Source: Haliotis rubra
Taxonomy: Eukaryota
Assembly: GCF_003918875.1 (NCBI RefSeq)
Contig: NW_025766969.1
Coordinates: 2,542,001 to 2,606,000 of the forward strand
DNA: 64,000 nucleotides
Reading direction: 5' to 3'
How positions within the stretch are numbered: the stretch's first letter is position 1; each line of letters begins with the position of its first letter. Both the position numbers and the translations under genes were made by a program. This document shows positions 1 through 64,000 of this stretch, piece by piece. The notes under the pieces were generated by a model. That model was given only the letters and a program-made list of their open reading frames with translations, was not told the origin of the DNA and did no database searches.

Positions 1-690
1 CTTAAAGTTTATCAACAGTGAGTTGTGGAGCAACCTTACTTTCTTGAAGGATCCTTTCCCCAGAAATAGAAAACCTCGTGAGCTGAAACGTTTATCAGAC
101 CGAAATATATCTTTGCTTGTTAATGGCATTGAGTTCATATATTCTGTTTTACATTGCAGAATCATTGCATTATTGTTAAAAATGTCATCTTCTAGGAAAC
201 CAAATGTATCAAGTAACTGTTGTATCCGACTATTGTGAACAACGTAATCTCGGCGTTTTATCTAAGATAACATTTTACTTGATTCCTTTTCTATGCTGTA
301 ACACTAACACAGTGATCATGATGAAACTTTGTTGAGGTGAAAGTGATTGGCAGGTGTTGGTTACTTTAACCCTCTGCAGTCAGTATGACAACTGGTCTTG
401 GAAAGGCATAACCACCTACCTGAAATGCGGTATAAATTTACATGTTTATGAGCAATAAGAATCAGAAAATAAGTCTTGTGTTAAGACACACAACCCCCAC
501 CCCACCCCCACCCCCGCATCAGGACGTCTTTTCCTTGCAAAGAATATTACTTCATGAATGGTTTCATGAACAGTTAACACCCATATCAATATTGGTGGAA
601 ATATACAAAGTTGTACCTAGAGGAGGTCTCGGAACTTGCCACCCAATGGTATCTATCATCCGAATCGACTACAGTTTCTACCCAATCCCA

Positions 691-790
691 ACAGTGACGT
701 CGTGATGCGAACACCTCAGTGACGTTTTGACGCGAACACCACAGTGACGTCGTGATGCGAACACCACAGTGACGTTGCGACACGACCCCT
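691..790. repeat. Short tandem repeat, ~25-bp unit (acagtgacgtcgtgatgcgaacacc), ~4 copies
   Basis: Directly visible; each unit carries TGACGT. Confidence 0.85.
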
Positions 791-2252
791 TTTCGTAAGC
801 TCCCGGCATCGCTTATTTTCAGTGATCCATCCTTACAATTTTCACCGCGATTCTCCACGCCCAATCATTTTCAGGGATATTCAAGGCTGGTTATGTTTTG
901 ATACAAACGTTTCATATTTAGTACGTCGTATTTACTCGGATCAAATGTTTGCAAGTCATCCAAACTGAGCTATCGTGCCGGTTTCTGTACACTGTATATA
1001 TATCTGATAAACGCAGGGTTGGAAATGCTGTTGGGCTATAAAACTGTCTGGTAGACGTTGCTATCTTAAAAGAACAATGAAGTTACGACCCCCGTGCAGA
1101 AAGAACGACGGCAGATAACGGAGATGTAGATCTTCGCGCAATTTTAGGCTGTAGGCTTCAACCTACCGAGATAGCATCTCCATAAAGATACGTTACAAGA
1201 ACTCAGTCACGGATGGCGGCTGCCGGGCCCATTCAACACGGCCGCTGTGTGAGAGCTGGTTGGTGCCACAGAAAGCGGGAGTGAGTTGGGCGTAACGTTA
1301 CCTTTACGGTATAATATCACAGCGGTTATATTAATTTTTGCGCTTATACCTAAGTGAAAAGAAGATTTTCGGAAAATCCACTGACACGGGTGTAGTGATA
1401 AAATAACGAGGATTGTGGAATTGGCACCAAGAATCAGTGGACTTTGTCGGTCCTGTCGGCTTTTTGTAGCATCACGTCAACTGTAGGTGCACGTTGAGTA
1501 ATGTAGCACGGGAGAAACTGTATTCCCTTTGGAAGCCCATCCTGAAACAGCTTCTTCCATAACACACATTCTTTGTTTTATTGGGTACTCTTATGATACC
1601 ATGACAAGACATCAGATGTACGTTTACAACAGATTTGTGTTCAGTAATTGCGTTATTTGTATCTGGAATGTAAATGCCACAAACACAACGTTCTGCATCG
1701 CCAACGTCGTGGAAGTAATTTATCGACAAACCCTGCCCTGGTACTGGAACCAGTCATGGCAGACCAGTCAAAGCATCAGACGGCTCTTTCATTGGATCTG
1801 TGAACACGTTTCAGCCCAGTGGTAATGGTACAAGATTTAAGGTGCTGTAAATTTGATGTATTGCCGACATTTGCAAGTTTCAAGGAAACGGTAGAACAAG
1901 ATCATGAGTTATTTATCATTTTATAAACTGGGACTCGTGTTTGTTTGCAATCGTGTTTGAGGAAAGTGGTCATTATAGGTTGGGGAAGTTGATGTTGGGA
2001 GACAGCTTGGACATATCATTTCAAAGCTGTGACTTGGTTCTGTTCAAAGACTGTTCAGACTTGTCGTGAACACCCGGTGTCATCACTGATTTTTTGGTAA
2101 TCCATTTAACTTTCCACTGCTAATTTTTCATCATTTTTCACCAAGTGGAATCTGCATTGTCGGGTATTCGAAACTGGTTGTTCTCTTACCTTGACAGTGT
2201 AGATTTCCATAACACTGGCGGTACAACAGACTAAGATCGCCTTGATCATATG

Positions 2253-2460
2253 GACCCGTGAGAATCCGGCTTAGAATTGGTCTTCGGCAACCAGGGCGAC
2301 TAAAAGGATCAGGTAGTCTGGCTCGCTGACTTGGTGGATTCATGTCATCGTGTCCCAATTGCGCAGATCTATGCTCACGGTGCCAATCACTGGATTGTCT
2401 GGTCCAGATTCGATTATTTACAGATCGTCGTCATATGCAGCGTTAAACCACAGCAACAAC
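2253..2460 (+). mobile_element. SINE-like family B copy (diverged, internally deleted)
   Basis: Aligns by eye to the 5728-5973 copy (acccgtg...ggcgactaa...gctcgctgacttgg...cactggattgtctggtccag). Confidence 0.8.
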
Positions 2461-4989
2461 ACATTGATCATATGGAAGCTAATTTAAGGTTCCATCACAC
2501 CTGAACAGCGGTTATTACCGTTTCCTCTCAACCCTCGTACCACTTACTGACTCGAATACAGTCAGCAACCCGGCGTGTAATATCGGTTATATCACCACCC
2601 ATGGCGTTAAAACTCTTGTCACTTACCCAATCAGAATTTCATGTAACACGCCAGGGGGGCTTCCGAAGGTTGCTGTATAGATAATTAGAGAATATATCAG
2701 ATGGCTAAGTTTAGAAATGTTTCTTTGTATGGAATCCCTGTCCTGCAAGTGTTAATCAGCTAACTGTACCGTTGTTTACGGCTTGGAACCACTGGTGAAA
2801 TATTTACGATACAAGTTGAAAGCAGTTCTACGGGGACCAACTCCCTCGAGGGAGAGCTTCCAAAGATGTAAAGACATTTTAAATTGATATGTTCCGTGAA
2901 CACCCTGAGTCATAAGATCCCCAAACCAAACACGGAAGCCCCCATTCCTGGTAGGAAACTCTTGCAATATTCCTGGAAGAAAGCATTTGATTATTTTGGA
3001 TTGACACGTTTTAAGCCTGCGGCTGTATAAATTCCTCGCGTAAACATTCCACTCAAGATTCGCTTTTATAATAACGATAGATTTAGACAGACCAGTGTTC
3101 CAGATGTGTCGAGAGGGATGTATAAAAATAGAATTGTTCCAATTTAATCTGAATTCCTGTCTTCTCAGGTCATTGTCGGTTACGCCTATAGCAATCAACG
3201 TAAGCCTGTATAAGCACTTCTTTCCTACCTTTTCTGTGATTGTTTTCAATTATGAGAAATGGTTATATTTACGCAACATTTTAATAGACATTATAAGCTT
3301 TTATTGATCGCCAATAAAGACTTTGGTGACACATGTACTTTAATTCATATAGTTAATATATACGGGAAGTACATATAATTTAGTCGGCTGTATCCAATGT
3401 AAATGAATAAAATATAATATGAATATACGAGTAACGTATAACATAGTATTTAAACTTTTATGCTGTGAATGCTTTTGCATTTCATGAATAATACGCACCG
3501 TGTAGTACGCCATAATTTAGAACAATATGGTATTATATACATTTTATTGGGTCTAAAAGGCAAAATGACAGTTAAAGACAATGTAGGTACGTGTCTATGA
3601 TCATTGTATAGGGACATTGGTCTCAAAACGATATAAGATCTCATATTAGATGCTTTTGAATAAGCTTTTGGCCGGATATGCAATCAGTTATAATTGGTTG
3701 CGCATGAAATCTTGCCAAGTCGGCAACATTACCTGGTGAGACACACTTGGCCCTTAGTCAGATATTGTTTTATTTTGGCAACGATCCAATAACATAACCA
3801 TCCAAAATGTTTGTGTAGAGTTATTACAAAGATAAATTATTAATGATATATTACAGGTTTTATCCACAGTGGAATTGTCATTCATGAGAAAATTAATTAG
3901 ATGTTGATGGAATTGATTCGAACAGGTGTCGGTCGCTGCATAAGGTGAATGTACAAGTAATGCTATAAATCTCATGGCGAAATTAACACCATACACTGTC
4001 TTAGGATGGTATTCAGTGTAATCAACTTAAGGAAGGATCAAAACAGAATTACAGTATTTTATCTCGAGTAACTCATCGTCAGCAAACGAAGGTTTGAATC
4101 ACAAGCATCCGAGGTTGAGAATTTCATGCGCAGACGATATGAATCGGCCATTTGCCGTCTATGATGGAGACAGGTTTATGCTGGTATGTTAACAAAGTCA
4201 CTACATCACCATGCGTTAATTACTTAAAGAGTTCTATTTCTTAGAACGTACATTTTTCAATGGTGTTTTGAATCATGTTGATACACATGGGCGTTTATTA
4301 CACATCCCGGGTCCTGAGAGCGCGAGCACGAAAATAGGTGTCGAACTGGTATCGTTGACCGAGGTAGAAGATTTCTTACTGTGGTTGTTGCTGTGCAAGA
4401 TCACATATTTTGACTTAATGTTCTGGAATGACGTAGGCAATAATTACACCGCTCAAGCTTCTCTCTGGTTCATATGTATGTTCCCCCGATAGATGTAAGT
4501 CCTTACAGCGTTAGCCACTAGAGCTTCCAGCTTTTGTTTATAGTCGACTTCAAAGCCGACTTCAACGGCCTCTTAATGAGAAAAGAGGCTATGGGGTGTT
4601 ATTGCCTGGTCTGTTGTTTTGGGGCGTTATTTCTGGAATAATGTTTGGGAAATAGGTATGGTTGAATTTCATGCCTCTCAGAAGGGGTTCAGAGGCTGGC
4701 ATCCAGTAGTCGTTTCGTTCAGAACACCACAAATCTTAATTCATGTCTATTCAGCTTTGATATATTACTGACCTGATCATTTTGTATTACAATTGAGGTA
4801 ATACAGATTTGGCATCTCGTCTATATTCAGACCCTCACCAACCTGCGTGCATTTTGTTGTTTGTAGTAAGTAAGTGACAGGCATACCATTTGTTACGATA
4901 CCAACGACATGGAGCATGACATCTCCACTTTTGAGAATCGGTGATCGGTTCATATAATTGCCACCACTGGTCTGCCTTTAACGCCAAAA

Positions 4990-5149
4990 GGGCGGTGGGG
5001 TAGTCTAGTGGTTAACTCGTTCGTTCGTCACGCCGAAGACCTGGGTTTGATTCCCCACATTGGTACAACGTGTGAAGCTCATTTCTCATCTCCCCCGCCG
5101 TGATATTGATGGAATATTGTCAAAAGCGGCGTAAAACCATACTCACTCA
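4990..5149 (+). mobile_element. tRNA-derived SINE (family A), full length
   Basis: A-box-like TAGTCTAGTGG and B-box-like GGTTTGATTCC; tRNA-Asp-like GTCACGCCGAAGACC; (ACTC)n tail; 14-bp TSD ctttaacgccaaaa at 4976-4989 and 5150-5163. Confidence 0.9.
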
Positions 5150-5727
5150 CTTTAACGCCAAAATGAATCTTGATTCTCAAAAGTGGAGATGTCATGCTCC
5201 ATGGCGTTGGTGTTTGCAATATATAGAATTTAATTTAAATATGCCAATGCTCAATTTGTATCGCATTAACCTGTTTGAATCTGGGTTAGATTGGTCGTCA
5301 GTGTTTTCCCTTAACCCTGAAAAGATGCAGGCCCTAAGCACCCAGAACCATAAAAAGTTGCTGGTCCTGATCAGAATGAGTATACCCTATATCTAAATGT
5401 GGAAATAATACTCTTTGTGATTGGGGATGAAAAAGCTGTCGGCCATAAAGACCTGTAGAAAACAAAAGCTGTGGGTCCGAGAGGTTTTGAGTCGGCTTGG
5501 GGCCCAAATTCCGACGTTAATGCCGAACGCTGCTTCATGCAGTAGCCTGTGCTTGTAAAATGTTTACAAAATAGATCGGTAGTTTAGAGGTGGGTGGATC
5601 GGGGTATGACTTGACTTATTGCACGTCACCGTACTCCAACGGCATAGCAGATTGTTGATATTATGAAAGACGGGTGTGTCTGGTCCAGACTCGATTGATT
5701 TCAGGATGCAGTGATCTACATAGCTGG

Positions 5728-5973
5728 TACCCGAGAAGACCCGGGTTAGAATTGGCCTTCAGTAACCCATGCTTGTCGTAACAGGCGACTAAAGGGATCG
5801 GGTGGTCAGGCTCGCTGACTTGGTTGACACATGTCATCGTATCCCAATTACGTAGATTGATGCTCATGCTGTTGATCACTGGATTGTCAGGTCCAGATTC
5901 TATTATTTACAGACCGCCGCCGTATAGCTGGAATATTGCTGGGTGTGGCCTTAAACAACAAACCAACCAACGA
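5728..5973 (+). mobile_element. SINE-like family B, full length, nested in an older B copy
   Basis: 10-bp TSD acatagctgg at 5718-5727 and 5974-5983; (AACC)n tail; flanks 5675-5727 and 5984-6015 join into a degraded B tail. Confidence 0.88.
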
Positions 5974-7577
5974 ACATAGCTGGACTATTTCTGACCTTGT
6001 CGTTACACGACATAAGCACGTGAATACATGTGGCATATCAAGATAGAAATACCCTATTGTAATATTCCTGCTCTGTTGCTATAAATCTGTGATAAACAAA
6101 CCCGACGAGTCCTGAACTCATTATCTGCAAAGCACACACTTGTCATCAACATGTAAACTACACACATTTTGTATTCCCCATCCAGTTCCTCGGTCTCAGG
6201 ACATTCTGGCAGTAGTCATTATCTCATTTTAATGTATACACCACCATGTGTTAAGTGTACAAATACCTACGTCATATATTCTGTCGGTATATTTTCCACA
6301 GTGGTATCGTAAATGACAACGTATTTATGGTAAGAGAATTTTCGTGCCAAGCTTGTTCTCAAAGATGCACGTAATGCGCGGATTTATTTGTGTTTAATCC
6401 CAAACCTCGAACTGTGAGTGTTCTGGCGTTCTTGATGCCTCACATACTGATAACATACACGTGAGTATAGAGTGTGTATCGCTGTCAGACACTCTAGCGT
6501 TTAGTAAACTATTTTGACAAGAAACAGTATAAATAAGTTAAGCTTGTCACCGTACAATTTTGAAGAAGTCACGCCTAAAACCTTTCACAAATCTGATGCA
6601 ACCTGGAAACACAAACACTTTTCGAGTTACTCATTTTCCGATTTTGTAAAATGAATTCTATTTTTACTATTGAAGTATTTGTGATCCGTTCATACAGCAT
6701 TACGCCTCTTGCTCAGGCTTGTTCACGTGTTGCCTCTCATGTTTATTGTTTAACTCGCTGCCCTGTGTATGTGGTCATACCCTTTGAAAAGATATATCAT
6801 TCCAGCGATCACCCTTCCATTAATTTACCCACTCCAAGTATATTGATTAGGATTATTTCTCTTGACTCGGCACGATGGCCGAGAAGCGGGCGAAGCTCTG
6901 AAGGGTTACATTGATCTGCGATAAGTTGAGGCATATGTCCCTGGCAGCTTGCCATACTTTCCTGCTCAATCCGTGGTAGCAATCTGAAGCCCTCTACTTA
7001 TGAAGATACAACAGCGTGTTGAAATCCAAGACACGTGGTCGTGTTTGTTTTGCTAGAATTTGTCTCTGGCAGTATCCGTTGTTCTAGTCATGATCATCAC
7101 ACACACCTGTGTTCTTCCTAATGGTACTTCCCTTTCGTCACCAATTATGTTTTGGTATTTGACTTCAGGCTAGGTGGCGTTATGGCCATTACAGCCTCGT
7201 TCTGAACCCTTCCCTGCAATGCCTGTCACCATTCATCATTTGAAACCATCGGCGTTGACAAATGGTTGTTCGTTTAGTGTTGCGTTCCACCCATGGAGTT
7301 CCCTGCACTAACAAGACAGCTTCAGTATGTATTTTTTGTGTAAGCTTTGCTTGAGTTAATTCCGAGTGATGCGTTTACATGTTCTGTCTACACTATGCGT
7401 TTGGATGTGTATAGCAATGCTCGTGTCGTCGCTTGTTACATGTTAACCGATTATATGAATTTCAAATTATTTGCCATAAAAGAAAAACAATAGTTTCTTA
7501 AGGCTAATTTGTATAAGGTCCCTGCTACCATTGTCTAGTCGTTATTGGGCTTATTGCATATTGATCCTTTTTCGTTA

Positions 7578-8425
7578 TAGTAACCTCTTGTTGTGAATAT
7601 CGTCCTGTTCTTCACAACATAACCTCTTGTTGTGAATATAGTCCCGTTCTTCACAACATAGTAACCTCTTGCTGTGAATATCGTCCTGTTCTTCACAACA
7701 TAGTAACCTCTTGTTGTGAATATAGTCCCGTTCTTCACAACATAGTAACCTCTTGTTGTGAATATCGTCCTGTTCTTCACAACATAGTAACCTCTTGTTG
7801 TGAATATCGTCCTGTTCTTCACAACATAGTAACCTCTTGTTGTGAATATCGTCCTGTTCTTCACAACATAGTAACCTCTTGCTGTGAATATCGTCCTGTT
7901 CTTCACAACATAGTAACCTCTTGTTGTGAATATCGTCCTGTTCTTCACAACATAGTAACCTCTTGTTGTGAATATTGTCCTCTTGTTCACAACATAGTAA
8001 CCTCTTGTTGGCGTTGACTCTGTGGTCCTGTTCTTCTCAACATAGTAACCTCTTGTTGTGTATGTTGTCCTGTTCTTCTCAACATAGTAACCTCTAGTCC
8101 CTCTTGTTGTGTATGTAGTCCTGTTCTTCTCAACATAGTAACCTCTTGTTGTGTATGTAGTCCTGCTCTTCTCAACATAGTAACCACTTGTTGTGTATGT
8201 AGTCCTGTTACATACACAGTAACCTCTTGTGTATGTTGTCCTGTTCTTCACAACATAGTAACCTCTTGTGGATGTTCATGTAATATATGTAATAATTAAT
8301 GGCCTTTGCAACATAGAAACCTCTTGATGGCGTAGTATATGTAAGAATACCCTTTTCAACAAAACAGCCCCTTGTGAAAGTTGTCTGTGTATTAATCCCC
8401 TTCACAATATAGCAACCTCTTGTGG
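7578..8425. repeat. 42-bp minisatellite (tagtaacctcttgttgtgaatatcgtcctgttcttcacaaca), ~16 good copies plus a degenerate right flank
   Basis: Directly visible; 14-aa periodicity in ORF 7535..8251. Confidence 0.95.
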
Positions 8426-9134
8426 ATACTGTACGTGTAATCATCCCTTTGTTTGTTTTAAACATATTTTATTCAAGGATGAAATGGATTGGGCACAAGT
8501 TATCCAACTTAGGAACGTCCACCTCCTTCACATCATATTGGCTTATAGTAGGCATGTGGCAATGCCCTTCCCACATAGTACCTTTCTGCAGGTCTTTCAT
8601 ACCTAGTCATAACCGTGCCTTGCAAATCATACTGTCATATTAAATCGGTTATAAGCATTAAACTAATCAACAGCCGATATCTCACTTTCTGTTTTGTTAG
8701 CATGAAATATTCATTGCTACTTGACGTGAATGCTGGATCAACCTGTCACGCTCTGGTCATTATTGTAAGGTTGTCACAGCTTCAGTTTCACTATGAATGT
8801 GGCATGCCTTAACGCTGAATTGATTGTATTTAGGACAATTCATGTCGATCCATTCCTATCGTATATCAAAGCTAAGGTTATAAAATGTCGAAGCCCAGTC
8901 ATACATGGGAAAATGAGTATGAAAAGATGCTGACATGTAATCGGTAGAGTAACAGCTGGTGTCCACAGCGCATTGACCTCAACGTTCATTACACCAACAG
9001 TACTTCAACATGTGGCTATGTTGGCTTTGTTTGTAGACGTGTTTTAGTGGATCGTTGTAGTTGTTTACAGGAGTCATTTCTTGTCTGAAAAACAGTGGAT
9101 GATTCAATGATGGTATAATCCTACGTTGGGCGTA

Positions 9135-9360
9135 CAGAGGGCATTATTGGGAATAACAATCATTGTTATTACATAGGGCATTATTGTGTGTACCGACCAT
9201 TGTGATCACAGAGGGCGTTATTGGGGATAACGACCGTTGTGATGACATAGGGGCATTATTGTGTGCACTGACCATTGTCATGACATAGGGGCATTATTGA
9301 CAGTACCAACATCACATTTGTATTGGGGGCATTGTTTCTTGCACTGACAATTATCATCAC
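9135..9360. repeat. Degenerate ~38-bp tandem repeat (ggcattattg...accattgtgat)
   Basis: ggcattattg recurs about every 38 bp. Confidence 0.7.
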
Positions 9361-9434
9361 ATATCATTTGCGATTACCATTCGTTCACATATACAAGTTA
9401 TAGAAAGGAAATGAAATGGTATGTGCATAGTTAT

Positions 9435-9815
9435 ATGTAAGCCAAGGGAAATCCTTGCCATTGTAAGCCCAGAAGAATCACTGGCATTTTAAGCCAAGTG
9501 AAATCTTTGCCACTGTAAGCTAAATGTAAGCCTTGCCTTTGTAGGCTATGTTTAATCATTGTACACTAAGTGTAATCCTTGCCACTGTAAGCTACCTTTA
9601 AACCTTACCATTGTGAGCGACGTTTAATCCTTTTTTTTGTAAGCCAAGTACACTTTTTGCAGCTGTGAAATAAGTGTAAACCCTCCTATAGTAAGCGACG
9701 TTTAATCCTTGTTATTGTAAGCCAAGTGAAATCTTTGCGACTGTAAGAAAAGCGTAAACCTTCCCGTTATGAGCAAATTTTAATCCTTGTTTTTGTAAGC
9801 CAAGTGTAATCCATG
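9435..9815. repeat. Degenerate tandem repeat (gtaagccaagtg...aatccttg)
   Basis: gtaagc and aatcctt motifs recur at ~25-30 bp spacing. Confidence 0.7.
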
Positions 9816-11124
9816 CCAGGTATTCACCAAGACGTTTGTCTGTCATGGAATATCTGCGTTTCTCCTTGCAAGCTATCTCTTGGAAACAATGAGATGATGA
9901 AGACGTAATTATTCCTACAAGATCCAACTCAATGATGCCAACAAACTCATTACTGAGAACGACCGATGGCGTTTATCGTTAATCTACTCATCACTGAATA
10001 TGATACAACAACGAGAAAACCTATTTGCATGATACTGCTGTTGCCTAGGTGATCAGCAAGTCAAATTGCGTCACGTACTGGCTTACGTCGTTAGTGACGA
10101 CATGCCACCAATTACAAATGGTTCCACTTCCGCGTTTAATGACAACTCGATTAGAAATTTGGAAAGTAGATAGGTAATTGATGACCTAATGAGAGTGATG
10201 CAATATTTTGTCCTGTGGTACTCGATAGCACGACATGTTCCGCTATATATTCAGCATATTACGTTAATGAGACTACTTTCACCCGAACCGGCAGCATGTT
10301 CAATACGATTGCATGGTGCCGGTTCTTTTAATAAATACCATACTGGAGAAGTATACTTCTTTTGAAATACACCTCAACGGAAAGCCCATTCCTAACCAGA
10401 TCTTTCCCACTGTCCCACCCACAGCCCCATGATACATGGATGTTCCTGAAGTTAACGTCGACCTTAAACCATATCAACGTTTACTGTTGTGTTTAAAGTA
10501 TGATTGACCTGAGGTCCAGCAGAAACTGTGAATGCATACGTTATGTTCCGCATAAATGAATAATCTAACCACAATCTAGCTCCGGCGAATCAAATCCGAT
10601 TGATCTACCAAGTCTCGTTGTCTTCTCGGCTTAGACGCGATTTGGTGGAAACCTCAGACAGTTATTGACAGAAGTCCTCCCGACCGACAACGATTGTTCC
10701 TAGCTTGTGTAGTGTTGACATATTGCTAAGCCCGACATGTTTATGCCACAGTCAAATGTCTTACTGATGTGGCTTGCCACAGTAACATATGAAGTGAAGC
10801 TTAGTATGGAAGCATAACAGTTCTATATTTGATACAGCGTGGGTGCTGGCTTGCCATGTTGGTCTCCATTACGAAGCAACCACATTCTTCGCGAGGCGAT
10901 GGCTCTGATATTATGTGAATATGTATAACCCATAATTGACTAGAGGACAGTGCGTTGTATATCTTGTATATATTCATGTGCGATCTACATGATGGTACTC
11001 CCGTTTCTTAGTATAGGGGCTTTGATATTTTTGTGATTAGTTAGCTTGTTTACATATCTAGTTGTTGACATCGTAACCGGTTTCCTATCTCACAGCAATA
11101 GCAAAACCTTTTCATAACGCGAAT

Positions 11125-11770
11125 TCGGCGGTAGGGACCCCTGCTTGTACATATTTTGATTCTGAACTCTAATCATTAATAACTACCTTTTGAACTCTGT
11201 TTTCTAAGTAACTTGTGAACCATTTCAGAAGCTCACCTTGGATACCATAAGCGTTACGTTTACGGATGATACCTTCATGACATACCCTATCAAAGGATTT
11301 GCTTTCATCGTAAAAACAAATCTCTACCTTCCTCTAATGCACAAGCAATAAAATTATATAGGAATGTGAGATGATATGATGTTGAGTCATCTGGCATAAA
11401 TTCCGTTTGTAGATTAATTAGGTCATTTTCCCTGAAATAAATGAACACATGTTTGAAAATACACTTTCAAACAGTTTGACTACGCAACTCGTAAGTGCTA
11501 CAGGTCTATAGTTTGAGCATTCATGTAGATTAACTTTTTAATGAATTGGCGTTATTGATGCTTGTTTCCAGACTGTCGGAAAAAAATTATTTTGGAGAGA
11601 TAAGTATAAAATAACTTCGTAAGAATAGGAAAGAGCTAGACTAATCGCTGTTAATTTAAGTAGTTCGTTTATTATACCATCTGGCCCTGTTGCTTTAGTT
11701 GTATTTACAGAAAGAAGAATATCACAAACTTCACATAAATTCAAATTCACAGTTGTGAAGTTATCTATAG
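11125..11770 (-). pseudogene. Decayed non-LTR retrotransposon (LINE, CR1/L2/Jockey-like) reverse-transcriptase fragment
   Basis: Minus-strand translations give KATGPDGI, FPTVWKQASITPIH, NYRPVALTSCVVKLFE and FDRVCHEGII..AYGIQGELLKWFTSYL, which are LINE RT motifs. Stops and frameshifts are present. Confidence 0.85.
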
Positions 11771-13314
11771 ATAACAAATGTTATTTTGAAATATTATTCA
11801 AGTTCAAGAAAAAGCCAACATGCTTACTTTATTACTTTGATAAAAGTCGATTATATAAAAACAACAACCCCAGAATACTATCATATGTAACCTTGTCATA
11901 AGTTTGAAGAATACATTTTAAATTCTTGTAATACTTAATGACGCAGGTTAATCCAGATAAAACCGATCAAGGACTGCTGGACGGACAAACCATTTTCCAT
12001 TTGTTCAAATACCTCTGAAGGAGAGCACGTATAGAAGCGTTATATGTGTTCCTATAGTCTGCCTCACAGCCCCTGAATCACATTATTTTCTCCACTGCCA
12101 AGCCCTCTCTGCAATGCTCCTAACCGAAGCAAGTCTAGATTTCCTCAGGTTCTGAATCTCTGGTCTCCCCGGGGCTCTTTTTCAATTTAAATGGGTTTCT
12201 TTGTTACAACTAAAATTATATATATTCGGAGACTAAGCGTTAGTCTAGTGTTCTTACAGCAGAAGGATATGAAGTCGGTAAGCGCAAAGGAACACTGATG
12301 TATAGACTTGCACAAGTCTCTAATTAATAGTTTAAATGATAAATTCTAAAAAATAATAAATAACAGACTGGGGTCTGTACTGTCCGCTTATCTAGATTTG
12401 CCTTTTCGAAGGATAGAATTACTATACATCCATGGGCTTAGAATTCAGTACAGCCTTGGAGCAAGGCTAACCGACATACTGTATATACAGATACGCCGTT
12501 GAGTAGTGGATGAACATGTTCAGTATATAAAGCCTTGTAACCGTATCACAAGAAGCAGGGGAATCTTCCCCGATCTACAGTACCTCCAGTGACCTCCATC
12601 CTATCGGCCAGATCGCTGAATGTTAATACACTTCTCCCTCCCTACTCCTTCATCATTAACTCTGCTACACATCTCACTCTTGAAGACAGTTCTTGTATTT
12701 ATAAACGTCAAGCACTCGCTGTAGTAATTTTCTTCCAAGCATAAATTCACTTGAACGTTCCCTGAGCCTTCAAATTATGCTAATGGTTTGTGTGACTTCT
12801 GTGTCATATCAAATAAACAACATACGCTTGTTCTTTACTGCGTGTTAGGATAATTTGCACCTTCCGTCTGAACTTAGATGCGAGATAAAAATCTCCCACT
12901 TCAGCAATTAGGAGACATCGTGGGTTGCGATGTTTGGAATCAGGCTTAGAATAAGAGACGACGTGTTGGAACATATCGAATAACCATCCGTAATGGAGGA
13001 CCATGTTATAATGTGTTGATTTTTGTAAACAGTCTAACTAATTGAGAAATGATTCCTGTTTGTAATGGCTGCTAGAAGGCAGCCAGTAGGGTTGAACACC
13101 CTTCAGCTATGCTGTATCCATCTTGTAGTGGTATGGTAGGAATAGGTTTCTTGAATACCAAGGTGGCATTTCTATCGGGATGTGTACTTGACCACACCAC
13201 TATCCCAGAGCCAACTGAATATTTTGTTTTCATTTCAAACGTGTAACGAAGTGATAGTCGGATCTATGTTCTGTATTTAACGAGCTGACGGAAATGGTAC
13301 GATGCGAAAGGTTG

Positions 13315-13870
13315 TTTTATGGTAAGTCAGCGGAAGCAGCAGTCTGGTTTATGAAGGCAACAGTGCAGGGTATGAAAGCACCACTTTGTTGTATATGAAA
13401 GCATCCCTGTGTTGTATGAAAGTAGGAGTGGGATTGATGACAGCACGAATGGTGGAGACGGCAAACGTTTGGTAAATGAAAGTAGCAGTAGGATGCATGA
13501 ATGCAATCGTGAGAGGCACGAAAACAGCTATATGAATAATGAACGCATCACCCTAGCGTATGCAAAATAAACCTTCTTTTTGAAAGCAGCGGTGAGTTAT
13601 GAAAGTCATTGTAATATATGAAAGAACCACTATGGTATATGAACATAGTGGTGAGGGGCATGAAAAGCGTAGCGGTGTATGAAAGCGGAAGTATGGTTTA
13701 TGAAAGCATTGTCATAATGTATGAAAGAATCACCGAGGTTTATGAATGCAAGGATGAGGCGTGTGAAAGCAACAGTTTTGTGGACTACAGCATCAGTAAG
13801 GAGGCAACAGTGTGCTGCATAAAGGAGAAAATTGTTACTCCAAAGTCGAACGTATATGAAAGAAACAGAA
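13315..13870. repeat. Degenerate ~21-bp tandem repeat (tatgaaagca...)
   Basis: Recurring tatgaaag; 7-aa VYES periodicity in ORF 13618..13971. Confidence 0.65.
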
Positions 13871-15928
13871 CGAGTTTTGAAGCAACGCGTAGTACAGGAA
13901 AACTAGTCTATGTCGAACTATTCGAATATTGGAGATCGCATGCAAACAATCAGAACAATGGAAGTAGCTGAAGACCCCCAATACTCCATCAAGCCCCACT
14001 GACAAAGGTCTGGAAGACACGATTTACTTCCTTTGACCACCGATAATAACCACTGTCCACTTCAACGGTATCCATGCCTGGGATAATTCACCTTGTCATC
14101 ATTTTATACGCTGGAGTATTAATTCTAGTTGTAATTAGTGACTGATGGTCATTCGGTGGACTGTGGCTAGAAATAGACTCTGGTTATTACCGCTGTAATA
14201 AGGACACAAGCATAGTCATTTTACTCAATGCCCAGTGAGGACTAGTGGTTTATGCTTTGAGTGATGACCTCTGTTGCAATATTATATGAACGAAGATATA
14301 GTATTAGAAAGGATCTTTTAAAAGATCTCCCATTTGTATCTCTGACCATATTATCGTTAACGTCCATGGTATGGGATGTTATGTACCATATTGCATTAAT
14401 CAGCAGACCCAACATCAGTTGTATTCTGTCTTGAACTAAGAACATCTTATAATGCTACATCTGACGGGAGATAAACATGAAATCTATTCCACAACGTGTT
14501 AACCACTTCATGTCAAATCAGGTTTGTGAGAAATCGATTGTTTTAATTGTATAATGTGCCACCACTCTCGCTGTGCGATACGCGTAGTTTATGGGATACT
14601 GGCAACGATCCACAAAGTGTTGCTTTTCATGTTTTGCATTGATTTACTCGACTCAGCTCAACGCAGAGATGCTTCCGTACTCTGTTTGCCGTCCATGGTC
14701 GCCATCTTGGATTTTCTCTACCATCTGCTGTGAGAAATTATCGATTTTCCAGTGCTGGTTAAACATTGCTAACCGACTTGGCATTATTGTCTTGCAGATC
14801 TGACACCAGGGACCGGACTTGCCGCTTCCTAGTTGACAGTCGCCGTACTGTAATACACGTTTAAGTCCGACCTATTTCAGAAGAGAACAGAGCGGACAGC
14901 CGTTCTATTTTCGATCTCAAAAATATTTTCAGCCATTTCTAATTTGTGGTATCGGTTTACTTTATGTATTTCAGCAGCGTGCACTCTTGTTGGTTCGTGG
15001 TTAGGTTTGGACTACATTGGTTAGATATTGCATTCAACACATATTGCTGAATGCATAATCAGGTGCAAATGTTGTCATGTGCACATTAAGGAAATTTGGT
15101 TTGCACCTGCATCGTTAAATTTTGCATCGTTGCTCAAAAAACTTCCCAGGTTTTATGATGAAGCAATAAGAGGCAACGTTTCAACGTTTTATAGGTTGTT
15201 TATAGGGTTGTCGCGTATTTCTAAAGAATTGTATATGTTGCTGTGTGGGTAACACTATTTGATGTCACCCCATTCGAACTTCCTTATGAATTACATTCAG
15301 CGATTCACGAACACACATGCCGAATTCTGTTAAAAGAAAGTACTCTGATGATTACGTTCCCAAAGTTTACGTCCATAATGAGGATGTACATCTCCACGTG
15401 TTTTATAGTGATACACAGAAACACAACTTCCCCATGAAAGATATTGTCTTGTTGACATACAAATATACAGCGAGTCGAAAAGAAAGGTAAATGTCATTGG
15501 CCATTCAAAGTAATTGAAAGAATTAAAGTTTGAGGAGCATGTTTTAAGAACAAACACAAAGGATTATGTAAGGGAATTTTGAAATTATTTGATAAAACAA
15601 ATGGAACGTTCAATTTTTGTATTTGATAAATGTAGTTTAATGACATAATTATCCCTTACAGTCTATGAGATATAGCGTTTTATGGTACAACACAGAATAT
15701 GATGGGACAAAGAAAATGGTTTCTTCTTGACTTATATCAGCTGCATTATGGAATGCAAGGCATCCAACAGCCATGTGACCATCACCGGATTGTGTGATTA
15801 AACCTTGCTGTGATATATACCCGGCCATATATTTCAACAACGGCAACTGTCCACATTCTGCCTTGCTGTGGAACTCGTTTCACATAAACTGAGTGAGTCT
15901 GTGATTTGGCTGAAATGCTGTCCAAAGC

Positions 15929-16082
15929 GTTGACTTGGTTGACACTGTGTCATCGGTTCCCATTTGCGCAGATCGATGCTCATGCTGTTGATCACTGGAT
16001 TGTCTGGTCCAGACTCGATTATTTACAGACCATATAGCTGGAATATTGCTGAGTGCGGCGTAAAACTAAACTCACTTACTCA
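15929..16082 (+). mobile_element. 5'-truncated family B SINE
   Basis: 11-bp TSD ctgtccaaagc at 15918-15928 and 16083-16093; (ACTC)-like tail. Confidence 0.88.
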
Positions 16083-17324
16083 CTGTCCAAAGCTGTGTAT
16101 AGCTCAACTCATCATGATGACTCGTTGCACACATTTCTCTCATATCCTTTTGGCCCTGATAATGTACTGTTGCCTGTCAATATTGAGGATGCTACCACAT
16201 GCTCTTTCTTATTGACAAAACCATAATTGCAGTGGGTGTGGTCCGAGCGTTTGTCCCTCCGATAAACGTTACACATGTTTATACTGCAATAAATGCATGT
16301 ACATGTATTTTTAGGTCGACCTGTTATAATCCCAAACCGTGTTTTATACAGCTTATATTATACGAATACTGGTTGTGGTAAATCGATACATTGTACAAAA
16401 AAGCTTGTGATTCCGAACAGGTGTTTCATATGTGTGCACATGTACACAATGGTCTGCAGTTATACAGTTTTATAATGATATACAGTATCAACTCGGCATG
16501 ATAGTTTCTTCTGCTGTGTCTACTGCAATCACTAATCATTATTAGAGTATATCTGGTATTCCTGTGATCCATTCATAGAAATTTCATCACTAGTTCTCGT
16601 TAACGCCTTTGGTCTCCACTTAGTATATGGTACGCCTTAGCCGCATCAATATTGGTGTACCTTTCCTGAGATCTTGACATTTGGTCTTAAATGTATTGAT
16701 AGGTCTGGATTACATGTAATGAATTTAAATCGAATACACTTTTAACACGTGAATACATGTACAATATAAAAGTACTAGAATCTGTACTTTACTGAGAAAG
16801 TGTAATCCCAAATATAACATGTACAATATATGTTGCAGGTCCCCAGCTTATGAGAGAATGCCCCGACGTCGCTACCAGCTGATCAGAAGGTGAAGGCCGT
16901 CGCGCACCATGAGGCATAAAAGCAGTGGCGGTAGAGCGGCGGATGCACATGTTACATAAGGGGTTAATCCACCTAGCCGGACACTGACTGTCATCACACT
17001 CGTAGGGTTAATGTCATCACAGAGCGACCTTACGTGGTAGTAGTTTCCTAGGCGACATTACACCGGAAGGAGAGGTGGATAGAAGCTCTCCACTTCCGGA
17101 GGTAGAGAAATATTAGTAGAGTCTCGTTCTGGATAATAGTGATTCGCAGACTCGGATGGTGTGTTCACTGTGGATCAAGGTTTAGTTCTCCTTCGTTCCG
17201 ACTGTTTGTGTGATTCATATAGAGGATCTATTGCAGAAGGATACAACAACAACCATTTATATTGCTTTGTGTACCAACAAAGGGGGCATTCGGTTGACCC
17301 TCTGTGTATTGACGAGGGAACACA

Positions 17325-17834
17325 ATGACTGATGCAGATAACAGGGTTATCCTCAATGTAGGAGGCATACGTCATGAAACGTATAAAGCCACCTTGAAGA
17401 AAATCCCGGCCACTCGATTGTCCCGTTTGACGGAGGCCTTGGCCAACTATGATCCGGTACTCAATGAGTACTTTTTTGATCGCCATCCCGGGGTCTTTGC
17501 TCAAATCCTCAACTACTATCGTAGTGGCAAACTTCATTACCCGACCGATGTGTGCGGTCCGTTGTTTGAAGAGGAGTTGGAGTTCTGGTCTCTTGATGCC
17601 AACCAGGTGGAACCCTGTTGCTGGATGACGTACACACAGCACAGGGACACCCAAGATGTGCTCGCCATCTTGGATCGGTTGGATCTTGACACAGACAAAC
17701 CAACAGAAGAGGACATCATGAAGAGGTTTGGACTTGAGGAAGAGTACAAACAAGGCGAGCTGAACTGCTGGCAGCGGATTAAACCAAAAATCTGGGCATT
17801 GTTCGATGAACCGTACTCGTCTACAGCCGCAAAG
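17325..17834 (+). CDS. Shaw: Shaw/Kv3 voltage-gated K+ channel, first coding exon (T1/BTB tetramerisation domain)
   Basis: Translation [35 protein letters not shown]...[44 protein letters not shown] closely matches invertebrate Shaw T1, including the HX5CX20CC Zn motif. The exon ends at ...[10 protein letters not shown], followed by AAG|GCAAGT (GC donor, phase 0). Confidence 0.96.
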
Positions 17835-20124
17835 GCAAGTCACCAGGTGTTTTGACTTAAATTGCCACCTTTCAGTGTGTAGAGTCCTTGTTGTGATAGT
17901 CATGTCAACATTGACAACCTCCCCTTGGCTAGGCCTCAATACACTGAACCATGGGAAACCAAAAGAGAGAGTTACTTTCAAATAATTAAACTTTTCATAC
18001 CAGTATTTACGTACAATTACAACAATATTTCATGCATACAATAGCTGTTTGAGTAGTCGCGTTTTTATAAAAACCAATCCTTTTCATATCCTAATTTTGG
18101 AAAGTTTCTTTTTCACAAAACGCCTACTCGATCAGTTATTTTTCCGAATACCGAAACAATAGTCTAATCTGTAATTTGGTCTTTCGACATCCATCTATAT
18201 TACGTAATATGATTACATATAATTATTTTTAAAAATAACAAATAATAAATCCGTACTCTCTGTGTGGAGGACGCAAGAGTTCCTTCAACAGAGGTCCTAC
18301 TCGATCAGTTGTTTGTCCTATGGTTCACTGTGATCGTAGAGCCATCTATCGGCGGAGGTCAAGCTAAAGGGGGGACATCTATATCGTGATCGACTCTTTC
18401 TCTTTGTTCTCTTAACTTAGACTGCTAGAACTCAGTTACACAATGTAGCATTATATATATATATATATACAACAAACTCACACTTTTTCTCGCTCCGGTA
18501 CACCCCAGCGTGTTAGCCACGGCAATATCAAATGTTATCCAAGTAGCCGAAGATGCTTGCTTCCTAATGGAAAATGAAAGGCGGTCCCATCGATGATGAC
18601 AAACGGAGGTATTCTAAAGGTGGCAATTTCCATTAATATTAACAGCTATGCGCTATGCCATATCAACAGCCACTGCATGACCACCTCACCTGTGTATTGG
18701 AATTTTAACATCTGGTTGGAGGGTATAAGCTTAACCACTGGTTGGAGGGTATGCTTCTTTTTGTCTTCAGGTTAAGTGATTGTCGAATATTAACCATCGT
18801 TTGACGAGATCTTGATGTAAGCTCTGTTTGTATTGAGGTTTTTCCTAAGGATATGTTGGTATGGATTGATAAGGCATTTCGGTCAAGCTAGTGTTTATGT
18901 ATTGCTTTTCAATGTTTGGAGGAGTTTTAACCATTACCAAATTGTATGTGGTTGTGAATGACTGTGTACTTGTACAGTAGCCAACGATAGGTATGCTTCA
19001 TCAGATATGTATGTCGTTGAATATCAGATATGCTCATCTTCGATTACATCACAGTAAGAGTATAAGCCTTGATAATCTAAAGCAGTGGATTAAACTTGCA
19101 ATTAACCTCCGGAAAGTGCTAGTCTTTGAAAGAGCACGTGACGTCACCAGATTTTGTAATTTAAATTGTCGTCAAGTAGGAAGATTTTGAAGGACAGATA
19201 TGGTGGTTTCAATTTGAAATTGAAATTATGTCTGCTAAATTAAAGAGACACCAGATATCATTTGCATGCGTTAGGATACCAGTGTACGTCTTAATAACTA
19301 TGTAGGCAGGAGTGTTCTGTGATATCGGCCATGGCATGTTAATCTGGAAGGCGGGATATTTATACAAAGATATCTCTTTATTACTCAAGCAGTACCAATG
19401 TTGATCCTAGATTTTCAAAGTTTATTATTGAAATTGCCACATGGACCTACATAAAAATATTGTAATTTTTTAGTCACGCTAGCACAGCTTATCTTTCCGG
19501 TTAGGTAGGTATTTGTAAGCATGGCGTGAGCTGTGCCGGGAGATTGAACGTTGAGACTGTCTGGAGGGAGCTATTAAAGGGAAATTATTAAATCATTCTC
19601 CAGTAGGGTCTGCTGTGGGTTGAATGAAAACTACAAAGAGGTGTTTATTTATGTCACCGTATTATCAGTATGCGTTCAAATCGTGTATTTAGTTTTCAAT
19701 TTGAGAGTGTAATGCCATCAATACCTCATTATAGTTTACACCTAGACGTTGGGTATATGGGCTAGGCGTGCAAATCGTTGTTGACCTTGTGTCCTCTGAT
19801 GAGGTGAATTGGTGGGATGAAGATACAACGTCGGTACATTTATCCAAGATTTACTTGCTTAACATGTTACAAACTGCATAAGTCACTTATGTCTACTGGA
19901 GGTATTTATTATGTATCGGAAGTGAAATAATACCTGTTTGAAACCCTGACGCTGCTCACTGAAAACCTCCCTTCCTAAAAGTACACAATATGACACAAAA
20001 CATTTATTCCACACTGAAACCCAATTTGCAAAGTTTATTGAAACTACAACTTTATAGAAACTTGAAACGAGTAAGATATTGTCTTTAATGTTAAAAAACA
20101 TTATTGTGGTGTTCCAATAGAAAC

Positions 20125-20700
20125 CCTTGTTCAGCAAATAACCTTGTCCAATCTCGAGTTCAGCAATTACTTTCTTTGGATCTCTGAGTGTTCAGCAAAG
20201 GCATCTGTGGAATCTTCTGGTTGAATATCTTTGTGTTCAGCGTCTAATCTTGTCGAATCTCAGTTTACATCAATTCAGCAACTAATTTCTTTGGATCTCA
20301 GTGTTTAGCAAAGACCTTTGTCAAATCGTTTGGTGTTCAGCAATTGGTTTGTTGAATTTCTTTGTGTACAACATCTGTTCTTGTCGAGTCATGGTTTTGT
20401 CAGAGTATATAATTAATGTACAAACAGTTGGTGTTCAGACTTCATAACTGTTCAGTCGGTTTACGTTCAACATCTGATCTTTTCGAAGAACTAGTAGGGG
20501 TTACAATATTTATTTGCTGAATCATTAAGTGTTTAGAATGAAATCATGTCGAATCATTACGTACTCTACAATAATACCCGCCGTAACATTGACTGTCCGG
20601 ACTTTAATCTGGTTGAATCATTAGGTATCCATCAGCTTGATCTGCCGTACCATTGGGTGTTCGCAACCAAAACTTGTCTATCATCATAGGTGTGTCCATA
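20125..20700. repeat. Old degenerate tandem repeat (gttcagcaa...gtcgaatc)
   Basis: Recurring gttcagca and gaatc motifs. Confidence 0.55.
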
Positions 20701-23700
20701 ACACAGAACTCGGAGAACTAATAACTCATGTGTCGTTCACCACCACTAACATAGCCCCAATCGGCTTTTGTGTACCTAACCAGTTTTACCTAAAACACTA
20801 CCACTTAAAATATGGAAATTGTTTCATAAGTGCTGATGTGTTCTAGTTCAGATTTATAATGTATACAATGCATTACGCTCCTTTAGAAGATATATATGAG
20901 ATCGGAATGATCTGTGCTTAAACCGTGTATGAATACAAACAAGTCACTGCATCTGCATCCGCCTCGTGGAAGTAGTTCTGCTTACGCAGCTTGGGGTGTA
21001 TGCTTTCACTGTGCAAGGACATTATTGCATTATTGTAAGCCACCTTGAGCATTGTCCACACGTATGCAGGCACCTACACGTTTTCGTTTTGTTATGCAAT
21101 GCCATTATTAAATGTCCCTGTTTCGCATAGCATACAGGACATGTCACTATCACCCATACCACTAACACGCCGAGAGCATGCTCATAACACTAATATTCCA
21201 TACATTTTCGGATTAAGAGAAGAGAGTTCTCAGCTACTGAAACACACCCCGAATACGACTGTTGATTTCCTTTACATCATCTACATGCGAGTGTTGTGAA
21301 TCTTGATGTTGTGTGTTGTGCTACGCTGCTGTTGTTTGTGGTGTGATATATTTAACTGGTAACGATAACATCAATTGATGCTGATTTCATCTCAATTCCT
21401 CTCAATGATATATCACTGTAACTAATGTTTTTAATAACGTAATTGTAAGATATTTTCATTTTTTAGAGGATAGTTAAGTATATATACATATATATATGTC
21501 TAGTGTCAAATGATTGATATGATGTAACGAAGCAGTCTTCTACTACCAGAATGTATGTACTCATGTTTACCGTCAGTTGTCGCTTGCACCCACTTCAAGC
21601 TATATGATCGCAGGATGGAGCATAATATGGGCCTCACTGCCAAATCAACAAAAACAGTTTAGCAAATAATTCAGTTTTACTTGGATATTATTCAAAGATG
21701 AGGTTAAATGTCAGTACCGTAGATATTGAAAAACATTTACGTGCACTGCTTTACAAGGCAAGAGCTTGGGGATCAGTGTCTTGTTTAGGGGCCGCGGAAG
21801 AATATGGGAACGTTTGGGAAACAAGGTTACTCCATTTGAGAGGCAGCAACAACGACATGAGGCAAGGTCTGCAACTAGAAGGTTATTGATCTCCATGGTG
21901 GAAAACGGAGATGGCGGGAGCGCAGCCTGCAAGCCAGCGAAGAAGTTGGCCACCACGACGTCGGTACGGCTGCATCATTTGGGCATTATGACGATTTATT
22001 CCTCGCAATGATGTCATGAGCTGATACAATGACGTAGGCACCGTGTTGCTTAGTGAACGATGACGTGGATGGCCGTGGTCGTCAACGTTCCTAGTCCCCA
22101 ACGTGCATCTTCATCAAAGTGATGGGGAATGTGGCAGTGTGTTCGGATCGATATGCCAAATGGATATGGTCTGTTTCTGAATTTGGTCTCTTACTTGCTC
22201 GGTTTGTTGACGGGTTAGGCAGTGTCTTCACACACGGATCAAATGATTTAAAAAATCAATCATCCCACTTGATGGATAGTACTAGATCCTAATGGAATTG
22301 TTTCAGCTAAAGTCTGTTCCATATTTTACAGCTGTGAAGAACGAGGATAACCATGAAAGACAGCACGGTAGTTGCATCGCTGAATAGTTTTAATGCTTCA
22401 GTGCTAAATTCTTGTAAACACCACCCCTCATAATAATTAGTAAAGCAGCTAACATCTTTAAGATCTTCTAAAACGCAATACAAATGTCAGCCTCACTGTG
22501 TTTGCATTGTGTAAAAGTATGTTTGCGTTATGTACGTACAGCAAGTTTCCTTTTATCGTAACAAATACATAGTTTCACGGCCATTGAGATATACTGTGAT
22601 CTCAATGACAATAAATGCCATAATTTGTTTAGGAAATATCGATGTGACAGATCACACCATCTAAGCGTGCTAAATGTTACTAAATGATATGAAGACTTCA
22701 GAAAGACATGATGATATGTTTGCTGCAAACAGTCTAATATCGATGATAATTGCAATGTCAAAATATATTCAAAGGGAGAAATGGCCGAGTGTTGCAATCA
22801 CGCATTAGCATGGCGGGGTTAGTGTATGGTTAGAATTTAGACTCTTTGTTCACATCATCAACCACTAATTTCTGTGACATTCTTTCGGCGTATACCCCAC
22901 TCACCTGTCGACAAAGATCAATAAATATTGAACAGCAACGCCAGAGAATGAACAGTATCTGACGAAACATATTCTTCTTAAAAGGCAAAATAGCGATAAA
23001 ACGGATCAATTAATCCCAGAATATCGGAAAAGACACCGGGTGTTCGCGAGATGGTAACGCCTTCGTTTAGAAGAGGGATCTTGACACAGTTGACTGTGCC
23101 TACGTGGCGATCGCGCGGGACGTGGTTAGAAAAATATTATAATATCATCTGTTTACAGCATGGCGCATGTGAGCATATTTCAGCGTCCGTTTGTGTGTCA
23201 CTGACCGTGGTCATTTCACGCCAACGGCCATATCGTGGGAACATTCTTTAATTATCTGTGGTGTAATATTGCTGTGTAAAATGAATGATATATCAATATC
23301 GTGTTGCAACAGTTTTCAAGGATGGTTTTGGACGGTGCGTGTATCACTGGCGCTAATCAGATGTAGTTGTTTTACAGCAAAGCATTTAATCAACTTAATC
23401 AGCTGAAGTTGGGCGTGTTTTGTCCGATGGAAGCTACTCTGTTCTCTCAGCGGGCCAATCGACAAGTTGAAAATGTAAGGGTGAAAAACAACGTTATTGA
23501 TTCATGCTTGACGGGGTATGATAAAATCCATTCTAACATCCAGGAATGAATCCAAGAGACCAGGAGATTAATAAAACGTTGAAAAAACAATTCCTTCTCG
23601 GCGCGGCATGATAATTTTGTGTCATTCAGCTACAAAGAACATGTCTAATTCCTTTATGATTGAATTTTCTCAAGAAACCAAAACATAATTTTATATCATT

Positions 23701-24289
23701 ACGTTTCCCGGTGAAACAAAGGAGAAGCAACAGAGGTCTTTCATCAACAGAATGACTATCACTCACCCAAAACTGCATTGACAACCAAGCAAGTCAACTA
23801 AAATCACAACCTCTTTGAAATTTTAGTTCTGAGAAAAAAAAATCAGAGAATTATTGAAACTGGCTATAACTAGGTATTGATTTTGTGCGAAGAGCTTCTC
23901 CTTTTGAAATGAAGCTACGTTATCTAGCAACTGGGCCTCGGAGCGAGAGAATCTCCAGACCTCCCATCGACCCACAAGCTCAGTTGTGATGTGAACAGGG
24001 TTGCTTATAGAATTGAATCTTGTCAATATGAACGTCCAACACTGATACTCACGGCGCTGCTATCAGTATGGACATAGCTGGGCTCCGTCGGTCGTATTCT
24101 CCAGTTAGTTCTGTTGGAACTGAATTGTCCATAGAATGCGAACAGTTACTGATGCGATCAAATCGAAACCTCTTTGTGTACTGAGCATATTAATGTTCTG
24201 TGGATGAAGTGAATAAATTAAATTTATCAATTTGGGTTAATATACTTTATAAATGACTAAGAAATGTCCTTAATCTTTCTTTTTTTTGA

Positions 24290-25580
24290 AAGATGCAATA
24301 CATGTTCTGACAATTGATCCCACGTGGTGAACAGAGTGAATGCATTGCGTCGCTGTGAACATAACACAAAGAGACGTACACAACGTAATACGCATAAATG
24401 CACAATGTACTCTGTGAATGCATACACGTGATTGCATGATGTAAGCGGTGTATGGTATAACATGCATGCATAACAATAGTAAAGACATTAATGCATGACG
24501 TACACCGTATGAACTGATAACTTACATTTAGCATTACACATATATGAAAGTAGAAGAAACATTGTGAACAATATACAAATGAATGCATATTGTACAGTGT
24601 GAACATTTTACAGACGAATGCTTAACTAAACCGGAACAATATAAGATGGAATCATAAAGAACACTGTGAACAATACGCAGATGAATGCATAACGTTTAGT
24701 GTGAACATTATGCGGATGAATGCTTAACAAACATTGTGAATAATATAGAGAGTCATTTATAACGAAACCTGTGGACAATATACAGATGAACGTATAGCAA
24801 CGGTGAACATTGTACAGACTAATGTATAACGAACACTGTAAACTATATGTAGATGAACGTATAGAACAGTAAACATTAAACAGATGTTTGCATAACAGAT
24901 GAACATTATACAAATGAATGTGTAAAATCCAGTGTGAACACTATTCATAGTGGTTTATAATGAAGTCCGTGAATAATATACTGATGAATGTATAACACAA
25001 ATAAACATTATACAGATGAATGCACAACGCATTATGCGAACATTATAAAGATACATTCATAACTGAACAACATACAGCCTAACGAAAACTGTTGACACTG
25101 TACAGCTGAATGCATAATGTAAACAGTGGACAGCAAACAGATGATAACGATCACTGTGAACTGTCTATGAAAAGTATACAGATGAAAGTTCAACTTCCAC
25201 TGTGAACAGCATTTAAATGGACGAAAAAAGGATAACTGTTTACAACAGAGTTGAATGAACTACATACACTAAATGAACACTAAACTGAACTCTAAATGCA
25301 TAAAATCCACTGTCAACTGTTCAGAGATAAACATATAGCCTGAAGCATGTAGATGAATCCATGACGTACATTACGTACTTAATACCATCATAGAGATCTT
25401 TACATAACGTACACAGTGAACAATGTACAGATGAATTCATCAAGTTCACTGTGAACTGTGTGGAAACTAATGCATAAACAGTATAACAATAATATATAAC
25501 GTATAGGACGTTATAACCTGTATTCCTGTTAATGAACCACTGACAGTCGACATTGTGAACGGTGTACATCTGAATGCATA
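24290..25580. repeat. Old degenerate tandem repeat (tgtgaacaatatacagatgaatgcataac-like)
   Basis: Recurring gtgaac and cagatgaa motifs; this explains the several low-complexity minus-strand ORFs here. Confidence 0.7.
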
Positions 25581-25669
25581 GCGGTCACATGTAAACAGTC
25601 CTTCGGGCAGATACATAACATACAAAATACCTTAGTATGCTTTCACTGTCACTTTGTTCCGCGCTAGAA

Positions 25670-25991
25670 GGGTGGTGAGAATCACCAAGGGTTAAACCGT
25701 TCGTACCGAAGGCCCGGGTTCGTTTCCGTGTATGTGCAATTTGTGTGAAGCTTTTATCCGGTATCCCCAGTCGTGATATTTGTTAAATATCACTGAACAT
25801 CGACTCGCTCACTATCATCACGTAGTTTCTTAGCATCTGGGGGCGGTGGGTTAGCCTAGTGGTTGAAGCGTTCGTTCGTCACGACGAAGGCCTGGGTTCA
25901 ATAAGGTTACAACGCGAGAAGCCCACTTCTGGTGGCCCCCGCCTTGATATTATATATATTGGTAATAGCGACGCAAAACCCAACTCACTCA
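25670..25991 (+). mobile_element. Two adjacent family A tRNA-SINEs (old copy 25670-25812; younger copy 25839-25991)
   Basis: The second copy has TAGCCTAGTGG, gtcacgacgaaggcctgggttc, an (ACTC)n tail and a near-TSD cttagcatct/cttatcatct. Confidence 0.8.
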
Positions 25992-26727
25992 CTTATCATC
26001 TACTACTATAAAGTATGCGGCAAGACTGCTCTTCTGGTAGTGGATGGCACGGCCATTTATTGAACTTTACTGGGATGTACAACAGAACCTATACCAAACC
26101 AATACCATACTAAAATAACTTATGAAAGTCGTGTAAGAATCGTTACAGTGGAGTCGTTGGTTTTCACAACTCTACATGGAGCATATATTGTTTTCGAACA
26201 GGAACTTAAATGCAAGCATCTAGTTTGCCTCAAAGCCCCTCAACCATATCAGTTTCCATTCCGCACCGTGTTTTCTGAGGTTTTCCAATGTTAGGTATGA
26301 TCCTTTTCAATCAAAACTGAGTAATTAATTCCCGTCAAAGTTACATATTTCAGAGACTAAACGTAATCTAACAACCATCGATCTTATAACTTTCCAGTCA
26401 ATGAAAAGATGAAATAGGATCAAGTCATTGGTATTGATTCATTGGTAATTCTTTTCCATTAAATTATGTTTTCATTTATACATGAGTATGTCAGATGAAA
26501 TTACACCAAACGGTACCAGTTTACAATGAATGCTATTTGCGTCCGATACATGTTTTCCAAGAGAAATCTATAATTGTATTACACAACAATCATATCATAT
26601 TTCAACTGATTATGGAAGTCCATGAACTATCTAGTGCATTCAGTTACGGTGCACTGTACTATTAACCATTTAGCTCAGAAAAACAACATGGTTGCACTTT
26701 CAAACCATTGGTTCAATATATTGGTTT

Positions 26728-27033
26728 AGGTCAGCAAACCTGAGGAAATCGCCTCTTCCGAGTGAGTGAGTGAGTTGAGTTTTACGCCGCAATATTCCAG
26801 CTATATGGCGGCAGTCTGTAAATAATCGAGTCTGGACCAGACAACCCAGTGATCAACAGCATGAGCATCGATCTGCGCAAATGGGATCCTGACCACTCCT
26901 GATCCGGTTAGTCGCCTCTTACGACAAGCATGGGTTACTGAAGACCAATATTCTAACCCGGACTTTCACGGGTCGCCTCTTACGACAAGCATGGGTTACT
27001 GAAGACCAGTTCTTACCCGGATCTTCATGGGTA
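26728..27033 (-). mobile_element. Family B SINE (26762-26972) apparently nested in, or tandem with, a second B head
   Basis: (GAGT)n tail at the left end; the head appears twice; 13-bp near-TSD tcgcctcttccga/tcgcctcttacga at 26749-26761 and 26973-26985. Confidence 0.85.
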
Positions 27034-27759
27034 GGGTGCTAAAGGCAAAAGAGCGTTAACCATTGCATTAATGGATCACTGAAAATCAACCATAACACCG
27101 GGTGTTCGCGAAAATACAGTTATTTTCCCTATCTTAGCCAATTATCAGCTCCATTAACTGATGCCTTATATTGGTTCCGTATCCATAAATAATAACATCT
27201 TAAACTCTTTGAATATGGACAGCAAATGTGAGTTTGTCTATGTGAAATATAGACTCGGTATTTGAATTTTCGAAATAGTTAATAAATCATAACTGTGATC
27301 TGCTTTAAATGGGTGCTACAACTTGACAGCAGACAACTGACGGTGGACAATTAACAACCATCACATATTGGTGGTTTCTTCTATTTTATATTCTGTCATA
27401 TGATTCTAATTATAGGTTTAAATTCCATTGTGATAATTGAAAACGTGAAATTTGTGCATGTTGTTTTGTTTTATTGTTGTTTGCTCAAACACTGTGGTGA
27501 ACTGCAGTACATGGGTATGCTTTATGCCTTATAATGTACTGTAGCAGACAAATGTCAAAACTGAGGTCCACGGATTAAATGCCATTTTCCTGGCATAAAA
27601 GAATTTTTTTATTCCACCGGACTGAGGTTTGTGACATTTGTCTATACATGTCAGTATTGGCTAGTGCTTGCTACGTTTTGATGTTTTATATTTGGTTGTT
27701 TGACACCCGCAAAGTTGCAAGACATAACTAACGTTAATGTTATTTTTTTTTACTTTCAG

Positions 27760-28684
27760 ATAATTGCGGTTATATCTGTGTTCTTCATAGTAATCTCTAT
27801 ATTGTCCTTCTGCCTCAAAACGCATCCCGAGATGAGAGTTCCGGTCTTGCGCAATACCACTTCCAAAACGGCTGACGGGAATACAACATGGCGACTAGAG
27901 AAAACAGAGACCGAACCTCACGACGCTTTTTTCTACATTGAATGTGCGAGCAATGCTTGGTTCACCTTCGAAATCATTATTCGCTTCATCGTAGCACCTA
28001 ATAAATTTGATTTTTTGAAAGCACCCGTGAATATAATTGACATTGTAGCCACGTTATCTTTCTATTTAGATTTCTTGCTCACAAAACTACAACAGGAAAG
28101 CGACATGCTGGAGTTTTTTAGCATTATCCGTATCATGAGACTTTGTAAGCTAACGCGGCATTCCGCGGGACTGAAGATTCTCATTCATACCTTCAAAGCC
28201 AGTGCAAAGGAGTTAATCCTCCTCATATTCTTCCTCGTGCTCGGTATCGTCATCTTTGCAGCGCTCATCTACTATGCTGAGCGTATTCAGTATAACCCGG
28301 AAAATGACTTCCAGAGCATCCCTGTGGGCTTGTGGTGGGCCATAGTCACCATGACAACAGTGGGATACGGGGACATGGTCCCTAAAACCTATGTCGGGAT
28401 GTTTGTTGGAGCCTTATGCGCATTGGCTGGTGTGCTTACGATAGCCCTTCCCGTACCTGTTATCGTCAGTAACTTCGCTCTGTTTTACTCGCATACTCAA
28501 GCAAGATCTAAACTACCCAAGAAGAGGAGACGGGTTCTACCAGTGGAGGCACCCCGCCCGAAGGGACCAAAAGCCCCAGGGGCGCCCGGGGGTGCTGGAG
28601 GCCCCGGACCAGGGGGCACACGCAGGATGAACGCCATCAAACATAACCATCCTGGGGCGTTAGAGGCGAAGATGGGCAGAATAG
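27760..28684 (+). CDS. Shaw: Shaw/Kv3 second coding exon: S1-S6, pore and proximal C-terminus
   Basis: Acceptor tttttactttcag|ATA (phase 0). Encodes [23 protein letters not shown] (S1), NIID (S3), [13 protein letters not shown] (S4), TMTTVGYGD filter, [10 protein letters not shown] (S6) and [11 protein letters not shown]. Donor G|GTAAAT at 28684/28685 (phase 1). Confidence 0.97.
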
Positions 28685-30970
28685 GTAAATGTCATTATTT
28701 GATAGTTGGTGTCGTTTAATCATTATTGTGATTTTAAAGTTCCCCTGTGGTATATTTCGTGTTGATGTAAAGGTGGTCCAGTGGTGATTCAAGTCCAATC
28801 ATGTCCTTCCAATAGTTTCCCGGAATAGTCGCTCGCACTACCCCATCACGTATTCAGACAGCCCATCACACTTCAGCTCATTAGTACCAGTCGTAGATCA
28901 AGTTCCTCACACTGCGTCGATGTTAGAAGTACCCAACCATCAGTATTTTGCATGGTCTCTCTTCCAATACGCTGCTCATGAACTGTTGTTTATATAACTT
29001 CTGTCATATACGTCACACTGCACGTGTAACATATGCCTCACGTGCATAAACTTGACTTGCACATGTTTTCCATCTTCTACACTTACAGTCGCAGCGAAAC
29101 CTACGCTCCCCGCCGTAGACTAGCGTACACGGTGATACTCAACTCGTACAGCCGAAATGCTGTTCAGTTTTGACAGGAACACATGTTATATATTTATATC
29201 CTGTAAACTAGTTAAGGACTGATGCATATATGGTTCTGTCGTCACCTTGACAACAGCAACTTCCTCCAGAGTGTGCTCTGAAAGAGCTACAAAACCGTAT
29301 TTCACTTTAAGAGTATAAGGTTTATGAAAATATGAAATATATATTGCTGTATAAATCATTATAAATTATTATAATATAGGTATTGTTCATCATTGGGACT
29401 CATGGGGATGTTTCACACTTGTAATGGTAACGCAAGCAGCATTGTTGACGTAATACAAGAATATTTGTTGACGTCATGTGTAATGACTTCACATTAGATG
29501 ATGGCGTCATAACATACCTCATATAGGCCACTTTATTCTTACCTATATTTCTTATGTGTCAATTTAAAAGGTGTCGCAGAACGCGTGTTTGAAATGTTAC
29601 TGATATTCTTGGTCTGAGTAAATCTGTGTTTATCGTCATTACCCGTTATGTTAGAATCATCAATGTATGGTTAAAGTGTCTAAACTGGCCGGAAGAGCCA
29701 TATTCAGTTGCTGCGGAGCTGGTTTTGCTTTAAACTTCCGTCCGACTAGAAAATAGACAGCTCTCCAGTATTGATGTCAGATATGTACGTTTTGTTACAA
29801 ATTTTATTAGAGGAAATATCAATATTCGCCGAAGAGAATATTTAATAGACGTGAAATCTGGCGATTTGTTGGTAATGTGGTTCGGTAGACATCAGTCGAT
29901 ATGGGCACTTGAATTAGGGGCATCTGTTCGTTCGTTTACTCAGCAATTGAAGCATCAGAAGCTACGGTAACGTACATTTTCTCATTTCGTTCCCTTAAAT
30001 CACGGTTGATTACTCTTCTTGATGCTTGTGAGCGAACAATATCTAACCGTACACGTGGCTAAATGTTCAGTATAATACACTTTGATGTGAAATATATTTC
30101 GTCGTAATATATCAGTTTCATAAATCACAAACAAATAATGTTTTTTTTGACAAGTTAAATGAAGTGTATTAGTGTAGTCATTTCAATCAAAAGGACCATA
30201 TCGTTGCACATTCAAGTGTTGTGCTTAGGATATCCGTTTCTGATGTACGGTGTAAGGGAGATAACTCTTGTTTGTGCGCAATTTGAGCGGCGTGATATTG
30301 CTTTCAAGGAAGGATGCCTCATCGATAGGGGCAACAATGAAAGTGTTAAATCTGAAATTATATCTCATGTAGATAGGCATCTTAACCCAACTGTGATATG
30401 TTGCTAGTAAATTCATTATGCTAAAGCAAGAGTTAAATAAGTAATAAATGGACAATTTCACATTTTACACGAAACCTCAAGAATTGTAGCAATTAGATAG
30501 AACTGGAAATAATATTTTAAGAAATTTGAAACATCCACTGAAGGATGCCGGTGTGTTCAGATAAAGCGGTTTCTTTCTTAAGTGTCGTTCCGGGTTTATT
30601 TCTAATATCTAAATTGTGTAAACGAACTTTGAATATGGAGAGAATGTATCCCCTCTAATTTGAATTTGGGTAAGGGTATCATGACCCTGTATTAAATAAT
30701 CGTTCTGCCCGTGCAGGTACAAAGTTATTGCCTCAACGTAAACCCTGGAAATAGAACAATCTCACACAAGGAAGTAACAGCGACTGACTGCTCCACGTGG
30801 CACAACATGTGTTGTTGAGCTCGAGCTATTTGTCAGCATCTCCGATGTTATAGCGGATAAAAACCTAATGTAGACATAGAACGACGTGATGAGTGCAGTG
30901 AGTTCAAACAGAGTATGACAGTGTAGACTTCTCGCTGTGTAATATATACTGAATTAACAATACTGATAGG

Positions 30971-31039
30971 TTTGGTTGCTTGGTTGGTTGTTTAACCCCG
31001 CACTCATCAATATTGTTTGGACCAGACGATCCAGTGATC
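30971..31039 (-). mobile_element. Short truncated/deleted family B SINE
   Basis: Tail and ggaccagac..ccagtgatc motif; 9-bp TSD actgatagg at 30962-30970 and 31040-31048. Confidence 0.75.
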
Positions 31040-32639
31040 ACTGATAGGCGAATACGTAAACATGGCGCTTGTTTTTATGAACAACATTAGCACTTATCTT
31101 CAATGTATTAAGCATTAGAGTCACGCTTTCTGTAGCTCTATATTTTAACACAACATTGTATTCGAGAAACAAACCCAGGACTTAAAGTGCCTAAAGATGT
31201 GTCTTGGGTACTTAAGCTGGCTTGTGTTATGTGAAGCAAAGATATACATGTTTCACATGTCTCTCCCTTGAAGGGACCCTTATATTTAATTAGGACACAG
31301 TTTACATTTGTTCAGATTTATGAACATATTTTTACTGTTACTTTTCTCGACGTTTCTATTGGGAGACGTCCACGTACACTTATAACCCTGCTTCTCAATT
31401 TGTTACCCACATTTTGTGACACAATTCGTATGTTCACACAACTTAAAATTGTACTTAGAAATTGCATTTGCTTCAAAGCGATTTAGTGCTTGTAGGTAGA
31501 GCTTGCCTTTACTGTCGCCAGAGCAGTGGATATGTCCATGTATTGAATATATGTCTAGCTTTCTAGATCAACCTGGGATGTACATACACCTTGAGTGGGG
31601 TTCCGAGCCGGGTCCCACTCATTAGTTTGGACTGGAATTACCACAAGTCTACCGGTGTCCACTGCGTGAACCTGAGTGTTTATTGTACTTAATATTTCAT
31701 TTTCAGGTGTGTGGCGTGCTATTGTCTTTATGCTACTGTTTATGAGTAATTAGGTAGAACAGTTTAACAATGGCCATCCAATAAGTCTTCTTCTTTATCA
31801 GCTGCCGTTAATGAATTTACATTTTTCATTCACCGTTTGAATGTCACTGTAATCCCTTTTTGTAACTTTTATTCGAACTTTGTATTTCAATTCCCCACTA
31901 GCTTTTCAGATACAACTTTCCACATGAATGTTTATGTGTCTTATTCCCTATCTAGACATTGCAGGTGGTATTTATTGTGTGATCTGATTATTTTTTTTCA
32001 TTGAATTGTCACGTGATCAGCAGCTTCTGTCGTGAACCTGGTGCGCATGGTGTTGGGTTAAGTAGCAGAGGGTCAAAGGTCAGATTGGATGTGGATGTGT
32101 AGGTTATCCGTGATCTAAATTCCTTCAAATAAAAACATTCCATACTATCATGTGATCATACAGACATGTAAGGTTCTTTTGAGCTTACAGTGCAGCGATA
32201 TTTAAAGGATTTCATGAAATTCACCTGAATTCTTTTGAAATACAAATGGTAAATTATATGCAATTGTATTTTTAATTATTATAGTCTGTATTGGACTTGT
32301 AATTGTGAAACATTTAGAGATGTAAAGTCCCTCAGTAGTTGTAATACAATGTTTTTTAGTTTTTAAAGATTAAATTCGAAATTAGCTGTACTGCAATATG
32401 AATCCTTACACACTTGACGATTAATTCTATCACGAATGTTATTTTCACTGTCAACAAAGAACACCAAATATCGGTACATGCTCTCAGAAAACGTTTCATA
32501 CCTAAAATGTGTTTTGATTTAATTGACTTGCATGGAAGTGCCCTACCTGCCCAGACCTGATATTGAGAGCTACTTTGCCCAATACCGTGTATTATTGTCC
32601 ACCCGCATAGACATTTAGATTACTCCTTCTCTTCTCTAG

Positions 32640-32678
32640 CCCACGGGGGCGCTTTACAGGAGCTGATGCCCTTCCGTA
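32640..32678 (+). CDS. Predicted 39-nt Shaw C-terminal microexon ((A)HGGALQELMPFR)
   Basis: Strong pyrimidine tract tactccttctcttctctag|, perfect GTAAGT donor, phase 1-1, length a multiple of 3, open frame, GC-richer than its flanks. Confidence 0.7.
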
Positions 32679-34254
32679 GTAAGTCATAACGTCTTCCGGT
32701 TTGTATGCACGCTTCCGGTTTCAGGGTTCATTTTGTTTCATGTGGCTCCCTGTCGAACACATGGGATGGACGACACTGAAGTATCATTTTGAAACATTCA
32801 TTCAGACGAATTGAACTTCACATGATTATGCTATGTGTTAGTGCGTCGACCGGGAGTCATTGTATGAAACTCAGAATTGCGACTTGCGTTTTTTCACTTA
32901 GTTTTGTTATAGTCAGTGGCATATCTCCTGTAGTCGGTTAAGACAAGCATTTTTGAGTTCGAAGTGCTTTCTTCGTAACAAAATCTAGGTAGAAAGTGCA
33001 TATGCGCATGTGGAAATATTCCTCTTGCTATAAGCGACTGATGTGGGCATGTCTTGCTGCGCATGTCTTTGCGCATGCCGGAACTATGGGTGCATGCTGG
33101 TGTGGCTCCTCTGTGTGCATGTCAGGCCGTCCGCGCGCTTCTGTCACCGTGCTGACAACAGACGTCCTAGCTAGGTGTCCACGAGATGCGTGGCTCTCAG
33201 GTTACCAAGATCCAATGAGATTAGTTTTGTTATTATATTCATGATCTAGTATGTCATCAATGGATCCTCCCAAACACGATGCAAGAGTTATTCGTGTTTG
33301 ATCAAACATAATCTGTGGCCATCTTGAAAAAACTAATTCTCCAGGTGAGGAAAGGAATCTGAAAATCCAGCAGATTTACTCGACCATTAAAACAGATTTG
33401 GTTCTACACATTAAACACGAGTATTTGAATGACGATTGTGTAGCCATAAACATAATAAGATTGACAATAGACAGGGTTATGTTTCCATGGAGATGTGTGT
33501 GTGCATATAGATGTAGACCTATGACACTATATAGGCACTGTAGTTTTATGCATACAGAATAATGTCAGCTGTGCACAGAATACATACACATTAGAAAAGT
33601 TGTAACCAATCAACAAAAATTCAGCGTGAGGTTTAACCAACTGAATCGTGTGTTTTAGTTGATTGGTTACCCTCCCCTTCCCCGCGAAATAGAAGTTGAT
33701 GTAGACGTGTTCACAAATGGTACCTGCTGTACCCTGTTCATACCACATATCCCATGAATGTGTTACAGCAACTAGTCATACCCGTCTGTTGATGCAGATA
33801 GACATTAGGCTCCAAGTAGCTTTACATCTACATATGCCAAACAAAATTTAAAAAAAATAAAGCTAAAAAATAGTTTACAGTAGATTTGAGTTAATAAAAA
33901 TATATAAAAATGGCGCACCTCTTGCCGTGTTTTGAAAACGGACTTCGATCTCGGAGCAAATAGTTCTTACAACAGAATTGCCATACGTGACACAAGTGTC
34001 CACATATACACCACGTGACTGCGTGGTTCCGAACTGTTTGCACTCGAAATGAGCATGCCAAAAAGTTAATCATTTCATATATGTTTCATGAACGTTTATA
34101 GAAACCTTTACCTATTATGACCTTGTCCGTTTCATTTTAGGAATAGCCGTGGTGTATGCTAACTACCGAAAGACTGCAGAAGAGAAAAATACGCATTTGA
34201 ATAAATATTATATGAATTCCCCTAATATATTTACAACCTTATATTTCCTACCAG

Positions 34255-34284
34255 GTGCCTACAATGTGGGCCTTCTTATGGGTG
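34255..34284 (+). CDS. Predicted 30-nt Shaw microexon (AYNVGLLMG)
   Basis: ccttatatttcctaccag| acceptor with an upstream ctaat branch-like site. Donor G|GTAGAG is only moderate. Phase 1-1, open frame. Confidence 0.45.
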
Positions 34285-35761
34285 GTAGAGTATCAATTTA
34301 GTTTTGGCTAATTTCTTTCTTTGCTGGATTCCCGATCGTTTATACGACCATTGCAGATGTTTCATTAAATGTAAAATCCTTATTTTCGATAACTTCAATT
34401 AATCCCGTTATAGAGTTCTAACAACTCTATTTTGTCGTCAAAATATTACGTTTCTTAAACAAAGTATTTAAATCTTAAACATCTGCAATCGTTTGGGGGC
34501 ACATCACAACATTGCATGTCTTGAACAGCAGTGCACAGTTAACATTCATTCTCAGAGGTTTGTGAACAATAACACTTATTTCGGGGGACATTCAACAGTT
34601 AGATACAATAAATAACTCCAACGCCAGTGAATAACACGTCTCAACGATGCAGATTCCATTCAGGTTTCACTGAAACAAACAGCAATGTTTGGGAGGACGT
34701 GTTAAAGTCGTTTCTTTGTTATATGTGGAATGGGAAACATAACCTCTGAAAATGAATCGACTGTGTGAAATACAACTCACACATTTTGACGGTTACAGTC
34801 TGCATCCATATATACCATATGTAGGTAAACTAAGGAAACGTGGAAATAGATTTCATTTGTTAACGCTGATACTTTTAATAAATGAGTTTCCTTTTGGTAA
34901 TGGAGCTTTGATGAGTTAAGACGCATGATGTGATTCTCATCATCGGTATTATCACAAATAGTTTCCAGAATTTCAGCAACCAGCTAAGATTTGATATTTA
35001 ATTACACTGAACGCACTGTTGATGCACAGGTCAAAATTCATTCATATTGCTAATAAGTAATACTCATAGTTCTACAACGGATTTCATTTTCCAAATTATG
35101 TTAAAACATAAATGTTGTGTATAGTTTTCATTTTACAACTGCACGTGTGGTTAAACACAGTTTTACTGAAATGTTCTTGTTTTAATTACATGTTTCTGAT
35201 GCGTGTGGAACCTATTTAAAAGGTTAAAACATTTGCTGCACTAATGCGCGACCGACGCCAGCATACATTGCAACAGATAAGCGTATCGATATAAATGTAC
35301 ACATATCTTCACGTATGGGTTCATCAACTAATTTCAATGCTACCAACCATTTAGTGAACACAATGCATTTTGTTCACATTTCATTAAAATGTTCATGACT
35401 AGATGATCTCCCAAACTGCACTGAATACCATTAATAGTTAAATCTGGATTAAACCCGATATAAGGCTGTTTGACTAATTCATTGAGTGAAGTACTGTAAG
35501 CAATGCACGTCATAAACAGCTTAAGCGTGTCTATCTGTTAAACCATGGTGTGTCTATGAAAAGTGTGTTGTTTATGCATATTATTCTTGTCTTGTTGATG
35601 TCAACACTTCCCTTGAAGTCACAAACATATCAGGGCAACGTATCAGTCCTAGTATCCATACGTATCCATGACATTATGAATGCTTGACCATTGCTTGGAA
35701 CAATATCAATGTTGTAAGCTTTGCATACGAAATCCCACGGTAATCTGCAACAAGTGGTCGA

Positions 35762-35863
35762 GTTGGTTGGTTTGTTGTTTAACGCCGCACTCAGCAATAT
35801 TCCACTATATGGCGGCGGTCTATAAAAAATCGAGTCTGGACCAGACAATCCAGTGATCAGCAT
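35762..35863 (-). mobile_element. 5'-truncated family B SINE
   Basis: Reverse complement of the B 3' half with a (GGTT)n tail. Confidence 0.85.
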
Positions 35864-36023
35864 AATGACAGTTGTAGAGAAGGACTGATATGTGTCAAGT
35901 ATATATTTGGTTTGAAATGTATTTGTTTCACTGATCCTTTCAAGGGAAGTGTTGTAATGAATGTATGTATAACCTGATTATTGTGTTTGTGTAAACAGGT
36001 GCTAATTCCACCTTATATTTCAG

Positions 36024-36065
36024 CTGTCGGAATGGGTGCCAATCGTCCGTTCTATAATAATATTG
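36024..36065 (+). CDS. Predicted 42-nt Shaw microexon (AVGMGANRPFYNNI)
   Basis: gctaat branch point, then tccaccttatatttcag| acceptor and G|GTAATA donor. Phase 1-1, open frame. Confidence 0.55.
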
Positions 36066-38155
36066 GTAATAAACAAGACACATCCCAATTCGCTATCATT
36101 CCCATCACGTGTGACTTATCACTTATGCCGAAACATCATATATTTTATCCTCACACATTCTGACTGCAAGAATCCATTTGAATTCAGTTTCAGTTTCATT
36201 TCCTAATATGTCGATCTTTAACAGAGTTCCTTCTTATTTCATTGAAGCACCCTGAATTATTTTCAATTTTCACAGAATGGTATTTTTATGATAGCAAACC
36301 CAGGCTTGAATTATTCAACTGTTTTAACAACTATTTCGTTTTTGCTAGTGCCAACAAAGCACTTGATCTTATGTTCAGATGGCATCATCTTTGCTCATAC
36401 CATGTAACATATTCATCATATCGGGCGCGTTTCACATGTACCCCTTGCATTGTTTCACGATAAGAAAAAGTGATATTTTATGTACTTGTCAAACGGAAAC
36501 TATACACACGGTAGAAGAGAAGACGAATAAACAAATCCTTATTAGACCACCATCTACTCTATCATTGTAACCGTCATCAGTCGTCATCACCATTCACATC
36601 ACCAGTTTATTAAACACCTGTCCATATCTGCAACCATATGAGAAGGGAAACTTGAAATGTTCTAACTGCATAATGCATTTTGACAGTAATACACCGTATG
36701 TCAATTATGTTGTTGAGTTACCTAGCGTGTGAAGGAGTAGAACGTCACGTGATCAGTCAGCCTCCCATTTCAGGAATGTTGAAATATATCGGAAATATCA
36801 CAGCTAATTTAATTTATAACCACTTTACTTCTAATCCCAATGATGAAATATCCAGACTTATGAATTCCCTGTAGTGTCTTTCCTTAAAGGTTTGGATGCT
36901 TTTGGAGATATTTCTTTAAAGACAGCCGAGGCGGAGTAAATTGAAACTCGCCCACTCACTCTCTACTTAAGGTTTCCACATTGAAGGACCGTCGTCTCTT
37001 GTGATCCATATTTCCTTGAATGCCACGTTGACTGCATCATAAGCGTATATTCCTATTATGTATATGATATACTGCATGTGACTGCATGAGACCATCAATC
37101 CTGCATGATTTAAGTGTGGTAATATCACACTCGTCATTCCTTTCGTTTCATTAGTATAATGCTCATCTGATGTTCAGTTTTAGACTAAAACTCTTTCATT
37201 TCAGCGCACAAGTATACTTATTTTCTTTCCTTATCATATGCTATATCGACTTACAAGTGTGTTGCCTAAGATATATGAAATTTATCTATGTTTTTTCCAT
37301 TGTTCATGAACCTATGAAAGGATGTTACCATGGCGTTTTAATTTCTTTATGGTTTTTTTTTCGCATATATCCACATATTGTATTGGTTGTAAAATATACC
37401 AGGAATTATTTGAGCCAATGTCGTTCATTTCTGTTGTTAAGTAACACGTGTTAAAGCAGCATTTTCAAATAAACTATTTCCGTTTTTTTACAAGAATGAA
37501 AAAATGTCTGTGTCCTGTGTGGGACTTGCTGTTACTACAATCATATGAGTTTTTCTATGTAAGAATAACGATACCATTATTCCGTTTTGCTCTGTTTTGT
37601 TTACTAACAACAGCATGTAAGTTTTGTTAATCTTTGTCCAACTGCACAGTTCGTTACTTCTATTTCAAATAAAGACGATGATTCGAGAAGTGTGTGACAC
37701 AGACATTGATAGGATGCAACAACATTCACTACCTATAAATGCAGGTCGAGCCGGGACTGTTTTGAAAAGAATATGTAGTTGTACAGAAGATAGTACATGG
37801 AAAATATCTAGCAAGTCGACGATGCCTTGAATTCACATGACACGATTATCAACATACATGTAGATGCAGGAAGATTCTGTTGAATTTTATATAACAGTCA
37901 CAGTGAGGATTGACTGCATACTGAAAACACGTATTAACAGATCCCCAGCTCTCGAACCTCACCAAAGCTGCCCCTTACGAATACAAACCAAAATAGGCTT
38001 TAGTGTCGCTTCTTATGCCTAACAACTTCACTACTAGATTCTAGCTTTTGATATGCGTAAATCAGTCTGTGATTTGATTGGAGCTTCCTTATTTGTGACG
38101 TCATCTAGTGGTAGCTGGCAATAGCTAATCTTACTTGTTTTGTACTATCTACAAG

Positions 38156-38335
38156 GCCGAAATGGGGAGGAGGCAATCCCAATGCTGATGCTAAACCATA
38201 CTGAAAGTAGTGGAGGGCAGGACACGAGCGCCCGTTCACGATCGCAAAGTACCGTTGAAAGGTCACCTCCACGGATGGTAGAAATAAGCTCCAATCCCGG
38301 TTCACCCCTCAAAGTAACTGAAATCAAAACTTCTG
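38156..38335 (+). CDS. Predicted Shaw C-terminal exon (GRNGEEAIPMLMLNHTESSGG...SPLKVTEIKTS)
   Basis: gctaat branch, cttacttgttttgtactatctacaag| acceptor, 180 nt open and Ser/Thr/Pro-rich, G|GTAACT donor, phase 1-1. Overlaps ORF 38140..38544. Confidence 0.7.
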
Positions 38336-40113
38336 GTAACTATATACAACTGTCTTTACTCTCAACTTTAGCCATTCTTTTTCAATGTATTCAGTTGCAA
38401 ATTACCTCCCTTGTTCTAGACCTTGTCACGTGGTCAGTCAGGATGATAGTGATTGGTTATTGTCAGTGGAAAACCTTCGATGGTGTCTGTTTACGACTTG
38501 TTTTTAGCAGAGCTTGCACGATGCCTAACCCCTACCGGTGGTAGTTCCTTCTATCCTCGCATGGTTGTTTATTTTCTCCCTTGTTTTTCTTGCTGATTTG
38601 CCGTGGTTTTGCAGTTGCTTTGTGTTCTTTTGTTTTTCGTTTGAAGATTTCTACAGATTTCACATGATAAGTTGCTCAACAAATAAAGACTATGGTGCAG
38701 ATGGGATGTTTATGAGCATGTATCATCAAATAGAATTTGAAGTTGGGTACAGGATGATAAAATCTATTTGAAGAACATTTTGCGACCGGGCTTATCTCAA
38801 TTACTTATACAATACACAAATGTTAAATATCCAATACGGAAACCTAACAAGCTGATGATAAATTAAGCTCCCGGATAACTGCTACATTATGTATGTCGTT
38901 TATTTGTACATTCAAAACATTCGTGTTTTCAAACTGAACACCTGTTTACTTGTTAAGTAAACTTTCATTCATTTCCTCGCATGTAAAACCATCATTTTCA
39001 TAACCATTAAAATTTTCCGCATCTTAAAACAATAGGAAATGTTGGAGTTTTTGTATGATTCATTTTCACTATTCCATCTCGAGTTATCTGTCTCGGTTGA
39101 ACGTGATCTTCGTATTTTACAGCTTAGTGTCATGAAATATGACTATCCTTCACCAACCAAGATTTCATCCAAACACATACTGTATGATTGGATTATACCT
39201 AAACTTCAAGTTTTTCGACACGTTAGATTTTGACATCACTGTCAACATTACAGCTTATGACACCAACCAAATCAGTATGTTAACACAAGCTATTTATCAA
39301 CGTTTATATGAAGATGAAAACGCTTCTAAAGAATCTATTCACAAGTAGCACCTTTTGAATAAATTATATCACCCTTGATGATTCATTTTGTAATTAATCA
39401 TGAACACCATATGAATTCTGCCCTTTAAGTTTATAGATATACTCTCGATCTCGGGGTTCGCCAATAAAGAATACTAATTTTGCTAACTTGTCTTGCAAAA
39501 GAAAGAATGCACCTTTGTTTGTTTGCTGAAATAAAACAAACAAGAAATGTTTCTTCGATGGGGATATATACGGATATTATGTTATATTCATGATATCAAT
39601 GAATATCTCACCGTGTTGTTTTCATACTAGTAGCATTATAATGTTTTGATCCAGTTTTCAGGCGCATAGTTCCTTTAGCCTGAATGTTCATACTTGATCT
39701 GAAGTGCGAATAGCATTTTGTGTAAAAAGGTGAACCCCTACGTCCAGAGATTGTTTGAATATTCCCACGTGTAGATTTTTATTATCTTAGTATATTTTCA
39801 CAATCACAGAATACATGTATTATTATAAACGTGTTTGTTTTGACACAGTAGCAGAGTCAATACAACTAAACTTGATTACCACAGACCTACTGTCAGCGAT
39901 TGTGACTATGTAATTGTACTCATACCAGTGTACTCCGAGACATTGTGCGCTTGCATAAAGAATTGTTTCACTGAGCACATTTACATACATATAATGTACT
40001 GTAGGAAGCCCTGTAGATATACATGCATGATATACACGACGGTGGCACATTAACCGTCATTATTTGTCATATTCTTTGAAACGTTGTAACCTTCTCCAAC
40101 TAACTGTTTTCAG

Positions 40114-40266
40114 ACGCGCAAGGGGGACCAACTGCTCTCTCCAGTCTCCTTGTCACACCCAATGCTCAGCTAGCCATGAACTCCACAGCAGGGCCAGCAC
40201 CACCTTCAGCACCTGCACCAGCAGCGCAACTGCAGTGTGGGGAGCAAGACAAAATTTTAGAAAAAG
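40114..40266 (+). CDS. Predicted Shaw C-terminal exon (DAQGGPTALSSLLVTPNAQLAMNSTAGPAPPSAPAPAAQLQCGEQDKILEK)
   Basis: ctaac branch plus tgttttcag| acceptor, 153 nt open, Pro/Ala-rich and GC-rich, AAG|GTACCT donor, phase 1-1. Confidence 0.72.
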
Positions 40267-40464
40267 GTACCTTTTAGTATGCTCCTTTACACTTTTGGAT
40301 GGGAAGGTTCCACAGGTTAGTGTTACGTTTGTTCCCACTTCACTGTGTCGTTGTAACAAAGTCAGACATATTTCTTCATATCAATTAGTCAGACATATTT
40401 CAATTTTACTTTCTCTGCGAGGTTGTGATGCAGTATTTAGTTTCTGTTGGTGAACGGATTTGTT

Positions 40465-40604
40465 AGGGTGATATGTTAGGTTAAAGCGTTCGCTGGTCAT
40501 ACCGAAGACCATGGTTCGGTTTCCCAGATGGTTGCAAGGTGTCATCCACCTTGATATAGGTGGAATAGTGTTTAGAGCAGTCTAAAACCATATACCCATT
40601 CGCT
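40465..40604 (+). mobile_element. Old family A SINE
   Basis: ggttaaagcgttcgctggtcataccgaagaccatggttcggtttccc is a diverged family A head. Confidence 0.6.
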
Positions 40605-40876
40605 GAGTATGTGCTTGTCAGTGTGTTCAGATGTAGGTAGACAGCATGAACATAATCTGAACGTTCGGACTGAATCATGCTGGCTATTCAGTGATACCTA
40701 TTTTACCAATAGAAATCTTATATTTCAGGGTATGGTAACGATTACGTGTTGGTTAATGTAATATAACTTAGTCACTTTGAGACCAGTCGCGACATGGCTG
40801 AAACAATGCCCATGCCAATGCCCCGTAAAATATAAAAAAACCAAAACAACATTTTTTATTCACTTAGTAGAATGTA

Positions 40877-40950
40877 CAGTGGATTCTGTATAATCCGACA
40901 CTCACTGGGATCGGGAAAAATGTCGGATTATACAGAGTGTCGGATAATTC
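40877..40950. mobile_element. Tc1/mariner (pogo/Tigger-like) transposon end
   Basis: TA followed by CAGTGGATTCTGTATAATCCGAC, with an internal inverted copy tgtcggattatacaga. The partner end was not found. Confidence 0.55.
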
Positions 40951-42976
40951 AATTTCTTCTTGCTTGAATACTTTTCAAACAGTACCATACATTGTAACTG
41001 TCTTATATCTTGGTAAATAAAGGGAAAAAAACAAATTCTGTATTTACATGTACATGTATATCATTGGATGTATTATCTCAAGTACAATATACATACATGT
41101 ACTGCTATGTATGTGCGTTGAAGTATGTAAGTAAATGCTATTGGATACCGGCATATTTATGTGAAATGTTTACAAACTTTATATGACCTTATTTACATCC
41201 TTATTATATATGATGTTGGTCACGCTATCTAACTGAAGCACTTTTTACGTTTCAGTTCCCTTGTTAATTTTGTAATGAGGTAAACACATTTATTGATAAC
41301 ATGGTGAAGGAACTTCGGTGGTGGCCTTGGTGTATCACTGTCACTACCACTAAGAATTGGGTACATGGGGTGATTACAATCAATTTCAGTGAATTTCTGA
41401 GACCATTTCTTGTTCATTTGAACCAATGGTTCAAGTGAGCGTATGTCACGGCTCTGTCAGTTGTCCATCCGTCCGTTTTTCCAGTTGTCCATCCGTCCGC
41501 TCTTCCAGAGCATTTATGGTTTCGGACTCTCCTCAGAAGCCTCAATGTCAGTCTTGGTTAAACACGAGCTGTCCTTGAAACGGTTGGTTTCAAATGGAAT
41601 TCACCTAATTCCGATCGGATCTCGATGAAGACGGAAAACATTGTACCAGTAGTGTTGTATTTGTCAGTATAGAGTTATTTCAGAATATGTAATAATATAC
41701 AGCATGGGAATGTAATGAACTGCTGAGATGTGCTATTATGCCTAGTCTACTTTCGTTTTCATCCATATTTGACTTTCCACATTTTGGCATTCTTTTATGG
41801 CATTAAATTTTCCGTATTTTCAACATTTCCTCGTTACCATTTGGTTATGAAGCTGTGGATTTGATACCTTTAATGTAATTTAAGAAAGGTCATGACTGCC
41901 ATATTGAAAATATCATTGTTACAGATGTTACCAAGGTTTACTGTTTGCTTCAATATTTTACAATTGTATGAAGTCATGTACTTACCATTTGTTGTGTGTT
42001 TCGGATGTGGTTTTCATGAACACTTTGCTAAAACAGATCTAGAAATGTTGCCTCTTCATAGCTGCTCTGTAACCATTTGCTTTGTGCAGCTGGGTACAGT
42101 AATGTGCCCAAAGAACTCCAGTCCAGCTCACAGCGTGTTGAAATATCATTAGGTCAAACTATTATCAATGTGTAATTCTAGGTATAATGGTTTTCTTGGC
42201 ACTGTACCCAGACTTTCTATTTTCATGTAGCCGTTTATTTTAACGTTGACATATGTCATAAAGGTGATAACGCCCCACAACATATACTGATGTCTGAATG
42301 GGTTTTTTGACAAACAGTGATTATAGTGCGTTTAAGACGGTAACAGTTTTCGGTAATTTGATTTGGGACTTTTGCATGACCATCTTTATTTCATATAATT
42401 CAGCAACATTTAGGTGAGCTACAGTGCCTCGTGGCTTTTTCCTTTGCTTAGATATGCTTGCTGTCGCTTTCTGTTTTTACCCTAAACCAACCTAAAAAGC
42501 GGACATTCAAAAGAACATATATTTTTTTCAGTTTTTTCCGCATTGGTCTATTCTATTCTTTGTTTATTCCATTATAGGATAGTTTTCGGCGTGTGCCTTA
42601 GGTATGTTATCACTGTGTTATGTCTCCATATCGACGTAACATGCTCTTTTGTATGACATGGGCTACAGAACCGTCAATACAAAAGTGTGCTTGTTTGTCT
42701 TTGGTGACTCACTGGAATACACTATATCATTTGTATTACTGTGTTATTCCACATTTTTTGCTTTTTAATATTCTCTTTAAATTGGAAAGGCGTTTTGGAT
42801 GTCGAGATTTGAATCTTTATGCTAGATGTGTTAGATGTGATATATATTAATATACATATAATATACGTTTGTGTGTAAGTTTTTGTGAGCGTGGATGATG
42901 AAAGGGGATTAATGCGAAATCATTTCTTTTTTAAAACGAAATCTTTTATTCATGTAACTGGTGATCTTTTCTGTAG

Positions 42977-43158
42977 GATTACCCATTCCAACGTCAGATG
43001 GCGCTGTGATAGAACCGGTAGTGACGTCACTTCCGTCTGGGAACGGAAGCACAACACCGACGTCCAACCAAGAACAACGAGCACTGGGGTCGTCCTCCCC
43101 GACAACAACCTCCCCATCAGCCCCAACTACAAACAATCTCGTTGCAGTAAATACATAG
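42977..43158 (+). CDS. Predicted terminal coding exon of Shaw (GLPIPTSDGAVIEPVV...NNLVAVNT*)
   Basis: atcttttctgtag| acceptor in phase 1, Ser/Thr/Pro-rich open frame to TAG at 43156-43158. All predicted exons sum to 2061 nt, i.e. 686 aa plus stop. Confidence 0.7.
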
Positions 43159-46100
43159 CTACCATCTACAACTACTCACACTTCATTATTTCAACATTCT
43201 GTCTGGAAGGAAAACTGCATCAACGCAAGATATATATTTAGATTGGCCGAAATCTTATTGCCTAACCTCCATGTGGGTGATAAATGACTTATGTTGCCGA
43301 TGTTTATGTGGGACTCAAGTTACCATAGCAACGTCAAGTCCCTTGATTTTTTTAAATGTTTTGGATTTTGCACCCGCAGTTACATTTTTCACGATATTAC
43401 AAAGGTGGCGGCGTCGTGCAAACATTTGCTACTATCACAACGCACACAGCGTATGCTGAGCTCAGTCAATGATGATGTCACTCTTTGGATGTCATACAAA
43501 TGCATTGCTATTTTCAAGATTCAACTTACCACATCTGCTTTAATCGTACTACATGGAGGCACCAGGGGCACTTGTGACGTGTTGTGGCTGGTTGTGATGG
43601 TGCTCAACCAGGGAAGGATGGCGATGTTTGGTGTGTCGCTATGGCTACACATCCAGGAGGGTTCCTTCAAACTTCCGCTTTGTGTGAATGGCGTCAGCAG
43701 CAAGTACTGCTGTTCCAAGTCGACGTCTTGTGTCATGCTGTGTTGCTTGTTGCTAAGTCAATGTGTGTATTTTTCTTTTCTGGAAACGACCACAAAGTTA
43801 GTATCAAAGAGTGCTATGATCAAGCTTTGATATTTTTGAAATTCTTGGGAGATGTAATTTTTTGAAATGTGAACCATGCATGACAATTTTGATTGCGAGA
43901 GTCGGGCGCCGTTCTCACATGGCGTCATCAATAGTGTTCAAGGTACAGTTTGAGTGAAGTCACAGTTCTCAAGGAAAAGATGTGACTCCGGTTGTACGTG
44001 ACCAAACAATGTAGATGCAGGTGAATGCCATTTTTATCTATTGGTCCGTGTTGTCGCTATCTGTCCCTGTCGCTTGGCCATCTGTCGCAGCTTCCGGTCA
44101 CGTGTAGAACCAGCTCACACCGCGCATGCTCAGCCCATGGTCCTGTGTGTAGAGAACTGAGTGTCATTCAAGATATATTTTTACACCTATGTGGCGTTCC
44201 TTCCCTGTATGGCCTGGTATTATTAAGTTGTAGCGCAAAGAAGTAATAGCGAAGCAGACATAAACAAATTCCATTTTATTATTCGGTGGTTTACCGTTGT
44301 GGCTCAGCGCCAAATATTCACGCTCTTTGTTGGATTTCGTGTAATTTCTGTGTTTCAATTTCAAAATTTAAAGGAGTAGAAAATTTTCACTTTATTTGCC
44401 AAAATCAGTACCTCTTACGCCTTTCTCCATTTTTATATATATGCACGTGTTTGTCAGCACATGTCCGAGGTCCGATCCTGGACAAAGACGTCACGGGGAA
44501 TCCCCATATCACCATGGCAACTCATGACGTATTCACCGTATCAAACATAATTATGAGCCATTACATCGATACATTAACAGCGCCTGAGGAAGTAGTATTA
44601 AACATCTGATCGATTACATCGATATTGGGAAGTTTGTGAAAAGTAGCATTTGTGATTGGCGCTGTCAATCAAACGCACGAAGAAATCCGACATATGTTTG
44701 ACACCGCGGTTGTGATTTCATTGAAAACTTGGATAGCCATTGACGCTCCTAGAAGTGACGTTGCTAAGAAGTGACATGGATACATATTTGAAGCTGTCGA
44801 TGAATGTTCATTGACATCCAGTGAGCGTATTTCCAGGACTCGCAAGAGGCGTTGTTGCTCAGAATGGGCGGGTCTGCTCGTCTATTTGGCACCTGCTTTA
44901 GATAAACTGATACCTTCGTTGGAAGGTTCTAGTACATTATTGACGATATACGTGATAATGTCACGTGATATGGTCACGTTGTCATCCACGTGATCTGAAC
45001 ATGTGACCGAGACACGATGTCTATCATCATTCTGGATATTAGAGTGACATTGTCACATTGTGACAATATGGCTGAGTGTACCATCACCAACGATAGATAT
45101 GGGACCGCATGGACATACCCACGAGTTCACGTGAAAATGTTCAATCATTAACCAGGTATGTGTCAGCATACTCACTGCTAACTAACTCATTCAGGGTAGT
45201 GCGGTAAGGGTTAAAGGATATATCATTTGTTGAAGTTGTACAAAACGGTGTAGAAAGAAACACTCCTTAAATGTTACATACCAAAATGTTGTTCACTTAT
45301 TAATTATTGAATACATTGTGATACTCATTGTTCAAATACTGTTCTGGAACTCGTAGGGCATTGGTTCTGTCTACACCGTTTAAAGACGTTAGTCTGTGTT
45401 AACCATTATTAGGTGGTAACCAACTGAACGATTAACCGGTGTAACAATGTTTTGTTACAGTGGGATAAGTAGATTTGATCCGATTGTTCGGGCAGTTAGA
45501 TTTAAGGCATTTCTGTATATCTAATGCCTCGAAAGCACCGCCATTTTGTCTTAGAGTAAGGAAGACACGTGACTTTGGTTTTCAATTCCTAATCATTATT
45601 CATTGAGTGATCGTGCACAGAATCTCGCAGACGTGATTGGCATGTGAGGTATGCCTAGCGTGCATTATAGAGTTATATCATACAGGTTATCTATGGAGAA
45701 TGATATATACATGTTATACCATGTTAAAGTATGGAAACATAGATATGATTAATATTTCTCCGGAAATATGGAAACTGAGAAAGTATTATGGAAAAGAGGC
45801 TCAAGCTTAGTTACATAATAGTCGCATCAGACAAAATGTGAATTATTGAAAGTAAATCCATTAAAATGTTTAATGTACCTGTAAAAGTGGATTGAACTAC
45901 TGACATTGCTTACCGATGTCACGAAATGTTGCGAAGAGAACCGAAAATTTCCGAGGAGAGCCGAACTCAGTTTCCGTAATTTTAGTCCTATTTCCCTGTT
46001 CACTTTGGTGTGTCAGTGTTTCCACTGGCTCGTTGCCTCAGCACTATTCCTTTACCATGTCAGTAATAATAGTATTGAAAGACATATAGGCCTTGATATT

Positions 46101-46650
46101 CTGCGCATGCGCCAAATCTCTCGAGAGATTATGCTGGCGTTTATACAACGAGTTTAGATTGCCTCGTTTTGGGCTTGGCCAGTCATTTCTCAGCGATTCA
46201 GGGACGTACATGTGTTCAAAATTTAAATGAGGGGCGTCACCCCGTGTTGCATGCTTTTCATGCTTAACAGAGCATGCGCATTATGTTTTCTCCATGACTT
46301 GGTTATACGGAGTAAAATTCATATCATTCCATGTAATTTGTTGGATAAAAAAGAATGGTGAATTCTTTCCAACAGACCTGGGCATAATTCATGCTGGGGA
46401 TGCATTCTTTAAAGGGGTCAGTGTGCATACTCACGTTGAATTGTCGCCGCGATTGATTGGAAGTCTTGCTGGGAAATGACAATGGCCGCACTTCCGTTTC
46501 CTGTACATATTCTGTTTAATGAGTTGAGTATATAAAGATTTGAGCAGAACATATTTGAAAATGTTACCAGAATTTGCACCTTCTAATTTTAGCTCATCGA
46601 AAACTACATGTTTCGACATTGTGGAAAATAAAAAATCGATTGAGTATAAT
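43159..46650 (+). other. Putative long 3' UTR of Shaw
   Basis: Repeat-poor unique sequence after the stop codon. The first AATAAA I found downstream is at 46627-46632. The end point is uncertain. Confidence 0.35.
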
Positions 46651-47724
46651 TGATGGTATTGTTATTTTTAAGGGAGAAATACGACGAAGTGTGTGAAAGA
46701 ATGCAACACAGCCATCACTTTGCTACCTCAACTAATTGTAACATTCTGTTACATGTCAAGTAACACAATAACTAAAGCAACACTACAGAAATACAGTTCA
46801 GCGTTAGACTCGCTCAACTGTATAACGGCCGAGCTTATAGAAAGTCAATGTGAAAATCTGCACATGAGAATCTGTGCAGAAAGTGCTCTGAACACCAGGT
46901 TCGTTGTAATGGAGCAAATGAACAAATGCTGGCTGAGGTCGATTATGTCGCTTCAAATCCGGGTCTCCAATACTTACAGTGAAAACGTGTACTACTAGGC
47001 TGCACTAAAACAGCATAAGATTAAGGATTCCATGGCATAATGCACACATGTAAGATCACGAAATATGCAAAAAGAGAAAATGAACTTGTCAAATGGCTAC
47101 TGATTTGGTTTCTGTCCGTGATTTATAAAATCCGACTTTTTTAGAAATCACAAACCGAAAAACAGAATTGGAATAGAATCCATTTTCTGGCAGCCATCTG
47201 TCATCCAAAGTCTGTCTACATGAAGGGTTTGCAGTTCCCAATGACAAGGCCTCAAATAATAATACCATTATATGTACATGTAAGGGTCACTTATTTGTTT
47301 GATCATAAACTTGGACTAAGCGATATGCCAAAACGTTTAAATAAACTGAGAAAGAAATCTGTTCAAAGCATGAAACACTCCTATAAACTTTTGACTTTAC
47401 TTTAAGATCTCAAGACAAGTCCATTCTTCATTTGTACTATATATTAAAGTGTAAAGTTGCGAACAACGAAAGACACATTGAAGGGTCAGCAAATGTACCA
47501 CCAGATCCTAATCTCAAAAATCAACCATAATCCTTCATACAATCCAAAGAGTACCCTCTCCACATGCACCAAAATAATTAAGACAAGTGAAATTAATAAC
47601 GTGTAGATTCTCAAATTCAATAGATATCCTTTGATTATTGCAATCTCGGTAAAGATTTTGTACACAACTATTACTCAAACCTTTCTGAAGTTTACCTAGT
47701 TCCAAGAGTTCCTCACAGATAAAA

Positions 47725-48792
47725 TCTGTGTGAAATTTAGAGATAAGACACCCATGAAAGTAGCTGTCATCTGTGTGAAATTTGGGGACCAGACATTTGG
47801 GCAAGGAGCTGGCATCTGTGCTAAATTTGGGAATGAGACATTTTGGCAAGGAGCTGGCATCTGTGTGAAATTTGGGGACCAGACATTTAGGCAAGGAGCT
47901 GGCATCTGTGCGAAATTTGGGAATGAGACATTTAGGCAAGTAGGTGGCATAAGTGCGAAATTTGGGAATGAGACATTTAGGCAAGGAGCTGGCATCTGTG
48001 TGAAATTTGGGGACCAGACATTTAGGCAAGTAGCTGGCATCTGTGCGAAATTTGGGAATGAGACATTTTGGCAAGGAGCTGGCATCTGTGTGAAATTTGG
48101 GAATGAGACATTTAGGCAAGTAGCTGGCATCTGTGTGCAAATTTGGGAATGAGACATTTAGGCAAGTAGGTGGCATAAGTGCGAAATTTGGGAATGAGAC
48201 ATTTAGGCAAGTAGGTGGCATAAGTGCGAAATTTGGGAATGAGACATTTAGGCAAGGAGCTGGCATCTGTGTGAAATTTGGGAATGAGACATTTAGGCAA
48301 GGAGCTGGCATCTGTGTGAAATTTGGGGACCAGACATTTAGGCAAGTAGCTGGCATCTGTGTGAAATTTGGGAATGAGACATTTTGGCAAGGAGCTGGCA
48401 TCTGTGTGAAATTTGGGAATGAGACATTTAGGCAAGTAGCTGGCATCTGTGTGAAATTTGGGGATAAGACATTTAGGCAAGGAGCTGGCATCTGTGTAAA
48501 ATTTGGGGATAAGACATTTCTTGCAAGTAGCTGGCAACTGTATGAAATTTGGGCAAGGAGCTGGCATCTGTGTGAATTTTGGGGATAAGACATTTAGGGA
48601 AGTAGCTGGCATCTGTGTGAAATTTGGGGTAAGACATTTAGGGAAAGAGCTGGCATCTGTGTAAAATTTGGGGATAAGACATTTCTTGCAAGTAGCTGGC
48701 AACTGTATGAAATTTGGGGATAAAACATTTAGGCAAGGAGCTGGCATCTGTGTGAAATTTGGGGATAAGACATTTAGGCAAGGAGCTGGCAT
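47725..48792. repeat. 45-bp minisatellite (tgtgtgaaatttgggaatgagacatttaggcaaggagctggcatc), ~24 copies
   Basis: Directly visible; 15-aa periodicity in the overlapping ORFs. Confidence 0.95.
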
Positions 48793-49879
48793 ATGAATCA
48801 GAATGAGAATCTGGCCATGAAGAATAACTTACGGTTCAGGAGGAGCTGATATCTTTATAGCAGTTGTAAAACATATTTAACACTTTCACTGGTTCATCTA
48901 TCGGAACTAGAAATAAAAGACACCTGTTAAAACGACTCATTTGTTTCGTAGGTAGTTCTGTGCGAAGCAGATTGAGACAGACAGAGGCAGGTTCATAGTG
49001 ACAATATAGTGACAAAACTAGATGACATAAGGGATGTCTTCAACCTTTTCGTACTTAACTATTAATAAAATTAGTGTCTTCTACGAAGATTTCAAACAGC
49101 AAACCACGATTGCTTCTTGATTTAAGACATAAGTAAGGCTAAAATGTTTGTTGGTAGAACTCTTGAGTAAGGTTCCAAATTTGAAGCGTAACATAACCAT
49201 TGTTGGCTTGCATCCCTTTACGGGTATGGGTGAACAAATGATTATTGCATGTGTTTGTGAGGGCTGGATACGTTCAGGACAGGATACGTTCATCTTGTTT
49301 GAACCCCCTGGTAGCATCACATGTTCATAAACACATGTTTGTGTATAGTCTCTAAAAAGGATTTCGTGTGAAAAATTGTATCGACGCTCCTATTAGTGCT
49401 TATGAAAGGGTTAATGATTTTGGTAGCTGTAGAACACGGAAATACCTAGCTATATAACATAACCACTGGACACAACCAGTTAAATACACAAATATAAAAC
49501 GTAATGACCTAACCTGCAGACACAGCAGGTTCTTACATACACTGCTATTACATCTGTCTGGTGGTACAATTGCCCAAAACATGAAGTTAATGATAAATAC
49601 GACAGACAGCATGGGCGTGTGATATAAAATCTTTTCCGAGCAAACATTGCGGTTTCCTGAAAAGATGCGGACATAAAATCCCCAATCCCGATTTTCACCG
49701 CCCTGGAGATATTACATCCGCTTCTGTCAATGGACATGACCTGATTTTCTGAACAGTGATTTACCGTATACCTCTTGACACATATATAATTTCAAGTTTA
49801 AACGATATGTACCCATTGGACGTGGAGGCAGTAACATTACCGCAATAAAACCTTTCATCAGCGTGTGACGACACACTCC

Positions 49880-52800
49880 TAGCACGTTAGTGGTATATTC
49901 AACCCCATACCTGACCCCCTGGCACGTTAATGGTATATTCAACCCCATACCTGACCCCCTGGCACGTTAATGGTATATTCAACCCCATACCTGACCCCTG
50001 GCACGTTAGTGGTATATTCAGCACCATACCTCACTCCCTGGCACGTTATTGGTATATTCAACCCCATACCTGACCCCCTGGCACGTTAATGGTATATTCA
50101 ACCCCATACCTAACCCCTGAAACGGTTATTTTATATTCAAGCCCATACCTCACCTCCTGAATCGTTTAGGGTGTATTCAGCACCATACCTGAACCCTCCG
50201 GAAACGTGAGGGTATATGCAAATTCCATACCTGACCCCTGGAACGTTTAGGGTATATTCAGCACCAATACCTGACCCTGGCACGTTAATGGTATATTCAA
50301 CCCCACACCTAACCCCAAGGCACGTTAATGGTTATATTCAACACCATACACGAGTCCCTGACACCGGTGACACGTTAATCGTATCTTCACCAATATACAC
50401 AACGCACGTTAATGGTATATTCAACACCATACCTAACCCCTGAAACGGTTATTTTATATTCAAACCCATACCTCACCTCCTGAATCGTTTAGGGTATATT
50501 CAGCACCATACCTGACCCTCCGGAAACGTAAGGCTATATGCAAATCCCATACCTGACCTTCTGGAACGTTTAGGGTATATTCAGCACCATACCTGACCCC
50601 CTGAAACGTTTAGGGTATATTCAGCACCATACCTGACCCCCCGAAACGTTTAGGGTATATTCAGCACCATACCTGACCCTGAAACGTTTAGGGTATATTC
50701 AGCACCATACCTGACCCACTGGCACGTTAGTGGTATACTCAATCCCACACCTAGGCATACCTGCTGGCCCCTTGCACGTTCAGGGTACATTCAGCACCAT
50801 ACCTGATCCCCCCGAAACGTTTAGGGGTATATTCAGCACCATACCTGATGCCCCGAAACGTTTAGGGTTACATTCAGCCCCATACCTGACCCCCTGGCAC
50901 GTTAATGGTATATTCAACCCCATACCTGACCCCTGGCACGTTAGTGGTATATTCAGCACCATACCTCACTCCCTGGCACGTTATTGGTATATTCAACCCC
51001 ATACCTGACCCCGGCACGTTAGTGGTATATTCAACCCCATACCTGACCCCTGGCACGTTAATGGTATATTCAACACCATACCTAACCCCTGAAACGGTTA
51101 TTTTATATTCAAACCCATACCTCACCTCCTGAATCGTTTAGGGTATATTCAGCACCATACCTGACCCTCGGGAAACGTAAGGCTATATGCAAATCCCATA
51201 CCTGACCTTCTGGAATATTTAGGGTATATTCAGCACCATACCTGACCCCTGAAACGTTAAGGGTATATTCAGCACCATACCTGACCCCCCCGGCACGTTA
51301 ATGGTTATATTCAACACCATACACGACTCCCTGACACGTCAATCGTATCTTCAGCAACATACACGACGCACGTTAATGGTATATTCAACCCCATACCTAA
51401 CTCCCCTGAAACGGTTATTTTATATTCAAGCCCATACCTCACCTCCTGAATCGTTTAGGGTGTATTCAGCACCATACCTGAAACCTCCGGAAACGTGAGA
51501 GGGTATATGCAAATTCCATACCTGACCCCTGGAACGTTTAGGGTATATTCAGCACCACACCTGACCCCTGAAACGTTTAGGGGTATATTCAGCACCTTAC
51601 CTGACCCCCAGAAACGTTTAGGGTATATTCAGCACCATACCTGACCCCTGGAAACGTTAATGGTATATTCAGCACCATACCTGACCCACTGGCACGTTAG
51701 TGGTATACTCAATCCCACACCTGACCCCAAGGCATACCTGAACCCCTTGCACGTTCAGGGTACATTCAGCACCATACCTGATCCCCGAAACGTTTAGGGT
51801 ACATTCAGCACCATACCTGATGCCCCTGAAACGTTTAGGTTACATTCAGCCCCATACCTGACCCCTGGCACGTTAATGGTATATTCAACCCCATACCTGA
51901 ACCCTGGCACGTTAATGGTATATTCAGCACCATACCTGACCCACTGGCACGTTAGTGGTATATTCAACCCCATACCTCACCCCTGGCACGTTGGTGGTAT
52001 ATTCAACCCCACACCTGACCCCACGGCACGTTAATGGTTATATTCAGCACCATACACGACTACCTGACACGTTAATCGTATCTTCACCAACATACACGAC
52101 GCACATTAATGGTATATTCAACCCCATACGAAACCCCTGAAACGGTTATTTTATATTCAAGCCCATGCCTCACCTCCTGAATCGTTTAGGGTATATTCAG
52201 CACCATACCTGACCCCCTGAAACGTTTAGGGTATATTCAGCACCATACCTGATCCCCTGAAACGTTTAGGGTATATTCAGCACCATACCTGATCCCCCGA
52301 AACGTTTAGGGTATATTCAGCACCATACTTGACCCCTGAAACGTTTAGGGTATATTCAGCACCACACCTGACCCCTGAAACGTTTAGGGTAATATTCAGC
52401 ACCACATCTTACCGCCTGAAACGTTTAGGGTATATTCAGCACCATACCCGAACCGCTTGCACGTTTAGGGTATGTTCAGCACCATACCTGATCCCCTGGC
52501 ACGTTTAGGGTATATTCAGCACCACACCTTACCCCTGAAACGTTAATGGTATATTCAGCACCACACCGTACCCCCTGAAACGTTTAGGGTATATTCAGCA
52601 CCATACCTGACACCCTGAAACGTTTAGGAGTCATTCAGCACCATACCTTACCCCCTGAAACGTTTTTAGGGTATATTCAGCACCATACCTGACCCCCTGA
52701 AACGTTTAGGGTATATTCAGCACCATACCTTACCCCTGAAACGTTTAGGGTATATTCAGCACCATACCTGACCCCTGAAACGTTTAGGGTATATTCAGCA

Positions 52801-53995
52801 CCATACCTGACCCCCTGAAACGTTTAGGGTATATTCAGCACCATACCTGACCCCCTGAAACGTTTAGGGTATATTCAGCACCATACCTGACCCCCTGGCA
52901 CGTTTAGGGTATATTCGGCACCATACCTGAACCCCTTGCACGTTTAGGGTATATTCAGCACCATACCTGACCCCTGGCGCGTTTAGGGTACATTCAGCAC
53001 CATACCTGATGCCCCGAGACGTTTAGGGTACATTCAGCACCATAACTGATGCCCCTGAAACGTTTAGGGTACATTCAGCACCATACCTGACCCCTGAAAC
53101 GTTTAGGGTATATTCAGCACCATACCTGACCCCCTGAAACGTTTAGGGTATATTCAGCACCATACCTGACCCCTGGCACGTTTAGGGTATATTCAGCACC
53201 ATACCTGACCCCTGGCACGTTTAGGGTATATTCAGCACCATACCTGACCCCCTGGCACGTTTAGGGTATATTCAGCACCATACCTGACCCCTGAAACGTT
53301 TAGGGTATATTCAGCACCATACCTGACCCCCTGAAACGTTTAGGGTATATTCAGCACCATACCTGAACCCCTGAAACGTTTAGGGTATATTCAGCACCAT
53401 ACCTGACCCCTGAAACGTTTAGGGTATATTCAGCACCATACCTGACCTCCTGAAACGTTGAGGGTATATTCAGCACCATACCTGAACCCTGAAACGTTTA
53501 AGGTATATTCAGCACCATACCTGACCCCTGAAACTTTTAGGGTATATTCAGCACAACACCTGACCTCCTGTAACGTTGAGGGTATATTCAGCACCATACC
53601 TGAACCCTGAAACGTTTACGGTATATTCAGCACCATACCTGACCCCCTGAAACTTTTAGGGTATATTCAGCACCACACCTGACCTCCTGTAACGTTGGGG
53701 TATATTCAGCACCATACCTGAACCCTGAAACGTTTAGGTATATTCAACCCCATACCTTACGTCCTGGAACTTTTTAGGGTATATTCAGCACCACACCTGA
53801 CCTCCTGTAACGTTCAGGGTATATTCAGCACCATACCTGAACCCCTGAAACGTTTAGAGTCATTCAGCACCACACCTTACCCCTGAAACGTTTAGGGTAT
53901 ATTCAGCACCATACGTGATCTCCTGGAACATTGAGGGTATATTCAACTCCATACCTTACCTCCTGGAACATTTAGGGTATATTCAAACCCCCTGT
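49880..53995. repeat. 39-40-bp satellite array (cctgacccctgaaacgtttagggtatattcagcaccata), ~100 copies
   Basis: Directly visible, ~4.1 kb. Confidence 0.97.
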
Positions 53996-54798
53996 CTGAC
54001 CCTCTTGTGTCGGCAGTGTAAAGAGAACACGACCTACATACATGTGCAAGCGGATACACATCTCGATGGTGTGACTTAACAGCAGCTTAACTGCCTATTT
54101 CACACTCAACTGACACTGCACCAGACGAAGTATTCATAAAATCTCAGAATTTGGCCGCATTCGTGTGAATGAATACAAGGTCAACTTGTACTTTAGCAAA
54201 GTGTTTTAAGGTAATACTATCCATACTTCTGCTGGTCGGAGTTTTGCCAGATGGCTGGAATACTGCCGATTCGACGTAAAACTCAACTCAACTAGTATGC
54301 ATAAACATCACAAATACAAATATGTTTGTGTTTTTGAACACATGTTACTTTACATATATTGTTTAATCTATCTAGTTTTTATGTGTGGACTTGCTCAGTT
54401 AGACACAAATTAACTGCGAGTTAATCGACATACATGTAGGAAGATTTATAAAAATAATATCTCTTTATGTAGGTTAAACCAGCATCACCACGAATGGCAA
54501 TGCGAAGCTTTCCTGTTTTCAGTTACAACTGCAACTTGAAAGCACTTCATGGAATCAGAACTAAATTAGAATACAAAGGTTTGCCAGATGTTACCATTTG
54601 TTGAGTACTGAGAAACACTAGTACTATTTTGTTGCTTGCTAACATAAATTTAATTATGAAACATTGTACGTCCTCTCAGGGGTGACATGGAGCACACGCA
54701 TTCTGAAACACTAAGAAAAGTCGTCGGAACAATATATGATGTAGGCATTTAGCTGGAACAGTCGCTCGCACACTTTATAGTCTGTCGTGAGCAGTTTA

Positions 54799-54960
54799 GG
54801 GGTGGTGGGGTAGCCTAGTGCTTAAAGCGTTCGCTCGTCACGCCGAAGGCCGGGTCGTTTCCCCACATGGATACAACGTGTGAAGCCCATTTCTGGTGTC
54901 CCACACAATGATATTGCTGGAATATTGCTAAAATCGGTGTAAAACCATTCTCACTCACTC
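54799..54960 (+). mobile_element. Family A tRNA-SINE
   Basis: TAGCCTAGTG..GTCACGCCGAAGGCC head, shared tail, (ACTC)n. Confidence 0.88.
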
Positions 54961-55569
54961 GTGGACAGTTTCTTGAAACTGTGAAGTAGGATCTGCGAGT
55001 ACAGCCATCACGATGCACAATTGCACATCGACTATGTCATGACGTTATACATGTATATGGCGTTTGTAACGAAACGTAAGAGGGAGGTGGGGTGAACTGA
55101 AGGTTAAAAACATTATTTGATTTATGTAGCGAAGTGCGTGCACATGCATGTGTGTGTGTGTGTGTGTATACGCTCGCGTGTGCGTGCGTGCGTATGTGGG
55201 GGTTAGAATCAACATCCACAAGGTCTGTTACCATAACATCCCGTCCTGCCAAATTGGATACATCTACACCCACACCAGATTCAACATTTGCACCTCTTAC
55301 ATCAGCAAATTGGCTTCCATGGCCTGACACGTGTACATGTCTAATGGCGTCTGGCCATGTGTTCTTGTGGGCGATTGCTTTGGGCATCTTCTGTATCTCT
55401 TAACAACCTTGCAGGAACTGCGGTTTATCCTTCCATATATATGGAATTCTATTTCCAAGGCCATTGTCAAAGTTTGGTTTCGTCAGTGAGGCGAAATCGT
55501 CATCTGTGCATCCGTGCATCCATGCACGATGGGGATACACTTGTCTGGTGTGAACCTACTCTGAACTCA

Positions 55570-55731
55570 GGGCTGGTGGGGGAGCCTAGTGATTGAAGCC
55601 TTCGCTCGTCACGCAGAAGACCCGGGTTCGATTCCCAACATGGGTACAATGTGTGAAGCCCGTTTCTGGTGTCCACCGCCGTGATATTGCTGGAATATTG
55701 CTAAAATCGGCGTAAAACCCAACTCACTCAC
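55570..55731 (+). mobile_element. Family A tRNA-SINE
   Basis: Intact B-box GGTTCGATTCC; flanking direct repeat actctgaa. Confidence 0.9.
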
Positions 55732-56056
55732 CACTCTGAAATCCTGTTTGTGACAAAGGGGTCGTCGTGTGGTCTGTCTAGACACTGTTCTGCCTGTGAT
55801 TTAATTCCATCGATAGAAGTACACTTTTTGCCGATTCTGTTTGTTGTTTTGTAACTTTGTATTGAAGTTAATGAAGGATAAGCTTGTTAAAAATAAACAG
55901 CCCAATTTCATGTTCGTTATCATTTAGATAGTATGATCATTGTGACGCTGCCATGAACATTGGTGGGTTTCTGGCTGGGTTCATATTGTGGCCCGCTTTT
56001 GTTTTTACAAGGCTTTAAACTACCTTCCGGTTATATCATAGCGTCGGTTGGACGTG

Positions 56057-56194
56057 GAGTGAGTGAGTGAGTATGGTTTTACGCCGCTTTTAGCAATATT
56101 CCAACAATATCACGGCGGGGGACACCAGAATTTGGCTTCACACATTGTACCCATGTGGGGAATCAAATCCGGGCTTTCGGCGTGACGAGCGAAT
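56057..56194 (-). mobile_element. Family A tRNA-SINE, 5'-truncated
   Basis: Reverse complement of family A with a (GAGT)n tail. Confidence 0.88.
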
Positions 56195-56587
56195 CGAATC
56201 CATGGACATCAGTAAATAGATCAGTTGCAGTTGTTTATTTATTATTTTTTTCCGTGATAGTCCGTGATAGCATGGGATCATTTTCGCTAGTATATGCCAC
56301 TAAAATAGAAAGATACTTAATTCTCCTGATGGAATATAGCTGAATGTTACCTCTCACGCGTAAACCTGCTCAAGTACTATATTATAGTAGTGTCAGCTCC
56401 GCAAGCTGTGGTAGCACTAAGATGATCGTAATGCCCATGTTTACACTGGTTTAAGTCTGTCGTTGCGCAGGGATGTCCTAGTGGAACGCGGTCCTGTTCC
56501 GTAAGGTGCTGTCTCTCTCATGTTACAAAATGCTTATTATACTGTGTGAATAAGAACCGCCCTCTTGGTGCACTTACAGGACAGAAT

Positions 56588-56815
56588 ACCCGTGTAGTTC
56601 CGGGTTTGAATTGGTCTTCAGCAACCCACGCTTGTCGTAAGAGGTGACTAACGGGATCAGGTGGTCAGGCTCGCTGACATGGTTGACACATGCCATCGTA
56701 TCCCAACTGTGTAGATCGATGCTCGTACTGTTGATCACTGGGTTGTCTGGTCCAGAATTGATTATCTACAGACCGCCGCCATATAGCTGGAATATTGTGG
56801 CGTTAAACAACAAAT
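56588..56815 (+). mobile_element. Family B SINE, full length
   Basis: Full head and tail; flanking direct repeat caggacaga at 56577-56585 and 56824-56832. Confidence 0.88.
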
Positions 56816-56904
56816 AGAGCTTTCAGGACAGATGACAGTTTCATCATAAACCAATCTTCTTCTTGTCTTTTTGTCACAGAATTTCATATATGTGTTTCAC
56901 AAAG

Positions 56905-57038
56905 TGAGTGAGGGAGTTTAGTTTTACGCCTCACTCAGCAATATTCCAGCTATATCGCGGCGGTCTGTAAATAATCGAGTCTGGACCAGACAATCTAGTG
57001 ATCAACAGCATGAGCATCGATCTGCACAATTGGGAACC
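56905..57038 (-). mobile_element. Family B SINE, 5'-truncated
   Basis: 13-bp TSD gtgtttcacaaag at 56892-56904 and 57039-57051. Confidence 0.9.
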
Positions 57039-57169
57039 GTGTTTCACAAAGCAACACGTAGTAAATCTGTTGTTCTGGATATACACGACAGTGGAAAGGT
57101 TGATACACGCTACTGAAAATTGCCCTACAACCAGCTGGAATAGGGTAGTCGAGCATGGCGTACGATCAG

Positions 57170-57287
57170 GCGAGCTATTCTCGAAACGTTCGTAGCCCTA
57201 CGAACTTCTTAAGCCCATTCTTAACACATTGGCTACGATCAAAGTTAAGAATTCTTAGGGCTACGAACTTTTCGAGAATAAGGACCC
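57170..57287. mobile_element. Palindromic MITE (PIF/Harbinger-like)
   Basis: Long inverted arms tattctcgaaacgttcgtagcccta / tagggctacgaacttttcgagaata; an inverted second copy lies at 58864-58981. Confidence 0.8.
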
Positions 57288-57475
57288 AAGTTGCCTCCAT
57301 TTTCTGCTTTGACAACCGCCAATGTATACTAAGCCCTTGTGCAACATTGTAGGTACATCGATGACTGTGTCAGATGTCCTGTGATGTGTATTACTTAAAT
57401 ATTGCTATCAGCAGCATCAGACTCCTCTTCTGGAATATGTGAGGTGTGCACGACCATTTTCGAAATAGTTAGTAA

Positions 57476-57999
57476 AGGCACAATATCACAAATTTTCGAC
57501 AATATTTCGGCCTATATTTATACATCGGGGCATATGAAGTCCTATTTAGCTTCCTACTGAAGATTTATTATCCCTTACAACTAGCATGAAATCGATAATT
57601 GAAACTTTGAGGCGAACAGCTTCGAAACAGATAACACTTGACATATATGGAATGTAAACAATTGCTCCGTACATCGAAAACTGTCGCAAGCGGTGTTGTC
57701 GGTGTTTGCCGAACTGGCCTCAATCACAAGTTGCGTTGTAGGATATTCGTAACGACCGCTCCAAGGGACATAACTCTATGGGGTACGCTTGAAATAATGT
57801 TCGGCCGGTAGAGGGAGCGAGAGTCGATTTAATGCAAGGTCCCATTAGTTCCTTTGAACTTTATAAGTTAATATTGTAATCTAAATACGTAATATTTTTC
57901 GAATAAATTATATGGTAGCTTCCCTGAGGGCTGACAGTTAATATAATTGAGAGAAATGCACTATGTATTTTTAGAGAAATGTGGTGTGACATTGTGCCT
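57476..57999. mobile_element. Non-autonomous Kolobok-type DNA transposon
   Basis: 15-bp TIRs AGGCACAAT(A/G)TCACA (14/15 match) flanked by GTAA and TTAA. TTAA target plus RR termini is the Kolobok signature. Confidence 0.75.
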
Positions 58000-58758
58000 T
58001 TAATGTATTGAAGAAATATGACCCTACAGTTAGGCACTTCTGCGAAGCATCTTCATTTGATGTGCCAGAGTTGCATACCTTAGGTGAGTCAGGACATTCA
58101 TGTCATGAGGTTTGAATAAAAGAAATAACCTGCTTCAGCCCTGGGTCTGATGGTCTGAGAACTATGTTGGCTTCTTGTTTCATACAAGATATACAATGAA
58201 TGTTGGTGTATTAATATACTGAACAGAAAAGTAATTAATCATGAATATTTTGGGAGATACCATTTCATTAAAATATACTATAAAATATACATGATCACTA
58301 ACTTATTTTCTTGAGTAATGAATAAAAGACAATAAAGAAAGAACACAATTCATGTAAGATATTAAATGTACAATTTATTTTGATTATATTTACAGTGCAT
58401 TTCATGTGCTTCATGTTTCATAAACATTGTATTCAATGTACAGCACAACACAACGTTTCACATGTTGAAAATATGCTAATGAATAACCCACTTTCATCTG
58501 ATAAAATGCCACATTGTCAAATCAGTTAAAAACAAAATTATTGTGTATTTACCATCTATGCATTTCCAGCTGCCTTTGAAACAAACAAAAGGAAGATCTG
58601 TTTCATCTATTTGATCTTCTGTTCATGAATTTTCCCGGTTTTGCAATATTTTTCTGATTCAACATGATGACTGAAGACATACTGATTGAAGACAAAACCA
58701 TTTGATATTAACATCCCATTACAATGGTCTCTGACAATCCCATTTGAATGAAAACACC

Positions 58759-58981
58759 GGGCCCGTTTCACAAAGCTATTGTAGTGCTACGTCGTAAGTC
58801 TATGTTAAAGTATGGGAGTTACCATCATCTCAGCGCTACGATTGCTTTGTGAAACGGGGCCCAGGGCCCTAATTCTCGAAATGTTCGTAGCCCTAAGAAT
58901 TCTTAACTTTGATCGTAGCCAATGTGTTAAGAATGGGCTTAAGAAGTTCGTAGGGCTACAAACGTTTCGAGAATAGCTAGC
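58759..58981. mobile_element. Two abutting Harbinger-like MITEs
   Basis: First: GGGCCCGTTTCACAAAGC...GCTTTGTGAAACGGGGCCC. Second: reverse complement of 57170-57287. They are joined through CAG and followed by CAG. Confidence 0.75.
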
Positions 58982-59630
58982 CAGGTTCTTAACCCATATG
59001 ACACATCATTAATGTTCCAATACTGCAAAAAATTCCTGGAAGAACAATTTGAGTTGAGAATAATTATCATATATGTTGTTGAGATCCTTGAATGAATGAC
59101 TGGTGTTCATTCATTTCAGAGTGTGCATATTCATTGCTTTTATTCCACACAGGTCGTATTGTTTCCAGAGAGGTGCTATTTCAATTTTCAAGTTTCTTTG
59201 CCCATGTGTCCAGAAAACTGACTTTGGATTTCTTAACCTGTGAAGTCTACATCAGATGTTGATTCAAGGAATCATGGCATTAATAACACATGTCAAACAA
59301 TGTGACAAGAAATATCCTGATATCAATACTGAGAGCTTTACAACTTTACAGCCTTCCAAGACCAACTCACAAAAATCCCTGAAATAAGAACAAATATTTC
59401 ACAATGTTTCACAAAATATGTTTGAATAACAGTTGGATGCAGTGAACAAAAAACCCAAGGATATTTCACCAATGTCCTTACAAACTGTGAGTAGTAAGTA
59501 TAGAAAACGCTATTCTAACAAAACAAACCCAGTCATTTCCCCCCCCTGAAAATTGCCATGTTAAAATGTAACTTCTTTGTGAGTTTAGAAGTTGGAGCAA
59601 TTATCATGCAAGTGATAACAGTGTTAGATC

Positions 59631-59992
59631 TAGGGCTGGGCTGGGTACCTGGATACCCCGGATGGGTGGGTAATGAGTTGGACCTGTGTACCTGTCTCAA
59701 TCCCCGGACCGTTACGGTCTTGTTACTAATACATTAAACAATGTAATATTTCATGATTAAAAAGTTGTATTGTCTTTGAAGATTTAGACATAATTTACAG
59801 TCACTTCTTTTGAATGTAATACATGGTTAGGATATTGAAAAACTCGAAATTTTACCCACCAAGCTGAAGAATATATTGCCATTTCTTATAAATTTGATGT
59901 CAGGAATTAACATAACGGGTATCCAGGTAGGGTAGGGTAAGATAATAGGGGTGGGGTACCCGGGTAGAAAATTTGGATCTGTCCCAGCCCTA
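59631..59992. mobile_element. hAT-family MITE
   Basis: TIRs TAGGGCTGGG...CCCAGCCCTA; 8-bp near-TSD gttagatc/gtcagatc; subterminal GGGTA/TACCC repeats. Confidence 0.85.
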
Positions 59993-61636
59993 GTCAGATC
60001 CTACTCCAAAACGTCCCTCTCACTGTAATAAAGAAGTTGTTCACCCATATATTGTCATCCTTCCTTATGTTAAAATGAGTCAATTTTCATTAATTCATTA
60101 GAAGCAGTACTACTACCCTCAAAACTGTGGTCTTGAAGACTTTTCTCGCCTACCTACATTGATATTAGTCCAGTTAATAACAACAGGCCCAATAATACAT
60201 CGACTATGTTTACCGTCATCACATTTCATGTGGCAACAGCAAACAGATTGACTTGTGACTGAATACATCTACAAAGTGAACTAGCCATCTTTGGTATTTG
60301 AAAGTGGAAATTTTAAATCCACATGTTCCATATCTTAAAACCTTAAATACAACTAAAAAGAAAACAAAACTAGGTCTAAAAGGCTAAAATTGACAAAAAA
60401 CAATTCAAATAAAAAATGATGATGTTCACAAATTAAATTTGAAAATGTAACTGAAATGTTACTAACATAGCAAATCAAAGTTTATCTCTAACAAAGCTTT
60501 CATTTTGATTACGGGATTGATTAGGAACAATTCTACTATTCTCCAACAAACTACTTTTTACTGAGCACCAAATTATCTATTGATGTTCAATAATAACATA
60601 AAAATGATTTTCCACTAAGAAACTGCTAATTGTTTCACCACTGCTACCAAACCATTCAGCATATTTTAATGACAAACTACACATTCCTCTCCCACAGAAA
60701 TCAAATGGATGTTCCCAACACCGTTCAAACTATCACGCTCAGGATTCACACAACTGGCTTCCATTATCAATAACAGACATATATTGACACTTTGAATCAA
60801 GTATACACTACACAACAGTGTCAATGATATTTTATTCAATATATATATAGAATGCATGCACACATATATAATTTAAGATCATATATATCTTAAGAATGCA
60901 TGCATGCATATATACCTATCTATTATTTAAGATCATCATAAAACGGAATTGAATGACAACTTCTAAACACTGACATATTCCAGTATATGGGAACTATGAC
61001 ATCCACAATACATGTAGGTGCTACATTTTACTGAATATGAATATGAACAGTTTTGACAACATAATCTGAAGTGTTCCCAGAGGTGGTGGTTTAGCCCATT
61101 TGATAAAGTGCTTGTGCAGATAAACCTACTTCAGTCCCTCAGTTTGCTGATGTGACAGGTTACATCATAAGCTGTATTTCCTATGAAATATATTTCTTCT
61201 TCGGTCCATGTTAATCGTCACATTTTTCTTATTGGACAATACACTGTTTTAGCAAAACATTGTCTATGAGGAAAGAGAAGCCATGTTGAAGGGAGACTAC
61301 TCTTGGTGACTTATTACTGAGCCCGAGCTGGGAAGTCATGTAACTGTTTTCTACCACTTTGAAGATGCATATTCAATAACAACTATTTTTACAGCTGAAC
61401 ATACATTGAAGTTCAAACAAAAAATTAACATGCTTGCAACCACAGTTTAGATATATGATCAATAAAGTTCTGACACTAAATTTTTATGGTTAATGGTTAT
61501 AATCAGGCATTTTAAAATGGAAACAATTGTCCTCAATGTGTAGGTATTCAATTTGATTGTAAACATCTGAACGTTAATTTCCTTTAAGGTAGGGGAATGC
61601 TTTATACCATAATACGTTTACCACAGATGGTGGCAG

Positions 61637-61760
61637 GGTGAGTGAGTGAGTTGGGTTTGAAGCTGCCTTGAACATCAAATCCCAGCATGTCTGCCTAATG
61701 TGGGAAGAGACCCAGAAGTGATGGAGGTCTCACACATTCACCACTTTGGTGAAATCCATG
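61637..61760 (-). mobile_element. Old family A SINE remnant
   Basis: (GAGT)n tail, then a diverged body (cccagaa...cacacatt). Confidence 0.5.
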
Positions 61761-62548
61761 AGTGCCAGTATGGTGGTGACAAAATTTGAAACATAATCAA
61801 GGCAAACCAGAAATAGAAACCATTGGATCAAAGAACACAACTGCACACGAAACTGTAGTGCCAAGGACAACTGAGCCACTCACCCCTTGACACCCTCATC
61901 AGATACCTTCCCCACTGTCTCATCTCTAGAAGTGACAGTAAAACATCTGATTCATGTCTTGAACTTCCTGAAAACAACATTTTGTTGTCCAAACAATCTG
62001 GATTTCATAAACAAATTCACATAAAAACATTTTGAGACAACCTGGATATGAAGGTGTAAATGGCAAGTAGGTACTAAGATGACATCCTTTGTTACAACTG
62101 TAACACATATAGATAATGAGGCTGTCATGAAGCATTTGCCTCATGTTACATGGAAGTATTGTGTTACAAAGAAGCTGATCTGGTCATGAGTCAAAATGGT
62201 TTGAATGTCAGTGATGGTGCTGCCAATATTGATGCCAATGTTTGGTCTTAGAAGAATGCTCATAGATATTATGGACTGATTGGTTTAGAAGCTAGACAGG
62301 GTGCACTGACAGGGTACTTGATACAGTGAATAGTGCAGCAAACACTAATATAGTTTTAGTTGCATTTGCAACCAAATCTGTACACACGTACAAAACAAAT
62401 ATTTTACTCTATATACAATGATGTACATAGTTGAATATGATTGAAATGACTATGTCAAAGTTAATATCTATATCATAAAGGTAGTCATCAAGCTGTCATC
62501 CCAGTCACTGCTTAATCCAAGAACAGTAACTCTGGAAATTAACAATAG

Positions 62549-62637
62549 CATCACTGGATTGTCTGGTCAAGACTTGATTGTTTGCAGGTCAAGTCTTTAG
62601 CAGGATTACTGCTGGGTTGCATCAGGGCAACAAACAA
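62549..62637 (+). mobile_element. Old family B SINE remnant
   Basis: tcactggattgtctggtcaagacttgatt matches the B body. Confidence 0.65.
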
Positions 62638-62939
62638 TTATATTAATTTTCAACTTAATACTACACAACTCCTAGTCCACGGCAGTAAAATCTTTGCTAA
62701 GATAGAACTTGTGATGGACACTTGACTTGCTTGAATGAATGATACATGAAACTATTTGTTTGGTTTCTCCAGTAGTAAATACTATTTTTTTACATATAAA
62801 TTCTGTGACTGACACTTGACTTGCTTGATTGTTAGAAAATATTTTTCATTTGGATTACGCACGTTGCTCACACCTTTCATTCATATCGGATTCTACGGGA
62901 ACACGCATGACTCCGTTATGAGCATGGCTCAGTTATATC

Positions 62940-63465
62940 ACATATGACCCAGTGAGATCAGATATGATCCTGATTCTGTTAGAACATGTATGACTTGGAT
63001 CACATATGATATAACTGAATCATATCATCTCATTTGGATCATATATGACTCATTGTGATCATATTGGTAACTTGGATCATCCATGACTCAATTGGATCAT
63101 ATAAGAACATATTAGATCATGTGTGACCCAATTAGATCATATTGACTTAACAGGATTATATATGACTCACTTGGATCATATGACTCACTTGGATCATGCA
63201 TGACTCAATTAGATCATATAAGAACATATTAGATCATGTATGACCCAATTAGATCAAATGTGATCCAATTAGATCATATTGACTTAACTGGATTATATAT
63301 GACTCACCCGGATCATGCATGACTCAATTAGATCATGTATGACCCAATTAGATCAATTGTGATCCAATTAGATCATATTGATTTAATTGGATTATATATG
63401 ACTCACTTGGATCATGCATGACTTAGATCACAAATAAATCATGTATGACCAAAACAGATTACATA
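62940..63465. repeat. Degenerate ~20-bp tandem repeat (gatcatatatgactcaatta-like)
   Basis: Recurring gatcat/tgact motifs. Confidence 0.8.
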
Positions 63466-63638
63466 TGCATTCTTTACATCACATAGCACTCAATTACATC
63501 ACACACAACTAGCCTGGATCACAATATGATCCAAGCCAGTTCCAGCAACGGACACAGGCATACATCCCTATGGTGAGGACAATCACACGTTCTTTAGGCA
63601 CAGGATGGGCTTGCATATCTTGGAAGCAGGGTTTGCAT

Positions 63639-63788
63639 TCATGACTTCCCTGGAAGTACGACCATGCACTGTATTGTGCCCACCCAGCCATTCCCTGGTT
63701 GAAGCTCTTCCCATGTGTACTCCTCTTCTGACGTCCGATTCAACAACACACGGGTGTCACTGTTGTAGTCACAGGATACTTCAGGGAT
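63639..63788 (-). CDS. Possible last coding exon of an unidentified convergent gene (IPEVSCDYNSDTRVLLNRTSEEEYTWEELQPGNGWVGTIQCMVVLPGKS*)
   Basis: Strong minus-strand acceptor cctgttttctcttccttcag|, 49 open codons to TGA, GC-richer than its flanks. No homology recognised. Confidence 0.25.
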   Translation of the reverse strand: MPEVSCDYNSDTRVLLNRTSEEEYTWEELQPGNGWVGTIQCMVVLPGKS

Positions 63789-64000
63789 CTGAAGGAAGAG
63801 AAAACAGGCACGATTGAGGGAGTTTGTTTTGTCTCTACCTTGGGTAGTATTTCATCACAACCTGTCGATGTGAGAGGTGAAGCAGAAATGTAAACACTGG
63901 TGAAACCCTGGGTGTGGCGCTTAGAAACCTGGAAACATAACCAAGGTTAAACCACTATCATGACGTCATGCAGTGGCTGTTACAGTTTCTACTTTAGTTT

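What the first reader, a model, noticed from the sequence alone, without database searches (positions are those of the whole stretch)
28685..43158. Modular 'plug-in' C-terminus: five frame-preserving phase-1 cassette exons (three microexons) behind the Shaw S6
Seen: after the pore exon (donor in phase 1), every predicted internal exon (39, 30, 42, 180, 153 nt) is phase 1-1, a multiple of 3 and open, and the last exon is entered in phase 1. Known: Kv3/Shaw channels use alternative C-termini for localisation and modulation. Inferred: any subset could be skipped without frameshift, giving up to 32 tails on one channel core. That would be a combinatorial splicing system that automated annotation would probably miss because of the 30-42 nt exons.
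Basis: partly seen in the sequence, partly recalled or inferred. Interest (0 to 1): 0.8.

Follow-up and report, generated by a model that had tools for sequence, protein, structure and literature searches.

The report
Abalone Shaw channel alternative tail exons
The five small in-frame exons behind the pore of this abalone Shaw (Kv3) potassium-channel gene are real, conserved and alternatively spliced, but NCBI's automatic annotation of abalone genomes already lists them as many isoforms, so the finding is correct rather than new.

Summary
The window is Haliotis rubra (100% identical to GCA_003918875.1 over the 27.8-kb gene locus). It carries a Shaw/Kv3 gene on the + strand.

- E1 32640-32678
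- E2 34255-34284
- E3 36024-36065
- E4 38156-38335
- E5 40114-40266
- last exon 42977-43158

All five are phase 1-1, and every possible junction codon is a sense codon.

Evidence that they are exons:
- RefSeq Shaw-like isoforms of H. rubra, H. rufescens and H. asinina use exactly these borders.
- Spliced transcriptome contigs give GT..AG joints E1->E3 (4 runs, 3 species), E3->E4 and E1->E4.
- All 13 substitutions among four Haliotis genomes in E2-E5 and the last exon are synonymous third positions.
- Modules recur in other gastropods and bivalves. E4 also occurs in a priapulid and the C-terminal end in a nemertean.

Alternative use is supported: 9 of the 32 possible subsets appear in Haliotis RefSeq models. 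E5 is never skipped in Haliotis. E2 appears only in H. rufescens X9 and gave no joint in my four runs.

The claim that automated annotation would miss these exons is wrong. Independent, single-molecule combinatorial use remains unproven. Interest is low to moderate.

The parts
17325..17846 (+). First coding exon (T1/BTB_2 domain). It has two donors: a GC donor after 17834 and a GT donor after 17846, which adds ASHQ.
   Evidence: tblastn of P0136/P0137; sequence; isoforms X1 and X2 differ by ASHQ.
27760..28684 (+). Pore exon (S1-S6, TVGYGD, polybasic KKRRR stretch). It ends in phase 1.
   Evidence: It is 100% identical in protein to H. rubra X1.
32640..32678 (+). E1, a 39-nt phase 1-1 cassette encoding HGGALQELMPFR, with a strong GTAAGT donor.
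   Evidence: Joints 32678->36024 in 4 runs and 32678->38156 in X8. It is skipped in RefSeq X3/X5/X8/X10. It is 39/39 identical in 4 Haliotis species and conserved in gastropods and bivalves.
33006..33121 (+). Cluster of six GCATG motifs 330-440 nt downstream of E1, inside a >=96% conserved island (32831-33150).
   Evidence: All six are conserved in H. asinina. Any role as an Rbfox-type enhancer is inferred only.
34255..34284 (+). E2, a 30-nt phase 1-1 cassette encoding AYNVGLLMG, with a weak GTAGAG donor. A second GT lies 3 nt upstream.
   Evidence: It is present in H. rufescens X9 (P0158). It is identical in 3 other Haliotis species apart from one synonymous change and sits in a 65-nt perfect match with H. 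asinina. Homologues occur in Patella (27 nt), in hetero- and caenogastropods (HYNHF..) and in oyster X3. No joint was found.
36024..36065 (+). E3, a 42-nt phase 1-1 cassette encoding VGMGANRPFYNNI. Among the proteins retrieved it was seen only in Haliotis.
   Evidence: Joints E1->E3 and E3->E4; RefSeq isoforms with and without it. The motif GANRP occurs only in Haliotis proteins, and I found no homologue in the Patella locus.
37074..37108 (+). Three TGCATG motifs between E3 and E4, inside a conserved island (37073-37282).
   Evidence: Function is inferred only.
38156..38335 (+). E4, a 180-nt phase 1-1 cassette encoding RNGEEAIPMLMLNH...SPPRMVEISSNPGSPLKVTEIKTS.
   Evidence: It is covered by contigs in 4 runs, including a 6523-nt contig. 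It is skipped in RefSeq H. rubra X7-X10. It is 180/180 identical to H. asinina and conserved in bivalves and Priapulus.
40114..40266 (+). E5, a 153-nt phase 1-1 exon encoding AQGGPTALSSLLVTPNAQ...ILEK. It is included in every Haliotis model.
   Evidence: Its homologue is skipped in Biomphalaria glabrata X9.
41256..41275 (+). Coding part of an alternative terminal exon (VPLLIL, then stop), also entered in phase 1.
   Evidence: H. rubra X6 (P0147) and H. asinina X9 (P0157). Located and conserved in 4 Haliotis species.
42977..43158 (+). Common last coding exon (GLPIPTSDGAVIEP...NNLVAVNT, then stop).
   Evidence: The end NNLVAVNT is conserved in molluscs and in a nemertean.

Best explanation
This is the 3' half of the Haliotis rubra Shaw/Kv3 potassium-channel gene. 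After the constitutive pore exon, the cytoplasmic C-terminal tail is built from five symmetric (phase 1-1) exons plus a common last exon.

E1, E2, E3 and E4 are true cassette exons that are included or skipped. E5 is included in all Haliotis models. An alternative terminal exon and donor read-through give further ends. Because every exon starts and ends in phase 1, and no junction codon can be a stop, each choice adds or removes a peptide module without changing the rest of the protein.

The tail is predicted to be disordered and carries short, deeply conserved motifs. Inferred, not shown: the modules act as plug-in linear motifs that change trafficking, partner binding or phosphorylation of one channel core. 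Also inferred: exon choice is set by weak donors (E2-E5) and conserved intronic elements, including the GCATG clusters downstream of E1 and between E3 and E4.
For: Identity of the locus:
- The window is 100% identical to the H. rubra assembly over 27,834 nt.
- The best protein hits are named Shaw, and Pfam finds Ion_trans.

Exons and alternative use:
- RefSeq isoforms of three Haliotis species use exactly these borders in 9 different subsets.
- Contig joints with GT..AG ends were found for E1->E3 in 4 runs of 3 species, E3->E4 in 3 runs, and E1->E4 in one run that also has E1->E3.

Coding constraint:
- E1, E2, E4 and E5 are 100% identical to H. asinina, where the whole aligned locus stretch (exons included) is about 81% identical.
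- All 13 substitutions among four Haliotis genomes are synonymous third positions in the phase-1 frame.
- Between Patella and Haliotis, 5 of the 8 aligned E2 codons differ only at a synonymous third position and 2 change the amino acid.

Age of the modules:
- The modules align across gastropods and bivalves. E4 is also in Priapulus, and the C-terminal end is in Lineus.
- The same kind of cassette choice is modelled in Biomphalaria, Physella, Babylonia and Ostrea.

Frame compatibility:
- All junction codons are sense codons.

Disorder:
- There are no Pfam domains in the tail.
- AlphaFold2 gives mean pLDDT 48 with no secondary structure.

Candidate regulators:
- GCATG clusters are conserved inside >=96% identity islands.
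Against: - No joint touching E2 was found in the four runs laid. The only contig over E2 was unspliced. In Haliotis, E2 rests on one RefSeq model plus conservation.
- RefSeq Gnomon isoforms can combine locally supported junctions, so the nine subsets are not proven as full-length molecules.
- E5 skipping is not seen in Haliotis.
- Logan contigs drop rare variants and give no quantitative inclusion levels or tissue information.
- The function of the modules and the role of GCATG are inference only.
- Cassette exons are not clearly more conserved than constitutive ones: p=0.03 against H. asinina, not significant against two other species.
Confidence: 0.85

Rival explanations
1. Only a few tails really exist, for example E1+E3+E4+E5 as the main form plus one or two minor ones. 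On this view exon choices are coupled, and the many RefSeq isoforms come from model building that recombines separately supported junctions. The system would then be ordinary alternative splicing, not a combinatorial one.
For: In all four runs the assembled joints are E1->E3 and, in three of them, E3->E4. Only one run shows an alternative joint (E1->E4). E5 is never skipped in Haliotis models, and E2 appears in a single model. No single-molecule data were available.
Against: The same exon choices are modelled independently in three Haliotis annotations and in Biomphalaria, Physella, Babylonia and Ostrea. E1->E3 and E1->E4 coexist in run X8. All cassette exons are under strong purifying selection with conserved flanks.
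Confidence: 0.3
2. E2 (34255-34284) is no longer used as an exon in H. rubra. Its conservation would then reflect an intronic regulatory element, and the H. rufescens X9 model would be a rare or spurious splice.
For: No E2 joint was found in four transcriptome contig sets. The only contig over E2 is unspliced (34178-34343). E2 is absent from H. rubra isoforms X1-X10. Non-exonic islands with similar conservation exist in the same introns.
Against: E2 keeps its AG and GT and an open phase-1 frame in four Haliotis species. Its two variants are synonymous third positions. The peptide aligns with an exon at the same place in Patella, where 5 of the 8 aligned codons differ only at a synonymous position and 2 change the amino acid, and with exons at that place in caenogastropods, heterobranchs and oyster.
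Confidence: 0.1
3. The short open segments are chance AG..GT stretches in a long intron and are not exons.
For: 573 such phase-1-1 open segments occur in the region by chance, and most of the real ones have weak donors.
Against: Spliced contigs, RefSeq proteins, and cross-species and cross-class conservation.
Confidence: 0.01

Closest known systems
NCBI RefSeq 'potassium voltage-gated channel protein Shaw-like' isoforms of Haliotis rubra (X1-X10), H. rufescens (X1-X11, e.g. XP_046374153.1 = X9) and H. asinina (X1-X10)
   Same: It is the same gene. For H. rubra it is the same DNA, and the exon borders are the same. The models already show E1, E3 and E4 as skipped or included, E2 in H. rufescens X9, and the alternative terminal exon.
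   Different: E2 is not in any H. rubra model I retrieved. The annotation does not note the uniform phase-1 design, the deep conservation or the GCATG clusters. I found no paper describing it.
Vertebrate Kv3 (KCNC1-4) alternative C-termini, e.g. Kv3.1a/Kv3.1b
   Same: One channel core carries alternative cytoplasmic tails downstream of a post-S6 polybasic targeting motif. The splice variants differ in axonal versus somatodendritic targeting (PMC9287412, introduction, citing Xu 2007 and Gu 2012). The polybasic KKRRR stretch is also constitutive here.
   Different: From my own knowledge, vertebrate variants arise mainly from alternative 3' terminal exons or read-through. Here, internal symmetric cassettes are inserted in front of one conserved common end (..NNLVAVNT). 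I detected no sequence similarity between the tails and any Pfam family.
Neuronal short-exon and microexon programmes (Srrm/eMIC-dependent, Rbfox-dependent)
   Same: The exons are short, frame-preserving and highly conserved, with conserved flanks, and they lie in an ion-channel gene. eMIC exons in flies are enriched in ion channels and have UGC near the 3' splice site, UCUC-rich tracts and CUAAY branch points (PMC8797185). E3 has TGCTAAT at -24 and E1 has a CTCCTTCTCTTCTCT tract. GCATG clusters are present.
   Different: At 30-42 nt the exons exceed the strict 3-27 nt definition. Neural specificity and dependence on any factor were not tested here.

Membership tests
Shaw/Kv3 voltage-gated K+ channel | N-terminal T1 (BTB_2) domain, six-TM Ion_trans domain with a TVGYG pore, and closest relatives named Shaw | tested here: met
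   Pfam Ion_trans 7e-47. BTB_2 + Ion_trans are recorded for the full proteins. Top hits are Shaw at 83-89% identity. The window is 100% identical in protein to H. rubra Shaw-like X1.
Cassette (skipped) exon | Both an inclusion junction and a skipping junction observed in RNA | tested here: met
   E3: the joints E1->E3, E3->E4 and E1->E4 are all present in run X8. For E1 and E4, inclusion is seen, and skipping is seen only in RefSeq models.
Cassette (skipped) exon | The same criterion applied to E2 and E5 in Haliotis | tested here: inconclusive
   E2: inclusion appears only in H. rufescens X9, with no joint. E5 lay outside the stretch laid, so its inclusion rests on the RefSeq models, and it is included in all Haliotis models. 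Skipping of its homologue is seen only in Biomphalaria X9.
Combinatorial (independent) splicing system | Exon choices combined freely on single molecules | not testable with these tools
   Only contigs and Gnomon models were available. 9 of 32 subsets are modelled. Long-read cDNA is needed.
Microexon | Length 3-27 nt (strict) or up to 51 nt (wide definition) | tested here: inconclusive
   The exons are 39, 30 and 42 nt. The strict limit is not met and the wide limit is met. Patella E2 is 27 nt.
Rbfox-regulated exon | Conserved (U)GCAUG within a few hundred nt of the exon, plus dependence on Rbfox | tested here: inconclusive
   The motif part is met: six GCATG at 33006-33117, all conserved in H. 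asinina, and 23 in the region against about 9.5 expected. Dependence on Rbfox cannot be tested here.

The most novel reading that the evidence does not exclude
The molluscan Shaw tail could be an ancient modular disordered region. E1, E2-type, E4, E5 and the last exon are shared by gastropods and bivalves, E4 by a priapulid, and the C-terminal end by a nemertean. On this reading the uniform phase-1 cassettes are chosen independently in different neurons under conserved intronic GCATG (Rbfox-type) control. One channel core would then gain many targeting or modulation states. E3 would be a microexon born in the abalone lineage.
Probability: 0.3. Interest if true: 0.45.

Novelty: already known. 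Interest (0 to 1): 0.25.

Why it matters
The result shows that a tool-free reading of raw sequence placed five exons, three of them 30-42 nt, to the base, which is a useful calibration of the scan.

Biologically, it documents that the invertebrate Shaw/Kv3 tail is a set of frame-neutral modules conserved across molluscs. This parallels the alternative C-termini that set Kv3 targeting in vertebrates. However, the exons and their alternative use are already in RefSeq, so nothing new is opened unless long-read data show truly combinatorial, cell-specific use. The only local addition is E2 for the H. rubra annotation.

Tried and rejected
1. Splice-site logic alone: a strict filter (pyrimidine tract >=75% and GTRAR donor) kept only E1 and one false candidate. 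That is no more than in shuffles, so sequence alone cannot prove E2-E5.
2. E3 as a duplicate of E2: they share a 12-nt acceptor tract, but the local alignment score was 24 against a null of 20 +/- 2.4, so I rejected this.
3. Pfam on the tail ORFs gave no family.
4. AlphaFold2 on the tail with 16 sequences gave pLDDT 48 and no structure. I used it only as a hint of disorder and made no fold search.
5. The E2 junction was sought in four runs and not found.
6. Looking up H. rufescens X9 (P0158) on its contig failed because only the longest product is on record.
7. Extra conservation of cassette exons over constitutive exons is weak: p=0.03 in one comparison and not significant in two.
8. Two literature searches found nothing specific on Shaw tail splicing in molluscs or other invertebrates.
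9. I used single exons by reference and database proteins instead. Junction codons were checked three letters at a time.

Full report
**What is in the window**

The stretch belongs to a Shaw/Kv3 potassium-channel gene on the + strand.
- The exon 27760-28684 (925 nt) is bounded by ttcag| and |gtaaat and encodes S1-S6 with TVGYGD.
- It matches Pfam Ion_trans at 7e-47. It is 83-89% identical to proteins named Shaw from other molluscs.
- The first coding exon (T1 domain) lies at 17325-17834/17846.
- The window is 100% identical over 27,834 nt to contig QXJH01000030.1 of GCA_003918875.1, which carries the protein annotated as Shaw-like isoform X1 of Haliotis rubra. So this is blacklip abalone.

**Checking the observation**

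- E1 32640-32678 (39 nt)
- E2 34255-34284 (30 nt)
- E3 36024-36065 (42 nt)
- E4 38156-38335 (180 nt)
- E5 40114-40266 (153 nt)
- last exon 42977-43158

Each internal exon starts with two bases that finish a codon and ends with one base that starts a codon. The upstream last bases are G or A. The downstream first two bases are CC, GT, CT, GC, AC and GA. No junction can therefore make a stop, and all 32 subsets stay in frame.

By itself this property is not evidence. The 14.3-kb interval holds 573 open phase-1-1 AG..GT segments of 27-240 nt. A strict splice-site filter keeps only E1, because E2-E5 have weak donors (GTAGAG, GTAATA, GTAACT, GTACCT).

**Evidence that they are exons**

*1. Proteins.* A search with the tail of a land-snail Shaw protein, and then with the Haliotis tail, returned RefSeq isoforms of H. 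rubra, H. rufescens and H. asinina. Their tails are exact translations of the window's exons, joined with the predicted junction codons.

*2. RNA.* I laid Logan contigs of four runs on 32500-38450 (5,951 letters, within the operators' limit). Two runs were of the window's species and one each of two related species.
- Joint 32678->36024 (E1->E3, GT..AG) appeared in all four runs.
- Joint 36065->38156 (E3->E4) appeared in three runs.
- Joint 32678->38156 (E1->E4, skipping E3) appeared in run X8.
- One 6,523-nt contig holds E4.

*3. Selection.*
- Against H. asinina the whole aligned stretch is about 81% identical. E1, E2, E4 and E5 are 100% identical, E3 is 41/42, and the splice sites are conserved.
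- Across four Haliotis genomes plus one polymorphism seen in a contig, all 13 differences in E2-E5 and the last exon are synonymous third positions in the phase-1 frame.

*4. Depth.*
- The modules HGGALQELMPFR (E1), NGEEAIPMLMLNH...SPPRLVEISSNPG.P.KVTEIK (E4) and TALSSLLV.PNA (E5) align across gastropods and bivalves.
- So do DGAVIEP and the end NNLVAVNT, both in the last exon.
- E4 is recognisable in Priapulus.
- The C-terminal end is recognisable in the nemertean Lineus.

**E2**

E2 is the weakest of the five.
- No joint touches it. The only contig over it is unspliced.
- It is absent from H. rubra X1-X10.
- E2 sits in a 65-nt perfect match with H. asinina, centred on the exon.
- Patella caerulea has the same exon at the same place (AYNMGLLL, 27 nt). 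Of its 8 aligned codons, 5 differ from the Haliotis ones only at a synonymous third position and 2 change the amino acid.
- Caenogastropods and heterobranchs have HYNHF(A/G)..L. there. Oyster isoforms X3 and X4 differ by AYPYGYFL there.

I conclude that E2 is a real, old coding exon. Its use in H. rubra is still to be shown.

E3, in contrast, was seen only in Haliotis.

**Alternative use**

Haliotis RefSeq models contain nine subsets:
- E1E3E4E5
- E3E4E5
- E1E4E5
- E4E5
- E1E3E5
- E2E3E5
- E3E5
- E1E5
- E5 alone

There are also other ends:
- An alternative terminal exon at 41256-41275 (VPLLIL, then stop), also entered in phase 1.
- Read-through of the E5 donor (GTF, then stop) in H. asinina X10.

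E5 is in every Haliotis model, but its homologue is skipped in Biomphalaria X9. Similar choices are modelled in Physella, Biomphalaria, Babylonia and Ostrea.

What is not shown is free combination on single molecules. Gnomon can recombine locally supported junctions, and contigs cannot phase exons.

**How it most likely works**

Shown:
- The exons are symmetric, so they insert or delete peptide modules without touching the channel core or the conserved end.

Supported:
- The tail has no Pfam domain.
- It folds to nothing in AlphaFold2 (pLDDT 48, no secondary structure).
- This fits a disordered region that carries short conserved motifs.

Inferred from established knowledge of Kv3 channels:
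- Alternative tails behind a constitutive polybasic post-S6 motif change targeting and modulation (PMC9287412 introduction). KKRRR is present in the pore exon here.

Inferred for regulation:
- E2-E5 have weak donors.
- There are conserved intronic islands.
- Six conserved GCATG lie 330-440 nt downstream of E1.
- Three TGCATG lie between E3 and E4.
- A TGCTAAT lies at -24 of E3. It resembles the UGC and CUAAY features described for fly eMIC exons (PMC8797185).

None of these regulatory roles was tested.

**Comparison and novelty**

The closest known thing is the RefSeq annotation of this very locus.

I found no paper on Shaw tail splicing in molluscs. The uniform phase design and its depth are therefore undescribed in print, but they are ordinary features of alternative exons in disordered tails.

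I rate the finding as already known, with low to moderate interest.

**Limits**

Noticed in passing
window 35762-35859: A repeat of about 100 nt in the E2-E3 intron is present at summed contig depths of 26,000-129,000 in all four runs, on both strands, with many different flanks. Two further copies lie in the H. asinina locus (L001:12940-13041 and 17264-17362). It is probably an abundant SINE-like element that is also present in transcripts.
   Followed up: partly
window 31779-32108 (perfect 177-nt match 31814-31990); also 28909-29118, 29777-29906, 36096-36333, 37544-37673, 38913-39012: These are intronic islands at least 96% identical to H. asinina, where the whole aligned locus stretch is about 81% identical. 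None is in any retrieved isoform, and they look non-coding. They could be splicing regulators or unannotated exons.
   Followed up: partly
window 17834-17848: Exon 1 has a GC donor (AAG|GCAAGT) and a GT donor 12 nt further on (CAG|GTGTTT). RefSeq isoforms X1 and X2 differ by exactly the four residues ASHQ, which supports the other first-stage note on this window.
   Followed up: partly
window 28655-28684 versus 32648-32678: The last ten residues of the pore exon ([10 protein letters not shown]) resemble E1 (GALQELMPFR), with 15 of the first 21 nt identical. In Biomphalaria, Physella, Babylonia and Gigantopelta, a donor 30 nt upstream in the pore exon removes the first copy when E1 follows (HNHP|AHGGALQ..). 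H. rubra has GGG instead of GGT there, so it has no such donor. This may be an old internal duplication.
   Followed up: partly
window 28685-28720: Reading through the pore-exon donor gives a short tail, [11 protein letters not shown] then stop. The 170 nt after the donor are at least 96% conserved with H. asinina. Many transcript-derived Shaw proteins of other molluscs end a few residues after the same junction (..RIGK..). This suggests a short isoform made by intronic polyadenylation, as with Kv3.1a.
   Followed up: no
window 34281-34286: E2 has two GT donors 3 nt apart (ATGG|GTG|GTAGAG). Patella's E2 is 27 nt, which corresponds to the upstream one. H. rufescens X9 uses the downstream one.
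   Followed up: no
window 50001-54000: G+C rises to 0.47 and GC skew drops to -0.26 to -0.29, unlike the rest of the window. Something different lies there, perhaps a gene or repeat on the minus strand.
   Followed up: no
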